A DNA stretch of 64,000 nucleotides, taken from NCBI GenBank assembly GCA_046563655.1, contig CM102285.1, forward strand, positions 13,578,001 to 13,642,000, written 5' to 3'. The stretch's first letter is position 1. Each line of letters starts with the position of its first letter. Shown one piece after another: positions 1 to 64,000 of the stretch. Below the pieces are notes generated by a model that searched no databases, was not told the DNA's origin, and saw only the letters and a list, made by a program, of their open reading frames with translations. The position numbers were made by a program, and so were the translations under genes. The DNA comes from Yuukianura sp. NJ FZ-2021. Lineage: Eukaryota.

Positions 1-1666
1 TTTAAGAAACTTTGAAGTTGAAGTTGATGATGAAGGTGAAGCACAAGTACTGGCCAGAATTACTCCAGCGCAACCTTCTTAAATAGATTCCGTATTTCGG
101 AATTTGAAGATGGAACAGATAATCGCAGATTTCCTTTTCGGGAAGTGGCTACTCCACCTCATCTCCATTTTTAATTACGCAACAACCACCTCCTTCTTCT
201 TCGCATTTCAAATTTGCTACCTAAATCTCCAAATCTAGAAAAGAGCAAATCAAAAAATCAATTTCAATCATCAAATTACGAATTGTTTCCTCCCATTTTA
301 TATTTTAGTGGTCCAAATGGGCAAAAAATGGAACCACTTTAAATATATCATTCTAAAAGTGAACAGGGCAGGAATATAAAACGTGTGAATTAGTTTTTGT
401 ACGCAATGTTCAATGTCAAGGTTAGTGGCGGAGATGATTATATTAGGAAATGAAGCCAAGAAGGCGGCCACTACTAGACGACTTACAGAACCAGAAAAAT
501 CAAAAAAACGACAACAATTACTATTCCAAAGCATCCCACGCATCAATAATCTCAACAAACCACAAAACAAACCTATTTCTCCTTACAAACACAACTTTCA
601 CACGCGATTTATGAATTGGACAACATTACTGAGATTAGGAATGGCCCAGAAATCAGGACAGACCGACAGAGTCCACTGAATTTCATTACTTGGCTCTCAC
701 CTGAAGTAAATTTTAACCAGCGTTGCTGAATATCTACGGTACTGACGCTTCGTCCAGTAGATATCCAGTGGATAATATTTCATCCGGTTTTATATGAAAA
801 AAATTGATGGATAAAATGGATACTTCCGCCTGATTTGATATTGGTGGAAGAAATATTTTGTCCATTAGAGTTGTTACGTAATGTTCAGAGTCCATAGTTT
901 CTAAATGTAATTGTTCCTGGAAGTGGATTTGGCAATGGAAAGTTCCACCCGACATTCATTTGTCCAGGTTGTCCTTTAGTAATCCAGGACATGGCTTTTG
1001 TGCACAATGACCTTGAAACAGAAGCGAGCAAAAAATCAACATAAACAACTTCGTTTATGTTTAATTATTGTTGCTGATTGCAAAACAATAGATAAATGAT
1101 GACCTCAAGATAATAATAACCTACAAAAAACGAAGTAGAATTTCGGACATGTACTTCCATGTGTAAACAGAAACAAGGATGTAAAATTCATGAATTGAAT
1201 AATCCAAGAATTTGATAACAAATCAGAACAAGAACGGATGTTCAAATGAACAGACAAATAGTTTAATTGATTCACTCTTGTCTATTTTTAAGAATATTCT
1301 AAAGGATAAGAGACCGTGGGCTGAGAACAAAAAAATCACAAAGCAACGGGTCCTATAACCTACGGGAGCACAAAAGTCTATGTACATTTTAAAATTCTAA
1401 AAAGAGACTCCCTTCAAATGAGTCCTAAAACTTGATCAATTAACACTAACAAAATCTAATTTCTAGGAATACAGGAGAGTGATAATCATATGTAGTAGTA
1501 GTCGTAGACTTAAGAATCAGTTCTTTGAGATCAAATGACAGAGTCATCACTGGACTTCTTCTGTACACTCCTCCGATTGTTCTTTGGATTCCTGTGTCCA
1601 GGTCTTTGGAAAAACAGTTTTTGCAAAAACTGGAGACTTGATTGGTTGTTTTCTTCTGCTGATTGG

Positions 1667-4600
1667 TTAGACCTGGATAGTAGGAGAGTGTGTATGTTTG
1701 GTTGAGAGATTGAGAGGTGACTCGTAATCTGGAAACAAAAACACCAAATAATGTTATTCACATTGCACTTAACTCATGACGCACCGTCATTTTGGAGTTT
1801 GAGTAAACAAATATTGTTTTGAAAGTGATCAACAATTACCTGGACTTTGTTCCGCCATGATGAGGGAGTGAATGTAGTCGCTCGTTTCACAATTGGCTGG
1901 CTTTTCGTTGAGTCTCAAAGCTAGCGTTGAATGTGGCGAGAAGACTGTTGTGGGGATGGTGTGAGTCAGCGTGGTTGGATGTGACTGGGCTGGAGGTGGG
2001 GGCGGTGGTCTTGTTAGGGCTGATGCCAACTGTGGGTACAGCATGGCGGGTGGCGGTGTTTGTGTTGGTGGAGGAGGACTTTGACGCCTGGAACAAACAA
2101 CAGACAAGTAAATATCACGTCTTTGTTCAAAATAGGAGTGCATTTATTATTCAAAATTTTGAAATTCGAGTTTTGTACCTGAATTTTTTGTGATTGACTC
2201 TCGAAAACTCGCAGACAAAGTTGTTGTCAACGATTGGAGGAGCTTGAAGGGCTCGTTTGAGAACTGGCATTTCTTCCGATAGACTTCCAAAATCTTCAGA
2301 ACGTGCCGGAGAGGAGCAGTTGCCAGACTCGATTCCTGCAATTCAAAATTTTTCATTTTAGAAAACTTGAAAAATTTTCATAATCACCGAATTTCTTCAA
2401 ACTTTTCTTTTAATTCTAAAATTCACCTGAGTCTGCGCTGGGGCTTGGGAATGATTTGTATGGTGAGAACTCTGCCGAATTTGGTGACTCTTGGAACGAT
2501 TCCTCCATTTTGAATGCTAAGAGCTTCTCTGAGTGCAAAGTATTGAGAGTTCGAAGGTCAGGAATTTTTCGTTCCAGTTCCATTCCAAGGGCGGGTGGAA
2601 GGAGAGCTCCTAGTGCTTGGCGGAAGCTCATTGAGAGTCGCTGGATTAATTCAACATTACGTAATCCCGGTCTAAAAATAACCAAAACAAAAAATCGTTA
2701 AATCCTTCCGTCATTCAATACAAATTAATTGCTCAAAATCAAATCGTTTAAGCTCAAAATAGAACTTAAATAGCTCATAAAACTTTGAAATTCACCTGTC
2801 TGCCGCCATGATGACCACTGCACAGAAAATTCCCACGACTTCATCTGACAGGCCCAACTCATTGAATCCCTCAGCAAACTTAAACATTGAGTCGAGCAGA
2901 AAGCGCGTATTTTGACCCTGAGCACTCTGGCGTTCCAGAAGGAGACCATTAATTGACAGCATCGCATTGTTTCGAAACATTGACGCCAGGCGGACCAGAA
3001 GAACTTCAAAAACTCCCGCTTTGAGTAGCGTCACTTGATCATCTTGTGACAAAAGAGTAAACCCTGGAAGTCGTTTGGCAAATTCCACCACTCCACGAAT
3101 CGCTGGAGAGAATCTAGCGGAGAAATCTGTCATTGGAGTTGATTGTGGGTTGAGAGGGCATGCCTAAAACACAGAAAATCCCCATGATTAGTTCTCACAG
3201 TAAGATCCAGAATCATCCAATTCAAGTTCAAGTTTAAAATGAGCAAAAAGCATAGCATAAGTTAAGTTTAGGCGAGTCAGGTGATGAGTCAGGGGGCAGG
3301 AGATGAATAATTCGGCGGAGAAGAGAGAAATTTCCAGGAAGATTTTTGTTTTGTTCAAAAGACCTTGGAAAAGCGACGGACTCTGCGCACTGCTGCTCTT
3401 GCTGAGTTCATTTCCCAAGAATTCTGTTTACTTCCCCCTTCTGCGTCTCTTTTTTTTCCAACCTTACGGTATTATTACTCAGGGGAGAAATGAGAGAAGC
3501 GAATGAGTGAGGAGCGCGTGGGTGCAGAGGTCATTTGGATGTCACGGTGACCTTTCCAGTATATTTTAAAGGGAGTCACCCCCTTCCGGACACTTTTTAA
3601 GCTCAAACTTCCTAATTCCTATTGTTGTAGTGTATTGTTGTCTATGCTCTTTACTTGTTTGGGGTTAGGAACGTTTAAGATTGACAAGGAAGTGCATTTG
3701 AGGCAGTCATGGAGGTCAAATATTGTACTACTGCTCTGCCTGACCAGGAAAGATAAAAGCCAAGGTCCCACCCAAGGACTCCCACCCAACAAACCACGAA
3801 GGCTCAGCATCACTGCCTAATCTTCCCATCTCCAAAAACCATGAAGCAATTGCCACACAATGTTAATGGCGGAAGCGGCCCACGTGGTTGGTCAAACCCA
3901 GAAATTGCGAATTTCAGCAAAAAATCGGAAGCGATTTTCAGAAAATCGCGATTTTTGTATATGCTAAAAGCAGAAATGGCCAATTTGAGGTCAAGGACTC
4001 ACCATTTTCCCTCCGGTATCCCTTCGTGCCGATTCAAACATTCTCTCGACCTTCTCGCGCGTAAATTCGCAAGTATCAAGGTGGGCCTCGATGATTGTCC
4101 CACTCAATTTTTCCAAATCTTCAAGATCCCGGGCAAGAGCATGTTCCGCCGATTTGGCAATATTTGACTGTTGCATTGCTGCTAGAATCTTGGCCTTCTC
4201 TCGTTTTGGAACTCGACCGAAACGTACAGCTGAAAAAACCGAAAAAACGAAATTAAAAACTGACCTTTGAATTTGAAAATTGCAATTTCATGAGCCCTTC
4301 AAAATTTAGTTGGATGAGATGGACAACGACCCGGTAACTAATTTCACTAAACTTATTTTTTTGCGTCGTTAACTTACTGTCTCCCGTATTTTTGCTTAGT
4401 AAAACTTTCCTAAGAATCGAACCACTTCCAAAGGACTCCATGTCCATATTTTATATTTTCTGTAGCACAAAATTGCGAAATTTTTCGCAATTTGCAAAAG
4501 TTAAGTGACTACTGGCTTTTTTGCGTTAAGCTGACCGAGGAGTGACTGGTTGATGAGTGGCTCTTCCTCTTCTACGCCTCGCAACTAAAACTCCAACAGG

Positions 4601-6477
4601 AGCAAATCCTTGACCGAGACAAAGTTTAGCCTTGAATGAGGAAAAAATTCGCACACGACGAGAGTGACTCTGATCAAGTGACGTAGAAGTCTCAAGGACA
4701 CTTCCTACTCAACTTTTTGGCATGACGCTACTAGGTGCATGCTGAATGCTTGCCACTATGCCCTCCTATGTCCTTAGAACCCACACAAAAACGCCAAACT
4801 CTTGGTGGTGGTGTGCTTTTGGTTGCTCCGTTTTGCGGCGAATCGCAAAATATCCTACCCCCTACCCTACCTCACACCACTCTCTCATTGCAATTTTTTT
4901 GCAATAAGTTTTTTGCACAAATATACCTCCCCTCCACTCTATTAGCACAAGAGTACAGTTAATCCATTGGAAAGTTAGAAAGCGACTCTCTCTAGTCCAA
5001 AAGTTAATAGCTGAAGGTTAAGTTGTAGGTTAGACTACGCCATTCAATTCAAACACAAAGTCCGAAATTAGACGTTCTTGTGCCCTCTATTAAATTTTGA
5101 CGAAGGACACCTAGCGGGTGACGATGAGAAATTAATTAATGACTTTCAGACTGACCTCTGAGATATGCTGGGTCATGGTCTTGCTGACCTTTGGAAAACG
5201 GAGACTGACGGAAAGTTGCCACCATATTGTCACACTGATGCAGTATCAAATCAACACACTTCTGTTGCACGGGAACTTAACACTTTTGAACCTAGGAGTT
5301 ACTGAAATTTGAAGCGTAGGTGATGGATAGCCCTTAAATGTTAGCTTGAATCGTAGGAGAGCCCTTAAATGTTAGGTTGAATCGTAGGAGAGCCCTTAAA
5401 CGTTATGATTAATCGTAGATTAATTGTAAGAGTTCAGACTGTAAACTGTTTGGGAATCAAATGCGAACTGAGATGTAAAGATCACAAGACAAAGGGTATC
5501 TAAAAAACTCTCAAATGAAAGTTTCTATTGTTGGCAATTAGGAGTAGAACGCTTTCTGCCTTCTGCCTGTTGCTGGTTCGAATCTCACGGAGTGAATGAA
5601 CTCTACTTTTTCCCAATTCTTGCTTTTAGTGTTAGAGAGAGAGATGATAAGGAGGTGGATGGATGTTGGATACCGTTTTCACTTGACAACAACAATGGGG
5701 CTCTTAATGATGAGAAACGCTAAGGTGTGAACGACCGAGAAGTGGGCCGGTGGTTGTCCTAAACTAGAAACGCGATCATGTCAACCAACTTACACTCACT
5801 GTACTGCCATCATAAGCCAAAATGCATTCTTAACACTATAACCTCACGTAGTACTTTCAACCACCTCACGACATTACATCTCAACCAAGAGCAAAGGAAT
5901 CTGCAGAGGTCGTCAACCTCAAGTCCTGGGAACCTCATCCATCTCATCCGTATAACTTATAGCATAGCCTATTGCGTAATGCTGTCCCACATGAAGTACG
6001 ACAAAAAGGAAACTTACCGTCTCTTGACATGCCCACGGCAATGCACTTCTTGAGTCGACAGTACTGACAACGGTTCCGGTTGACACGCAGGATGCTGCAT
6101 TGCTGGTTCTTGGTACAAGGGCGGTATTGAATTTTTTGTTGAATTGAACGGCGGAAGAACCCCTGCAACAATCAACGTACAAAACATGTAAACAAATTAG
6201 TCATAAATAATAATTGCACCGTGAACAGTTAGCGGAGTTACATAAGGAACAAAACGGAAGAAGAGACAGTTAAGATGTTGTTTGGTCTGAATGACTAATG
6301 AACAGTGTTGACTTAGGTTACAAATGTCTTACGTTAACTTAAATGTTAAAAGTCACACACACTAAGTTGAGTAATGGGTAGTAATTACCTTGCAACCCTC
6401 ACAAGAGTGTACGCCATAGTGGAAACCGCTTGCCTTGTCTCCGCAGACACGACAAAGAACCGTTGTCCCATCAAATT
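1667..6477 (-). CDS. Eip75B: Ecdysone-induced nuclear receptor E75 (NR1D3, REV-ERB orthologue), shared coding exons
   Basis: GT-AG exons 6389-6477, 6018-6162, 4003-4229, 2796-3163, 2427-2671, 2179-2335, 1840-2087 and 1667-1728 splice in frame (~513 aa). [33 protein letters not shown] / [40 protein letters not shown]. Hinge [15 protein letters not shown] with ACPLNP and [13 protein letters not shown] (heme-ligand Cys and His motifs). C-terminal [17 protein letters not shown] and PLNLS. Confidence 0.97.
4378..4447 (-). CDS. Eip75B: E75 alternative first coding exon, DBD-less (E75D-like) isoform
   Basis: ATG at 4447 encodes [23 protein letters not shown] plus 1 nt before a GTAAGT donor. Phase 1 matches the hinge exon acceptor at 4229, giving [12 protein letters not shown]. 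Confidence 0.7.
5329..5418. repeat. 31-bp tandem minisatellite, ~3 copies
   Basis: AGCCCTTAAATGTTAG(C/G)TTGAATCGTAGGAG at 5329 and 5360, with a degenerate third copy at 5391. Confidence 0.85.
5532..5594 (+). mobile_element. Possible degenerate tRNA-derived SINE head
   Basis: B-box-like GGTTCGAATC at 5575-5584 preceded by a loose A-box-like TGGC...GTAG. No complete cloverleaf. Confidence 0.25.
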
Positions 6478-6798
6478 CTGGAAATTAAAACAAAAATACC
6501 GTAAAGTACCTTGGGTCAATTAACAATAATGTTCTTTAATCAAAATACAAAACGTTACTTTAATTGATCCCAACTTCTTTTCAATTGACAAGTTTCCAAT
6601 TTCAAGTCACAAACAAATTTGCAATTTCAATCCGAATTTTTCAATCTTTTCCTCAAATAACATTCCATGCCCCACCAATTAGTATTGAATTTTTCCCAAA
6701 CAAAATGAAATTTTCCTTATTATTTGAAAAACGTAAACAAAAATATTTCCCGCTCCAAATAATTCTAAATACTAAAAATTTGCAAATATTAAAAATAC

Positions 6799-6847
6799 CA
6801 ATATCCGGTGAGGATGAGCTATCCGCAAAATACGCCGAACTTGACAT
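6799..6847 (-). CDS. Eip75B: E75 alternative first coding exon (proximal, E75A-like)
   Basis: ATG at 6847 encodes MSSSAYFADSSSSPDI plus G before a GTATTT donor. Phase 1 joins exon 6477 to give ...[12 protein letters not shown], resembling the IEFDG junction of E75A. Confidence 0.65.
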
Positions 6848-7280
6848 TTTCACTTTAATTTTAACTTTAACTTCAATTAACTTGACTAATTAAAATCAAA
6901 CTTGTTCAACACTATGATTCCTTAAAAATCGTTCAAAGTTTTTTCCTTCCGGTGAATTTTTCACACATCCGGACACTTTTTTCCACAAATGCGTTTTAGT
7001 TCCTATGTTGTGCAAATCCCATGCAACAATGCAGGTCCAATAAAAGTTATGTAAACACCTTTCTCCCCCGGTAACCAAACTTGTGCTTAAGTTGTGCCTT
7101 GCTGGAGTGCTGACTACTGATTGATCCGTACCTGCCTGGGTAATTGTTGTTTTAAAAACTGAAAGTGGGTAAGAGAGCCCGACTTGTTAGTATGGAAGTT
7201 GTTTTGTAAGTGAAAGTGAAGGAGGAGAGGCTGGACCCCAAACCTCTCTACATTTATTTTGGACTCGAAAAACCTTCGAA

Positions 7281-7293
7281 GGTTCATTGAACG
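7281..7293. promoter_or_regulatory. Candidate ecdysone response element (IR1)
   Basis: GGTTCA-T-TGAACG, ~430 bp upstream of the proximal E75 ATG. Confidence 0.5.
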
Positions 7294-7943
7294 CAAGGCG
7301 GCTCTTGACCTTCAAAACTCCTCCATCCATCCTGCCGCCTGCTTCCTATACGGCTAAACTCATAGCTGAGAGCACTCTCAGTTCGACTCAACTCATCGCA
7401 AGCTCCATAAACTCATCGCAGCTTTCGTTCAACTTTTCAACCTAACCTTCTAACACGTACTATATCCCCATGGCCAAACAACACACAAAAGTAAGAGACG
7501 TGCCAGCCATGGCAGTGGAACATGAGGAAAATAGCACAGCAGACCAACCTATATGATGAAAGGGAAAAAAGTTGGAGGTTTAGCTGAAGCTAGGTCCAGG
7601 GAGGAGATGAGGGCAGCTCGAACGAAAGCATGAGGCGGAGAACCGCGTCCGTTCAACTCCCGCTTCAGCGGATAACCTCCAAATCCATTTTTTTCCTTGA
7701 CTGAAGGTTAATGTGCCTTCCCTCCTTTGTTCCTTGGGCAGAAGGTCCTTTGCCCTTGGAACTTGTACTTATTTTTAACCCTTTCCTTAGTCAAGGACCC
7801 CATTTCAAAGGGTCCACATTCTCAAGGGCCCCTTCGAAACCTTGAAATAGAACATCCGTCGTCCCTTAATTCAAGGGCCTTAAAGTGTCTCAACAACCCT
7901 TCGAAATGCCTCGTGACCTCGACGGAAACTCGAAGCCAAGACA

Positions 7944-8047
7944 CAACATCCGATCTGATCGTAACTTACGATCAGATCGGATGTTGCGCCTTCTGATCAG
8001 ATCGTGACCCTTACGAATTGTAAGGGTCCGATCTGATCAGAAGGCGC
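7944..8047. repeat. Two abutting near-perfect palindromes (hairpins)
   Basis: 7944-7986 has perfect 21-bp arms around a 1-nt centre. 7986-8047 has a 28-bp stem with one bulged T and a 5-nt loop. Confidence 0.9.
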
Positions 8048-8633
8048 GAGACCTGATCAGAAGGTACAAGGACATTAAGGACATAAACAAGAACCGGAGA
8101 GTTATGATGGTTATGGCGCGTTGTTGTTTTCAAAATTGGCGGACATTCAACCCCATTCTGGACAAAAAAAATAGACGCTCACTGCTGACTTGCTGAACGG
8201 GTTAGCCAAACTCTTTTTTCTGGCTAAAAAGACCCCAGTTAGCACTTCAGTATCAGTAACATGTAATGATTTTGTTTGTGCAGAGTTCATCTACCTGTTC
8301 CTTGCTGTTCATGTGAGTCAGCACCAACAAAACAAGCGTTTTTCACCCTCTGCATACTTCGGAATGCCTTAAGCCTTTAAGTGGGCCTCTTACCTCATCC
8401 CCTTTGTTTACACTCGAAGCCTGAATCCATTGTCTCCCTAGCTGATCTCGTGTTCTGCCACTCTGCTATTGAGTCCAAGGCAGCAAAACACTGCTGTCAC
8501 CACCACTACACCACCAGCCCAGAAGGGGAGAGTGACGTCAGACTGGGTCATTGCACGACACGACGTGAGGTGAAGAAACTCAGACAGCGGGAAAAAATGA
8601 GGACGGTTCTTCCTTGAGTAGGGAATTGGATTG

Positions 8634-8646
8634 GGGTCAATGTACT
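8634..8646. promoter_or_regulatory. Candidate ecdysone response element (IR1, hsp27-like)
   Basis: GGGTCA-A-TGTACT in an E75 intron. Confidence 0.5.
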
Positions 8647-8754
8647 CCATAGGGTTACGCCAATTTCTTTTGTCAATGTGCATGTGCAAGTGCTCCAAAA
8701 AAAAAACGTTTTTTAAAACTTGCTAAGTACTACCAAGTTTTAAAAACCGTTTTT

Positions 8755-8926
8755 TGGACCAATTTGTTTTTTTTTAAACACAAATTAATAGTTTGACTAT
8801 AAAAAATATACCAACAAAAATCAAATCATTTTGATTTTCGATGTAAACAGTTTTAGGTATATATTTTTTTGTTTTATGTAAACTATTAATTTGTGTTAAA
8901 AACAAAACAAATTCTTAAATGGTCCA
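8755..8926. repeat. AT-rich fold-back (MITE-like) element
   Basis: Perfect 18-bp inverted repeat AACACAAATTAATAGTTT (8777-8794) / AAACTATTAATTTGTGTT (8880-8897), with imperfect extension out to TGGACC / GGTCCA. Confidence 0.55.
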
Positions 8927-10407
8927 TCGGAGCTACGTGACCGTGTTGTTAGGGTTAACTATTTTTGACTTTTTCTCTGCACTCATTTTTCTTTGTCAAA
9001 TAACGGGTTGATGGGTACCCTTTTCTGGAAATTTCTGTTCTGGGTTAACGGTACCTTTTCCCTTGACAAAGGAATTTCCTCCTTTCTTCCTTGTTAATCT
9101 GGAGTGAGTAGTTTAGGGCAACATAATGAGGGTTTGAGGTGAGTTTTGAAAGGGAGTTCCTCCCGGGGTCGTTGCCCTTCTCCCCCCCCCCTGTGGTTCC
9201 TGTAGGGGGGGGGGGTAAAATTGAGGGGAATCTGATTAAGTGGCCCATTTAGGCTAGGTGGTAGTGGATGTGTAAACGTACGTTCACCCGGTCATTGCCA
9301 TGTCCCACTTTCCCTCCCCACCGCCGCCCCACCTTTTGGAGCCACGCAACGCGAAACACAAGCATTCTACTCCCAAAGTCAATTTCTAACTCTCCTGATA
9401 CACTCCACTTCCCCTACGGTGTCACTGAACTCTCACTTTATCCTCCCCACCAACCACCCAGTAGCTGTGAATGACCCATTTCACAATAACAAAAAACCCT
9501 TCAACTTCAAACCGTTTCCCTCCAAAAATCAATCCTACCATGTTAAGGGAACGGGGATTCGAGGAAACTGACGTGAGTTGAGACACGTCATAGTGAGGAA
9601 CCGTTAAAAATGGGGCTCAAGTGTCAAATCAGGAGTAAAACCAAAACAAGTCCCCAGCAAAACAATTTTTCTAGGAAATGGAACACTTTTTTTTGTGTCA
9701 ATATTTAAAAATTATATGTTAACAAAACATAATTATGTTTATATTAAAATTATAGGTTACCCCATTTTGTTCAAAAATAAAAAAATATGAGGTCGATGTT
9801 TGGCAATTTTTCTCCCCTCATTATATTTAAAAATTTCCCAATTTCTTTCTACTTGCCATCGTTTTTGTTAACTTAATTTTTTTCCCCTTAAATTTGGACT
9901 TTAGAAATTTAAAAGCAACATTTTTAACTTGATCCTTTCAATCTAAATTTTAACTTGGTACTTCGAGTTTTTGGTTTTTTGAGACTAATTTTAAGGAAAA
10001 GTGTAAAAAATGACACCGAAGAAAGCTACTTTTTTCAAATTATTGCGGCCTATTTTTACCATGATCTTGATTATCATTTCCAAAAAACATAAAATTTTGC
10101 GGTAGCCTAAAATTTTTGAAAGTTAAAATTCTCTACACACGAGTGGTCACGCACACACGCATGCACTGATCTTGTTTATAGTCCAACTCTTATCATCACT
10201 GTTAAACAGTTTGGAAACTATTGTGTCTGTTTCACTTCTGCTGTTTACAGTTGTTTATCCTACCATTTTAGTATGTACTGTCTATGGGAAATGCTTACAA
10301 GAAAACAAATGGGAGATATTGACTTTTAGTCTTACGCAACCAACTATAACACTTTAGGTGAAGAGTCAAAAGTGGCAAGGCAGTCAGGATTGCTCAGAGT
10401 TCATCTG

Positions 10408-11518
10408 AGGACGATGACCCAGTTTTCTCCTTTATCCGCCCTCCGCATTCATTGATTCATCCACCACCGACTGACCTACTTTCAGGACATTCACCCCACG
10501 CACACATTCCAGGGAAAACCTCCATGCCCACTTACCCCACTTTACTTTTAAACACTATCGTCACCCTACACCACGAGGCACAAGAAAAAAAAACTATAAC
10601 TGGAGCGGGCGTTGAACCCACACCTCATTCTCTCAAGCCCCACTCTTACACCTTTCCCCCAAAAAATTCACACGAGTTAGTCACATCTCCTTTCTCCTCA
10701 GAAATCACACGCCTTTAATCATCATCATGTTATTAGCGCAGGAAATTCAAATTATTCATAACGGGTCACCTTACATTCGTTTTAGATTTTTTTAAAAACA
10801 AGAATGCTGCCACATGCTGGACTGGGCCTGCGCCGAGTTAATTTTTTTCTGATCATATGATTAATCTGATAATTTTTTTTCTGATCAAGGAAGCAAAAAC
10901 TATTTTTTCTGAGACTTCTCAGCCTTACTAGCGCAATGAAAGTGTTTTTTGGGTTTTGGAGGCGCTCAGATTGAGGTGACCTAGTTCGAGGGCATCGACC
11001 TGAGGACGATCTCCAGAGTGAGAGAAGGCATAAGAAAGAGAAAGAAGGAGGCTAAAAAGTGGCTATGCTTGTGCTTATGGGGCTACAGATTTGGGGTATG
11101 GTGTGCCTCCTTAAGTTGCATAAGGAGCCTCCCATGCCACTTCTGTGGCTTAGGACCAAGTAGTGAGAGTGACTGACCCACTTCCCGGACATTCACCCCA
11201 GACACGTTCACTCACATCTCAAACTCCAACTTCTATGCTAACTGAAAGTATTATCCAGACCAAGGACTTCCAGCTAAGTCCTAATGACACGAAAAATTGA
11301 GATCATCAAGAGATGACAAACCTAATTGGATTTAGATTATCAAATTTTGTTACTCCAGAGATTCCGAGCCAGAAATCTTCCAGAAAATCTTGTCTTTAAA
11401 GCATGATCATAAGAAAATGGAAATTTTGTATTGTTGAACTTTAAATGTACTACAGAAAGTATATGGTGACCTAGATTACGTAAGTGAGAGTGTTGACCCA
11501 GTTCCCGGACGATGAACC
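10408..11518. promoter_or_regulatory. Cluster of composite RORE/RevRE plus IR1 EcRE elements in an E75 intron
   Basis: Four copies of TGACCY-ASTT-NN-IR1 at 10472, 10977, 11174 and 11494. Also an overlapped IR1/RORE at 10408-10424 and a RORE plus TTACGTAA at 11467-11483. Confidence 0.65.
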
Positions 11519-11961
11519 CCACAACCCACTCATGCTCTCATGCAGTTGTACACAAAACATAACCCAGTACACACAAATGTTTGCAAATGCTGTTACTTCA
11601 ACAATGAAATTGCCCAAATAACAACTTAGCCCCAATAAGGGTCACACTTTTACACACAATTTGACACAGTGACACAAAATAAGTACTCTGCCCAGGAATT
11701 TTTTCCAGTGAATTCGCCCATTGTTGTGTACTTTATTGGTCATTGTTCTAATTTCCTTGTGTCTAATTTAAAACTACTTTTAAAACCAACATTCCAGCGT
11801 ACTTAAAATTTTGAAAATCGTCCTTCCTCCAAGGCTCCTCGAAAAATTATGACCCTAATAACGCTAAAAATCTCCTAAATAAGAATGACATTCTGACCTA
11901 ACTCAAAAAATCGTCAAAAATCGTGACCTAGCATGACGAAAAGCAAAAAATCGACTCTTAC

Positions 11962-12106
11962 CGGAATTCGGATTTTCTTCAGAATCAACGATAGACGAAT
12001 TATCGACATTGTCCATATCCGACTCAATGTCGCCTTCTGACCCAGTATCACTGGTCGCTTCTCCCTCTCTTCTGCAAATCGGTTCAACGCGACTCGTCAG
12101 CGTCAT
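11962..12106 (-). CDS. Eip75B: E75 alternative first coding exon
   Basis: ATG at 12106 encodes 48 aa (MTLTSRVEPICRREGEATSDTGSEGDIESD...NPNS) plus G before a GTAAG donor. Phase 1 is compatible with DBD exon 1. Confidence 0.6.
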
Positions 12107-14280
12107 TTTTACAGCAAACTCAAGTATTCTCACACTTCAGTCGTACGTTAACGGTTCTCCTTGGACACTTTCTGGACCAAAATTCGGACCGTGGTGAGTG
12201 TTGGACAACGGCTGAAGAGTCAGTGACACTCCAAACACCACTTATGAAACGGAGGGAAAGAAAACTTTGGTGCTTCCTTGAGCAAGCTTTTTGGAACGGT
12301 GCTTTCCCTACAGTTATTTCCCTGCTAACAAACACGGAAAGAAGCACAAGGCTTTTGGACCAAACCTCACTGCGTCTGCTCATTCACCCTCAGAAACCAA
12401 AAAACTCTGCTGGAAACTCTTCTATGTGAGTACGACAGAAGCCGTTGCTGTGAAGTTGGAAAACTCATCGCAGACTGCTATAGGAGTTTGCCCAGTCAGC
12501 ACATCACCCCTTCTGGGGTAGCTCCACAAGCTGATCAGCTTGCTATGTGGTTAGCACACCAACTCAAGCTTATTGCTACCAATTGGTGCAACAGACGCCA
12601 GCTGATTTCATCGCGTTAAGCTGATCTGCAAACAACGCCATCTAACCCACCTAACCTCAACTTCCCACAACCTTCACTTCGGAACCTCTCAACGACGGAG
12701 CGGGGAAGCGATCCCGTGGCCTGCAATCGCAGCTTAGCACATAACACCACCCAGCTAGCACCAAAGAGTTGCCTTGCTCCACTGAAACAGAGAGTAACGA
12801 CCCAATGACCTTCACTCTCCTCCGCACTCACGACAATCACTCCCAAATGACCACAAAACATAGGCCCAGCGTCAAAAACTATATTATAGGCTATGGATAG
12901 TCACTAATTAATCATCAACTTTTCACCACCTAATTAACACCACTTCTCCAAAATACCTCAAACACTTGAAATTGAGCAGCATCAGCTATACAACGTGACC
13001 AAGTCCAAAATGCACTTGGACTTTTAATCTAAAAACGAAACCCATGCAACACTTTTTAGTCTAAACCATATGCCCTTAACTCGCTTTACTTTTAGTTTAG
13101 TTGTCAACTTAACTAGGCCCTGACCGCAAATCCATTAGGCCTTGACCACTACGATCTTAATTCAGCCTTCTTTAGGCTTAATTTGTATTTAAAAGCACAA
13201 CTACTTATTAAGTTTCCACCACCCCAACGTTAAAAATACTTTCAATTTACATCCATAATCGTAACCAACCAACCAGTGTTTGGTTTTTGGAACGAACAAT
13301 GATGATGATGACACATAGTATCAGACATGAAAACAGGAAAGCGACGAAAAATTGTGACTAATTCATAACCTAACCCACGTTTTTGTTTTAGCTGTCTACT
13401 TACAGGTCAAAGTGACATTCCAAAGCGGATGGTCACCTTTGAACTACTGCGCCTGCGCATGACACTGATATTACTCAAACACCACCACAACACATAGCAG
13501 GACAGTTCAAAAATTCTTAGCAATTTACTCATTTTCCTTCTTAAATTTGACCTAAACTTCTTCGAAATCGAGGCTTAGGAAACTCCAAGCCTCAAAAGTT
13601 CTAAACCGGAATCCAAGCTTCATCGGTTTTTCATGCACCAAAAAAAAAAAAAAAATTTGAACCGAAAAAAAAAATGCAGAGAGCTGCAGTTTGGTCTGAA
13701 GCGTGTCCCAAAGGCGGAAGCAGGACGATGGAATTCAAGTAAAGTAAAAACGCAGCTACAAAAAAAAAACGCAAGTTCTAAAAACTCTCCCCTACGTTCC
13801 ACGTGCCATCGTTTTTGAAGAGGGTGTTGCCATTGGAAACACCCTCGCACTGCACACAGCACACGCAGTCTACCCGGGCACTGTGCGTAAAGTAGTAAAC
13901 CTTCCAGACAAAACTTTCGGGTTTCTGCTGGCTCCCGGTTCCAAAAACGACTTCAACAAAAAAAATTGAAACGACCAAGCTGGGCTCGTTCCCCTATCTT
14001 GATGTTTGATGGTTCTAAATAATGCGGCGTCCTACTGAACAGGAAGGGGAAGTAGAGGGGAAAATAGGCTTCAAAAAAAGTGAATGGGAATGAAAAGGAA
14101 AAGTTATTTTGAACTCGGAGGCCAAGTACCCAAGTGCCTTACTTATTTTTCCGTTTAGGGCAAGGACACCTTCAAGGGCACCAACACCAAGGGATCAGGG
14201 TGGACTTGGAAAAAAATTACACGAAAACAACAACGGATGCACTTGAAAACGAAAATAAAAAATCGGGTACACTTAAAATA

Positions 14281-14552
14281 AAAAATGAAAAGTGCGGGTG
14301 GACTGAAAAACTAAAAATGAAAAAATTCCCTTTAAACTTTTTTTAATTTTGAAATTTCAAAAACATTGAAAAGTCCATTCAACTTGAAAAATGAAAAGTG
14401 CGGGGGGACTTGAAACGGAACACCAAAAAACGTCGAGTTGAAAAATGAAAAGTGAAAATTGAAAAAATGAAAAGTGTGGGGGTGGACTTGAAACTGAACA
14501 CCAAAAAAAAACACGCTATAGACTTAAAAAATGAAAAGTGAAAAATGAAAAG
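14281..14552. repeat. Degenerate tandem repeats of AAAAATGAAAAGTG(CGGGGTGGACTTGAAA)
   Basis: At least six AAAATGAAAA(GTG) cores, three of them followed by G-rich GGACT(T)GAAA. Confidence 0.6.
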
Positions 14553-14560
14553 GGCCTTAC

Positions 14561-14678
14561 CGAGCGGAAGGTGCGGATCGGATGGGCCCTTGGCACTTGC
14601 TCTAGGGCCCTGCAGGGCTTCTTTTGGAGAAACGTAGGGCAGGGGGACCCTGAACGTCTCAGGGCTATTTCTGTCCAT
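14561..14678 (-). CDS. Eip75B: E75 alternative first coding exon
   Basis: ATG at 14678 encodes 39 aa (MDRNSPETFRVPLPYVSP...PHLPL) plus G before a GTAAG donor. Phase 1 is compatible with DBD exon 1. Confidence 0.6.
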
Positions 14679-17600
14679 TCTGCTTTCTTTTTATCCTTAG
14701 CTGCTTTCTCTCTCTACTTTCTTTTATCTCTCTAAATCTCTGGAATTCCTTCTAAAGAAAGTAAGTTTGTATCCTCAGGAGGAGATTTCTGGAAGCGTGT
14801 CCTCATAGATCTGAACTTGAACTTGAACTAGGAGAAGTGCAGAAGGAGTTTCGTGTGAAATTGAGAGCATAGAGTAAAGTACTAAAGTAAAGTAGTAAGT
14901 TAGATATTCCAAGTTAAGTGGAGGAAAAAGAAGTAAAGTTCCCTCCACAACTGGAACTGCGCACTCTGCCAGTCAGAGTTCAGTGCCTCCTAGCCTTCTA
15001 ACATTAACATTCTCTGAACCAGTCGAAGGACACACAGGGAAAAAAGAAAGAGAGAAAGACTGGACAACAATTGCTATGCCAAATACTTTCTGGAGATTAA
15101 CACCTTCTAAACTTTCCAGTCCAAAAAACCTACACTTTTTAGTCCAAAAAACTAAACTTTTCAGAAAAAAACAACACACCTTCAACCACATTCTGGCGCG
15201 AACGCCTACTCCAGTCATCATCGAAAAAAACAACCGAGACGCGTCGTTTTTTGCAAATAAAATGCTAAAACACTCCTCTCATTCTTTGAATCGCAAAATA
15301 TTTTGGTACGAAAACAAAGAAAAACGAGAGAAGGATGAGATGCCGCCAGAACTCGTCATCTCCACACGCTCACTCACTCACAAAAAAAACGCCGACGCCA
15401 AGATTCGAACTCGCGAACTCCAGAAGAGTTCAAGGGCAAAGCATTCAAAGACCTACTGAGATCCAAGGACAACCTGCCTAACGATCCGCATCCTTCTAAG
15501 CCAAAAACCTATAGTCTTTTTACCAATTTCACTTTCAATTCTTAACAATGGACAGATTGAGTTACGCGCGATCCTGCTCTTAGGTAATTCACCTTAACCT
15601 TAACATTTCAGTTCAACCTAACCTTAAAATTTCAATTCAACCTAACATTTAGTATTTACTCAAATTTTGAGTAGAATTGCATCAGAAAACTGATCTTCCT
15701 GAGAACATATCATCCTTAATAGGCTTCTACAAGATCCAATTCCACCGAAAATCTTTTGCTTGTCACCCGACCCACTCTCAAGGCCACCAAAATTCACCCA
15801 CACAAAAACTTAACAGGAAAAGAAGATTCACAAGGAAATCCCATTGAAGTGGCTATTGAGAGACATCCACCACTTTCAGTTTCATCCCCCCTTACTTTTT
15901 AGTGGGGGGAGGAGGAGGGGGTATACTTGGAAAAGCATTGAGGAGATCAATTCAGGTCTGAAAGAACTTCGTAGAACTTTGTGGGACCAACGACCCAATG
16001 ACCTTCCTCACCTCTACGCTCAGAGTCAGGGAGAGAGCCACAGCCAACTTTCTCTGCGTCAACTCACCTCGCCTACACTTTTTCCCCTAAAGCTACACAG
16101 GATGCTGGATGCTGATGCTGATGCTGGGGAGAAAGCATCTCGAAATAGGATTTCCACAGACGCTGTCGCTCTGCTGTCTGACTCACAAACTTTCCCCACC
16201 ACACACACAGCACACGTTTTCACTTCAAACATTTTTCAAAATCAACCAAACCACTACTGTCTAACGTGTCACCAAAAATTTTTCCAAATTTGAATTGATG
16301 TGGTGCACTTTCAAAAAATTTGAAATGTAAGCAGGGTGTAAATTTTCAGAAGACAAAAGTTGAGGCAACTTTCACCGAAAAAGGAGAAAATCCAAATCAA
16401 AATTAAAGAAAATCCGTTTTTCAAAAACATCAAAAATTACAACAAAAAATTAATCAATCAATACGATGAAATGATATTAGTCAAAATTTGAATTTGGAAA
16501 GTTATTGCAATCTCAAGTGTCATTTTGATTGTTGAACAATAGATCGAATGACCATCAAATTCAAATTGATCAATTGACTGCTGACCATCAACCAATAGCC
16601 TTGCAGAGATTAAATCTTTGAAACACGTTTGTCAACAGGATTACAATGATTAATCAAACGTGTTACACACCTACGAACATCAATAACACATCGATTAACT
16701 TAACAAGTACAACTTTCACTTATTCAAGGGCCCCCTCCTGCCCCTGTTCAATCATATTTGGAAACTTCCATCTTTGTTTCATGCATTTCATATCTCTTTC
16801 TTTCCTTTTTTGTCAATTAGAAACTGAAGACGATTAAATTTATGCCAAAAGTCATGAACTCCCATTAACCTATATTTTCATAGACACTTTGTTATGCTGA
16901 CACTTCCAACTAAAAAAACTAAATGCTCAACTGTTTTCAACTGTTTATGTTTATGTTTAAAAATAAACACATCGATTAATGCGATGGTTGAACTCTTCGT
17001 CAACTCTTTATGAATCACTTTTCACTTGTCAATTGTTTATCTCGTGACCCGCTATGGCTAGTCATTACAAATCCATTGTCCCACTTTTCACAAAGACAAT
17101 AAAATTCGAAACCAAAAAGCTACAAGTGAAGCCAATTTTGAAAAAAAAGTGCAGTACTAATAAAAATTCAGATCAAAATATTTTCGTTCAGATCAAAATT
17201 TGCTCTTTAGCATAACCTTGACATGGATGCTTCGTTGTACAAGAAGAAAAAAAAATGCTTGAAAAGATCTTGTTTTTTTTCTTTTTCTTTTTTTCGAAAA
17301 AAAAAACCTGCGTTCGCAGCTCGACTGCAATAATTAATTGGAAAAGGAAGAAAATGCAGGGCCCTGAACTTTCTCTAGTGAAAGTCCATGCTGTTCGTTT
17401 CACAACGTAAAAGCATAGTAGATTTTGAGCGTAAAGCCTAGAAGGGGGTAAAAGTGCAGCAAGAAAGCTCACAAACTGACACAGGAGGGTGAAAAACAGC
17501 GTGGCTTGGTTAGGGTGTTACCATGGAAACCCCCTACTTCCACACTTTCTCCCATCGCTTTACTTTCCACTGGACTTTCTCCACTGACTTCCTTCCAAAA

Positions 17601-17808
17601 ACCAGCAGCAGTAGTGCACTATGGCTTCGGGTTTCAGGTTTTCACTATGACATGTCAGGATATAACCAACTTAACACACTGAATTTTTCAAAATTTTCAG
17701 TTTTCGAAATTCAAAAAACCAGCGTTTTCAAGCATTGTAACTCAAATTTTTAAATTTAAAATGCAATTTAGGAAATTTTGAAATTCAGAAAAAAAATTTT
17801 GTACTCAC

Positions 17809-17962
17809 CGAGCGTCGACGCTGAAGCGGCTTGAGACGGGCACGTTGTTGCTGTTGTTGTTGATGTGGGTGGAGAAGCGTCTTTTGGTTCTTGGTTTCTG
17901 CTGGAAGTTGGTGGGGCCGGTGGGGCGTAGGGCAGTGGGGCCCTGAATTCAGGGGTCCCCAT
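17809..17962 (-). CDS. Eip75B: E75 alternative first coding exon (distal, E75C-like)
   Basis: ATG at 17962 encodes 51 aa (MGTPEFRAPLPYAPP...ASTL) plus G before a GTGAGT donor, phase 1. The exon has an acceptor at 18090, and an upstream exon ends at 18311 with a GTAAGT donor. Confidence 0.65.
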
Positions 17963-19787
17963 GACTTGTTCCACGTTGTGTAGTTGCAGCGGTGTTTCTT
18001 GGTGGCTGTGTTCCGTTGAACTTGAACTTCAAGTGCTTGAGTCCCAGTGAACTCCAGTAGTACAAGATGCAGTTCTGTGGTGCCCAATTCTGAAAACCAA
18101 AAAGAAAGTTAGAGAGGGTTGGATGGTGGAACTGCGCAGAGGAATTTTCCCCAACAGAGTTCAATGCCTCTCTCTTTTCCACTTCCTACTTACACAACTC
18201 CAAAATGTTAGTAACGAAGCTCATGCTGGTGCTGGTAGTACTCCGTGTGCTTGGCAGCATCAACTTTCTCGGATGTTATGCACTTTCTCCTCCGTTCAGT
18301 AAAAACTTACTTTCGTCCATGTCCTTGAACATGTTGAGGGCCTTGTCCCACCGTCCTTGAACATGTCCCCACCCAAGTCCTTCTTTTGTCCTGTTTTGAC
18401 ACGCGCCCATTGTTGTTTTTCAGAAGTAGTTTGTGGTTTTTCGAATTATAGGGGCGGGGAAAGTTGTTTGCAGGGTGGAATTGCTTCTACGTTGTTCTGG
18501 TTTCTTGTTTTGCCGTAGAATTTGAACATTTGTTGTAAAACTCGAAGCTTTTTAGTAGAATTTGAGGATTTATGTGGTGAAGAGCTGCAGTGACTTCATA
18601 TATGGTTGTTTTCAATTGTTTTGAGACTCCATTGGAGAAAAGGAGAGTCATGTTGTAGTATTTGATTGTGGGTTTTGGGTGCATTGGACCTTGTTTTGCG
18701 TCGAATACGATGCCAACAGTCTCTTGCCCTCCTGTCATTGATTCGCTTTGGGTTGAGAGAACTCTGCCGCTAGTTCAAGGGAAAGGAGCCATTGACTCCT
18801 TGCACGACGATGGCAATGGCACGCCAAAACCAAAAAACAACTTTTCTCTTCTTTGCTTCTTCGTTCTTCTGCGAGCATAAAAAACATTCTGAAATTCCAA
18901 CCAAAAAGAGATGAGCTTCATCCTCGTCTTCTGCTAAACTTCTTTTGCCTGCATTCTTCCATGGTCCAAAGTCTCTTGATTTCAGTTTCAGTAGTTCAAT
19001 GGCTCACGAGAACCACCCACCCACAAAAGCATACAACATCCAACTTTTTCACTCTCACACACCTATAAAAAAATTTTGGCATACGATTAGACTTTGATTG
19101 CCAAAAACATTGTTTCATTCCAAAATCCAAAAACAGTTTTTACCTCCTCATGTGAATAAATTGGACAGTCATAGTTCATAACATTGGAATTTGAGATTGG
19201 CATTATGACCACATCATTACATCATTCCATTGTATGTCATTCCAGAGTCCAACAGATGATGATGATGATGAGGATGATGACAGGAGAGGATTGCAGGAGA
19301 AAATTGCAAACGTTTGCAAAATGATGAGATTGGATAACTGTAGGAGCTGAAAAGATACAAGGAATGCAGAGGTTAGAAGGTTATATGGAGTATCAGATTC
19401 ATAATCCAGCGATTATCAGTTTCAGCAATGAAAAACAAAATTCACAATTTGTGAAAACATTCACGATTTGTGAAAAAATTCGCAATTTGTGAAATCCGAG
19501 AACATTTTGATGTCAATGGATCATCATCGGATCCCTGTTAAAATGCCACAGAATGCTCTCGAATTTCGAAATCGTAGCATAATTGACTAAGATGATACCT
19601 TCATAAGGTTATGTCAACGTCCTGTCACTGAAACAAGGTCAATGAAGGATGTCAACAAAATTTCAAAATTTTTAAAATTTGCGAAATTTCAGTGTTGAAT
19701 TTTTAATTAAAGTTAGTTAAGGAATGTACTTAACCTGGAAATTGTTAGTTGTGGTGGATGTTAATTAAAAGTAGTTGATGTCCTGCT

Positions 19788-21568
19788 TCAATGCTTTTCC
19801 TTCTTGACTTTTAGTTTTTCCAGAAGTGCAACGAAGAATCCATCGGTTCGATCTTGTTTGTGATCAGCCACTACACAAAGATTGGCCCACGGATAGTTCC
19901 GATTCTCCAGTCGATGAGGCCACGATTCAAGAGCATTTTTCAGTTTGAATCCAGGATTCTCTTGTAATGCAAAGGCTATTACATCTTCATTCTCTTCTGG
20001 AAATATTGAGCAAGTTGAGTAGACTATTCGCTTTACTCCGGGAAACTTCATGGCGTGGAGCAACAGTTTCTTTTGACAGAATGACAGGGATTCGAGACGA
20101 CCGCGTTGGTTCTTTTGTTCATCGAAGTGAGCATCAATTCGACCGTACATTCCTGAGATTAAGTTAATCTTAAGTTTGAATTGTGTTATCGATTGATTTC
20201 AACAGTGTTAGGAATTACCTGATCCAGAACACGATGGATCCAGTAAGATGTATTCCACATCCGGATGTTGGGAGGGATCAATATCACTGAAATTGTTCCT
20301 TTCGACCTGTACACAAGTGAGACCCAGCCACTCTTTCATTTGTTCCAGTGTTTCAGCCCGTTTTGTGCTTTTCTCCACTGCCAGTATTTGACCTTCGTTT
20401 CCCATTAGTGCTGCCAAGTGAGAAGTCTAAAATCAAAACAAAAGTTGAAACTAAAGGAACATAATCTAGTATGATGTAATTTGACTTACCTTCATTCCAG
20501 GAGCAGCGCATGCATCTATCACTTGACGACCACGGCGAGGTTTTAGAGCTAAGGCTGGAAGGCAACTTGCCTGTTCAAGACAGATGAATGAATTCCGGTA
20601 ACAGGAGGCAATGCTGAATTTAAATTAATTCAACTAATTGATCATCATACCTTATCTTGGAGAATTAAGGTTCCGTTGTTGTACAATTCATGAGAATGAA
20701 ATTCAGTGGACGGTGGGAAGACGAGAAGATTTTCTACAAAGGTGTCCCTGCAAAATTCTTGAGGGTTCCATCCTTCCAGCAGATTTTCTGGCGGATCCCG
20801 CTCTATCCATCCTTCAGATTGAAACCAATCAACGACTTCTTCTAAAGTTGACATCAAGGTGTTGACCCGAACGTATCTCGGTTTACGCAAAACTTCTCTT
20901 TCTTTAATTCCAGTTCCGAGTGTACCTGAAGAAGTACAACAAACACCAGTTACGTTTATCAGAATCTTGTCATCTTGGATAGAGAATTCCGTAACTCACC
21001 TTGATCCGTTCCATTTTTCCTGTTCTTGCGTTCCAGTTTGAGCAGTATGGAATGCAACTTGCCTTCATAGTTCCGAATCGTAACGACTGGTTTGGCTTCT
21101 CCGCCGAGCCGCTTCTTACCCCACAACAGCTCCGTGATCAAGATTTTGGCTAATGGAATCGACAATCCGGGTTCATTCTCTCGCAGTCTAGCTTTTGTTA
21201 GCAACGTTTCCAGCAGCGCATTGTTCTTGAGAGTTTCGGAAACAAGAGCAGTTAGTGCCTTTGTATTCTAAAATTACAAAATAAACGTTAGTCAAACGAT
21301 ACGGACATTCAGGGATTCAGTCTTGTCTGAAATTCTTCTTGATAACAACCAATTGATTCTTCTTTCTTACCGGATGCTTGATACTGTACACTGATGCTTT
21401 CAGTCCTTCTCCGTTTTCTTCAACGTTTCTTAGCGCTTTGGCAGCTTCTTTGTACAATCGTGGAACTTTTACAGAATGGACTCTCTTAGTCTTACCTTCG
21501 GCTTCCTGTTTCTTCCCAGCAAACGGCTCCATTTCCATGTTGTCCTCTCCAACTTCTTTGTCATCCAT
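19788..21568 (-). CDS. NSUN5: 28S rRNA cytosine-C5 methyltransferase NSUN5
   Basis: Multi-exon gene with PRYVRVNTL, LILQDK-ASCLP, VIDACAAPGMKTSHLAA, ILLDPSCSGSG, IVYSTCS (both catalytic Cys) and TDGFFVA. Confidence 0.93.
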
Positions 21569-22683
21569 GTTAACGGGTATTGTGATTAGCACGTCGACGA
21601 TTAATTAACAGCTTCAAAGTAACTAAAGCACTGTGCAAAATTCCTAGAAAATAGAAACAAAACAAATGAAATGACAAGCAGAAAAGCATGTGCTCTTTTT
21701 TCTTTTGTTTTTTTTAGCAAGTTTGTCTCTTTCGAATTTCAATTTTCGCGGGTAGGCGGAGCCAACCAAAACCAGCGTCTCTTGGTTCGGTATTCATCTT
21801 ATTGGAAAACATTTTTGCGTTCGGCATCATCATCTGGCATCCAGATTTTTCAAATTTACTAAACAAACTCTAAGGTCATTTGCTGACCTTTCGTTAAAAA
21901 AATGCTCGCCGTAAATAAAAAATGCTCATGAGACAGCTTCTGAAGTTGCGCACTAGATTAATCGTTTCTACAGAAAACCCTACGCCTACCGTAAAAAAGT
22001 CAACTACCGGTTCAGGAAGTTTTTCGCGATGTTTTTAAAGCTGTCCCAAGAAAATGTCTCAGGTCAGAGGTAAGAATGAGAGTATGTCACCATGATATTT
22101 TCTGAAACCAGCATCATCGTTCCGCAACTTGATTCCGATCTTAAACATTACAGCATCTATGATGATGATGATGTACGCAAACGGCTGCATGATCAAAGCG
22201 TTTTCATAATGCTCTGAAAAATGACATCTAAACTTACCGTTGCTGCGTGGTGTAGATACTGGCGCTGCTAATAACTATTTCGTAATCATGTCTTCGGATC
22301 ATCCACCATCCGCCTTCGGAGAGTTCAGAATCTTCCTCCCGGATTACCCAGATCGAACATTTCTTGAATCAAGGAATTGTCTTGGAATTTGTTCTGAGCC
22401 TTCCTGGACAACTGCCAACTCCACATCAAGAAAAACGGTTCTTCTTGTTCATCGTTTCTGCGAGTTTCTTTCCAAAAAGGAGCGAAGAGAAGGACCAGCG
22501 GTGAATCTGGCTAAAAATACTTGCACAACCAGAATATCGGATGACGAGCACAAGCCAACTTATTTTTAGTCTTCATTTCCTCTAGGATTCTCCTCGTCTT
22601 CGAGTCTCTCTCCAAAAATCAGTCCAAGTGCTTCTCATCTTCTCCTTCCGAGTCGACGTCTTACCTAAAAGGATTCAATCAAA

Positions 22684-23634
22684 ATGGTAAGTGCTACAAA
22701 AAGTTATCACTAAAAATTTAAACTGAATTAATCAATTGACGAATTCATCAATCTAATTCTTACATTTTCATCTCCAGACGGATTTGAGTGCTAAAGACGT
22801 TGAGCGTAAGTGGAATAATTGTTGAGAATTTGAACTGTTGAGTTAATTGAACTGAATTGTTGAGGTAATTGATTGTTGTGGAATTCCAGGAGCCAAGTTT
22901 GCCTTTTCCATATACGATTTCGAAGGAAAAGATACAGTAGACGCGTTTCATCTGGGAGATGTCCTCCGAGCTCTTGGATGCACGCCCACGCTCAAACTTG
23001 TAGAGAAGATGGGCGGTACCAAGAAGAAGAGTAAGTGGGTCACGCCAATGTTCTGCAACATTATGAAAATTTTAAATTTTAAAAAAGTGGGAAAAATTTC
23101 GAAAAACGAAAGTTTCCAGGGAATTGAAACTTGATTTGACTTGCGCAGATGAGAAGCAGATGAAGGTGGACGAGTTCCTGCCAATATTTTCCCAGGTGAA
23201 GAAAGATAAGGATGTGGGTAACATCGATGATTACATGGAATGTCTCAAGCTGTACGACAAACAAGGGGATGGAAAGATGCACCTTGCAGAACTTAACCAC
23301 GTCCTTCAGTCACTAGGTAAAAACAAAATTTTTCAAAATTTCGAACTTTGTTCTTTAAAAAACTGAATTTTCGTTTTTTTGAACTTACAGGCGAGAAGCT
23401 GGAGAAGAGCGAAGCAGAGGAAATCCTGAAGGACTGCGCAGATCCGGAAGACGAAGACGGTTTCTTCCCATATGCACGTAAGAAAAAATTGTTCAAAAAT
23501 TTTGAAAAGTTTACCTAGAACTCAATTTCAAAAAAATTGTTTCATTTAAAAAAAAATTTTTTTTGTTTGTTTTGTAATTTTTTGTAGCGTTCTTGAAACG
23601 TCTAATGGCCGGCCCATTCCCCGATGCAGAGTAG
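22684..23634 (+). CDS. Mlc1: Myosin light chain alkali (essential light chain)
   Basis: ATG-only first coding exon (22684-22686), then [10 protein letters not shown] / [12 protein letters not shown]...LGDVLRALG / [15 protein letters not shown]...LKLYDK / GEKL...[12 protein letters not shown] / [15 protein letters not shown]. Confidence 0.93.
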
Positions 23635-24044
23635 ACATTTCAATAAATTTAAACTTTAAGAAATCACATCTGAAAATTACTGCTACAACCGGATTCTGTT
23701 CAAATAAAAATTGGCCGCTAAAGGAAGGAGTTTTAACATCAACGGATTTAAATTGTTCTAAATCATGAGTTTCAGTTTTAGTTGATTATTTTCATTCTTG
23801 GAATAAAAATTTATCTCGCTAAATTCAGAAAATCATGAAGTTGAACTTGACGGTTTTTTATTTGAATGAAAGTGGATAATCGTTTGTTTGGATTTTGGAT
23901 TTTCTAAGTAAGAGTATGACTAAACATACTAAATTGACCAGGTTATTTTCCAGTAATCCGTTCGCGTATTCAATTTAAACTAAACCTGGCGTATGATTGG
24001 CAGCGATGTTCTACTTTTGAAGTTGAATGGATACAGAAGAAGGC

Positions 24045-24655
24045 TTATTTTTCTGCCCATTCCTTCCGCTCCGCAAATTCCTTTCGCACTTCGTCTAAAT
24101 AAGGAGCCAAGTACCAATTGGTTTTCTAAACAAAGCACAATAAATGAGTCCTGTAATTAATCAACTAAAAATTTGTCCTAATTAAGACTTACGTCATCAG
24201 CACTTATCCATTCCTCCTTGGGAAGGACTCGTTTCAACATACAGTAGTGCATTGCTCGATGAATTCTAAATGCTCGTTCATCCTTCATGTAATCCGGGAG
24301 ACGACGTACCGCTTCCTTCACGTCCGGATGGAATTCAGTCAGCATATCATGAGTCTTTAGTCCTGCAACAAGCAACAATAAATTGTGGAGGGACACACAT
24401 GAATTAATCATTTATGAGATTATGATAAGTTAGCGTTAAGGAAAAGTATGGTTTACCGTATTGATTGAACCGTGATGTATTGTAGAGTAAGCGATACAAC
24501 GCATCTGCAAAATAACACAATATATTTAGCTACCATATCGAATCGACAGATGATCTTGCATTCTTTCGTATTCAATCACTGCATTGTAAAGATGTAGTCG
24601 AAAGGGGCTTACATTTGAATCCCGTCTTCGAGCTGGAAGCTGCTGCACTCGCCAT
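24045..24655 (-). CDS. UQCRB: Cytochrome b-c1 complex subunit 7
   Basis: Four exons encoding YNTSRFNQYGLKTHDML...DVKEAVRRLP...DERAFRIHRA...LPKEEW...YLAPYLDEVRKE. Confidence 0.92.
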
Positions 24656-25098
24656 GTTTGGTAATCAGCTGTTAGTGGCAAATCAATTAACTGGATACAA
24701 TTGAGAGTAAAAGGCGAAGATCAATCCCTCGTCGACACGACAAGCACTGAAGTTACAAACAATCCGAAAAATCGGGAGTTTCCTTCACTTTTAGCTTTAG
24801 CATGAAACGATCAGATGTTCGATACCCGGATTTTTTTTCTAAAAAACTCCAAGACCAAAAATGCAAATTCACATTCAAATTTCCCGCGAGCTTATTTTTG
24901 TCTCAATATGCCCCACTTGCAGCATACGACTGCAGGATTATTGCAGAAACAATAACATTATTACTTAAAACTCATCAAATGTATAATTTTATTTAAATTA
25001 ATTAAACTCGTGTAATAAACTAACATTATATTTTAAATATAATCTATAATTATTATAGTTTAAATAAATGTTCAACAAGCTTAGTAGTAAGTGTTGTT

Positions 25099-26641
25099 TT
25101 ATTCCAGTTCTTTTGTTGAACTATCATCGCCAGCATCTCCTATGGGTTCGTCGTGGTAGTGATGAGCGATTCCTGACCTTCCTTCAAAAACTGCATCTTG
25201 ACCTTTTTCTGCATCGTCCAGTCCTTTCCAGTTGGTCATCACCCGAACACCTCCAGTAATTAACGATACATCCGAAGATTCGCCAGATTCAAGCTTCACG
25301 TGACTTTGTCCACCTTAAAATCAAAAAATATTTTAGCAATTTTTAGTCTCGGTATCAGAAATCTTTATTGTTTTTCTTGATTTTGGAACCTGGCAGCAGT
25401 AATCGAAAATCTAGAAGATACTCCCCAGTCCAGTTCCGGGCTTTATTCAAGGCCAGTTCCAACTCATAAGGCGTAACGATAGGCTGGAAAAATTCTTTTG
25501 ATTCTAGGATCACAGATTCTGGACAAGACACCAACACAAAGACCTGCAATTTAGACAAATCGTAATTCGATTTCTTTTTTAGATTATTTGTGAAATCATA
25601 CCTCAATGTCTGGAAAGTTGGCCAGTTTCGGTGGAGTTATTTCACCAATAGAAACAATGTAAAACTTTTTCCCAGCCCTTGTAAGTGCTTCTTTGATTTG
25701 GCCAATGATGTTCAAATAATTTTCAACTGCTAAAGTCCCTACAAGTATTCCAACCGTCGCAGCGTCCTTTAGCCTCTCCATGTAATAATTTCTTCTCATC
25801 AGTAGCTTCATTAGATTGCTTTTCCGATCTTCTACTTTCATCGTCTTTGGATCCAGTATTAAAAATTGAGCTTCCGGTAATCGAAAAATGAAGTTGAGTA
25901 AAGTCCTCTCTTGAGTCCCAATATAAAACACTTTCCTAATTTCTTCAGCTTTTCTCGTTGTTGGTATCCTCCTCCCATGTATAATCAACTGATCGTCGAC
26001 AGTAATCGAAGTCCCAGGAATAATCAACTCCGAAATGATCGAAGCGGGATGTGTGGAAGCGATGACTTTGAATATCCGATGAGCGAGTGATTCGTAGATC
26101 ACGTCGTAGAGAATCACCACTTCATCTTCTGGCTGGAAAGTATTCTGGAATATACGAATCGGTTCTTCTTCATTGACCTTCGGTTGTGTAAAGATGTAAA
26201 GAACGGGTATCCTCTGCGTGGCTGATAAACATGAAAGACCAAAGTGTATTACGCAGTCTCCTTGAATGTGTTTGACAGTTTTCTCGTCGACGCAACAGCT
26301 GCCGTAAGTAGTGTCAGCTAAGATGTGGATTCGCTGGCCCAAGCGCTGCTCCAGTATTTTTGCAACCGGAAAGGAATGGATGAGCAATTCATCTGGAAAT
26401 TGAAGACAAACCTGAAATTAAGTTTTCAAAATTTTTACAATCAGAGCCTAATTGGGATCAAAGTTGAAAGTCAGTTTACCTTTTTGAAATCATTTGTTCG
26501 AATCCATTCGGTACATCGTTCAAGTTCGAAAAACGTTTCTAGATCGACATCTTGAAGCAGAATTGGTTCGACGTCTACATGTCGCTCAATCGCTGTCCCT
26601 CCGTCATTGCTAAACGCGTACGCCTTAGAAGAATCGCTCAT
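25099..26641 (-). CDS. DPH2: Diphthamide biosynthesis protein 2
   Basis: AFSNDGGTAIER N-terminus, ILADTTYGSCCVDE, IHFGLSCLS, VGILVGTL, KLANFPDIEVFVLVSCPE, PIVTPYELELALN and GRSGIAHHYHDE. Confidence 0.93.
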
Positions 26642-27077
26642 TTTGAACAAAACAGAATTGTTACAATTAAACATAAACTTAAATAAAAACTGTTTTACTA
26701 GTTCCAAAATCCAAAATCTAATATGTAAAAAAAAATTCTGCAACACCAACACGTGTGAGTTCGATTTTCGCGCTCGCAAATAACGTACAGAAATCCTCAA
26801 CTTTTGCGATGTAATGTGTTGACCTCTGACCCCTAACTTAACAGTTACCTTTTATAAATGTATCATTGTTTCTAACCGTGTTTCTAAATGCTAACAACCT
26901 CACATACACCAAATACCAGCCATCAATTACATTTATACAAGCACTATTTAAAAAAAAGATAGTGAAATGAGAGGTAATCGTACGAAAGGTCACAAGCATG
27001 TTTTTTTTTCAATTTTTATTCAAAACCAGACGTCTGAATGATTTATAAAAATTGTTGGAAGAGGAATCAACCAGTCC

Positions 27078-27606
27078 TTAGTCAAACAGACCTGAAAACA
27101 AAAACAAAACAGTTTGAGATTGACGATCTCAAGTCCGATAAAGTCTAATCAAATTTTACTCTGAAAACAAGTTTTCAGACTAAGATTTCGTTAATTGATG
27201 CTGATTTAACGATCTTACCGAAGCCCATGTCATCGTCAGACCCCTCAGACTCCTCCTTCTTCTTCTCTTCCTTCTTGGCCTCAGCCTTGGTCTCGGCCGC
27301 AGCGGCAGCGGCTGGGGCAGCAGCAGCAGCCGGGGCAGCGCCTGCTCCAGCTCCGACGTTGCTGATCAGCTCCTTGACGTTGAGTCCTTCCAAAGCCTTG
27401 GCAAAGAGACCGGGCCAGTATGGCTCCACATCAACTCCGGCAGCCTTCAAGATGGCAGTGATCTTGTCACCCTAAATATGACCAAATCATGCATTAAGAC
27501 CTTGACAAGATGAAATCATAGAATCTTAGAAGCTTACGGTAATTGTAACGTCGTCATCGGCAAGGATGAGAGCTGCGTAGACACAAGCGAGTTCGCTGTT
27601 GGCCAT
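27078..27606 (-). CDS. RPLP1: 60S acidic ribosomal protein P1
   Basis: Three exons encoding [23 protein letters not shown] / [27 protein letters not shown]...SDDDMGF / GLFD*. Pyrimidine-rich (TCT/TOP-like) leader upstream. Confidence 0.97.
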
Positions 27607-28492
27607 TTTAGTTAGTTTTGAAGGGAAAGTGCAAGTCGCTGAAAAGCCTTAGCTCACAAAGGAGAACAAGCACCTAAGGACGGGATACTTTTCGGTTACG
27701 AAATCGTTAAGATGATGGAAATCCTGGATCAATTGACCTCTCTCGCACACTGATCGTCTGTGTCACCTGTCTGCCTGTACAAAATTTTGGATGAAGTTTC
27801 GGTGCGGTTGAAAACGTGCCTGTACTACCCACGTGGTATTTCCGTACGAATTTTACCGTTTCAAAAGTACCGTTCAAATAACATGGGTGCAATAAAAAGA
27901 TACTCACATCAGCATTACTACCTCGTCGATGGAAACATAGACATGGACATGGACAATGTAAATTGATGACACTCACACGTAACACGTTGCCTTTGATTTA
28001 ACTCCTAATTGCTTTTGTTCAATTAAAATCGTCAAAATATGCCTAATAAGAAGCACTTTCATATTTGTTTTAAAATAAATTTAACTTTATTATTATTACT
28101 GTTAGTTTGTAAATCCTTACAATTTAAATAACCTTCCTGTCCGTTCTTGGTTGTGTACTGGTGGTGGTGGTGCTCTTTGCAGTGGCTTTTAGTGCAATCG
28201 GTGGAATGTAAACAAAAGAAAATTGAAAACAAAACAGTTGATCGGCGATAGGTTTGTTCAATTAAACTTTAATTGAATTGAATGAAACAGATAATCTGTT
28301 TCATGTGAGAGAAAGTACGAAAAATTTAAGTTTTGACTTTGGACAACACCACAGCTGCCTAACATCATCGTGCGAACACTGGAACAGGAAGGAGTAGTCT
28401 TGTAAAACTTTTACAGTAAAAGTAATTATCTTTTGTTAAATTTGGCAACTCTGCATTCTGTCATCAATTAGGAATCGGTCAAGTACATAATT

Positions 28493-29999
28493 ATGTTGAG
28501 TTGCTTCAAAATCGGAAGAACAGCGCAGTGGACTCAACTGCGTCCGGTGATGCAGTTGCAGGTAAATTGAGTTTAAAAAAAACGATAACATATTTTGTAG
28601 TTTGAGAATGTGCGTGTATAGAAGGCATACCCATCTAAAAGTGAACTTTTGTGATTTGATTCAGGTTCCTGCTTGCGTTATTTTTAGCCAGGAAAGAAGT
28701 TTGACAAATGTGAAATCCAAATACCAAATGAAGATGTCACAGAAACATTATCTACCCAAGTGGAAGAAGCTTCGGGGCTTAAAAGTAAGCACTTATTAAA
28801 ATTAAGAACCAATAAAAAATTCAAAGATTGATCAGAATGATAATGGTGTTACTAGGTGGCCAAACTAGACCTTCCAGACCTCCAGAAAGCTAAAGACGAA
28901 GATCCGTACAAACTTACTCCAGAGGAAATCAGATCTAAAATGAAGGAGAAAGGAATTCAACCAGTTCGTCCATGGAATGAAAAGCAAATCGAACTGAGCT
29001 GCACTGCCGAAGTGGCAGAACCTTATATTCCTCCGGAAGGCGACGGAAAGGCTTCAATAATCACAACAGACGTAAGTCGAACACAATTTTATGAATTCCA
29101 TGTGAATTTTGTTTGAAATCGTTTTTTATTTTCTTGTTCCATTTTCAGTTTGCTAAGCAGAGTGTAGTGCGAATTGAAAAAAAGTCAAAGTCAATGCTAG
29201 CAGCTCGTAAGATCCGATCCTACGATGAAGATTTTGATGCCAAGACATTTGCAACCGAGATGGCCACGGATATCTATGTCAAAATGCATGAAGCCATGAT
29301 GACGTAAGATTAGGATTTTTTTTTTCAAAAAATATTTTTTTCTCAAAAATATTTTGCAATCTACTCGAAATTATGAAACTAAAGCTCATCTTATTTTTAA
29401 TAGCAAGGATCAGTATAAAATCGGCGAGTATGCAACCGAGAAAGCATTAGCGGTAAGAAAGGCCTCTAAAAACTCATTTTCTTTGAAAAGATGTCTGAAA
29501 TTGTCCAATTTGTGTTTCACTCTTCTAGGAAATCCTGTACAACTTGGAGCTGAAAACGATGCGCTGGAAGTTTTTGGAGTCCATTGAACCAGCAAGAGTA
29601 GTTCACATTCGATGTGTTGACCTCATTGCCAAAGACAACCTCTTTGCACAAATCACTTGCCGACTCCATACAAAACAGGTATCGATTGCATTGCTTTACA
29701 GAAACGAGCAGACTTATCATCAATCAATTAACGGTTAATCGTTAATTAATTCATCTATTTATTTCAAGACACTCGCCATCTATGATCGGTTCGGTCGGCT
29801 CATGTTCGGAAACGAACTTACACCGAAAGACGTCCTTGAATATGTCGTTTTCGAGAAACATCTAGCGAATATCTATGGATCATGGAGAGTTCACTCCAAA
29901 ATTATTCCAGAATGGAAAGGAACTGGATTTGACATTGACATGAAAAGAACAGTGGTGCGCCCACAACAGCAGCAGGCGACAGCACAAGCTAAAGCGTGA
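28493..29999 (+). CDS. mRpL45: Mitochondrial ribosomal protein L45 (Tim44-like domain)
   Basis: [71 protein letters not shown] and [13 protein letters not shown]. Confidence 0.93.
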
Positions 30000-30306
30000 C
30001 CAGCACATTTCGATGCTGGAGTGAATTGATACTGCCAACCTCTGAAGATGGAGAGTTTGAAAAACCTTAAAACTGGAATTTATTGAAAAATTAAGTAAAT
30101 AGGAGACCCTGTTGTTCTAATTTCTAGAAGAAAAAAAAAACGAGTAGAGAATACGAAAAATTGAGTTAGAAAATTGTACTATACATTACACTTGATGGTG
30201 GGTTTTCCAGGATTTTCATGTTCCACTGCAAGTTGACGATGTAAAGTTTACAGTTTTTGTTTGTTTCACAACAATTTCGGATCGGAGAAGTTATGAACGA
30301 GAGAGA

Positions 30307-32494
30307 TCAAGACCAAATCGGAAGTTTCTGGATAAGTTTCCGCTCTTCGGCAGTTTCATCCCGAGCAATCATCAGAGTATGTGCATATCCACACGCAGTT
30401 TCTTTGATATGAATTCCTAGATCAGCCAGAGGAGCAAAGTGGGTTAATTAGTATTCAATTGATTAATCAACTTTAATTTTACTTAATTTTGAGATTTACC
30501 TTCAAGTGGCTTCACTTCTTGTGGAGTTGTTGACGTTTTTTGTCTGTTTTCTCCGTAGCAAAGTTCTCCGTAAGTGGGAGCCGGTCCCCAAGAAATGACG
30601 CTTTCATCTGCAGCAATCACGATGCTGTAAGTTTAAAATACTTTAAGTTTAAGAAAAAGAACATTTCGATTAATTACAATTTAACATATTTTGATTTAAC
30701 CTCTTGTTGGCGCATGCGATAGAACGGATATTCCATCCACAAAGATCTTGAACCGGTTTGGGATACATCACTGCCTAAGATTCAATTGGTAAATTTGAAG
30801 AGGAGTTTCAAACTAACTGATGATTTAATAAAACTCCTCTTTTTTTTTAAATTTTTTAGAAAATCGTTCATGTCTTACTTCGCCTGCCGGTTTGTTTTGG
30901 CCCCAAAAGTACAGCATTTTGTTGTTATCCGAGGCTAAGCAGAAGGTGGAACCTGCAGCTACTTTCTTTGCCTGGAACCGCATGTTTTCCAGTTGCTAAA
31001 CAAAAAGAAAAAAAAAGTGTGCTTGAAAAGTCCTTTAGAAATGTTAGAGTAGTGTAACTTACCTTCACTTGTCTCGGTACCAACTCATTCTTGGTTTCGG
31101 AGTGTCCCAATCGTCCATATCTAAATCAGATACACATATTTTTATGTTTTTGCGATGAATTTAACTTCTAATTGCGATGAATTTAACAAAAGACTTCTTA
31201 CCCGGCAAATCCCCAAGTGAAGACTCGTCCCTTGGTATCAAACGCAACAACGTGATTGGTTCCACACTTCATGTCGGAAATGACAACGTCTTTGACGCTA
31301 CTGGTGGCTCCGCGGTTCTTTTCTACGAAGGTTGTCACCCTCCGAGGAGTTAGCTCGCAGTTGTAGGAAATCCGTCCTGCCTTTTCCAGCATTTGGCCAT
31401 CAGAATTGTGGCCTCTAGAAAACAAAAAAGATGGAGTTAAATATTATGAAAACGGAAGGAGAATCTATTTTTACTTGAATACTTACAACTGCCCATGTTC
31501 TGGACTTCCAAAAGAAAACATAACACCGGACAAGTCCAAGATGACACTAAACTCTGCGCCGCATGACATTCGAACGATAGGTTTCCCCTTGTAGTTTACC
31601 TAAAAACAGACAGCAGGACATTTAGTAATTTCAATTACTTTTGGATAATCAAGTAATAAAAGCGGTTTACTTTCACAGGGTTGAGTTCGTTCTTTCCCTT
31701 CGTTCCATTCCCTAACTGTCCCATTTTGTTGTCACCGCAAGCTGCATAAACGTGAATCAAAATCAAAATCATCTTCACTCTGGATTTCAGAAACTGGAAT
31801 CAGTGTTTTTAGAATCTGAACTTACCGTAAACTATGCCCTTGTCATTGAGAAACAGAGTATGACCTTTGCCAATGGCTACTTGAACAATCGTTTGGTCTT
31901 CAAGAGCAGATACTAAGGTCGGCTCATATTTTGTCTCAGTATCGCCAACTCCCAACTAAAAACAACGAAAACCCCATTCGTTCACAATTCAACTTGTACA
32001 ACGAAAGAAGTTTTGACATACTTGGCCAGTTTCGTTCCTTCCCCAAGTCATCACACGTCCATCTTCAGTGATCAGTGCTGAATGGCAAGCAACACAGGAG
32101 CTCGCTACGGAACGAACACGTATATTCTTGGACCAGCGATGAGGACCATACAAATTCTGGATAGTTACACCAGGCGGTGGATTCTTGGATATTTTACGTC
32201 CTCCTATGACTTCCCAATTAGTGGCTCCACAAACCAGTAACGTTCCAGCATCCGGTGACAGTTTCTCTTCCTGCAAAGACAATATTTTAGTCAAGCACTC
32301 CACAGCATTGATCATCCATTGGTTTTCAATGTAATTAACATTCAATTAGGATAAAAATATTCATTTCCGGTTACCGATTTAGAATTTCCGTTTCCTTCAT
32401 CCGAAACTTTGGCCTTTTTGTTACCCTCATCGTCCGATTCATCTTCCAGGCTCCGTTTTCCGCTATCAGCAGTGGATTGCTCAGTGTCAGACAT
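30307..32494 (-). CDS. RCC2: RCC2 / TD-60 (RCC1-repeat protein)
   Basis: GTLLVCGATNWEVIG, FGSPEHGQLGHNSDG...YNCELTPRRV, FTWGFAGYGRLGH, YPKPVQDL, SWGPAPTYGEL and STTPQEVKPLEG, across many short exons. Confidence 0.92.
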
Positions 32495-32766
32495 GTTCAA
32501 AAGTAATTAATGGCAGCTGGGACTGTTCAGTAATCAATTAACAAATCACAGTTAAATTTTTTGACAGTTTACAAACTTGAACTTCCACTTCCGTTTAAAT
32601 TTGAACTACGAATCCCCGCCTTTCGCGTAAAACCCAAGCCACTGTCTTTGTTTCCACAAGTCACGTGCCCATTACATAACTAAAATGCTTTTATCATTTC
32701 CTTCATACACAATTAATTATTAATTTAATTGAAGATTAAACGAATTAATCATTTATAATATTTTAT

Positions 32767-33754
32767 TTATGATGCTGCATTTGGATTGTTAGCCGCCACA
32801 GCTTGCCTTCGAGCTTTTTGAAAAGCCTCGATGACTGCTTGGACACTTCGCAGAATTCCATCTGAAGAACTCATTCTTTCCAGAAGAAGTTCCTGACTGC
32901 CAGTATTTTGAGTAGTATTGCCAGTAGCCGATTGGTGAACAATTCGCAGTCGAATTTGTAACGTCCCTGACCCCTCAGTTTCAAAACCAAAGAGATTAAA
33001 GCGATGAGATCCCTAAAGAATGAAAGGTCAAATACTGACATTCTTCATAAATGTTGTTGGAATGTCATTGACATGAACCTGAGCATGACTTGGTGATAGG
33101 ACAGTCCTTGGATCTTGAAGTGACGGACCGATACCCAGGAACAGATCTTTCATTTTATCTGAAACGTTTCCGGAACTTGGTTTCCATGTTGTAAGATTCA
33201 GAAGATAATTTCCGGGATGTGCCGGAAGTGGCTCCATGGCAAATCCTTCATCTCTCAACAATTTTCCGTTCGTTCCAACTACTGAAAAGAGGAGCAGTGG
33301 ACGAAGATCTACAAGATTTTCAAATTTTTCAAAATTTTGTAACTCATTGTCATTTGGACAAAACAATTACTAATATAGCATTACATCGTTCAGAGACTTC
33401 AGTATCTTCCGCAGAATCTTTGCCAGTCACTACGAACTGATTGAAGAATGGATGCGAAAAGTGAGCCACGCCTTCTTTTGTTACGTTTGAACAATGGGTA
33501 GAAATCCCGGGTTCATCCGGTTCATTACTTCCATGTGTCTTCCAATCTAAAACGTAAAGTTAACAATTTTTAAAATGAGTTTTCAAAATTTCGAAATAAA
33601 ACATGAACTGAGTCTTACTTTTTGGAAGCTCTATGTAAAGATGTACGGAAATTGGATATGAGCAGTTGAATCCTTTTCCAGAAACGATTTCTCCGAATAC
33701 TGCTACACAAAGGTCAGAAGGCGCCAGGTCATTGTCCATCATAAAAAATGTCAT
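32767..33754 (-). CDS. MKS1: MKS1-like B9-domain ciliary transition-zone protein (short form, ~257 aa)
   Basis: Exons 33619-33754, 33385-33546, 33079-33308 and 32767-33012 encode FGEIVSGKGF, VAHFSHPF, EGFAMEPLPAHPG, TTWKP, FGFETEGSGTL and the MKS1-type tail VQAVIEAFQKARR. Confidence 0.82.
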
Positions 33755-33918
33755 AGGCTCAAGTCATACATTGTACAAGAATTTATAACTCAATTAGCCA
33801 TACACACAACAATGTAGCACAAAATTTGTTTATGAACGGAACGTAAACTATACATTTGTTTTCATTGCACAGGAAACTTCAAATAAAAAGGAAACCGGAT
33901 ATGCGTGTTGTGAGATGT

Positions 33919-33932
33919 GTATCCATGGATAC
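33919..33932. promoter_or_regulatory. X-box (RFX site) upstream of MKS1
   Basis: Perfect palindrome GTATCCATGGATAC ~165 bp upstream of the MKS1 ATG. RFX X-boxes are typical of ciliary gene promoters. Confidence 0.65.
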
Positions 33933-34191
33933 CAAATTGTATGTTTTCTAATAATAAGAACAATAAAAAAAAATGAATCATTTTCTTCTATTGTTCAAAA
34001 CATTTAAGAAGACACGCCGTGCGTAGTTTGCTTATGCATTGAATTTTTTTACCGCGAAAATTGTATCGCTGGAAAATATGTTTATTTTTAATTTTTAAAA
34101 ATAACAAAAATAAGAAAAGTTTTCCTAATCTTCTAATCATAATTAATTATCTGTTTTTCTAATTAGCGGTAAACAATAATTGTGAGTAGAA

Positions 34192-34798
34192 ATGTCGACA
34201 GCATTGGCAGTACTCCAGAAGACTGCCGCCAAAACCAAACCCATCAGCAGGATGCTGCTTGGGAGATGCTGGCCATCAAAAATACCAAATGCTGCTCGGA
34301 TACTGGTCAAAACACTGGATTTCGACAAAAATCTAAACATGGTAACAAACTAACTTTCAACATCTCTAAATTTCATTGTCGTGTCTGTTAAATTAGTTGA
34401 CTAAACTTTGATTTTTCTTAAACTTTCAGTATTTTCCAAAGTACGATGCTCACATGGCCCATGACCCTGACAAGATTTGTAAAACCGGAGACTTCGTTTT
34501 GATTGAAGAACTTCCTCGTAAACTGACTCGTGACATTACACACAAAGTTCGTCAAGTTGTCTACCCATGTGGAGATGTCACGGATCCAATCACTGGCAAG
34601 AAGTGTGTTCGAAACGAGTACCGAGACGAAATCGAATGGAAAGCCAATCTCTGGGGGAAGAACGACAAAAATCGTTTCGACTACGACAAGGCTCCCCCGA
34701 GAGGGTCACAGGAAGGAGTCAGAGACTTTTCACATAAACCAGGATACAAGAAATGGCACGAATTCCTGGACAGAGACCAACCAGAAGCCACTAACTAA
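34192..34798 (+). CDS. mRpS17: Mitochondrial ribosomal protein S17
   Basis: Two exons encoding MLLGRC...LDFDKNLNM / YFPK...AHDPDKICKTGDFVLIEELP...GDVTDPITGK. Confidence 0.93.
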
Positions 34799-35233
34799 AA
34801 TGACAAGGTAAATTAGTAAACTGAATCTTTATTAACGCTATTATACAACTTCCTACGACAAATTAATTAAAAGTGTTATAAGAGGGGATGCTAAGACAGG
34901 TACACATCGAAACAGCGATGCTTCGGAAATGCTTTTCAGTAAACCATTCACTGGTAGATAAATTAATTTTAGAATAAATCAACTGGGAGGAGCACCTGGA
35001 TCATTTGTTACTAAAATTAATTTTAAAATTAAAATTAATTTTAAATTAGCAAAACCCTTGCTTTGTACAGAATTCAAAAAATAAATCCGGAACCCTCCAT
35101 GATGTGCTGTTTTAGGAAACTAAACTGTATGAAAATCAAAAATGACACTGGAAACCTACCAAATTACTATGCTTATCCTAACTAATCTTGTTAACTAAAT
35201 ATCTAAAACAGTAAACTGAAAGCGTTGAGCTTT

Positions 35234-38200
35234 TTAAACATCCTGGGAACTGTCACCACCTCCAAGCAGTTCCGCCTCCAACTGCCGTGCCATCCATTCA
35301 TTCTCTTGGTCAACATAGGCGTCATTGTCGTCATCTGACGTCTGGTTTGTTAGGTTGAGCATCTCGGCATCACCTATCAACCAAAAAATCGTTAATCAAT
35401 TAACTAATTAACTCAACCTAAGCTTCAAATTAACGTTAATCGACACATACTTGGAAGTGGTTCACCACGACGAAACTTTGTGAACAAGGATTCTTCCTCT
35501 TCCGGTTCATCCTCAGTCGGCGGTAAATCTCTCTTCCGCTTCCGATTTCGTTCCAGATCACCAGAATCTTCGTCATCTGTATTCAAAATAGCATCAACTT
35601 TAACTAATTAACTAATTTGTTAACATTAAGTTTATGATTTACCGGAAGAATCATCTGAAGAAGAGCCTTTGTCGTCATTGTTATATGCTGAGATCCTGTT
35701 ATCGTTAATTGACTCTCGTGTTTTCCTTCTACGCACGACTCTGTCCCGTTTCGGCTGTTCTTCTTCAGCCTCATCGCTGCTACTACCGGACAGCCCACAA
35801 ATGTCATCCACTTCATGATCCATGTCAGCGATTTCATCAACAGAGAAACTCAACAGTGGGTTGATTGTGTCCATGAAGCGTCCGCTGAGTGTCCGAACTC
35901 TTCTAGTTCCAGGCGGCAGAGGCGGTCCTCCGTTGACCATTCCAGCTGTATCCGCAACTTCAACCAACAAAACCAAAATTTGATTTCAAAATTTCAAAAT
36001 CGTGAATGCTTGTCCAATTTTTTGAATTTGGTTATCTCACCTGCATCTTCAGCTAAGAAAGCGTCATCATCTTGTGGTTGTTCTAAATTGGACGAAGCTG
36101 AGCCTTCAGAGTCTCTTTCTCTGGACAAATGAGAAGGTGGGTTGCGGCGGACGGTGGATTTTTTGCACAAGTAAAACAGCCTCTCATCGACATGATCCCA
36201 TCGCTCGGCACAGCACCACAACCAATCAGGAGTGACAATGTGAACGCCCTTGTAACGTCGAGCTTCATTGGTCTTGGCTGTGCCCATTCTGGCTGCGACG
36301 ACATGCGTCGTTGCTGGAATTTCCTTTGACGTTGACGGCTGAGATGCTCGGCGCGGTGGAATGAACTTGTCGGTGACAACGGCTCCAAGGGCCACCGCAA
36401 CGCCATAAGCTCTGCTCAAATCCAGCTTGGCTCCAACCGGAACGACTCCACTGAAGACAATACTGCAACCCTGTTAAAAAACGTTTTTCCAACGATTTAG
36501 CAACGTTTTAGAAACGATTCAGGTTAAAATTTTTAAAACGACCTTGCGTCTTACCTTCAAAACGTTTTTCCTGATTGATGGAATAATTTCTTTGACATTC
36601 GGTAGCTTGTCGCCAGTACTGCTTAGCTTGTCATACTCGCTATAGAAAGCCCCATGAATTCGTTTCAGAATATCTTCAAGGTACATCAAGTAGTCGTCCG
36701 CATCCGGAAGTAAAAACTGCTTCTCCTCTTCACTCATTTCCTTCTCAGCCTTTGCTTCCAGTACTGGCTTGGCCGAATCAATTTCTTCCGGTTGTGCTGG
36801 AATTTTGGCTTCCTCTGCAGCAACTTCTTCGGATTTCACAGTTTCTTCACTTTTTTTAACTTCGGCATCAGCAATTTTCACTTTAATCTCCTCCTTTACC
36901 TCAACTTTTTCTCCAGCACTTTCTCCACCACTGGATGCTGTTTCTGCTAGAGTAGAAGTTACCGTAGCATCTTCTTTTTGACCAGCAGCTTTTTCTTTCA
37001 CTCCGTCCTCTTCTTCATCAAAAACATGCGGTACGTCTGGTTTTGGAGTTGATACTTCAGTGGGGTCGGAAGACGAAGACGAATCGGAGTCACCGTCATC
37101 TTTGCCTGTTGAATTGTCGCTTTCATCGGTAAGCTGAAGGTCATTGGACACAGTCTCCTTGGCGGTGGAAGCATTAGCGTTATTGGCTTCTTTCACTAAT
37201 AAATCTGTAGTGGAATCAGCTTCGGCGACTTTCGGCTGCTCTTCGGGTGGATCCGAAGGTTTCGTAAGTTGTTTGACTCCGCCTCCAGAAAAATCGAATC
37301 CAGTTTTGTTGTCGTCTTCTTTCTTGGAGAGAGCAGGAGGAGCATTAATGTCTCCAGTTTTGGAGAAAAAGTGGTACGGTTTCACATGAATCAAATTCGG
37401 AGTAAAGTTCCAAACGTCTTCTCGATCGTCGATTATACAAACCTGAAGTGCAAAAAATTTTGATTACAGCAAGAAATTATGAAATTATGAAGCTCAAAGT
37501 TGAAATTATGTAGTTCAAAATTGAAATTTTGAAATACCATGTGATCTCCAGATGGAAACAGATCGAGAAGATTGGCTGTCTTTGAATTTTGGTTGAAACA
37601 TTCGTCTCTCGACAGAATCCGAATGTAGAACAGCTTCCCGTCGGGGTCAAGGTGACGAGCAATTGCATGAGCGTAGTTTCTGGATCCGAATGTGCAGATA
37701 TGCAGTTCATACATTTTGGAAATGTTGTCCAGGAACGCACGCGTTCCAGGGCGGAGTCTCGTGTTGTAAGTCAATGAACTGCCTTGGAGCCGGAAGCGAA
37801 ACACGTCCTGAAACATGCGTTAGCGTGTTCGTTAATCACAAACTGTATCCTTAATTACTAGTTTTATGCGACCATACGTTTACAAAAGATGGCACTTCCA
37901 TGTTCGTGGTATGAATAAGTGTCTGATCCAAATCCACGAGTAAATGCAGTTTCCGCTGCTTCAGTAACCGGTTCTCTTCGGTTTTACTGATCTCCTTAGC
38001 CTCCTTGATGCTACATTTCAAATCCGGAACAGTGTGGATCATGGACACAGAGGCTCCAGTTGGTTTAGCGTTGTCTTCTAACTTCCGAAAGTCAATTCCA
38101 CACAAAGCGCATAAATCAGTGATGATTGTTGAATGTGAACATTCTTCCAGGGCCATCAACGGAGACCTGAAAGGAAAAAAACGCATCAGAATCCATAAAT

Positions 38201-39348
38201 TGGCGGGAAATTGGAAATCCTAGACTTTGTTCTCTCATTGGTCGACGCTTTCGTGACACATTTTAGCGTCATTCGCCAAATTTCCATTGGCTGTCTAATT
38301 ACGCAACATGACGTAACTTTCAGATGAGTCTTGCCCCTAAATTGCTTTTCCAGGAAATTCGGAAAATCGATTCCCACAGAATTCTAGTATATAAAAGTGG
38401 GCCCATAATTTTCACCGCGTGACCTTCACATTCAAGCTTATTGCTACTGTTTGTAGCAGCAGTAGTAGTGTATGTTATGTCTGGCATGGTTTAGTAGTCT
38501 ATGAATATTAGTATGAGGACTTCCTGTGGCATATTGGCAAACAACAAGGCGTTTTTGGCACAAGCTCAACCTAATTTTCATACGTTGAAGAGGGTGTGTA
38601 GACGCGCAAAGTCGTATGAGCGCCAACCTTCAAAGTACCACCTACTCAACCTACGCGCTTCATCTTAATTGATTTCTGTCCCGCCACTTACCCATCTACA
38701 TGCAGTGAATCTTCACATGTAAAATTACTGTATGTACTAACATGTTTCGAAGATTCGAAACTCTGTTACTCTATAACGATTTAACTACTGAAGAAATCGT
38801 TTCCTCTTTCGAATAAAAGGAAGGCAATCATCAATCACGAAGATTCGTCTCAGCTTGATCTCTAATTACCAATTGACCATGCTATAACATGCTACGCTGT
38901 AAATAAATCTAACGTGTGTTTAAGATAACTGTAATCGTGGACCAATTTACAGTTTTTGCCATTTGGATCCACTTTATCATTTATCAATACTAAATTGGAA
39001 TTGGATGGTCAATTTTTTGGCTAGGGTGGGACGTGGGAGTCATTCGTGGCCACAACTTTAAAAAGCCAAACCATAAAAAACCAAGATGGCTCCCATTGTC
39101 ATCATCTCCCGTTTACCACCCAAGCCTAAATCAATCTCCTACCCGTTTGTGACGGAGTCTCCCTTCCTAGCCAGCAGTTTCGCAACGACACCAGACTTCG
39201 TGGCTTTAAATTTCAGCGTTTTGGACGATCCATCATCAATTTCCATGTAGTCGAAGATGACATGACCTTTCTTGACATAGCCCCCTTCCCTGACCTTCCA
39301 AGAGACAAGGCGGGAGGTTTTTGTGAGTGAGAAGATCTCAGTCTCCAT
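35234..39348 (-). CDS. CTDP1: RNA polymerase II CTD phosphatase FCP1
   Basis: N-terminal WKV...G lipoyl-like exon, CSHSTIITDLCALCG, LLVDLDQTLIH (DxDxT), RILSRDEC, IIDDREDVW, and a BRCT domain (THVVAARMGTAK...VTPDWLWCCAERW). Confidence 0.95.
38299..38397 (+). promoter_or_regulatory. Candidate TATA promoter inside FCP1 intron 1 (antisense)
   Basis: TTACGCAA (38299), TGACGTAA (38309), TTCCAGGAA (38348), TTCCCACA (38371) and TATATAAAAG (38388). Confidence 0.45.
38501..38668 (+). CDS. Candidate nested 55-aa small ORF of unknown function
   Basis: MNISMRTSCGILANNKAFLAQAQPNFHTLKRVCRRAKSYERQPSKYHLLNLRASS*, downstream of the TATA box and followed by AATAAA at 38812 and 38902. Confidence 0.3.
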   Translation: MNISMRTSCGILANNKAFLAQAQPNFHTLKRVCRRAKSYERQPSKYHLLNLRASS

Positions 39349-40386
39349 TTGTATTGTGTTTCTTCTGAGACGGGAGACAGAATAGGTCCTTCCTCGTCGA
39401 ATTCCAAATGTAATATGGTGTATTTGGCACTACCACAAGGACATTATGCACAAGGAACGGAGCTTAGCACAAGCACACACAAGGAGAAGATTCACAACAA
39501 AACTAACCAGAAATCCCCCTCCAACGCCAACGAAGGAGGCCCATGCTCAGCTGTACGATACGATACGAGTGCTAAAGCCAATGGAAACAGCAACTCCCTT
39601 TCCCTCGTCGGAAAAATCCAACAACTCCCGAACGAAACAGACGCCAAACCATTGCCAAACCCCTCCGCCCATCCCCCTCAATGAGGAGATAATCGATCCC
39701 GTTGCTTTTGCGATTCTTTTTAGCCCGCCCGAAGTAAAAAGCAGAGGAAATGCAGGGATTGAAAATTCACACACGCGCTTGCCATGTTGCCAAAATGTAA
39801 GTAATATTATAGTTACAAATTATATTAATTAAATTAGTAAATGAATTAATTCTTTATTAATTAATTATTTTCTAATTAAACCTTTGACCACCAACAAAAT
39901 TTAAACTCCGTTCCCGCTAAAAACGCTGCCTCCAAGTGAAGGGGTAGTCCTTCTACCTTTGCCTATCTTATTCATTCGAAGCAACTTGAGAAACGCGTCT
40001 CGCATCTCGCAGGGTAGAGATTGGCGAAAGTCAGTGGGAGACAATGCGAACGGGGATAGAGAAATGCACAAGTGATAATTTAGAATATGGAAATGATTTA
40101 AGTGCACGTGTACTCAGGATTTGGTATAAAGTGTAGAGAAAACAAAACTTAAGAGTGGGGATGTGAGGAAACGTTTAGAAGACTAATGAATTTGGTGCAA
40201 AGTAAAGACGAAAACGTAATTTTTATAAAACTTTATTTGTGAAAAGCTTAGAGAAAAAAATTGACTATTGCAGGGGAGCTTATTGTTTTTCGTTCACATC
40301 TTTTACACTGGCAACACCGCAGTGAAGTGGAATTTTCAAAAATATAATTTGGCGCCAGCCTTGTTGTGGGGTGGAATGAGACGACA

Positions 40387-40394
40387 GCGCGAAA
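40387..40394 (-). promoter_or_regulatory. E2F-type site upstream of the CENP-L-like gene
   Basis: GCGCGAAA (TTTCGCGC on the minus strand), with TTGGCGCC about 40 bp upstream. Confidence 0.4.
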
Positions 40395-40543
40395 GTTGAA
40401 CTCCGGTTTTAGGAGGGAGACGAATGTTTACCGTTTTGTTTTGGATTTTTTTTTGTTTTTGTGTCATCTCCTTTTGTCATCATTTTTTGTTTTCAGTGAA
40501 AACTTTTCAATTAATTAATCTGTTTGTATCAGTAAATTAGCTG

Positions 40544-42384
40544 ATGCCAACACCACTTCGTAAGATGGGTCCAAAACGAGGTGCTGCCCCCCGTCTGGCG
40601 AAGCTCCGTCTGCCAAAACGCAAAGCGCAGGTTAGGTTAATTATTACTGCTTCCAATAAATCAGCAGATATTCATAGAGTTGTCAATTTCAGGATTATGA
40701 CGGCGAAGACCCTGAAGTTTTTTCCAGTGCTCGTCGGGCTCGTTATTCAGGGTCGGAAGACGGTGATGATGAAGGCGAAGTTAACAACAATCACAATGAT
40801 TTCCGTAAACCTAAAGGTGCCAGAGTTGTGCACAGTGACAGTGAAAATGAAGTAGATCAAATAGCACGAGAAATGAGGAGTAGCAAGAAGGACGAGATGG
40901 ATCCCCGTGGCAGAGAGGGCAAATCAACCGGCAAAACGAGCAAACGTAACGACAGGAACAATAATAAAGATGGAGATCCTACGCCGAAGACGACTAAAAC
41001 AAAGAGATTTGACAACGAAACGGACAATAAGTTAAGCCCTACCGAAAGTGCTTTGAACAGTAAGCAGTATATGTCTACTATCCAGTAAATTGTCACCATC
41101 ACCGATTGAATTGATAATTGATGATAAATATTGACTACAGGATTGTTGAGTGCCTCATGTAACATTTCTCTCGCGAGTCCGATCTACATATCCTTTGAAC
41201 CTGAAGGACTGAGTCAATTTTGCCGAGAATTCGAAACTATTTTGACAGAAACTGCACCCTCACTCATTGAACATCGGAAGGAGGCGACATTTTACGTGAA
41301 GGCCGTTCTGCTACCGGGTATTCGGATAACACAATCTGACAAGGAGACTCTTCTCATCCAAATCTATCGTCAGACAGTCCAAGATGATATTGCCGATGAT
41401 GAAGTTGAGAGGTACGAAATTCCTCCATATTGCTTTGACTTTGAATGTTGATGTTATGTTAAATGCTTTCCTGTTTTGTTAGAAAACTTCTCTTTAGTTC
41501 ATTGTTTACTTCTTGCGGTTCGAGGGGGACTGCTCAAAGAAAAGGAGTCGGCGGGCACATTCGGCAGCTGGAATTTGAAGACGACGACTTTACTGCCAAG
41601 AATCTCCCTGTTGTCATCTGGTACGGCAAAACCCGTACATGGGACATCCTTTGTCCTTGTTTAGAAAGACAACTTCAGTGCAATTTTCAAAATATTCACA
41701 TCACCCATGTCCACATGCAAATATTTGCTGGGATTTGGCTTCATCAAGACGTTAAACGCGGATGGTTTTCGTCAGGACAAAAGAACAGCGACGGAGTTAG
41801 TATTGACTACCATCACTCCAAGAAGTCTCAAAAGGAAAACAAAGTCTTTAACGTTGAACTCAACTTTGGGCAATGGAAAAACGACCTCGAACAGTAATTT
41901 TCTTTCCACTTCTGGTCAAAATTAAAAACTGACACGCATAATCACTAAACTTTCGTTTTTTTATACCGCAGTGTTGAGTATGATCTGGAGAACAATCTGC
42001 CGTTCAAACAAGCACTTAAGAAAATTTGGCAGGAAGTACTGGATGCTCACTTGGCCACGTACAAAGATGATCTTAGCAAGGCCGACTTTATCAAGATCAG
42101 AACGAGTTCTTGTGTCATCAGCGCAAACGGACGAGTAAGATTACTCCAATTTGTCATTTTTATGAAACTTTTGATCTTTGTGTTGTTTATGCAACTTTTC
42201 ATCTTCGTGTTTTTTGTGAAACTTTTGATTTGTGTGATTTTTGTAGATCAAGTTGAGGAAGGGAACAAAACTCAGTGAATTCCAGGCGGTCTTTTCCCAG
42301 TTGACGCGGATGCTGGAACTGGGATCGACTGGTGGCACAATGTACCAAAGAACACAAGGAGCACAAATACAAGAGAAGTCTTAA
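40544..42384 (+). CDS. CENPL: Divergent centromere protein L (CCAN) homologue, ~478 aa
   Basis: Exons 40544-40630, 40693-41059, 41141-41411, 41483-41893, 41972-42134 and 42247-42384 splice in frame. Segments LLPGIRITQSDKETLLIQI, LPVVIWYG...LERQLQCNFQNIHI...FAGIW and DLSKADFIKIRTSSCVISANGRIKL align by eye to CENP-L blocks as I recall them. Confidence 0.72.
42151..42246. repeat. 27-bp intronic tandem repeat, ~3.5 copies
   Basis: ATGAAACTTTTGATCTTTGTGTTGTTT-like units fill most of the last CENP-L intron. Confidence 0.7.
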
Positions 42385-43253
42385 TTTTTTTCTCTACGTT
42401 TATACATTTTCAAAACAAAAAAAAAAGCAAAGTAGGAACAAAGAAATTAACAAATGACTCGTTCAGTATTTTCCTAAAAACTGCTACTGCAATCCATGTT
42501 TTCTGTAATACTGAAGTTGAATTGTTCTTAAGATTCAGGCTCAACTCCTCTAATTTTGTTCAATTAACTAACTTCTCTTTTCTAATTTTTACTTTGCTTT
42601 AGATTAGTACTCTTGGATCTTGGAATCATTCTTTACTTGATTACCAATATTAAAATGAATTAATTGTCTTTACTTTTTAACTTTTAGAGAACCAGAACAC
42701 CTCAGATATAATTTATGAATAAAGTTGTAGCAATGTTATTCTCAAATTGTGTCTGCAAGGTCACTCAAAGGTTAGGTAAGGCAGGGAGCTGCTGGAAGGT
42801 TAGGTCAAAGGTGAATTTAATCGAAATTTTGAAAAAAGTTTTGTTTCTATTTGAAAAGTTCTAAAAATTTTAATCCGATTTTGTTTTACTTTGCTTCCAG
42901 GCTTGTTTTCTTCATTCATCTTAGGATTTGAAAGCATTTCGGAAGTGGAGTTTGCGTGTTCACCGGAATCTCGTAGGGTTTCCAATTTTAGGGAAGTCGC
43001 TGCTCCGGTTTTCAGCCAGAACCCGGGAAAGTGTGATCGGAAGAGGAGTTTCGCTCTTGCTTTGGTTGGTTTCACCACATGCTAAACCAGTTGAGTCGTG
43101 GAGAAAGTACGAAAGTTGCAACAACAAGGAAGTAATCACTACAGGAAGTATCCAGATTCTGGGTTCCAGAAGTAAACAAGACACCGCTGTCCAGAAGCCA
43201 CGAAGTCCAGTTGCCTAGCGACGTCAAAATTCCAGTGTCGTCATTCGTCAACT

Positions 43254-46200
43254 ATGTCACGTCGGAAACAAGCCAAACCACGAGCAGTTCTTCTAAAACG
43301 TGAGTCAAAAACTTCTTTATTTTGAAAAATAGGTTAAGCAGTAAGCAAGTTGCTGTAGAATTTAGCGGGAACAATTCGAACTGATCGAAATTCGGAAATG
43401 TGCTGGGTCCCCCCGATTTTCCCGGGTATTTGTGTCCCCCTGTGTTAGGGAATGAATGATTCATGAACGCTGGTCTGTGCCTGTTCTAATTAGAGTAGAA
43501 GGCTGAAGGAGAAGCGTCAAATGGACATCTTAGAAAAGCGTTTGTGACTTCCCCTGCCTTCTAATTACTCAAAGTAACTCTTAGCTAATGAGAAGAATGA
43601 CTCCTTCGGTCTTACACTTTCTCCTGAGACCACCGCCAGCATCCAGCATCTCTCAGTCTGTAATCTCCCTGTAGAGCCTTCCTGGATCTTAGCTTGTCCA
43701 ACTAAGAATTATTGTCACTGGAACAGGTCCCGTTCTTTTAAGAAATTAAACTTTGGAAAGTAATTATGCCTTCCACTTTTTAATCATTAGACACCGAGTT
43801 TCTAGTGGGACGCTGTGAACGTTGGTGGGAATTCGAAAATACGCAGCTTTTTTCCCGGTCCATCCGGAGAAAGTTGGGCTAAAAAATCGGATGTTCCTGG
43901 AAAATGAGTTTTTCGAAATTTCGAACTTCGATGCCATTTTCATTTTTGCGCAACTTTTCCTTGCACTTTTCATGTTAACTGGTCAGATCACCGGTTCCTG
44001 TTCCACAAAATTTCCCCGATTACGGATTTGCAAATTTTTTCGATCTGAGATTTTTTTGACGTTTCGATTTCTAATAGGCTAGCGGCTAGGTTTCCTTCCA
44101 CTGATTTACCTTTTTAAGTTTTTTTTTTATTTAATTTTGGTAAGTTTTCACTTTGGAGAGAAAATTGGAATGAGCTTGGTTTTTTTAGGAAAGGTGAAAG
44201 TTCAGGTTTTGAGAATGTTTTTAGTTTTAAGTTTTTTTTTCCTAGTTTTTTGAGTTTTTGTTAGTAGCTTTTTGGGTGATTGCTTGTTCATCTTGGTTCC
44301 TTTGTGATAGTGATGAGGGTAAATTCCAGTGGGATTTGGATAGTTTCGTGTTTCGTATCTTGAGATGCGTTTTCCCTGGTTATGGTTAGAGTTGAAGTTA
44401 AGGTTAGGTTTGGCCTAACTATTGCAGCAGTACAGCCTCTTCGTGTCCCACGAGACTCTCACTCCTACTCCTTTTCCCTGAATTTCACCGAAATTCTCAT
44501 TTTCCTTTTGGAGGCTTCAAATCCCTCGTCTCGTGAGTTGGCTCTGTCCCGTGGGACCGTGGCTCTCACTCCGAAGAATCCTCATTTCCCATTTCCAACT
44601 TTCCCCAGGGAGCCACCCACTCCGCTCCACCAAAACTTCCCGGCCCCACCCGCCAATATTCTCAGGCTATGGAAAAGTTATATGAGCCTAAGTATGGTGG
44701 GGCCTAGGTGGATGTGGGTTTGAGGGATGGTGGTATGGGGACATAATGAAGAGAATTTATAAAGACAAGAGGATTAATGGCTGATGGAGTTGGGCGTCTT
44801 GGCGGGAAGAGAAGTCTGTCTTGGTGTTGTTTTATCGCTTTCTCGGGAGGAGTCCCAAGGACCCTCTCAATCTCACCCCGACACTTTAATTAAGATCTCT
44901 CATTAGAAATACACACAACAAACTAACTTAAGTTAACCTAGTGTAACTTAGGCTTAGACATGTAATGCACAGAGATCCAACCGTCAGGCTAGGTTCGTCA
45001 AGGGAAAGTCTCCAGGTGAAAGTTGAGCAAAACGGAACAAAAGTTCAGTCCCATTCCCAACTACTGTCATGATTCTCTTTTCTGCTCCAATTTTCAAAAT
45101 TAAAGTGTACTATGTTTACAGTATTTAGATTTTGAAAACAAACCTAAGTTAATTAATGACATTTGATTAACTTAGGTTAACCTGCTTGGTTACTAAACGT
45201 TAAGCATGGGCATATTGGCCAGATCTTCTGCAGCGTCTCGCTTACGTTTCAAAATTTTCAGAATTCGTATGGTAATATTTCTGCCTCTTATGGTTTAGTT
45301 TAGTCGTTCTGTTGTCATTTGTATTCCGTTGTATGAGAGACATCTTAAAACTGAAATTTCTGTAGCCGAATTTGGAATTTCACTTCAATTTCGAAATTTG
45401 AATTTCACATTTGGATTCCAGTTTGACTAAAAAATTGATTAAGTTAACCGTTCTTAACTAATCTAAAGTTAATCACAGTTAAATTGGAAATTTTTGGTTG
45501 AATTTTCCAGTTTTTGGAAAAATCTGGTTTGGGTTTGATTTTTTTTCTGGGAGGTATACACCATGAGCGAGTAAAAATCGCTAGGGGTTGGTTTCTAGTT
45601 TTTAGTTTTTGGAAATTTTGAAAAAGTTTTGGAAAAAGTAGATTGACACTTTGATTCTCTTGAGAAGTGAATGTCCCCTATGATTTCTAGGGAACTTTTT
45701 TAGAGAAGGAAGGGCCAGAGGAAGGTTTTAGTGATGGACAAGACAAAAGTTTTGAAGAAAGTAATTGTAAAATTGTAAGGTGTGAGAGTATGAAGAGGGA
45801 AAGTGTGCTTTCCCCTAGGGATTTCCTTCGAACAAACTTATTTTCTCCTTTGTTCTTTTTTTTTTCTTCACTTGGAAATTGGTGACACTTCCCTCGTCAA
45901 CTTCTCGAGCAGAGTTCTGCCGCTGCCAAGGAGAATTTTAAAGGGAAAGGGCCCCTCCCCTCCTCCTCTGCCTGATAAGTGCCTCAACTTTGAGTGTCTC
46001 TGTTGGCTAAAGTTTTGTCTCCTTTGATGAATTAGTTTTTGGAGAAGAAAGAGAGAGCTCCTGGTTACGTTAGTTTTAGGTTGGAAAGTAAGAAACGTCT
46101 TTTTGCAGGAGAAAGTCCCTGGAGAGACTTCTGGCGCAGGGGCCTGAGTGTGTGTTGTGGAAGGCTGTAAATCTGTAGGTCGTATGAATATATTATTAAC

Positions 46201-49200
46201 ACTTTCTCCGATTCCCTCTGATGGATGAAGGGCCTACCCTCTGTCCCTTGAGGGTTCCTTGGCAGAAGAAGGGGACATTCGTACAATTTATGTCTCCTTC
46301 CCAAAGTCATTAACACCAAACACTTTCTCCCAGATGAAATCAAGGAAAACAACCGTCTTCTGCTCAACAACAGCATCTACTCCTTGTGCTAGATGCTGCA
46401 GACTTCCTTGGAATTATTCCATTTGCCCTAGAGAGTTTTAACAGACAGGAATAAGGAAAGGAAAGCAAGGGAAAGTCAACGTAACTAAACCTAAAAGTCA
46501 CCCCTCCGCATTCTCATGACCTTTGACCTGCGCCAAAATCCAAAATCTAAAGGCGTCATACCTCAATTGTTACTTTTTACAGTTTGGATTTCTTGAATTT
46601 GAGAATTTTTTGAGAATTAAGGGAAAGGAAAGGGCAGAATTTTTTTTTTTTTTTTTTTTTGTAAATTTTTTATCCCAAATTCATTGAAAATTTAATTGTC
46701 TCACTATGAAGAAACGTGGAATCAGTCAAGAAAATTTTTTTTTTGGAAGTTCCACACTGGACCCGAAAATTTTCGAATCCAGCAGAAATGAAAGGTTTTT
46801 TTTGTCATTTTTTTTCCTGTTTACCTACTTTTGAAGTCATTTGCAACTTTTGTGAAATTAGTACTATCTAAATGTTAGTTTTTTTTTAGTTCGACTGAAA
46901 CCAAATCCTCTCGTTTTCCGAAAAAGATTTTTTTTGCGGTCCCTTGTCTCATTAGGTTAGGTCATATGGATCACGACTAATGTTACGATATTTTTTTTCA
47001 TATTGGTTAAAATTAGCACCAAAAGAGAAAAGACCGATACGTTTTGGTTGATAACTTTTCTAAAGATAAGCCGTGAGATTTTAAAAAGATTTTCTTTTTA
47101 AAAAATCAGAGTCGCAGTGTGGTTTTTTTCCGAGACGAATTTTGTTGTATACAATTTGTTCCGCATTGGTTAGTTTTTTTCTTCTCCTTTTAGAAAAGAA
47201 GGAAGAAAGTGGCTTAGTTTTTTTTTGTCGTGATTATAACGGAAGCGGGTGCTGGTGTAGCTAAATCCATCCTCATTTGTGGTTTTGGTGTCGTCGTAAA
47301 GGAACTTTTTTGTTTTTTGCTTACGTTTTTTTCTTGAAATTGTTAAATTATGAAAAGAGAAAGCCTTTTTGAGGACTTTTGAATAAATTTTGAGCCCTAA
47401 CTTTCTTTTTCTCTCCTTAGTAATTTTTCCCGTGTTGCATAAAATGAAAACACAGAGTTGTAAGTTTTGTTATTTTATTTGATGATGGCGGGAGAGGAAT
47501 TGTGTGTGTCTCTGCTGAGCTTAAGTTTCCCAGAAGAAAAAACTCAAATTCCCAAGACCCTGCTAAAAAGTATTAAATCTCCAATTTCATTTTCACCAAG
47601 CCTCTGCCGCTTCCGTTTTTTAAGTTCAAAACAACACCTTCCCTGCTTCACTTTTTTTTTAGAAAAGTAGGAAAGCGTCTTTTTCTTTTTAGATTTTTTA
47701 AAGAAAAACTTCATTTTCTTTCTCCTTTATGCGATTAAGGCGCTGCTCCTACTGAGTTTTCTACTTTCCGAACTTCAAGTGCGCAAATTAGAGTGGGAAA
47801 TTTTGAAATAGAAAGCACATGCTAATTCTTTGGAAGTAGTGAAAAGTTCTTCTTGTTATAAACCAATTTCCTATGCTTTTGCTTTTCATTAGATCAGAAA
47901 GGGGAAGAGGATGAACCAATTCGGAAAAAAAAGTGGTTCTAAAACACGGTGAAAAAAGTTAGAAAGCTCATAAGTTTTAAAAAAAATGAAAATAAGAAAA
48001 AGTGGATCTTTTTTTCATTTTTTGAATTAGGGAAAGTGAAAGCAAAAAAGAAAATTGATATTTTAGTGAGAAAAAATTGGTACTTTAGGACTTCATTTCA
48101 GTTTTTAAAAAATCGAAACATAAGAGTCAATTTTGTCGTTGTAATTGAGCTACTTTCACTTTCACCCGCCTCGATTCTCTCCCAGAGTTTGAGGCTTTTA
48201 AAGGTAAAGTGAAAGTTAGCGGAGCAGAACTTTCACTTTTGGTTTAAACCACCAGAAACGCAGTATTCATGAAGAACGAACTGTTAAGTGGTGTTCATAA
48301 ATTAAGTTCAAACAAACACATTTTCAAGTTTCCATTTTTAGGTTTCAAAAAAGTTTATTGGAAATCGGAATTATAATTTTTTGTCAAACATTTATCGAAT
48401 CTCGAATTGGAAATTGAAACTTTATGAATTTATTGAAACCGGAAGTGAAAGTTTTTGAATTTTTTGGTTTTTGGAATGCAACGAATGTTTTTTTGTTTTC
48501 ATTTGTTGCAAACCACTGTACTATGGTGAATAAACTGTTGAAATTTGGATGGTAATGGGGATATGAGTATAAATTTCCAGTGGAAGTGAATTTGTTCTTT
48601 AGGTTTTTGAACTTTCTTTTTTTATTTTTCTAACAATAATTTTCGTTCGTAGAATTTTATTTTGAAGATGTTTTTTCTGAAGTTTCGTTATTTTGAAGGC
48701 CCTTGTGATTAGAAAAGGCTCTCTGGGAGATGATGGTAATTTTGAAAGTGGAAGTTGACGTTTTGAAGGGTATGCTAGGGAACAGGGGCACTTTCCCCAG
48801 CAGACTCTCCTTCCAGAATGTGATTAATCCAGGGAGTCCCAAGGGCCCTCCACGCAACCACTCTCCACTTTCTGTGCAGAGTCCAGGAGGACTTTCTCCA
48901 CTTTCACCAGCCACGGCAAAGCCACCTTCCCAATTAGCTCAGAAAGGGAATTCTCAATCACACACACTGGGTTAGGCTCTCTCCTGGTCAAAAGTACTGC
49001 TGGAGAGAGGAAGTTAGGCTGAATGGAAAATGGTTTCGTCATATTACATGTTATAAGCTTAGTTTTCAAGTTAGGTTGGAGTCATCTGGGAAGCGGAGGA
49101 CCAGAGACTCACTTTGGTTTTCACTGCACGACACCCTTCCCCAGGGAGGTCAACTAATCAACCTTCGAAGTGCGGCAGAGCTTCACCTCCAGCACTTTAG

Positions 49201-52200
49201 GTTACGTTAGGCTAACCTAACACTGTACAAACTTAGGAGTTGCGTTCTTAATACCTAGAAGTTCTGCGCAAAAGCATTTTCATGAAAAGTCTAATCTTTG
49301 CTGCAGTAAGACATTAGGTTAACATTGCGGTTAAGGTTAAAGTAGCCCACGGGTGAAAGTCACTAGCAATTCTTCAATATCCAAAAGTTGCTGGAAGGTC
49401 TCCAGAGGATAAGATAGGAACATTAATTAAGAACGGCATTACACCTATGGAGGGAAAAGAAAATGAGAAGAGACTTTACAACTCATATAAAAATATTAAG
49501 TGAAAGAGATACGAAACCTAATCTGTGGAGAGAGATAGGGGACGAAAGTTAGCCTAACCAACCTAACGTAGCCTAATCCTCGAGAGAAAGTTACAGCGGT
49601 GGAGGTTTGTGGGGAGGAAGGCGATTTTGGCGGGAGTTTTTGAATAGCCTAAGCGTAACCTTATTTGAGTTGACACTTTCCGCTTTCTCCGTACTTTCTA
49701 ACTTAACTTTTCCTACGCATCTTCATCAATTAGAAAGTTATTAGTTGTTTTTGTTTTTCCCGCGCATGAACTTTGTTTCGAAAAAGGCTTGTAAGGTAAA
49801 GTAGTTGGGGCACGCTTAGAAAGTTCTTCATTAATTAGCTCCATCTTGACTAATTGACTTTCTCCTGCTCTTATTTTGAGGTTATAGGCTTCTTTTTTTG
49901 AAAAGTGCAAAAGCGGAAATTTTCCCGCCAAAGGAACACTTTCTCCTCACGATAAACAAATTATCAACAATTACTTTGTTCCTAAGTTTCTCGTTTGAAC
50001 TTTCACCTAACCTCACTTTAAAGAAAAAAAAACGCAGGTTTTCTTCATCCCTTAAAAAGCGCGGGTTTTTCTCCCACCTTGAAAAAACAGCGCGTTTTTT
50101 TAAAGTTTTGTGGCTGAAGCACTCACTACACTTTTTCTTTCGCTGGAGAAGAGCGTCCCTGGAGAAGATTAAAATTATGCAGTTTGGAATGGCTTTTTTT
50201 GGTTTAAGAAGAAATGGAAAGTCTCTTCGTTTTTTTTTCTTTGAAATTTTTTTTTTCGTTTTTTGAAGAAAAACAATGGAAATCCTTCTTGTGGAGAAAG
50301 GTTTCTTTCTCTCTCGTAGAAAAGGAAGGGCGGAGGAGACTTGGAAGGAGAGGTCCCTTGAGGGCTCCTCCGCACCACCCCACCGCCCCATTCCAATTCC
50401 ATCGTAATAATTCTCCACCACCCTCAATCTCTGTTCAGGGGATTGGGAGGGGGGAGGAAATAAGTTTTTCATTGGTGGGGGGCCCTTAATTGGGGTGGGG
50501 AGCATGGGGGCGGTGGTGGGTTTCCGTTACTCGGTTGACATTTTAATGTCTCCGTCTGTCTTTCCGGTTGTGAGTGAAAGGTTGTTTTCTCTTTGTGTTG
50601 TAGAGATGTAATGAGAGAGGATTCCTTTTGGTTAGGTTTTTCTCTGGAGAATGTAGAACTAGTAAGACATAGATTCTGGAAGGCGACTACTATGCTGGAT
50701 TGTGGAAAGTGGTGGTGTTGGGCATGGTGTGTGTGGAGGAATGGGCTGGAATGGAACTTTGTTCCCGAGGAAACTGCTGTCTGGGGAGGTGGAAGAAGCT
50801 CCCTGGAAACTCATTATTCGATTTCTGGAAGTAAAAATGCCTGGAGGAAGGAGAAAGTGCGTCCAAGGGAGACCCTCGTGGGATTTGCCTTAATTTTCTG
50901 CAGTTCTGAGCTCAGTGCTCCCTTGAGACTTGTGCAAAGTTTATTCGCCTCCTCTCCCGCCACGGAACAACTTGGCTCCTCATACATAAGAAATAGTTTC
51001 ACGGAGTCCACAAGAACCGATCCAGGAAAAACCTTGTGGAACTTACTTCTAAAAAGTTACTGTACAGTTTGTTTAGTTTCCTGAGCATCAGAAACAACTT
51101 TAGGTTATGTTGGGCCAATGGCCAGTCAGGATCTGGCGGAAGAGAGATCCAATGGCCACTACGAGTGTTCAAATGGACAGGGTTATGGACATAACCGAGC
51201 TACAAACTTATTGCTACTTTCTCCATCAACACAATTCTTCATAAATAAATTTTCACTAAGGTTGAGCAAAACGGGAAACCTTACCTTATGCTTACACTTT
51301 GACCCATGACGACGTAGATTAGTTAAGCCAATAAAAATTGGGTAAAAACCGTAAATTTTGACAAACAAATTTCGTTTTTTGAAAAATTTGTCAAAAATAC
51401 CAAGTTTCGTAAACAAAAAGAAAACACTTTCTTCACCAGGTCGTCCAATAACTCGAAGTTTTAAAATTTGTTTGAAAGTAGCAAATCTGCCTTTCTATGG
51501 TAATTTTTGAAGGTAATATAAATGGGATTGGTGCTAAAAGTTGTTTGAAGCAAGATTTTTGAAAACACTGAGTTATTGGACAACCTGTAGGAAATCAAAA
51601 TCGGTTGTGAAAGAACCTTGAAAAATATGGTGGTGAAAGTTGAGCAGATACGTTGATGAACTTTTTTTTGTAACAAATTGTGGTATGGAGGTCGTTGAAC
51701 TCTAAACTTTTAAGTTCCACCCCCTTAAGTCCCCCCTCCTTTTTTCCTGGGCCTTAGAGCAAGAGTAAGTTCTTAAGGGACTTTAAGGGGGTCCCTTGGG
51801 ATGACCCTGTGTCCCTGAGCCCATTTAGGAAGCGAGGGAGAGGCTGCTGGAGAAGGGCGCTTATTAAAGTCACAGTCTCTGGGGAGCAAGACGGAGGATC
51901 TGCACGAGGAAAGAGTCGAATTTAAAAATACTTTCTCCACTAAAGGGAAAGCATTTCATCCCTCCCCCTCCCCATTTTAAGACAATCCAACCATCCCTCC
52001 AAATCTTACGAATAAAAAGTTATAAAAGTTCTACAAGATTACACAAATTTCCTGAAAGTTATGTCAGAGGTCAGCTAGGGTTCAGAATTTGAAATTTAGT
52101 TTTGGAATTTCGAAATTTTAATTTTTGATTTTGGTTTTTTGAATTTGCAGATGAAATGATGGAGGGTGAAAGTGAAGTTGAGAGAAGCGAAGACGCGGTG

Positions 52201-52282
52201 CCCACAGCCGAAAGCCTGGCAGCTCCAGTGAAAGATTTTCAAGAAGAACTTGACGACGTGTCACTAGATGGCTCCGGTTCAG
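43254..52282 (+). CDS. 5' coding exons of a NuRD-motif zinc-finger transcription factor (ZNF423/521-Oaz-like or spalt-like); incomplete, no zinc-finger exons recognised in the window
   Basis: Exon 43254-43299 encodes MSRRKQAKPRAVLLK plus C before a GTGAGT donor. Exon 52151-52282 (TTGCAG acceptor, GTGAGT donor, phase 1-1) continues HEMMEGESEVERSEDAVPTAESLAAPVKDFQEELDDVSLDGSGS. A candidate 5' UTR acceptor lies at 42900. Confidence 0.75.
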
Positions 52283-55200
52283 GTGAGTAGCCCTTAAGGG
52301 CCCCACTTTCATATTTTATTTAGAAATTTAGAACGGGGGGCTTTGTATTTGGAAATCCACCTTTAGAATGTGGTTTAATGTCTCTGGAACTGTTGAATTA
52401 GAAAAACATATTGTTGGAATTGGTAAGGCCTGGGGCTCCCTTGAGACACTGGGGCCTTAGTCCTTGTGTTACGTGGAGCTGTTCTCTGTTAGTCTCTGTA
52501 GTACTTTCGTTTTGATCCGTAAGTGGAGAGATAGGATTTCCGTGTTCCAGGGAGATTTTAATTGATTAGATAGACGGCTTCTCCTACTTCCGCTAATTCC
52601 CAACCAGCCACTCTGTCTCCAGGGAGCGTCTCCACACTTTCCCCACTTTCTCTCTCCTTGGATCTGTAATGACTTCCTGGGCAACCGTTACCTAGGTTAC
52701 CAGCCTCCAGGAATAAAAATTCTAAGAAAAATAGGCTATGTGTGTGTGTGGTAAACCTCAAGAGACTCAAAAGCTCTGCACTCCACCCCTTACACACAAA
52801 ATTACAAAAAAAATGTGTAAGGAAATCTATATTTTTAAATTCTAGATTCAAAAGATGCCTTGAACTGAGGATTTTGATCTTCAAAAACCATAATCGACTC
52901 GAATTTTTATTCAAAGGGCGTAAAAATGTTGTAAAGTTTTTGGTTTCTGAAAATTATAAGTTTGTTGAAAATTTTCGTTTTTTGAATTTGTTCAAAGTGC
53001 TTTTATTTCATCAAAAAAGGTTGTTTCCGGTTTCCCATCAAGATGGGCCAAACAAGATTCAGTTTTCATATGTTTTAGGAACATTTTTTTGAAAAGTTGA
53101 AATTTTGAAAGAGATTTTTTGTTGTTAGGAGTGTATTTTTTGGTTTGTTTGTACTAGATTTGGAAGAGGGCGGTTCCGCTCTTTTGAGGAGCAACAATAG
53201 GTGAACAATCGATATCGTTTTCCAAAAGAAGAAGAAAATTCACCAACAAAATTCACTTGAAAGATCATTGACAGAACGAGGTCCTAAAATCCTTTTGGTC
53301 CATTGGACACGGTGTCCGTTTGTGTTGTTAAGACGAAGCTCCTTGTTCTTATGGTCACTTTCCGCCCCACTAAAGCACATAATTCACACGTTCTGAACAC
53401 GGCACCATTTTATGCTCAAGTAGGAGAGAAATCTTCTTAAAGCTAAAACAAGTGCAAGAAGTTGCCGAGAAGATAAATTTCTAAACAAAATTGGAAGTTT
53501 GATCCACCGCGGTGGATCCATCGCCTGTTACAATTTTTTTCTGACTTTTTTTTTCGTTTTTTTGGAAAGTGGCCATGATTAGAGTGAGAACCACTTCAAT
53601 TAGATCCACTCCATTTTTGACACGTAGGAACCCAAAATACCTCATACTTACTAGACACGAACAGAATTCAAAATACCGTACTTCCGCCCTCTTAACTCTC
53701 CTTTTAACTCAAAAACAAACAACTACACTCGTCTTTCAAAAAAAATTTAAATTTTAAAAACTTTGAACACTGACTGCAAGAAAAGTTGAAAAATACTTTC
53801 GCTACTAATTTAAAATTCTCACTTTCAAAGCATGTCTAGGATAACTTCCGAGTATTTGTTCAACTTAAAGGACATGTCCGGATAAGAGATTTCTGGGCCC
53901 TCGCGAAGCCTTGCATTGCGTGAGATAGGAGTTGAGATGAGAGAAATGAATGGGAGCAAATCACCATGTAACTTCTCCTATCCCACACCATGCAAAACTC
54001 CCATTGGGCCCAGCTCCCATCTCTTTCTTAAGCTTATCCGGACATGTCCTTTGAATTTTCGAAAAATTATACACGGGACATCAGTTTTTAAGTTTCAAAA
54101 TTTTGAAAAGTCATAAAAAAACTGTAACAAGAATCTGAAACTTTCACCAGTTCGTCAACCCGCTGGAACTGAAAATATTTCCCGAGGAATTTTCCATAAT
54201 TTTCAAAGCATAGAAATTCAAATGGTGTGGAGTTTGTCAAACTTTTTTCTTAGATTTGGTTGTAATTTTTAAAATTTTAGAACACAGTAACCTTTGTTTA
54301 CGAATGCTAAACTCAAAAATCTGATTCTTCGAAATTTCGAAATTTTATTTCTGAAACAACGGTAGTTTGAGTCAATTGCAATTGTTCGTTAGCAGTCTCC
54401 GGAGAGTCACTTGAGCCCCCACCATGCCCCACCGTAGCCCCATCCACTTAAATCCTCCAACATAAAATCTTTGACTTCTGAAACGGAACTGTTAATTTTA
54501 TGGTCTCTTCCAAAAGTAATTAGCTAAACTCAAAAGTACAATGGCCACCGTACAATTCTCATTTAAGAGAGTTCCATTCTTCCCGCCCACTTTATTCCTG
54601 TTTTCTTAAAGGTGTTGGTTTCTTATGCCTTTGAGTGGGGAACTTGTCACCTCAAGTGTGAGATCCTTAACACCTTCTTTAAAAACTTAAAAGAGCTTCT
54701 TTGATTTGATCTTGAGAGATGCCTTTGAAATTTGGCGACTTTTGATGACTTGTCTGTTCGCATTGTTTTCTTTTCGGTCGTTACATTTCACCGCCACTTT
54801 TACATTGACTAAGACCGTTAGGTTTTGAAAGAGGGACTTTAAGTACCTACAGTTTTTATGGAACGAGGAAATGAGGTTCCCCGGGAACTTTAATTTAAAT
54901 TTTATAATTTTATGACCTTGCGCTGTCACTTCCTTCCGGATCCTTTGAGAATTATGGCTTACTTGTAATAGTCAATGGAAATTGGGGGGCGGGGGTCATT
55001 TGTTGACCTGTCACCACCCGCCCCCCTCTGCTTGATCTAATCAACGGCTAATTGCTAAACTGAATCTGTCTTGTATACTTTACGGGTTAAAGCTTTACGC
55101 GGGAAACAGATGCTTTTGTATTGCCTTGATAGAACAATGAAGGGACCGTTTTTCTAAACAAAAGTTTAGAAAAAACAAGATGAATGGGTGGGTGCGTCCC

Positions 55201-55826
55201 TTACAATTTGAAAATTTAAAAATTTAGAGTTAAAATTCAGTTTCTCTGATGTAAATTAGTCAGTTTGGGAAATTTTGTTGGAAAAATCAAAAACGAGGGA
55301 AAAGCTATTCCAGATTTTGAATAATAATTTAAAGCTTGACTTGAATGATGAAAAATGTAAAGAAAATTTTGCTTTCAATTTGTCCTATTGTCTTCAAAAG
55401 TTTTGTGTGTTAAGTTACATGTCCTATTTACGTTTGGTTTTTCTGTATTTTTCGGCTTTTTAGATTTTTTTTTTATGAATGAGCAGTTCCTGACGACGGT
55501 CATCGGGTCGGGTCATCACTGACCTTTGACCTTGATTAATTTTTTGAAATTTCAAATTGTTACAGTTTTTAAAGGATTTTCGTCTGTTCTGTCTGCAAAG
55601 ATGTGTTTGTGACCTGTTTTTGTGTGATGGTGTAAATGAAATTGTTAATTGTAAATTGTAATTAGATGAGTATTGATCCAGTAGGTGCGACTTTGGTTGT
55701 CGCATGTGAGCCTTTGGTTGTTTCCAGAACTTTTTGGACTCCCAGACTCCCGGGAGAGAATAGAAAATTGAGAGATCCGGAGTCCACAGGGGGTCAGAGG
55801 CTCAAAAGTCTCTTTTTCTCCAGGGA
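44547..55826. promoter_or_regulatory. Intronic cluster of COE/EBF-type sites
   Basis: 12 matches to TCCCNNGRGA on either strand, at 44547, 44602, 46116, 49138, 50156, 50919, 51792, 51876, 52437, 52616, 55748 and 55817. Confidence 0.6.
53867..54052. mobile_element. MITE-like fold-back element, ~186 bp
   Basis: Perfect 20-bp terminal inverted repeats AAAGGACATGTCCGGATAAG / CTTATCCGGACATGTCCTTT, plus internal inverted blocks (CTGGGCCC / GGGCCCAG and GATAGGAG / CTCCTATC). Confidence 0.7.
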
Positions 55827-58055
55827 GACCCCCAGTGTTACCCCGAAAGCTCCAAATATACAAAAACCAACGTCTCACTTAAGGGGTGGGGGGCACTTAA
55901 AGGGAGGGGGACCCCTTATGAATAATACACAAATCCACTCAAGCCTCTGCTTCAAATCAACCTTCCCCACTTCACTTTTTTCATACTTTTGGGAATCGTA
56001 GTACTTGGTAATTGCTGGGTTGGGCCCTTGAGGGTCCCTGGCTTTCAGTTTGGCAGGATATGGGTTTGGGAGTTGGTTGGTTCGGAGTAAAGAGGACTTG
56101 GATAGCAGCAGGGGGTACTTTTTAGCACGTAATCACGCGCCCCATCAATTTTCAATTGTCGATTCTTTCTTTTCGTTCAAGAGTTGCTAGGGAAAGTCTC
56201 TTTCTCTCTTTTTTGAACAAGTTTTCTAAAATAGAAAAAAATGAAAAGTCAGGAGGGTGAGGTTGATCTTGATTATTGTTTGTAAAGGATTTTCAAAATT
56301 GATGAAAATTTAAACAAAATTTGAACTTTTCGAGTAGAATGGAACTGTTTGGGAAAATTTGAAAGTTTTTTGGTTTTGGCTAAAATATTTTTGGTGGGTT
56401 TTGAGGTTGATTGAAGGGTGGGTTTTTGGTGGCGGTGGGTGATGGATTGGGTATAGCCCCACCAAATCCTTAGTCCACCATAGCCTAACCTAACATCACT
56501 TTGTTAGGTTATGCTTAAAGTCTAAGTTTGGTGTAGCAGTTGTTATGGAAAGTGTCTCTTGGAGGTCCTTCGGGAGAGGTGGCTCTGTCCTGGCCCCCTG
56601 CTGACACTCAGTTGCCAAGGACCCCCTCCGACCATTGACCCCCTGCTGAGCGACGCCTCTTCTGGCTTCAACATAACAACCATGGGAATACAAACGCCTC
56701 AGCGTTTGTCAGTCCTGGCCAAAACCTAAAACGAACTCTTCATTTTGTTCGAACATGAAACTACGGCAGGAGACGAACGAAAGTGGAGGCCATACGATCA
56801 CATCAGAGATGACTTTATACAAAAATGAAAAAAAAATATTCGAAGCCACCTCCGAAGATGAAGATGACTGTATGATGTCTCCATCCGTCCAACGCCCACA
56901 TCTTCATCTTCTGTCCAAATTACAATTTTTGGACAACTTATGCTTTTTTGCAATTGAACAAAAACAACAGGACGCTTCTCTGTAGGAAATTTTCTGAATT
57001 TCCTACAAAAATTCAAAAAATTTAAATTTTTCATGATCTATTGTCTTGTCAAAACTCTTTTGGAGAGTTCCAAAATTGCAAATTTTCATGAAATTTTTGG
57101 CCGTTTATGACCCAGTTTCTGGAAATATCACTTTTCAAAAAGTGATTTTCATTTTTTCTTGTGAAATTTTTTCCGTTTTTGTGGTGAACTCGTTTTGAAA
57201 CTGGTGGGTTCTCGTGTTACTTTGAAAGCAGACCACAACAGAACACTCTCCTTTCGACTGCCAGTCAAGTGTCAAGTTTCACTTTTCTTTTTAATTTGAA
57301 CCAAATTTTTTGTAAGTTGTTGAATCAGATCTTTAGTTCAAAAGGAGATCCGAAAGTGAGATTAAGACACAAGAGGACTTAAGGCCTCCACTTAACATAA
57401 CTCTTGGCTATGCGCATGCGCTTGTACAGGTTTAGTCAGGATTCCTTTGATCTCATCTCAATTAGTCAATTAAGTGCAACTCACATGCGCTTAAAAACCA
57501 CTTAACACTTTCTTTGTCATGGATCTTTTAAACTGGTTCTGAGAAGATACTGAAGTTATTTCTATTGTTTGAATTTGAAAATTTGAAAAAGGCGCTGCTG
57601 CTTGAAGCTTGATGGAGTTGTCTCGAGATGAAGCACTTAATTGAAATGATAGGTTCTGGTTTGTGTGAGGACTTGAGACCACCTTGACACAAGGGATTCG
57701 TACCTCATCAGAAGTTATGGTTAGGTTAAGGTTAGGCAATCATTTCCATTATTCCAGTTCACGTCCATTGACCACGGAGAGAGAATAAGTTGTAAGGAAT
57801 GGACCAATTACCCACCCTCAGCACTTCTGCCTGGTTCATCTTCTTCCAAAAAGATGATGAGCTTACTAGGAGGTCATCTTGGTCCTTCCTGCCCAATCTC
57901 CACGGTTCCCTCTAATTCCGAACCGAGCTCAATACTCCCCCATCAAGTCAATTTTAAGTCAGGAAGTCAATGGCCACAACGAGACCAATTTTGTGTCAGA
58001 GAGGAGACTCTAATTTCTAGGTTCTGAAAACACATTAAGGCAAAGGCATTGAGGT

Positions 58056-58156
58056 AATCGACGTAAAGTTGTTACGATATTTTAAAATCGACGCATGTTT
58101 GAGCGACACTTTACAATCGACGCACACTGTTGCGACATTTTAAAAAAATTGACGCA
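58056..58156. repeat. Degenerate ~30-bp tandem repeat, 3-4 copies
   Basis: AATCGACG...CGA(T/C)A(T/C)TTT units at 58056, 58086 and 58115, partial at 58147. Confidence 0.6.
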
Positions 58157-61100
58157 GAGACCTTAGGTTTCGTATAACTTTGCAATTTTGGCGACCAATT
58201 TCCTATATCCTGTTTTTATATTTTTATGAACGGCATTTAAAGGATTTTAAAATGAAACCCAAATGTTTTTGAAATTTTTACATACGTTTAAATGAAAAGT
58301 TGTTAAAGATTTGTGACTATTTTCGAACTGTTTTGATTACTTTTTTGAATGTTTGAATGGAGAAAGCATCTCTATATGGTTGTTAAATACGGAATCTTTC
58401 TTGGATACAACTGTTTCTGTTTGTGGGTTTGCAGATTCTCTCATTTGCTAAAAATTTATGAATGGCTTTAGCATGGTTTTGAGTTAAAATTGCAGAATTC
58501 CAACAGAAAATGAATGTTTCTGTACATTAAAAAAAACTCAATTTCAATTTGTCACGTAGGTGTGTTAGGTGCTGTCATCCTTTTTTCCTCCCTCTCCAGC
58601 AGCTTGTTTCTGTTTGTCACGAAAAATGAATAATAATGAATAAGAATACTGAATTTGGCAATAATGAATTCTGTTTTTTCATGAAATGCTGGCAGCAGTA
58701 TCTCACGTTGTCTCCCTCCAGAACCTATTGTTTTTCTGAAGTTCATAAAATGATGAGTTGTGGCAGTTGTAAGGGGAGTCCTAAAAGTTCTGGACGAACC
58801 ACATGCCCTTCCCTCCTAAGTCCGAAACCTGTCAAGGGACTCGGAGGAAAAGTGATGAATGGGTGGTAATTAGGATCTTAGGAAGGTGCGGGTGAGGTCA
58901 TTAAGGTGATAGAGTCATTCACACACTAAGTACACACTTACTTTTCAACCTAACTTAGGTTATGTTCCTGCCAATAGCCTAACTTTGGTCTGGAGCTCAT
59001 CAGATCCAAAGGCAGATGATGAGGGTCCTATTGTCTTCTGGGAAAATACAGTTCGTTTACAAATTAAGACTAACAATAAGTTAGCATAGGGAAAGACTAA
59101 CAATTGTTAGGATGGGAAAAAGTAGCGTCCGGTCAGTTGCCATTTTGAAGTGAAGAAGTTGCTTGTCATTGTCAACGGCCAGAGAGAGGTTGACATTGAT
59201 TTGGATACGTCGCTAAAATAGGCTTGTCCTCCCCTCTCCTAGTCCTGTCTTGTGTCTCATTCAAACAAAACGCTCTTCAGTTCCTACTTTTTGTGCCAGT
59301 TTCCGTTTCCAGTTTTATTTTTTCCGAGTTGTGCGTGATTGAAAATAAATAGGCTCAAATCCTCCCTTTTCACTCTAATTAGAGGTCACTAGGGCCAGAG
59401 AGTCTATTGTTAACGGGGGAAATGGATTTGGATTTGGTCTGGGTGAACTTCATTGTTAGGCAGAACAAGGTCACATGGACATGCGTCCAAGGAGAACAAT
59501 CAGTCCACAATTGGAGTCCCCATTTAAAATCCTATTAGAACTACTTTCATTCAAGGACAGTCCAGGAAACACCCACAATTTTCATGAAATCCTTTTTGTT
59601 GCGAAATTTTTCAACACTTTCTGCATCACCTTTTACACCACCATGCATGCCATGGAGCATCTGCCGGAACTTTTGAAATTTTAATTTCAGGTTTTTCAAA
59701 AAATTGAAAAGTTCAAGCGGCAGGGAAATTTAGCAGGGTTGAGCTGTTTCACTTGGCGTCGAAATTTTCATTAAAATGAATTTTGAATTTCATTTTCAGG
59801 TTTTGATTTTTGGCCAAAATTTTTTTTTTTGAATAATTTGAAAATTGAAAAAAAGGGAAAATTTTCGCTTGTTTTTCAAAGTTGAAAAACGTTTTCCTTC
59901 GTTTTCTTACATCAAAAGTGCACAAAAGTTTTCGGTCGTTTTCCAGTTTCGGCCCTTTGACGTTTTCGCTCCTTTTCCTTTTCGCTCCCTTTGACGTTTG
60001 ACGTTTTTTCGATTGTTTTCTTGTATTTCGGTCTAAGTTAAGCTATTTTTTTCTTTCTTGAAGCATAAACTATTGGTTGTTTGCATCCAATTTGAAGCTT
60101 GCTTTCTCTGTTCTGGAAGGTGTCGGAGTGTTCCTATTTTAAGGTTAGGTTAAGACTGGCCTTAGCCTAACATAACCTAACGTATGCTCCCTTAGACATA
60201 AGGACAAAGTGTCTCGGTCTCATCCTTCGCTGGAGTCCACTGGGAGCCTTCAGTTCCTTTTTCAATGGGAACAAAGTCCTCCACCTGAGATTGGAACAAG
60301 ACAGGGAGAAAGCACAGAGACAGCCAGAATGTGATCTTTCTTATTAAGGCCGAAGGAAGAGGCAGGCTTACGAACTGCCTATGAAATATGTAAAAGATCT
60401 CTCTTTTTCCAGTTTCCAGTTTCAGGTTGTTCTTTTTTTGGCGGGAGAGATGGCCGGAGAAAGTGGAGTTGGTCTAATCCCACTCCGGTGGGACCAGAGT
60501 CCCCCTCCCACATCCATTCCCAGACATCCCTCCAGAGACCCACTCCAAAGACACATACGACTCACAACACTCACCTTTCCCCTACTTTCTCCAGACTAAC
60601 CTTAAAAAATACAAAAACCTAAGGTAAAGTTAGGGTAAAAACATAAGCTAAGGCTTGTTGCAGGTAAAGGAGTCGGTTATGAAGATATGCATTACTTAAG
60701 GGACTGGAGATGACACAGAGGTTGTTCCTCCTCTTCCGCCCTTCTTTTTTCTTTCCCAATTCATAATTCAAAACAATTCAAAAATTTCTCAAAGTCTCGG
60801 TTCGTATAAAAGATTTCATGGAAAAACTAAAAAAAAAAAAGAGAGTAGAAAGTTCGATCTTTTTTGAATCGCTTTCTCCCTTCACTTTTCCAACTCCCAC
60901 GCCAATAGCGTTTTTTAAGCTTTTGATTGATTTCGAATCTCGTGCTGGTCTCAGATTTCTTCGATTTCTGCGAACAGTTTACAAAATCTGCAAAATTTTG
61001 AATTTTGTTTTAAAAAAACTTTTGAATTTTATTTCCAGAATTTTGGAGATTTAAATTCCTCTAAATAAGAAGTTTCGAATTTTTGGCAATTGTGTGAAAT

Positions 61101-64000
61101 AATTGGCGAAAGTTTGGTGTTTGTTTTTCGTTTTGTTGTTTTTTGTTCAAAAGTTTGACACTTTGATTTAAAGTTTGTAAATTAAGACGTTGTTACTTGA
61201 AATCGTAAACATGTCAGGTCATTTCGCAACAGATTTTAAGAAATCCCGCGCTTTTTGTGTTTTTGCAAATTGTTTCAACCATAAAATTGCTGAAAGTCAC
61301 AGTTCAGCAGGAGTCCTTTGACAGGAGGGATGACAGTTTAAGGCAGCGTCCAGGAAGAAGTTATCAAGTGACATGACTTGGTTAGGAATTTTAGGGAGCC
61401 TTTTTGTGTTTAAGTTGAAAGCAGAAGGTGTCCTGGAGTGAGTCCATGGATACCTTAAGGGCTCAAGGCTTTGAAGGCGCGAAGGGCTCTCCTCTGGAAT
61501 CCCTTAAGTGCACCAGCCCTCCAGGGTTCAAACAGAGACAGGCCTTATTGTTCTTTTGACGAAGAAGAAGACTTTACACTTTCAGAAAATTTCAAAAGTT
61601 TTATTTGCTGTAGTACAGAAAAAGTCAAAACATGAGAAAAAGTCAAGAGCACCTTATGTAGTACTTCTTTTCAAAATTTTGAACAAAAGCATTTTTCAAC
61701 TTTTCAAAAAGGTGATTCAGAAATCATCTCCCTCTCGCCCAAATTGGACTTTTAAAGTAGTAAGATGTTCAAAAGGTGTCAAAAAATGTTGGAGTCACCT
61801 AAGTGGTTCTGATTTTTTGTGTTAATTGAAATTAACACCATGAGATGAGCACTTTTCACCTCAAAAAAAAATTCAGAAAAAGAGATTTTCAAAATTTTGA
61901 AGATTGAAGTCTATAGAGCAGCAAGCCAAAGAGTTCTTGTCTAAATTTCAATCTTTTGAAAATCTTTCTCCCTTTTTGTGTTAGGAATTTGAACAATTTT
62001 TGAAGATCAGAGCGTCTCCACTGTAAAAACTGAAACTCAAATCCATCACACCGTTTTTCTGGATGCTCAAATTCAATCTGTCAGATTTTTCAAGTGAATC
62101 TGTCTTCTTCATCTCCTAAAAAGTTTGAAGATGCAACTTACATTTAACTTAACAAAACTAAAGTCACCAACCTCATCCCTCATCCGCCTCCGTCAAATTC
62201 CAAGATCAATTCCACTTCCCAAGGTTTTGAAGGGCTCAAAGGATGCCGAAAACATCTTCATTGGGCACTTGGATTTCTCTTTTTTTGTGCTTTCTAAGGG
62301 CTCCGATTTGTTTTTAAAAAGGCTTTGTCTCCCTCATTTTCTAAGACTTTGAGACAACCATCTCGTGGCCTGGATTTAGAATTAAGGAGGAGTTTTTGGA
62401 AAGTTTTTTTTAGAAAGAGTTTGAAATGTATTGAAAATGAGATTGAAATCTTATTCATTTGTTTTTTCTGAATTCTGGAGAATTTGTGGTGGTCGAAGGC
62501 GTGTTTGAGTTTTTTGGGCAGAGGAAGGGGTGTTTTGTTAGTTTTTTCGATGGGAACGGATCTTCGGTTCCAAAAGAAAGCCGCAGGAAGTGGAGATTTG
62601 TGAAACGAACCGAAGCCGACTGGCGGTTCGACTTCTATTGTGTTACTCTCGACATTGTTTTCTGGAAGGGTGAAAGCAAATTGCTCAAACAATTGAAATT
62701 CAAACGGCTGAAACTTTTTGTTTTCAAAATTTCAAGAAAAAAAAATTGAGGATGTTGCCTGACTTTTGGCTTGGTTTTGCTCACTCGATTGAGCGCCGTT
62801 TTTTGCAGAATTTTGCACAACTAATCAGTGTTGGCGAAAAAGTGCGAAAGTTTAGGATATTTTTTTTGCATTTTTTGAAGTTTTGGTTTTTCTTGACTTT
62901 TCGTTTTAATTTTTTGAAATGAGCTTTGACCAAGGGCCTGGTTGGGGGTACTGAAATTGCTGCTTCTGGATTTTTGGAAAAGGAGATTTTAGAAAAGATG
63001 TTTTGTGGTGGACGAAGGGCTCCCCTTGTACCTTGGACTCAAAGTCATCATATTAAAGGGCTCTCTTTTCCTTACATCTTCTTCTTCTTGACTTTAAGGA
63101 CTCGTAGGATCCCTTTTTAGAAAATGTGTTGGTGACTATGGGTGTGTTGTTTTGTACATTTCTAGAAAGAGGACAATGGAACCATCAGATAACCAACACC
63201 AAACCACCACCCACGATACTAAAATCACAATGACTTCCATTCACAAGTCAAATCCCTAGCAAAAAGGAAACCACTTAACATCTTTCCAAAATTTTACCAA
63301 TTTTATACAAAACGAAATTTTTTGAAAAGTCGCTTCAAAACACTTCACGGGAAGTTAAGGCTTAAGGGGTAAAATTTTGAAAGTCAAATAATTTTGTGTA
63401 CACAAAAATTTCAAAGTTTTCCATCCGAAATAATTAATTTTCTCTTTTCAAGGTTACCTTATAATATTTACATAGTTATCAATGATCCTACTCCGTTGCA
63501 TTGCTTTTCAAAAGTTCGTATTTTTGAGATCTAATTTTCTTTTTTGAAAATTTTTTAAAATTTTCATTCTTTGTATAGATGGGCTTATGAGTCAAAATTT
63601 TGATTTGGACAAGGAAATTGAAGCTTGAAGGGCCTTTTTGAGATGTGAAGGGGGCCCTTTGTTTTCCTCTTTTTCGAAGAAGTTTTGAGGAAGTATGAGT
63701 AAGTGGTGGGTGGATAATCTTTGAAAGCAGAGGGTGAGAAATGGTCCAAAAGTTGACTTCTGGGTGGAATTGTGGGGGCCCTTTTAGTGCACACAACAAT
63801 AGGCCTTTTAAGGGCCCTCTCCAGTTGGAGGTGTGGAATTTCTCGACTTTTTCCAAAGATTCGAATCTTTGAGAAGAGCAGAAAGCCTTAAGAAGCCTTA
63901 GAAGGGCCCCCTTACCTGCCTCAACGTCTCTATTGTTCTGGACGTCTCAGTTTAGTTGCCCAAAATGGCTCCATTAAGACCCTTGACCAAAGGACCCACA

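What the first reader, a model, noticed from the sequence alone, without database searches (positions are those of the whole stretch)
10408..11518. Four fixed-spacing RORE+EcRE composite elements in an E75 intron
Seen, aligned without gaps: 10472 TGACCT ACTT TC AGGACA T TCACCC; 10977 TGACCT AGTT CG AGGGCA T CGACCT; 11174 TGACCC ACTT CC CGGACA T TCACCC; 11494 TGACCC AGTT CC CGGACG A TGAACC. Each is an AASTRGGTCA monomer site on the minus strand whose half-site lies 6 nt from an imperfect IR1. At 10408 an IR1 shares its second half-site with a RORE. Established: AWNTRGGTCA is bound by E75/REV-ERB and HR3/ROR, and IR1 is bound by EcR/USP. Inference: a repeated grammar in which E75 or HR3 competes or cooperates with EcR/USP on E75's own enhancer, forming an autoregulatory switch. 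Flanks mostly differ, although 11174 and 11494 share an upstream AGTGAGAGTG, so partial duplication contributes.
Basis: partly seen in the sequence, partly recalled or inferred. Interest (0 to 1): 0.75.

Follow-up and report, generated by a model that had tools for sequence, protein, structure and literature searches.

The report
Nuclear-receptor site cluster upstream of springtail E75
A short stretch of DNA beside the moulting-hormone gene E75 of a springtail-like animal carries a tight, same-direction cluster of predicted docking sites for hormone-cascade nuclear receptors, partly made by copying one ~40-base unit, which probably helps E75 and its partners regulate E75 itself but is untested.

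Summary
The gene is E75, on the minus strand, in a springtail-like hexapod.

A sequence profile shows that A (10472), C (11174) and D (11494) are homologous copies of a 40-70 nt unit. B (10977) is only marginal. No copy lies elsewhere in the 64 kb.

The RORE half is solid. AWNTRGGTCA occurs 9 times against 2.6 expected, and 7 of the 9 lie at 9472-11494, all on the E75 sense strand.

The IR1 half is weaker. It has 2-3 mismatches to the EcRE consensus, which alone is a chance-level match. It does recur as a motif of its own, 10 hits against 0.63 expected with 9 in the E75 locus. The 13-kb E75 5' region holds 22 EcRE-like sites against about 4-6 expected. Better EcREs lie at 7281, 8634 and 9419.

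Intron status is unproven, because no upstream exon could be confirmed.

Best reading: a predicted nuclear-receptor-responsive regulatory module built by local duplication. It resembles REV-ERB/ROR autoregulation and the Manduca HR3 promoter. Binding, hormone response and cross-species conservation could not be tested.

The parts
10408..10425 (-). IR1-like AGGACGATGACCC (plus-strand reading) sharing its TGACCC half with a full-consensus RORE, AAACTGGGTCA (minus strand)
   Evidence: 2 mismatches to the EcRE consensus; 0 mismatches to WAWNTRGGTCA
10469..10509 (-). Copy A of the repeated unit. The 25-mer is 10472-10496. RORE AAAGTAGGTCA (full consensus), then 6 nt, then IR1-like AGGACATTCACCC
   Evidence: A-C block, z 14; E 7e-12
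10606..10638 (-). Partial copy. IR1-like GGGCGTTGAACC without a RORE, plus about 25 nt resembling the sequence downstream of copy D
   Evidence: (z 4.6)
10977..11001 (-). Unit B. RORE-like GAACTAGGTCA, then 6 nt, then IR1-like AGGGCATCGACCT. Flanks are unrelated to A, C and D
   Evidence: 65% identity to C; E 0.52; second half P about 2e-3 at the fixed offset
11162..11209 (-). Copy C. The 25-mer is 11174-11198. A second IR1-like match, GAGTGACTGACCC at 11167-11179, shares the RORE half-site
   Evidence: E 7e-14
11467..11477 (-). Solo full-consensus RORE AATCTAGGTCA, 27 nt from copy D
11483..11543 (-). Copy D. The 25-mer is 11494-11518. On the minus strand the IR1-like part reads GGTTCATCGTCCG
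   Evidence: (E 4e-14)
9472..9482 (-). Outlying RORE-like site GAAATGGGTCA in the same orientation
8141..8152 (-). IR1-like motif GGACATTCAACC without a RORE
   Evidence: (family D14)
9166..9177 (+). IR1-like motif in the opposite orientation (GGGCAACGACCC on the minus strand). It was not used to define the pattern
7281..7293 (.). Best EcRE-like palindrome in the E75 5' region, GGTTCATTGAACG (1 mismatch). Others with 1 mismatch are at 8634-8646 and 9419-9431
6389..6477 (-). E75 exon encoding the first zinc finger. It begins at a splice acceptor, so at least one coding exon lies upstream
6016..6165 (-). E75 exon encoding the second zinc finger. Further E75 exons map at 5154-5258, 3994-4230, 2795-3163, 2419-2718, 2160-2339 and 1670-2089
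6799..6847 (-). Candidate (unconfirmed) first coding exon of E75: 16 codons plus 1 base, followed by GT

Best explanation
The 1.1-kb stretch is the core of a predicted cis-regulatory module of the E75 gene. It lies in E75's 5' territory, either in an intron of long isoforms or in the 5' flank.

The module is dense in nuclear-receptor sites. Seven monomer sites of the RORE type all point the same way as the gene. Interleaved with them are imperfect one-base-spaced inverted repeats. Read on the minus strand, each has a good 5' half (RGKTSA) and a degenerate 3' half (YGYCC), as natural ecdysone response elements do.

Three of the four 25-mers (A, C, D) arose by local duplication of one unit of about 40 nt or more that already held both motifs. 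B is either a much older copy or a convergent one.

Proposed mechanism (inferred, not shown): HR3 (ROR-type activator) and E75 itself (REV-ERB-type repressor, or a partner that blocks HR3) act at the monomer sites. EcR/USP acts at the IR1-like sites and at the better EcREs at 7.3-9.4 kb. Hormone induction of E75 would thus be followed by feedback from E75 and HR3.

Shown here: the gene identity, the motifs, their enrichment, their orientation and their duplication history. Not shown: which proteins bind, and any effect on transcription.
For: -
- The RORE consensus [A/T]A[A/T]NT[A/G]GGTCA, and its use for E75 because the DNA-binding domains are conserved, come from passages of PMC4454776.
- The window's first-zinc-finger exon (30 aa) is 100% identical, and its second-finger exon (50 aa) 96% identical, to springtail E75.
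- AWNTRGGTCA gives 9 hits against 2.61 expected. Seven of the 9 lie at 9472-11494, and all seven are on the minus strand. Clustering was reached in 0 of 200,000 random placements, or 8.5e-5 with the duplicates collapsed.
- RGGTCA is densest in the window here: 11 in 1.6 kb, out of 87 in 64 kb.
- Similarity among the copies stops sharply after about 40 nt while the flanks are unalignable. This fits constraint on the block.
- B keeps all 10 RORE positions. Its second half fits a pattern built without it (P about 2e-3).
- The IR1-like motif GGRCRWYSAMCY gives 10 hits against 0.63 expected. Nine of the 10 are in the E75 locus, including 2 that were not used to define it.
- EcRE-like matches at 2 mismatches or fewer: 22 of 39 lie in 6.5-19.7 kb (binomial 1e-6, or 5e-5 without the finding's own four). 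Shuffles of that segment give 4.4 sites.
- Section 13 of PMC3498158 states that the USP half is conserved and the EcR half varies.
- Precedents read as passages: two adjacent ROREs recruit co-repressor through REV-ERB (PMC7086371). Manduca HR3 is repressed by E75A through a monomeric response element in a promoter that also holds EcREs (PMC3498158 discussion). DHR3, ROR and NHR-23 all bind ROREs (PMC12105198).
Against: - No binding, expression, chromatin or cross-species data could be examined. No eukaryotic genome collection was on hand.
- A, C and D are copies of one unit, so there are fewer independent observations than four.
- B is not significant as a whole-unit copy (E 0.52).
- The IR1s have 2-3 mismatches. 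All four lack the T of the 5' half when read on the plus strand. EcRE matches of this quality occur about once per 2 kb by chance.
- The pattern GGRCRWYSAMCY was fitted after the fact to 7 of its 10 hits.
- With one mismatch allowed, RORE matches in the whole window are at chance: 35 against 34.4 expected.
- The transcription start sites are unknown.
- The same-strand bias could simply reflect duplication or the region's negative GC skew.
Confidence: 0.5

Rival explanations
1. Neutral debris. A short segment was duplicated locally a few times, or homogenised by short-patch gene conversion. It happens to contain an RGGTCA half-site, and the sites do nothing.
For: A, C and D are homologous copies, and a further partial copy lies at 10606-10638. 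C and D share the upstream AGTGAGAGTG, which is not a receptor motif. D and 10606 share downstream sequence that is not a receptor motif. All copies have one orientation, as local duplicates often do.
Against: The flanks are unalignable while the blocks are 81-88% identical. RORE sites at 9472, 10415, 10977 and 11467 share little or no alignable flank with A, C and D: 10415 shares a 9-10 nt run with D, and 10977 and 11467 share one with each other. The whole 13-kb 5' region is enriched about five-fold for EcRE-like palindromes, which the duplicated unit does not explain.
Confidence: 0.25
2. The unit is a fragment of a dispersed repeat or transposable element of this genome. It may or may not have been co-opted, and it is unrelated to hormone-responsive loci as such.
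For: The copies are short, bounded and oriented, as expected for pieces of an element. Only 64 kb could be inspected, so genome-wide copy number is unknown.
Against: The profile finds 0 significant copies outside 10.4-11.6 kb in the window. The next best hits have E of 0.34 or worse. No terminal inverted repeats or flanking duplications were seen around the copies. None of 9 open reading frames in the E75 5' region matches a Pfam family. No tRNA-like or Rfam match was found.
Confidence: 0.12
3. A functional module read by other factors than those proposed. Examples: another monomer-binding receptor (E78, HR38 or HR39 type), or a receptor reading the TGACCY-n6-RGGRCA everted arrangement. EcR/USP would play no part at these 25-mers.
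For: The middle half-site is poor for EcR/USP: AGGACA, AGGGCA, CGGACA, CGGACG. Much better EcREs lie outside the finding, at 7281, 8634 and 9419. The everted-repeat reading rests on my recollection of PXR/CAR-type sites, not on any call.
Against: The SF-1/FTZ-F1-type extension YCAAGGYCR is absent from the cluster: 0 of its 4 window hits lie there. The 5' extensions fit the RORE consensus specifically.
Confidence: 0.1
4. An RNA-level element. All copies lie on the E75 sense strand, so they could act in the pre-mRNA as a structure or as a binding site for a splicing factor.
For: Seven of 7 RORE-like sites lie on the sense strand. So do 12 of the 14 RGGTCA between 9472 and 12806, by my count.
Against: The folds are no more stable than shuffles (z +0.29, -0.79, +0.27, -1.44). 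The consensus fold of A, C and D has an unfavourable covariation term and many broken pairs. No Rfam family matches there. It is not known that the region is transcribed.
Confidence: 0.03

Closest known systems
REV-ERB/ROR response elements (ROREs), including adjacent RORE pairs and REV-ERB's feedback role
   Same: The consensus matches: an A/T-rich extension followed by RGGTCA. The sites lie beside the gene for the REV-ERB orthologue. There are two close same-orientation pairs, 10415/10472 and 11467/11494, like the 'two adjacent ROREs' mode described in PMC7086371.
   Different: No RevDR2 lies within the 25-mers: the bases 2 nt downstream are not half-sites. In Drosophila, E75 is described as blocking DHR3 by heterodimerising with it, not by competing for DNA (PMC12105198). 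That REV-ERB-alpha represses its own promoter is my recollection; my search did not retrieve a passage on it.
Manduca/Bombyx HR3 promoter: EcREs plus monomeric response elements (MRE1, MRE2) through which E75A represses
   Same: It is a regulatory region of an ecdysone-cascade receptor gene that combines EcR/USP sites with monomer sites used by E75A (PMC3498158 sections 12 and 14).
   Different: The gene differs (HR3, not E75) and so does the lineage (Lepidoptera). There the elements are kilobases apart or merely near each other, not fused at a fixed 6-nt spacing. The primary papers (Hiruma and Riddiford 2004; Lan et al. 1999) were not available.
Canonical EcRE (IR1, RGKTCANTGAMCY) and the Bombyx E75-A, HR3-B and EcR-B1 EcREs
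   Same: Inverted half-sites with a 1-nt spacer, a good 5' half and a variable 3' half. Several instances start the 3' half with CG, as does the Bombyx consensus KCRGGTCWWCGMWC.
   Different: There are 2-3 mismatches to the consensus, and the third position of the 3' half is always a pyrimidine instead of A. The Bombyx E75-A EcRE lies at -335 to -315 from the start site. Here the near-perfect palindrome at 7281 is the better positional analogue, not the 25-mers.
E1+E2 composite EcRE of lepidopteran EcR-B1
   Same: It sets a precedent for an EcR/USP site needing a second element at a short fixed distance, 2-5 bp (abstract).
   Different: The partner element there is an E-box, not a nuclear-receptor monomer site.

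Membership tests
E75 (NR1D3) gene | C4 zinc-finger DNA-binding domain and nuclear-receptor ligand-binding domain, with best matches to named E75 proteins | tested here: met
   zf-C4 scores E 2e-10 and 3e-17, and Hormone_recep E 3e-11. The top named hits are springtail E75 at 72-75% identity, and the listed named hits are almost all E75. Eight exon matches are collinear on the minus strand.
RORE (monomer site of ROR/HR3 and REV-ERB/E75) | RGGTCA core preceded by [A/T]A[A/T]NT | tested here: met
   Zero mismatches at 10415, 10472 and 11467. One mismatch (G at the first position) at 9472, 10977, 11174 and 11494. The consensus is taken from a passage of PMC4454776.
RORE (monomer site of ROR/HR3 and REV-ERB/E75) | Bound by HR3 or E75, and confers their transcriptional response | not testable with these tools
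   No binding or expression data are available for this organism.
RevDR2 (REV-ERB homodimer site) | A second RGGTCA 2 nt downstream of the extended half-site | tested here: not met
   Downstream of the four sites the sequence reads gtcggtgg, cctcaatc, gtcactct and acactctc. Two half-site direct repeats with a 2-nt spacer exist elsewhere, at 12798-12811 and 15991-16004.
EcRE (EcR/USP IR1) | Match to RGKTCANTGAMCY | tested here: inconclusive
   Two mismatches at 10408, 10484 and 10989. C and D are not listed at 2 mismatches or fewer, and I count 3. Window-wide, 39 hits against 28.4 expected. At a fixed offset the probability is 3e-4 for 2 mismatches or fewer and 3e-3 for 3 or fewer.
EcRE (EcR/USP IR1) | Conserved USP half-site containing TC(A/T) | tested here: inconclusive
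   Read on the minus strand, the feature is met in D (GGTTCA) and 10408 (GGGTCA) but not in A and C (GGGTGA) or B (AGGTCG). The criterion comes from PMC3498158 section 9.
EcRE (EcR/USP IR1) | EcR/USP binding and 20E inducibility | not testable with these tools
   This needs a gel-shift or reporter assay.
Dispersed repeat / transposable element | Many copies at unrelated loci | tested here: inconclusive
   There are 0 significant copies outside 10.4-11.6 kb in this window. The rest of the genome could not be searched.
Dispersed repeat / transposable element | Terminal repeats, target-site duplications or element-encoded proteins | tested here: not met
   No such features appear in the repeat scans. 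Zero of 9 open reading frames have a Pfam match.
Structured RNA | Stable, conserved fold or a known RNA family | tested here: not met

The most novel reading that the evidence does not exclude
The 25-mer is a dedicated three-half-site platform. On the minus strand it reads USP half, 1 nt, EcR half, immediately abutting the A/T extension and core of a RORE. On it an HR3 or E75 monomer and the EcR/USP heterodimer would touch or exclude each other. The hand-over from hormone induction to HR3/E75 feedback would then be written into a single 25-bp element. That element was amplified in E75's own control region and conserved since before insects and springtails split. It would be a direct DNA-level coupling of the ecdysone receptor with the REV-ERB/ROR pair, which has not been described.
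Probability: 0.1. Interest if true: 0.7.

Novelty: new member of a known kind. Interest (0 to 1): 0.4.

Why it matters
E75 and HR3 are the arthropod counterparts of REV-ERB and ROR. How they feed back on the ecdysone cascade is known mainly from flies and moths.

A dense, oriented RORE cluster next to EcRE-like sites in the E75 control region of a springtail would suggest that cross- and auto-regulation among these receptors at the DNA level is old. It would also give a compact set of about 1 kb of candidate sites for gel-shift and reporter tests in a basal hexapod.

As it stands, this is a sequence prediction of an expected kind, not a surprise.

Tried and rejected
- **tRNA or SINE origin:** ARAGORN found 0 genes in the window.
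- **Known RNA families:** in 6.5-19.8 kb there were only sub-threshold matches at 7.3-8.0 kb and none in the finding.
- **RNA structure of the copies:** rejected.
- **Coding or transposon proteins in the E75 5' region:** 0 of 9 open reading frames match Pfam, including the 118-aa plus-strand frame over 10362-10718.
- **Locating upstream E75 exons:**
  - tblastn with three E75 proteins found nothing upstream of 6478.
  - A scan for ATG-to-donor frames in the right phase gave 8 candidates. None resembles the N-termini of the 120 E75 homologues.
  - The shared PE.FR.PLPY of two candidates comes down to a 22-nt DNA match.
  - The 51-aa candidate found 0 relatives among 1.84 billion representatives. 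The 48-aa candidate found none either.
  - A 16-codon candidate at 6799-6847 looks plausible but is too short to search.
- **FTZ-F1-type sites:** none in the cluster.
- **Literature:**
  - No paper on E75 regulatory DNA in Collembola was found. One search listed 6 papers on other subjects, of which I saw only the search listing.
  - (E75 + RORE + autoregulat*) returned 6 unrelated papers.
  - Lan et al. 1999 (PMC84291) is not held. The workshop abstracts record PMC2999422 held no usable text.
- **Not used:** the prokaryotic genome collection (no bearing on a hexapod locus), and structure and complex prediction (no protein question was open).
- **Not checked:** cross-species alignment and genome-wide copy number, because no eukaryotic genome collection was available. 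The figures and supplementary figures of PMC3498158 (Fig. 7B, S6, S7) and PMC9502983 (Fig. S3), which show the actual EcRE sequences, were not seen.

Full report
**What the window is.** The left part of the window holds an E75 gene on the minus strand. Six-frame translation shows the two halves of a C4 zinc-finger domain at 6389-6477 and 6016-6165. A ligand-binding-domain exon lies at 2795-3163. Pfam confirms zf-C4 and Hormone_recep.

A search with the 123-aa ligand-binding exon listed almost only named E75 proteins among its named hits. The closest named ones come from the springtails Orchesella, Folsomia and Allacma at 72-75% identity, and an unnamed protein reaches 94%. tblastn with three of these proteins maps eight collinear exon matches from 6478 down to 1670.

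The next gene upstream on the same strand is NSUN5-like and ends at 19788. About 13 kb (6.5-19.8 kb) is therefore E75's 5' territory. The finding at 10408-11518 lies 3.9-5.0 kb upstream of the first mapped exon.

**Intron or flank.** The first-finger exon begins at a splice acceptor with stop codons just upstream in frame, so at least one coding exon lies further 5'. I could not confirm where.

- tblastn found nothing upstream.
- Of 8 start-to-donor frames in the right phase, none resembles E75 N-termini.
- Two were searched in the large libraries and found nothing.
- A 16-codon frame at 6799-6847 would splice to read ..PDI|EFDGTT. In most of the 64 homologues that hold EFDGT (64 of 120 examined), the residue before it is I or L. 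This remains only a candidate.
- If that candidate is real and is the only promoter, the finding is 5' flank. If more distal first exons exist, as in insects (recalled), it is intronic.
- 'Intron' is therefore unproven.

**The observation.** All four 25-mers are present as described, as are the composite at 10408 and the shared AGTGAGAGTG. The copies are not equal.

- Local alignment gives significant blocks only for A-C (10469-10509 with 11171-11209, z 14) and C-D (11162-11200 with 11483-11521, z 12).
- A weaker block links 10606-10638 to the 3' part of D (z 4.6).
- A profile of A, C and D with flanks recovers those three at E 4e-14 to 7e-12. B scores E 0.52, amid unrelated hits, and nothing else in the 64 kb is significant.
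- Beyond about 40 nt the flanks do not align.

So three 25-mers are copies of one duplicated unit, and their 'fixed spacing' is inherited. B shares all ten RORE positions. At the same offset its second half fits a pattern built without it, with 3 mismatches (P about 2e-3). B is either an old copy in which only these positions survived, or a convergent one.

**The monomer sites.** The published RORE consensus is [A/T]A[A/T]NT[A/G]GGTCA. It has been applied to E75 on the ground that the DNA-binding domains are conserved (PMC4454776, passage).

- The 10-nt core AWNTRGGTCA occurs 9 times in the window against 2.61 expected, and 0 of 100 shuffles reach 9.
- Seven of the 9 lie at 9472, 10415, 10472, 10977, 11174, 11467 and 11494, all on the minus strand.
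- Three of these (10415, 10472, 11467) match the full 11-nt consensus. The other four miss only the first position.
- Random placement never reproduced the cluster in 200,000 trials. With A, C and D counted once, the probability is 8.5e-5.
- Against this, with one mismatch allowed the whole-window count is at chance (35 against 34.4). The signal is the local cluster of good sites, not a general excess.
- RGGTCA itself peaks here, with 11 in 1.6 kb of 87 in the window.
- Twelve of the 14 RGGTCA between 9472 and 12806 are on the minus strand (my count).
- No FTZ-F1-type site lies in the cluster. None of the four units has a second half-site at the RevDR2 position.

**The IR1 half.** I compared it with the canonical EcRE RGKTCANTGAMCY, as given in PMC3498158 section 13.

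- The 13-mers of A, B and 10408 have 2 mismatches. Those of C and D have 3.
- Such matches are common: 39 in the window against 28.4 expected. No single one is evidence.
- Three things speak for the motif all the same.
  1. At a fixed offset from a RORE, the chance of 2 mismatches or fewer is 3e-4, and two units with unrelated flanks (A and B) have it.
  2. The second half recurs on its own. GGRCRWYSAMCY gives 10 hits against 0.63 expected, 9 of them between 4321 and 11507. They include 4321 and 9166, which were not used to write the pattern, and 8141 and 10607, which have no RORE beside them. The pattern was fitted after the fact to 7 of these, which inflates the figure.
  3. Read on the minus strand, the instances have a good first half (GGGTCA, GGTTCA, GGGTGA, GGTTGA, AGGTCG), one A or T, and then YGYCC. 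That is the asymmetry described for natural EcREs, where the USP half is conserved and the EcR half varies (PMC3498158).
- More broadly, 22 of the 39 EcRE-like matches fall in the 13.2-kb E75 5' region (binomial 1e-6, or 5e-5 leaving out the four that overlap the finding). Shuffles of that segment give 4.4 sites.
- The best matches there lie outside the finding: GGTTCATTGAACG at 7281, and 1-mismatch sites at 8634 and 9419.

**Alternatives tested.**

- No tRNA-like or Rfam element overlaps the finding.
- The sense-strand RNA folds no better than shuffles and shows no supporting covariation.
- No open reading frame in the region has a Pfam match.
- No terminal repeats were seen.
- A dispersed-repeat origin cannot be excluded, because only 64 kb was available.

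**How it probably works.** The most economical reading is a nuclear-receptor-responsive module in E75's control region. Its core unit, a RORE abutting an EcRE-like inverted repeat, was multiplied locally.

Several facts come from the literature I could read:

- REV-ERB binds single ROREs, or two adjacent ones, and recruits co-repressors (PMC7086371).
- DHR3, ROR and NHR-23 all bind ROREs, and E75 heterodimerises with DHR3 and blocks it (PMC12105198).
- In Manduca, E75A represses HR3 through a monomeric element in a promoter that also holds EcREs (PMC3498158 discussion).
- Bombyx E75-A has a functional EcRE close to its start site.

By analogy, EcR/USP would induce E75 through the EcREs. HR3 and E75 would then act on the monomer sites to shape or end the pulse. 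Whether the abutting sites cause competition or cooperation cannot be told from sequence. All of this is inference. I put it at about 0.5, with neutral duplication debris at 0.25 and a dispersed repeat at 0.12.

**Verdict.** It is a predicted new member of a known kind of element and of moderate interest.

Noticed in passing
window 12798-12811 and 15991-16004 (minus strand): An identical 16-mer, GAAGGTCATTGGGTCG, occurs at both places. It is two half-sites as a direct repeat with a 2-nt spacer, sitting inside blocks of about 45 nt that resemble each other. This is a second duplicated nuclear-receptor element in the E75 5' region.
   Followed up: partly
window 54900-57900: A second cluster of RGGTCA half-sites, 8 in 1.6 kb. 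It includes TCAAGGTCAAAGGTCA (a perfect direct repeat with a 1-nt spacer, minus strand around 55520-55535) overlapping GGGTCA-n4-TGACCT, also GGGTCA-n5-TGACCT at 54993-55009, and a full-consensus RORE at 57108. None of the 14 open reading frames tested between 39 and 64 kb has a Pfam match, so the target gene is unknown.
   Followed up: partly
window 6799-6847 (minus strand): A candidate 16-codon first coding exon of E75, followed by GT. It would splice to give ..PDI|EFDGTT, like the short N-termini of other springtail E75 proteins. The near-perfect EcRE palindrome at 7281 lies about 430 nt upstream of its ATG.
   Followed up: partly
window 5154-5258 (minus strand): An alternative exon matches the N-terminus of a 458-aa relative whose listed sequence starts in the hinge and holds no zinc-finger region. 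That relative may be a fragment. If it is complete, this E75 also makes an isoform without a DNA-binding domain. A 31-nt tandem repeat of 3 copies (5325-5417) lies just 5' of the exon.
   Followed up: no
window 7944-8066: A 38-nt-arm palindrome rich in GATC and TGATCA gives sub-threshold microRNA-family matches on both strands (31 bits against a gathering score of 90). It is probably a palindromic repeat, not a microRNA.
   Followed up: no
window 17926-17947 and 14633-14654: A shared 22-nt motif (91% identical) inside two candidate start-to-donor frames. It holds AGGGYC-n4-TGCCCT. It explains an apparent peptide similarity (PE.FR.PLPY) that is not evidence of coding.
   Followed up: partly
window 10000-14000: GC skew is strongly negative (-0.15 to -0.22), meaning C-rich on the plus strand and G-rich on the E75 sense strand. 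It coincides with the same-strand bias of the half-sites.
   Followed up: no
window 19788-42300: The neighbouring genes are ordinary housekeeping ones. Pfam-supported: an NSUN5-like methyltransferase, an EF-hand protein, a diphthamide-synthesis protein, 60S acidic ribosomal protein, an RCC1-repeat protein and a ribosomal S17-like protein. I also judged a CTD-phosphatase-like gene to lie at 35.6-39.4 kb. That was by eye only, since the three frames tested there had no Pfam match.
   Followed up: partly

What the first reader, a model, noticed from the sequence alone, without database searches (positions are those of the whole stretch)
44547..55826. Twelve COE/EBF (Collier) motifs in the introns of the MSRRKQAKPR gene: candidate conserved COE-Oaz feedback circuit
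Seen: TCCCNNGGGA at 44547, 44602, 49138 and 51792, and TCCCNNGAGA on either strand at 46116, 50156, 50919, 51876, 52437, 52616, 55748 and 55817, all within ~11.3 kb. I noticed none in the similarly non-coding E75 introns (by eye). A rough independent-base estimate at an assumed ~38% GC predicts well under one match in this span. Established: TCCCNNGGGA is the COE/EBF site, and vertebrate ZNF423 (Olf/EBF-associated zinc finger) and ZNF521 bind and inhibit EBF. Inference: Collier/Knot drives its own NuRD-recruiting inhibitor here, which would extend a vertebrate feedback loop to an arthropod and independently supports the Oaz identity.
Basis: partly seen in the sequence, partly recalled or inferred. 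Interest (0 to 1): 0.78.

Follow-up and report, generated by a model that had tools for sequence, protein, structure and literature searches.

The report
COE-site cluster in probable Oaz introns
A springtail-like genome carries an unusually dense cluster of Collier/EBF-type binding motifs just downstream of the first exon of a probable Oaz/ZNF423 gene. This matches a Collier-to-Oaz regulatory link already shown in fruit flies, so it is a likely conserved case and not a new kind of circuit.

Summary
All 12 listed motifs are at the stated coordinates. A 13th lies at 44446, and the only other match in the window is at 34693, inside a coding ORF.

The cluster is far beyond chance. There are 13 strict sites in 11.4 kb, against about 0.7-2.6 in local shuffles and Markov models (0 of 5000 simulations reached 13). 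The excess is specific to the 2-nt spacer. TCCCNNGAGA is the top-ranked of 55,548 gapped words in an unbiased scan. No repeat family carries the sites.

TCCCNNGGGA/CCCnnGGGA is the Collier motif, and the GAGA variant is bound in vivo in Drosophila.

The novelty claim fails. Drosophila Col ChIP-seq already shows six Col peaks in Oaz, including the strongest peak in the genome. It also shows an Oaz enhancer that needs its Col site (de Taffin 2015).

Oaz identity is likely but unproven. Only a 15-codon exon (MSRRKQAKPRAVLLK) and a candidate acidic exon 2 lie in the window, and no zinc finger does.

The host looks like a springtail. The likely meaning is conservation of Col->Oaz across hexapods. 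Feedback inhibition remains inferred.

The parts
43254..43299 (+). First coding exon. The ATG is at 43254, and 15 codons (MSRRKQAKPRAVLLK) plus 1 nt follow before the donor AAAAC|GTGAGT. The exon ends in phase 1.
   Evidence: sequence read directly. The same exon architecture (13-16 codons + 1 nt, then GT) is seen in 17 of 19 metagenome loci fetched with a back-translated MSRRKQAKPR pattern. L002 encodes the identical 15 residues.
52151..52282 (+). Candidate second coding exon of 132 nt. It has a polypyrimidine tract and TTTGCAG acceptor, and a CAG|GTGAGT donor. It is open in the phase set by exon 1 (phase 1 in, phase 1 out) and encodes an acidic peptide, HEMMEGESEVERSEDAV...DGSGS, with no zinc finger.
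   Evidence: This is a prediction from splice consensus and an open frame only. No RNA evidence exists (one search listed no run), and there was no Pfam match.
44446..55826 (.). Homotypic cluster of COE-type motifs. It holds 13 strict sites (TCCCNNGRGA), 23 looser TCCCNNGRG sites and 10 positions with CCCNNGGGA on either strand. The sites lie 1,147-12,518 nt downstream of the exon-1 donor.
44446..44455 (+). It is the first of three sites within 166 nt.
44547..44556 (.). TCCCGTGGGA, a perfect palindromic core
44602..44611 (.). TCCCCAGGGA(G), a perfect core. The 11-mer is the same as the MEME site under the strongest Drosophila Oaz Col peak.
46116..46125 (+). TCCCTGGAGA
49138..49147 (.). TCCCCAGGGA(G), a perfect core
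50156..50165 (+). TCCCTGGAGA
50919..50928 (+). GC-TCCCTTGAGA-C
51792..51801 (.). TCCCTTGGGA, a perfect core about 350 nt upstream of candidate exon 2
51876..51885 (-). GC-TCCCCAGAGA-C. The 12-mer GCTCCCCAGAGA is identical to a Col-bound MEME site in the Drosophila kn locus.
52437..52446 (+). GC-TCCCTTGAGA-C, 155 nt downstream of candidate exon 2
52616..52625 (-). GC-TCCCTGGAGA-C
55748..55757 (+). TCCCGGGAGA
55817..55826 (-). TCCCTGGAGA, the last site. No strict site follows up to 64000.

Best explanation
The stretch 44.4-55.9 kb is a set of intronic enhancers of the probable Oaz/ZNF423 orthologue of a springtail-like hexapod. It lies in intron 1 and, if the predicted exon 2 is real, also in intron 2. 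The enhancers are built from many binding sites for the single COE factor (Collier/Knot).

COE dimers would bind the 2-nt-spaced TCCC/GGGA half-sites. These comprise 4 perfect sites, 9 with one GAGA half, and about 10 weaker ones. Binding would switch on or maintain transcription of the gene in COE-expressing cells, as the Oaz_Col enhancer does in Drosophila muscle.

The gene product starts with the NuRD-recruiting peptide MSRRKQAK... and, in vertebrates, binds EBF. It would then modulate COE output, which would close a feedback loop.

**Shown here:** the sites, their strong spacer-specific enrichment, and their position downstream of the MSRRKQAKPR exon.

**Taken from the literature on other species:** COE binds this motif, and Col binds and activates Oaz.

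**Inferred:** the gene's identity, occupancy of the sites in this species, and the inhibitory return arm.
For: 1. **Enrichment and spacer specificity.** There are 13 strict sites against about 0.7-2.6 expected. The motif ranks first of 55,548 gapped words. CCCNNGGGA occurs at 10 positions in the cluster and 0 in the other 52.5 kb. TCCCNNGRG occurs 23 times against 3.
2. **Motif identity.** Of 559 Drosophila Col ChIP peaks, 542 hold CCCnnGGGA. Of 12 single-substitution variants of the palindrome, only the two C-to-T (G-to-A) transitions are enriched here: TCTC..GGGA 9 inside and 1 outside, TTCC..GGGA 4 and 0. GAGA-type sites are listed among in-vivo Col sites, including one in the kn locus itself with the same 12-mer as the site at 51876.
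3. **Same target in Drosophila.** Oaz has 6 Col summits spread over 16.9 kb (dm3 chr2R 10323251-10340171). These include the top peak of the whole list, with enrichment 16.17. The Oaz_Col reporter needs its Col site.
4. **Vertebrate parallels.** Ebf1 binds an intronic enhancer of Zfp521. Conserved clustered Ebf/Zfp423 motifs lie in Zfp423 introns.
5. **Gene identity.**
   - The MSRRKQAK start is described as highly conserved among ZNF423 orthologues, arthropods included.
   - In the Drosophila proteome only Ush-B and OAZ were reported to carry the N-terminal motif. Ush-B's first 9 residues equal FOG's MSRRKQSNP, whereas the window has AK at positions 7-8.
   - ZNF423's first two coding exons are short and finger-less, as are exon 1 and candidate exon 2 here.
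   - In the Col ChIP list ush has 1 weak peak (2.52), and salm, salr and CG9650 have none.
6. **Host is an arthropod.** The best named hits for the E75 LBD exon are 72-75% identical and come from Orchesella, Folsomia and Allacma. Insects reach 63-65%.
Against: - No zinc-finger exon lies in the window, so Oaz identity rests on 15 residues plus indirect arguments. SALL4 shares 9 of the first 10 residues.
- The flanks do not show the A/T preference of the COE consensus ATTCCCNNGGGAAT. The base 5' of TCCC is T in 2 of 13 sites (C in 6, G in 5). The base 3' of GRGA is A in 2 of 13.
- Only 4 of the 13 strict sites are perfect palindromes.
- There is no expression, occupancy or cross-species conservation evidence for these sites. 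The one close relative found (L002) ends 845 nt after the ATG, before the first site would be expected.
- Using the motif cluster as support for Oaz identity, and Oaz identity as support for COE binding, is partly circular.
Confidence: 0.58

Rival explanations
1. The sites are bound mainly by another factor, most plausibly the gene's own product (Oaz/ZNF423 autoregulation). In vertebrates its GCACCC-type palindromic site overlaps EBF matrix predictions in Zfp423 introns.
For: [quoted passage not shown] Four sites here share the extended form GC-TCCC-NN-GAGA-C. That form differs by one base from a GCACCC half-site. The full ROAZ consensus is recalled from memory; only 'GCACCC' was seen in a call. 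The flanks are C/G-rich, not A/T-rich as in the COE consensus.
Against: GCACCC is not enriched (2 in the cluster, 4 outside). CACCCNNGGGTG and ACCCNNGGGT do not occur at all. ACCC..GGGA variants number 0. The exact site variants seen here are listed among Col-bound sites in Drosophila.
Confidence: 0.14
2. The sites are real COE sites, but the gene is not Oaz. It would be another zinc-finger gene that starts with the NuRD-binding peptide (a FOG/Ush, Sall or BCL11 homologue).
For: The N-terminal motif is shared. SALL4 begins MSRRKQAKPQ (9 of 10 identical), FOG-1 begins MSRRKQSNPR, and BCL11 begins MSRRKQ. No finger exon is in the window. None of my protein searches recovered a full-length relative.
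Against: Lenz 2021 reports the N-terminal motif in only two Drosophila proteins, Ush-B (first nine residues identical to FOG's) and OAZ. The window has AK, as in ZNF423's MSRRKQAK. In Drosophila, Col ChIP gives 6 peaks in Oaz, 1 weak peak in ush, and none in salm, salr or CG9650.
Confidence: 0.13
3. The cluster has no function. It would be a by-product of local sequence composition (G/C runs, GA/CT richness) or of old, decayed duplications.
For: The region is richer in TCCC, GGGA, GAGA and G/C runs than the rest of the window. For example, GGGA runs at 4.96 against 2.19 per kb, and GGGG at 3.74 against 1.56 per kb. TCCCTGGAGA occurs four times. One 28-nt pair of similar segments carries a weak variant (family D13).
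Against: Models that keep the local composition, up to order-5 Markov trained on the cluster itself, never reach 13. The same half-sites at other spacings are 3- to 10-fold rarer. The flanks of the strict sites differ, and no repeat family carries them.
Confidence: 0.07

Closest known systems
Collier-bound intronic enhancers of Drosophila Oaz (de Taffin et al. 2015, PLoS One, PMC4512700; I read passages and parts 1-3 of S1 File)
   Same: In both cases several COE motifs are spread over 11-17 kb of a gene that starts with the NuRD-binding peptide. The site variants match: TCCCCAGGGAG lies under the top Oaz peak, and GAGA-type sites are present. Both hosts are arthropods.
   Different: The Drosophila case has ChIP-seq occupancy and a reporter that depends on the Col site. 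Here there is sequence only. The number of motif matches is larger here (13 strict sites in 11.4 kb, against 6 ChIP summits in 16.9 kb, which are not the same measure). The flanks here are C/G-rich. The gene's identity is not proven.
Ebf1-bound intronic enhancer of mouse Zfp521 (Kang et al. 2012, PLoS Biol, PMC3507953; passages read)
   Same: A COE-family factor binds a cluster of intronic sites in a ZNF423-family gene whose product binds and inhibits that factor. The result is a feedback loop.
   Different: In mouse adipocyte precursors Ebf1 represses Zfp521. In Drosophila the Col site activates the Oaz reporter. The sign of regulation here is unknown.
Conserved clustered Zfp423/Ebf motifs in vertebrate Zfp423 introns (Cho et al. 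2013, PLoS One, PMC3675209; abstract and section 5 read)
   Same: COE-type motifs are concentrated in introns of the ZNF423-family gene itself.
   Different: The vertebrate sites were found through cross-species conservation, and Zfp423 itself was shown to occupy them. ROAZ-type half-sites are not enriched here.

Membership tests
COE/EBF (Collier) binding-site cluster | Core of two inverted TCCC/GGGA half-sites separated by exactly 2 nt (TCCCNNGGGA; in vivo CCCnnGGGA) | tested here: met
   There are 4 perfect sites, and CCCNNGGGA at 10 positions in the cluster against 0 outside. The excess is specific to the 2-nt spacer.
COE/EBF (Collier) binding-site cluster | Density above background | tested here: met
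   against within-window controls only. A genome-wide background could not be run.
COE/EBF (Collier) binding-site cluster | A/T flanks of the extended consensus ATTCCCNNGGGAAT | tested here: not met
   T is at -1 in 2 of 13 sites, and A is at +10 in 2 of 13. The Drosophila in-vivo list also contains C and G at -1, so this feature is soft.
COE/EBF (Collier) binding-site cluster | Occupancy by the COE protein and dependence of enhancer activity on the sites | not testable with these tools
   This needs ChIP/CUT&RUN, EMSA or reporter assays.
COE/EBF (Collier) binding-site cluster | Conservation of sites in related species | tested here: inconclusive
   In 19 metagenome loci holding the MSRRKQAKPR codon pattern (17 of them with this exon architecture), there are 0 strict sites within the <=2 kb held downstream. 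The window itself has none in its first 1,147 nt. Longer flanks could not be fetched.
Oaz / ZNF423 / ZNF521 gene | N-terminal NuRD-binding peptide MSRRKQAK... | tested here: met
   MSRRKQAKPRAVLLK starts at 43254. It is not exclusive to the family.
Oaz / ZNF423 / ZNF521 gene | Two short, finger-less first coding exons | tested here: inconclusive
   Exon 1 has 15 codons, which is certain. Candidate exon 2 has 44 codons and is predicted only.
Oaz / ZNF423 / ZNF521 gene | Twenty or more C2H2 fingers, including the C-terminal EBF-binding cluster | not testable with these tools
   No C2H2 pattern occurs in any frame of the window. The rest of the gene lies beyond 64000, and no genome is held.
FOG / U-shaped gene | N-terminus MSRRKQSNP (first nine residues identical in FOG-1 and Ush-B) | tested here: not met
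   The window has AK, not SN, at residues 7-8.

The most novel reading that the evidence does not exclude
The COE -> Oaz/ZNF423 link, built as many COE sites spread through the first introns of the gene, is an ancient regulatory kernel. It would have been kept since before springtails and flies split, and probably since the bilaterian ancestor, given EBF-Zfp521/Zfp423 in mammals. The springtail version would be an unusually dense homotypic cluster of 13-23 sites. Such a cluster could make Oaz transcription a graded read-out of COE dose, and so a dosage-compensating negative feedback.
Probability: 0.4. Interest if true: 0.5.

Novelty: new member of a known kind. Interest (0 to 1): 0.3.

Why it matters
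If the gene is Oaz and the sites are used, this is sequence-level evidence outside Diptera for the same link. Collier's strongest direct target in the fly embryo would be wired to COE in the same way in a basal hexapod. That would support a deeply conserved COE-Oaz/ZNF423 module, of which the vertebrate EBF-ZNF423/ZNF521 loops are the derived, duplicated form.

It also gives a compact set of candidate enhancers for testing in springtails: three sites in 166 nt at 44.45-44.61 kb, four sites flanking candidate exon 2 at 51.8-52.6 kb, and two sites in 79 nt at 55.75-55.83 kb.

It does not reveal a new mechanism.

Tried and rejected
- **Genome-wide background.** No genome is held for the window.
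- **Earlier scan notes.** None were returned.
- **RNA evidence for exons.** No RNA holder was listed for 42900-43900, so nothing could be laid on the window.
- **Gene identity by protein search.**
  - A naturally stop-free 49-residue read-through from locus L005 found nothing at E<=10.
  - A profile of exon-1 peptides from the window and 9 loci (A1) was run against 1.84 billion representatives. It found 1 protein, P0241, a 46-residue read-through fragment of no use.
  - Pfam gave 0 families for exon 1 read through to the next stop (23 residues) and for candidate exon 2.
- **Conservation.**
  - The metagenome scan gave 19 loci.
  - L002 aligns to the window only over exon 1, with 57 nt at 88% identity. 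tblastx added nothing.
  - No locus holds an exon-2 relative.
  - There are 0 strict COE sites in the <=2 kb held downstream of exon 1 in all 19 loci. This is uninformative, because the window's first site is at +1,147 from the donor.
- **Repeat explanation.** No direct, inverted or tandem family carries the strict sites.
- **Hidden genes or RNAs in the cluster.** There were 0 Pfam families for 8 long stop-free stretches. There were 0 Rfam matches at gathering score in the whole window.
- **ROAZ-type sites.** They are not enriched.
- **Taxon from the DPH2 exon.** The best hits were only 35-42% identical in the 'longer' length range, which is uninformative. The E75 exon did give a signal.
- **PWM scan, left out.** A position-weight-matrix scan from the 542 published Col sites would have needed typing many sequences that are neither window nor locus. 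I used IUPAC patterns instead.
- **Supplement coverage.** Parts 4-5 of the S1 File were not read. bioRxiv supplements are closed; Hamilton 2020 Table S2 lists arthropod ZNF423 homologues and could bear on identity.
Full report
**1. The observation.** TCCCNNGGGA occurs four times in the 64-kb window, at 44547, 44602, 49138 and 51792. The expectation was 0.56, and 1 of 100 dinucleotide shuffles reached four. TCCCNNGAGA occurs ten times on either strand. The expectation was 1.61, and 0 of 100 shuffles reached ten. Eight of these are the listed positions. A ninth, at 44446, belongs to the same cluster and was missed. The tenth, at 34693, lies inside a stop-free ORF (34412-34795). So 13 of 14 matches fall in 44446-55826. 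None falls in 1-34692, which holds the E75 introns.

**2. Is it more than chance?** Yes, by every control I could run inside the window.
- Dinucleotide shuffles in 500-nt blocks of 44400-55900 gave a mean of 0.71 and a maximum of 5. None of 2000 reached 13.
- Markov chains of order 3, 4 and 5 trained on the cluster itself gave means of 0.89, 1.27 and 2.64. None of 1000 runs each reached 13.
- The largest count in any 11.5-kb span of 500 block-shuffled windows was 4, against 13 observed.

The region is richer in TCCC, GGGA, GAGA and G/C runs than the rest of the window, but the excess is tied to the 2-nt spacer.
- In the whole window, TCCC-Nk-GGGA gives 4 at k=2 and at most 2 at other spacings. 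TCCC-Nk-GAGA gives 10 at k=2 and 0-4 elsewhere.
- In the cluster, the looser TCCC-Nk-GRG gives 23 at k=2 and 0-7 at other k. Only 3 TCCCNNGRG occur in the other 52.5 kb.

It also ranks first of 55,548 gapped words (gaps 0-6) for excess over the rest of the window, with p=9e-11. Several of the next-ranked words are overlapping pieces of the same sites.

GC content is not raised. The flanks differ from site to site. No direct, inverted or tandem repeat family carries the strict sites. A genome-wide intron background could not be computed, because no genome is held.

**3. What the motif is.** The literature held here gives ATTCCCNNGGGAAT as the in-vitro EBF consensus. It gives CCCnnGGGA as the single motif found in 542 of 559 Drosophila Collier ChIP-seq peaks (de Taffin et al. 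2015, PMC4512700, passages).

Among the 12 single-substitution variants of the palindrome, only two are enriched in the cluster, and both are transitions in one half-site. TTCC..GGGA occurs 4 times inside and never outside. The other ten variants occur 0-1 times inside.

The GAGA form is not an arbitrary relaxation. In part 3 of that paper's S1 File I counted by eye at least 17 distinct Col-peak MEME sites of the form TCCCNNGAGA. One of them lies in the kn (collier) locus, and its 12-mer GCTCCCCAGAGA is identical to the site at 51876. The MEME site under the strongest Oaz peak contains TCCCCAGGGAG, the same 11-mer as the sites at 44602 and 49138. The fly col autoregulatory site itself is non-consensus, TGTCNNGGGA.

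One feature does not fit the extended consensus. The flanks here are C/G-rich: T at -1 in 2 of 13 sites, and A at +10 in 2 of 13. Four sites share GC-TCCC-NN-GAGA-C.

**4. The gene.** The ATG at 43254 opens MSRRKQAKPRAVLLK. It is followed after 15 codons plus 1 nt by the donor AAAAC|GTGAGT.

A metagenome scan with the back-translated first ten residues returned 19 loci, all genomic. In 17 of them the same peptide is followed, after 13-16 codons plus 1 nt, by a GT donor. L002 encodes the identical 15 residues. L009 and L014 (MWRRKQ...) look like chance hits. The exon is therefore real and conserved in architecture.

At 52151-52282 there is a candidate second exon. It has a polypyrimidine tract and TTTGCAG acceptor, a CAG|GTGAGT donor, and 132 nt open in the phase set by exon 1. 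It encodes an acidic, finger-less peptide. It was the only candidate of its kind with coding-like composition in 43.3-64 kb, but it rests on sequence alone. If it is real, nine strict sites lie in intron 1 and four in intron 2.

No C2H2 pattern exists in any frame of the window, so the body of the gene lies beyond 64000.

**5. Is it Oaz?** This is likely but not shown.

*For:*
- The MSRRKQ(AK) start is described as highly conserved among ZNF423 orthologues, with examples in arthropods. The first two coding exons of ZNF423 are described as short and finger-less (Hamilton 2020 preprint, passages; 2025 preprint, passage).
- Lenz et al. 2021 (PMC7891773, passages) report only two proteins with the N-terminal motif in the Drosophila proteome, Ush-B and OAZ. 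Ush-B's first nine residues equal the FOG motif (FOG-1 is MSRRKQSNPRQIKRS). The window has AK at residues 7-8.
- In the fly Col ChIP list, Oaz has six summits, ush has one weak summit (2.52), and salm, salr and CG9650 have none.

*Against:*
- SALL4 starts MSRRKQAKPQ, which is 9 of 10 identical, and BCL11 also starts MSRRKQ. A springtail could have kept the motif on such genes.
- Every attempt to recover a full-length relative failed.

I put Oaz identity at roughly 0.8.

**6. The host.**
- Its best named relatives are Orchesella cincta and Folsomia candida (75%), Orchesella dallaii (74%) and Allacma fusca (72%).
- Strigamia follows at 67%, and insects at 63-65%.
- One unnamed protein is 94% identical.

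That these four genera are springtails is my own knowledge. The window is therefore from an arthropod, most likely a collembolan not closely related to the named ones.

**7. What is already known.** In Drosophila embryos, Col ChIP-seq places six summits in Oaz, at dm3 chr2R 10323251, 10325311, 10327301, 10327671, 10333611 and 10340171, a span of 16.9 kb. The summit at 10325311 is the strongest of all 559 (16.17), and another is the sixth strongest (8.51). Table 1 of the paper says 6 peaks, while its text says 4. A 1-kb Oaz_Col reporter is expressed in DA3 and other dorso-lateral muscles, and is lost when its Col site is mutated.

In vertebrates, Ebf1 binds an intronic enhancer of Zfp521 and represses it, closing a negative feedback loop (Kang 2012). 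Conserved clusters of Zfp423/Ebf motifs lie in Zfp423 introns, where Zfp423 itself binds (Cho 2013).

My two searches on Oaz with collier/knot listed no paper on COE sites in a non-dipteran arthropod Oaz. That describes those listings and is not proof of absence.

**8. Mechanism and rivals.**
- **Best reading (0.58).** These are COE-dependent intronic enhancers of the Oaz orthologue. The sites and their enrichment are shown. COE binding and activation are carried over from the fly. The inhibitory return arm is carried over from vertebrates and is untested in arthropods in what I read.
- **Another binder, most plausibly the gene's own product (0.14).** The GC-TCCC flanks and the vertebrate autoregulatory sites give this some support. 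However, GCACCC-type half-sites are not enriched, and no CACCCNNGGGTG occurs.
- **Real COE sites, but the gene is another NuRD-motif zinc-finger gene (0.13).**
- **A non-functional compositional by-product (0.07).** The spacer-specific excess argues against it.

**9. Conservation test.** In the 19 loci there are 0 strict and 1 loose COE-type match in the <=2 kb held downstream of exon 1. The window's own first site is 1,147 nt from the donor, so this says nothing either way. L002, the closest relative, aligns only over exon 1 (57 nt, 88%). Longer flanks were not obtainable.

**10. Verdict.** The finding is a new member of a known kind: a probable springtail counterpart of the published Collier->Oaz link. 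Its value is as evidence that this link is old. Interest is 0.3.

Noticed in passing
window 53862-53886 and 54033-54057: A 25-nt inverted repeat, 92% complementary, with 146 nt between the arms. Each arm contains the palindrome GGACATGTCC, which from recall looks like a p53-type half-site. It could be the ends of a small MITE-like element.
   Followed up: no
window 44400-55900: Other words are over-represented in the cluster relative to the rest of the window. ACTTTCAC occurs 12 times inside and 7 outside. GTTANCCTA occurs 6 times inside and 0 outside, with CCTAACCTAACA-like pieces at 49186-49222 and 56459-56495.
   Followed up: no
window 50340-50530: A short island of long C-runs followed by long G-runs (ccgcaccaccccaccgcccc ... 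gggaggggggagg ... ggtggggggccc ... gggtggggagcatgggggcggtggtggg) lies between COE-type sites. It overlaps a 214-codon stop-free stretch on the minus strand (49885-50526), which has no Pfam match.
   Followed up: partly
window 50745-50772 and 54162-54189: Two 28-nt segments are 79% alike. Both end in TCCCGAGGAA, a weak COE-type variant, preceded by GCTGGAA (family D13).
   Followed up: no
window 34693-34702: The only strict motif match outside the cluster (TCCCCCGAGA) lies inside a 128-codon stop-free ORF (34412-34795). By eye the ORF looks like a small conserved protein-coding exon, so the match is probably chance.
   Followed up: no
window 2795-3163 (-) and 25599-26417 (-): The E75 ligand-binding-domain exon is confirmed. 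Hits are named E75 and carry PF00104, and the closest named relatives are springtails at 72-75%. A DPH2 (diphthamide synthesis subunit 2) exon of 273 codons has hits carrying PF01866 at 35-42% identity.
   Followed up: partly
loci L001-L019 (metagenome contigs): The exon 'MSRRKQAKPR + 3-6 residues + 1 nt | GT' recurs in 17 of 19 contigs. The variants are ...ALK...AVK...SLK...SVK...PIF...ALASTK and ...AVLLK (one locus, L001, begins MTRRKQ). The exon always ends in phase 1. This is a strikingly fixed exon boundary for the NuRD-binding peptide.
   Followed up: partly

Follow-up and report, generated by a model that had tools for sequence, protein, structure and literature searches.

The window analysed here, a stretch of 64,000 nucleotides from Yuukianura sp., carries the predicted 5' end of a multi-zinc-finger transcription co-regulator gene, the genome's single ZNF423/ZNF521 co-orthologue. 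Two short coding exons lie within the window and the zinc-finger body starts 4.6 kb beyond its end, with an alternative first coding exon (1b) situated 151 nt 5' of exon 3 and 25 kb downstream of exon 1a (Table 1). It is probable, in our assessment, that the locus represents a ZNF423/521 5' end with two alternative first coding exons, which swap an N-terminal NuRD peptide for another conserved peptide, hereafter referred to as motif B. Splicing and promoter usage in Yuukianura sp. are predicted from the sequence.

Table 1. Predicted features of the gene. Coordinates beyond 64000 continue the window numbering into the adjoining downstream stretch (L002:1 = 64001).
Feature	Coordinates	Strand	Description
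Coding exon 1a	43254..43299	+	46 nt; phase-1 donor; encodes the FOG-repression / NuRD-interaction motif at the protein's N-terminus
Intron 1	43300..52150	+	8,851 nt; GT..AG ends; predicted
Coding exon 2	52151..52282	+	132 nt; phase 1-1; encodes an acidic linker found only in the 1a isoform
Intron 2	52283..64000, continuing beyond the window end	+	16,350 nt in total
Alternative first coding exon 1b	68409-68481 (L002:4409-4481)	+	73 nt; MLFKERSSRLELLIEKIQATRDTT; phase-1 donor
Common exons 3-6	68633-68841, 69847-69989, 70171-70378, 70859-71024	+	GT-AG introns, predicted
Common exons 7-10	71577-71866, 71938-72597, 72862-73489, 73575-74746	+	GT-AG introns, predicted

The common exons 3-10 are separated by seven introns, all with GT-AG ends, contain no internal stops and match Pfam zf-C2H2. 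They encode 24 C2H2 fingers, a PxDLS motif and, between fingers 20 and 21, a C4-like motif, CxxC-x(18)-CxxC (defined as CxxC-x(10-31)-CxxC before the EBF-related cluster, following the preprint 10.1101/2020.03.09.984518). The 10-exon model (1a, 2 and 3-10) is open and codes for 1,217 aa with the 24 C2H2 fingers, while the 9-exon model (1b and 3-10), also open, codes for about 1,182 aa with identical fingers and without the NuRD peptide.

Assignment to the ZNF423/ZNF521 family

The best blastp match of the model is Orchesella P0124 (47% across nearly the full length), with which all 24 fingers are reciprocal best and collinear in a finger-by-finger comparison. Against mammalian ZNF423 (Myotis P0069), 18 of the 24 fingers are reciprocal best, 17 of them in order, and the last finger of the model matches the last vertebrate finger. 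The collinear clusters correspond in sequence to the DNA-, SMAD- and EBF-binding clusters of ZNF423; the cluster names follow the preprint 10.1101/2020.03.09.984518 and the one-finger offset in numbering is our own deduction. Among the best 120 of 348 matches at E<=1e-10, all family names are ZNF423, ZNF521 or Lobe, bar one generic UniRef label. In a quick tree the model pairs with Orchesella (SH-aLRT 100) and vertebrate ZNF423 and ZNF521 form one clade; long branches meet in this tree, and nothing beyond the pairing with Orchesella and the placement in the family is drawn from it. A search of the genome yielded one strong match (E 1.6e-63), the next other locus reaching 4e-8 (150 scored of 357 candidates).

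Three other zinc-finger families were considered and rejected. FOG/U-shaped proteins are defined by several C2HC fingers and BCL11 by an N-terminal C2HC finger with six C2H2 fingers. All 24 fingers of the model fit C2H2, the single regular-expression match to C2HC overlapping a C2H2 finger; an N-terminal C2HC finger is absent, and BCL11 does not appear among the best 120 matches. The Sal-box FTTKGNLK of spalt/SALL is absent from the model, and three Sal-box matches lie at a separate locus, C3:13.03 Mb, about 590 kb off on the opposite strand. By these comparisons the gene is ZNF423/521 (Oaz/Lobe) and not spalt. The sequence-only reading of the window had named an Oaz/ZNF423-like 5' end, with spalt as the less likely option, and had asked for a long C2H2 array downstream; the family, the separate spalt locus and a 24-finger protein in exons 3-10 with ZNF423/521/Lobe relatives agree with it.

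The predicted alternative first exon and motif B

Exon 1b has an intact ATG, a frame open into exons 3-10 and a phase-compatible CAG|GTAGGA donor, is present as a single copy in the genome and encodes the conserved peptide MLFKERSSRLELLIEKIQ; the exon matches Orchesella P0040 (tblastn E 2e-11; 17 of 21 residues identical). Motif B spans 17 residues with the pattern MLFKxxSS[RK]LExLIEKI, also written MLFKG-x-SS-[RK]-L-E-x-L-I-x-K-I. It starts 54 of the 98 named pancrustacean records and none of the 83 other invertebrate records, and in public models motif B and RRKQ never occur together in one protein record. Both isoforms are annotated, as automatic gene models, in seven genera (Orchesella, Periplaneta, Zootermopsis, Agrilus, Neocloeon, Portunus and Palaemon), where they converge at one point, the start of a Ser-rich stretch before the first fingers. 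A putative second first coding exon with a motif almost unchanged across insects and crustaceans is the new element of the present analysis.

Across all 25 distinct segments compared, nine columns of motif B do not vary, and eight of the nine are kept in exon 1b here, position 5 being Glu as against Gly in all 25 related segments. Exon 1b may therefore be relaxed in this lineage. This substitution, and a rank of only sixth among 241 ATG-initiated candidates on a home-made score, favour a reading in which the exon-1a form alone is real in Yuukianura and exon 1b is either a relic in decay or translated to no effect; such decay is unlikely in view of the identity to Orchesella, the intact ATG, open frame and in-phase donor and the eight retained columns. 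The ATG of exon 1b is preceded, 4 nt upstream, by an AG, and an unseen non-coding exon may therefore precede it, in which case exon 1b would be without a promoter of its own.

As an alternative N-terminus, motif B most likely serves as a short helix that docks a further co-regulator. Its hydrophobic moment is not above that of shuffled sequences, 46% of which attain it. Searches with exon 1b gave no matches in Pfam or among PDB sequences (chains of at least 20 residues covered), an Atlas search with motif B gave no usable match, and the lone phmmer match of the 32-aa exon-1b frame among 1.84 billion representatives was rejected as spurious (the subject, a long protein of tandem repeats, showed no stretch that matched). 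A literature search by the letters of the motif found no description, although Table S2 of the preprint may list motif-B starts and work on Lobe may describe fly isoforms. A look-alike, [KR]LM[ED]V[VI]ARL, stands directly before the shared region in three chelicerate records.

The distal exons and the apparent gene desert

Exon 2 possesses a T-rich TTGCAG acceptor, a frame without stops and a GTGAGT donor. Its GC content is 51%, above the 39% of the interval, and D+E make up 33% of its residues. Among the 104 frame-compatible phase-1/phase-1 candidates in 43.3-68.6 kb it ranks first, scoring 30.8 against 15.5 for the best non-overlapping rival on a home-made codon and splice-site score with few splice sites in its training set, and it alone carries a GTRAG donor. 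The phase-matched acidic exon proposed 8.9 kb beyond the micro-exon is borne out by the sequence. An alternative in which exon 1a is real and 52151-52282 is skipped or replaced by another exon draws on the small training set, on the frame surviving a direct joining of exon 1a to exon 3, and on the lack of any significant match between exon 2 and the linkers of Orchesella and other relatives (best E 1.9). It is less probable still than a decayed exon 1b, given the first rank, the unique donor and the GC content of 52151-52282 and the linker found at the exon 2 position in seven of seven two-isoform genera (50-170 aa, 16-48% D+E; in Orchesella 50-51 aa, 27-30% D+E).

Between 44.3 and 64 kb there are 19 ORFs that reach 100 aa, none with a Pfam match, nor was there any Rfam match in the window and the adjoining downstream stretch (from 64001). 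The apparent gene desert, attributed by the earlier reading to a micro-exon gene, corresponds to two predicted introns, one of 8.9 kb and one of 16.4 kb.

The arginines of the FOG-repression peptide enter the top pocket of p55/RBBP4 and thereby recruit the NuRD remodelling-deacetylase complex, the pairing of this N-terminal motif with RBBP4 being textbook knowledge. As the sequence-only reading had it, a micro-exon starts with the ATG at 43254, translates as MSRRKQAKPRAVLLK plus one extra base and is followed directly by GTGAGT. This is the first in-frame ATG past a stop 26 codons upstream, placing R-R-K-Q-x-x-P at a free N-terminus, and the peptide carries the Arg-4 equivalent (criterion from 10.1101/303537). 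A weak AG lies 18 nt 5' of the exon, and an additional upstream exon is conceivable. In the 98.7 Mb genome, ATG-S-R-R-K-Q-x-x-P occurs three times against once for a reversed control, and each of the three is a 40-46-nt exon followed by a GT donor in phase 1. The N-termini of relatives gave 56 tblastn matches to exon 1a (best E 3e-8), and a PDB sequence search with its peptide, covering chains of at least 20 residues, gave none. A CAF1C_H4-bd (p55/RBBP4-type) gene is present in the genome. The RRKQ motif is common to several families and the reversed pattern does arise by chance, but an origin of the micro-exon in spalt, ush/FOG, Bcl11 or another gene, or as a chance match, is already largely refuted and very improbable, since the sole zinc-finger body downstream is of the ZNF423 type, the spalt signature lies elsewhere and the residues beyond the motif match the start of Orchesella P0124 (14 of 15 identical).

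Exon 1a is, by its sequence, the ordinary first exon of ZNF423/Oaz, with NuRD docking predicted for its peptide; both the orthologue and its motif were to be expected, and the finding is of use mainly for correct annotation. The MSRRKQ start is found across invertebrate ZNF423 homologues, and 67 of 165 vertebrate gene models are without the first two short exons, according to 10.1101/2020.03.09.984518; Lenz et al. noted the motif in Drosophila OAZ. Both the occurrence of this motif in invertebrate ZNF423 and its loss from annotated genes have thus already been published. The sequence-only reading expected ready mis-annotation of the gene as lacking the motif; a NuRD-less model is not necessarily mis-annotated, because a second conserved first exon replaces the motif.

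Proposed promoter choice and comparison with known systems

From the distal start, splicing of exon 1a to exon 2 and exons 3-10 would give a product of about 1,217 aa whose first residues are MSRRKQAKPR and which would recruit NuRD through p55/RBBP4. From the proximal start, exon 1b joined to exons 3-10 would yield the same fingers with motif B in place of the NuRD peptide, and promoter choice would switch the co-regulator brought by one zinc-finger array. Insect and crustacean ZNF423 records without the NuRD peptide often represent a distinct conserved isoform and not a truncated model, and studies of Oaz/Lobe expression or knock-down in arthropods may concern one of two proteins with different co-regulators.

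Sall proteins carry a conserved peptide before ZF3 (consensus SETSKLQQLVENID), and the pre-ZF3 region may carry repression, according to PMC5892016. This peptide and motif B have in common the pattern S-[KR]-L-x-x-L-[IV]-x-x-I. In a comparison picked after the motif was seen, the spalt peptide of this genome scores 26-29 (BLOSUM62) against motif B, a value reached by none of 131,107 background 12-mers; it scores only 5.2 bits on the motif-B profile. The peptide is internal in Sall and N-terminal in ZNF423, and that of Sall is without the MLFKG part. It is conceivable, though we lean against it, that a promoter-driven co-regulator switch has been kept since the pancrustacean, perhaps the arthropod, ancestor and that motif B is functionally the Sall pre-ZF3 helix. 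If true, NuRD-motif zinc-finger factors would have in common a second docking site for one more co-regulator, and the likeness could tie two orphan motifs together.

Vertebrate ZNF423/ZNF521 and Drosophila Oaz/Lobe, like the present gene, have a short first coding exon that begins MSRRKQ and collinear finger clusters, and the C4-like motif before the last cluster is common to this gene and the family. The fingers number 24 here against 30 in the ZNF423/ZNF521 family, and the second conserved first exon is found in none of the stored vertebrate records. Human ZNF423 has promoter isoforms alpha, without the motif, and beta, with it (PMC3804944), and in Drosophila Ush the dNuRD-binding peptide is present only in isoform Ush-B and not in Ush-A (PMC7891773); in both pairs, as predicted here, the choice of start decides whether a shared zinc-finger body carries the NuRD peptide. 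Their NuRD-less start is short, that of human ZNF423 being limited to catarrhine primates according to 10.1101/2020.03.09.984518, whereas the alternative start here is itself a conserved motif, from ostracod and decapods to insects. Capicua offers a further parallel: like the peptide of exon 1b, the N2 peptide of Cic-S is leucine-rich, N-terminal and confined to the isoform with the alternative first exon, and N2 confers a distinct Groucho-dependent co-repressor activity (PMC4287436). N2 belongs to another protein family, differs in sequence, is dipteran-specific and has been tested, whereas motif B appears, from the records compared, to be pancrustacean.

The ZNF423-type gene and its NuRD-motif start

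The sequence-only reading had proposed that a micro-exon encoding an NuRD-recruiting MSRRKQ peptide, followed by a phase-matched acidic exon, opens a hidden Oaz/ZNF423-like gene, with spalt less likely, and that this gene explains an apparent gene desert; analysis extended over the next 100 kb past the window end supports it. The expected C2H2 array starts 4.6 kb beyond the window end, and the zinc-finger exons are closely followed by an archease gene on the opposite strand. The inferred model (exons 1a, 2 and 3-10) stays open over 1,217 aa, with canonical GT-AG introns and 24 C2H2 fingers. The desert is its first two introns of 8,851 and 16,350 nt, the remaining seven measuring 71-1,005 nt; inside the window the desert contains 19 ORFs of 100 aa or more, which gave no Pfam hits (Rfam also none).

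Coordinates of the first exons and associated features (window numbering, continued past 64000; G000, the studied genome, in which the window is G000:C3:13578001-13642000; L handles, other pieces of it)
Feature	Position	Strand	Description
Exon 1a	43254-43299	+	46 nt; ATG; MSRRKQAKPRAVLLK plus one base; GTGAGT donor
Exon 2	52151-52282	+	132 nt; open frame; acidic; GC 51%
Exon 1b	68409 (L002:4409)	+	73 nt; own ATG; phase-1 donor; 151 nt upstream of exon 3
Nuclear hormone receptor exon	2792-3163	-	ligand-binding domain (Pfam PF00104)
Upstream gene	40545-42300	+	multi-exon; no Pfam family
Upstream ORF	43079-43135	+	out-of-frame uATG; 18 codons; 175 nt upstream of exon 1a ATG
Intron 2 stretch	56755-56869	+	ATG-initiated; acidic; 38 codons
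Gap between stops	L003:747-982		236 nt; ZNF423 stop L003:746 (+), archease stop L003:983 (-)
Second RRKQ micro-exon	G000:C5:3979220 (L014)	-	MSRRKQDCPKRIK; 40 nt; phase 1
Zinc-finger exons on C5	L016:4442-6732	-	micro-exon ~13 kb 5'
Third RRKQ micro-exon	G000:C3:11300268 (L012)	+	MSRRKQSNPKPLK; 40 nt; phase 1
spalt locus	G000:C3:13.031-13.036 Mb (L024-L026)	-	three Sal-box matches

An in-frame stop lies 26 codons before the exon 1a ATG. The degenerate pattern ATG-S-R-R-K-Q-x-x-P matched three times in the 98.7-Mb genome (once for the reversed control), and at all three the exon is 40-46 nt long and closes with a phase-1 GT donor, features which chance matches would not have in common. Exon 2 ranked first among 104 candidates and is the sole one with a GTRAG donor. 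The candidates were all AG-to-GT stretches in the 43.3-68.6 kb interval that are 30-600 nt long, preserve the phase-1 frame and start at a passable acceptor. The ranking used a home-made score with a thin training set, in which 2,612 local codons supplied the codon usage and the 7 donors and 8 acceptors of the gene itself the splice matrices. The best indirect support for the inferred splicing is P0124, an annotated Orchesella ZNF423 isoform, whose N-terminus is identical to exon 1a at 14 of 15 residues and continues into an acidic linker of ~50 aa. The intron 2 stretch equals exon 1b on the same score, with a weak donor and no match among relatives.

With one exon as query, 348 proteins passed E<=1e-10; family names in the 120 best listed were ZNF423, ZNF521 or Lobe, the rest carrying generic labels. 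P0124 is the best full-length match (47% identity), with fingers reciprocal in the same order (24/24), and bat ZNF423 has 18 of 24 reciprocal. The model protein contains a C4-like motif and a PxDLS motif and lacks a Sal-box. In a quick tree of 29 rows the model and Orchesella paired with full support, vertebrate ZNF423 and ZNF521 forming one clade. The genome has one gene of the ZNF423/521 type, with spalt at another locus. The micro-exon finding is real, and the gene is an ordinary representative of an established family.

The earlier reading is right, but its NuRD-motif point was already known. Hamilton's preprint (10.1101/2020.03.09.984518) reports the MSRRKQ start in all major bilaterian lineages having homologues and finds that 67 of 165 vertebrate gene models lack the two short exons at the start of the gene. 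PMC7891773 describes dNuRD binding by the same peptide in the Ush-B isoform and points out the peptide in Drosophila OAZ, where binding would be putative, PMC3804944 assigns human ZNF423 alpha and beta separate promoters, with the motif on beta only and beta the stronger repressor, and 10.1101/303537 describes the RBBP4 pocket.

In the neighbourhood, the upstream gene ends ~1 kb 5' of exon 1a and therefore leaves scant room for the distal promoter. The 18-codon ORF is a possible uORF if transcribed. The narrow gap between the convergent stops implies that the ZNF423 and archease 3' UTRs are very short or overlapping. The hormone receptor exon is presumably E75-like.

A conserved alternative first exon in Pancrustacea

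Some relatives start with MLFKG, not MSRRKQ. A tblastn search of the locus with the first 140 residues of 120 relatives gave two clear N-terminal matches 5' of exon 3, namely exon 1a and exon 1b (E 2e-11), the latter yielding with exons 3-10 an open protein of 1,182 aa. Both AGs directly 5' of the exon 1b ATG are out of frame with exon 1a and exon 2, which rules out a cassette exon and makes 1b a first coding exon. Cluster look-ups found both starts annotated as separate isoforms, joining at the same point, in Orchesella, Periplaneta, Zootermopsis, Agrilus, Neocloeon, Portunus and Palaemon. This conserved alternative first exon is the unexpected element and is a pancrustacean trait, not peculiar to this genome; the two-isoform annotations of relatives are already public.

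In the set of named invertebrate records, with vertebrate and unnamed ones left out, the exon 1b peptide (motif B, MLFKxxSS[RK]LExLIEKI) occurs in 54 of the 98 that are pancrustacean and in none of the other 83. The RRKQ start occurs in 18 and 34, respectively, no record has both, and 26 and 49 have neither. These counts are biased upward by related records and one motif-B query. No vertebrate record among all 301 stored proteins carries motif B. The records listed included no named dipteran, Daphnia or copepod, and the Artemia cluster shows no motif B. Its 25 distinct segments share invariant F3, K4, G5, S7, S8, L10, L13, I14 and I17; this genome keeps eight of the nine, with Glu in place of Gly5. 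'MLFKG' and 'LELLIEKI' appeared in no paper in full-text searches covering few subscription papers, and the available parts of the literature on Lobe/Oaz isoforms, DmOAZ and insect ZNF423 alternative promoters, and of PMC12412378 and 10.1101/2025.05.30.656936, contain nothing on motif B.

Other RRKQ micro-exons and spalt

The zinc-finger exons following the C5 micro-exon resemble teashirt/tiptop, which suggests an arthropod Tsh with an NuRD-type start. The third micro-exon would be FOG/Ush-like by motif; the following 40 kb contain no zinc-finger exon, and an acidic ORF starts at ~+39 kb. In spalt, the conserved pre-ZF3 peptide ends at an intron. A genome-wide pattern search found no exact ATG-SRRKQxxP near spalt, and its NuRD motif has therefore diverged, been split or been lost.

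Possible role of motif B

L10, L13, I14 and I17 are spaced i, i+3, i+4, i+7, which would place them on one face of a helix, an arrangement typical of many co-regulator docking peptides; the hydrophobic moment is not above shuffles. Motif B is probably a protein-docking site. A look-alike, [KR]LM[ED]V[VI]ARL, precedes the shared region directly in 3 of 213 records checked, all chelicerate, with a near variant in a fourth, Limulus, and the loose pattern gave no hits across 242,543 downstream residues.

The Sall peptide before ZF3, highly conserved and possibly linked to repression according to PMC5892016, is similar to motif B. The spalt peptide of this genome scores 26-29 against motif B, 131,107 background 12-mers reaching at most 25, and only 5.2 bits by profile; since zinc fingers abound in the background and the comparison is post hoc, the likeness is a lead only. 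A partner common to the two peptides is conceivable, if rather unlikely. For an isoform-specific co-repressor motif at the N-terminus, the Capicua N2 peptide (PMC4287436) offers a tested precedent, whereas such a role for motif B is putative.
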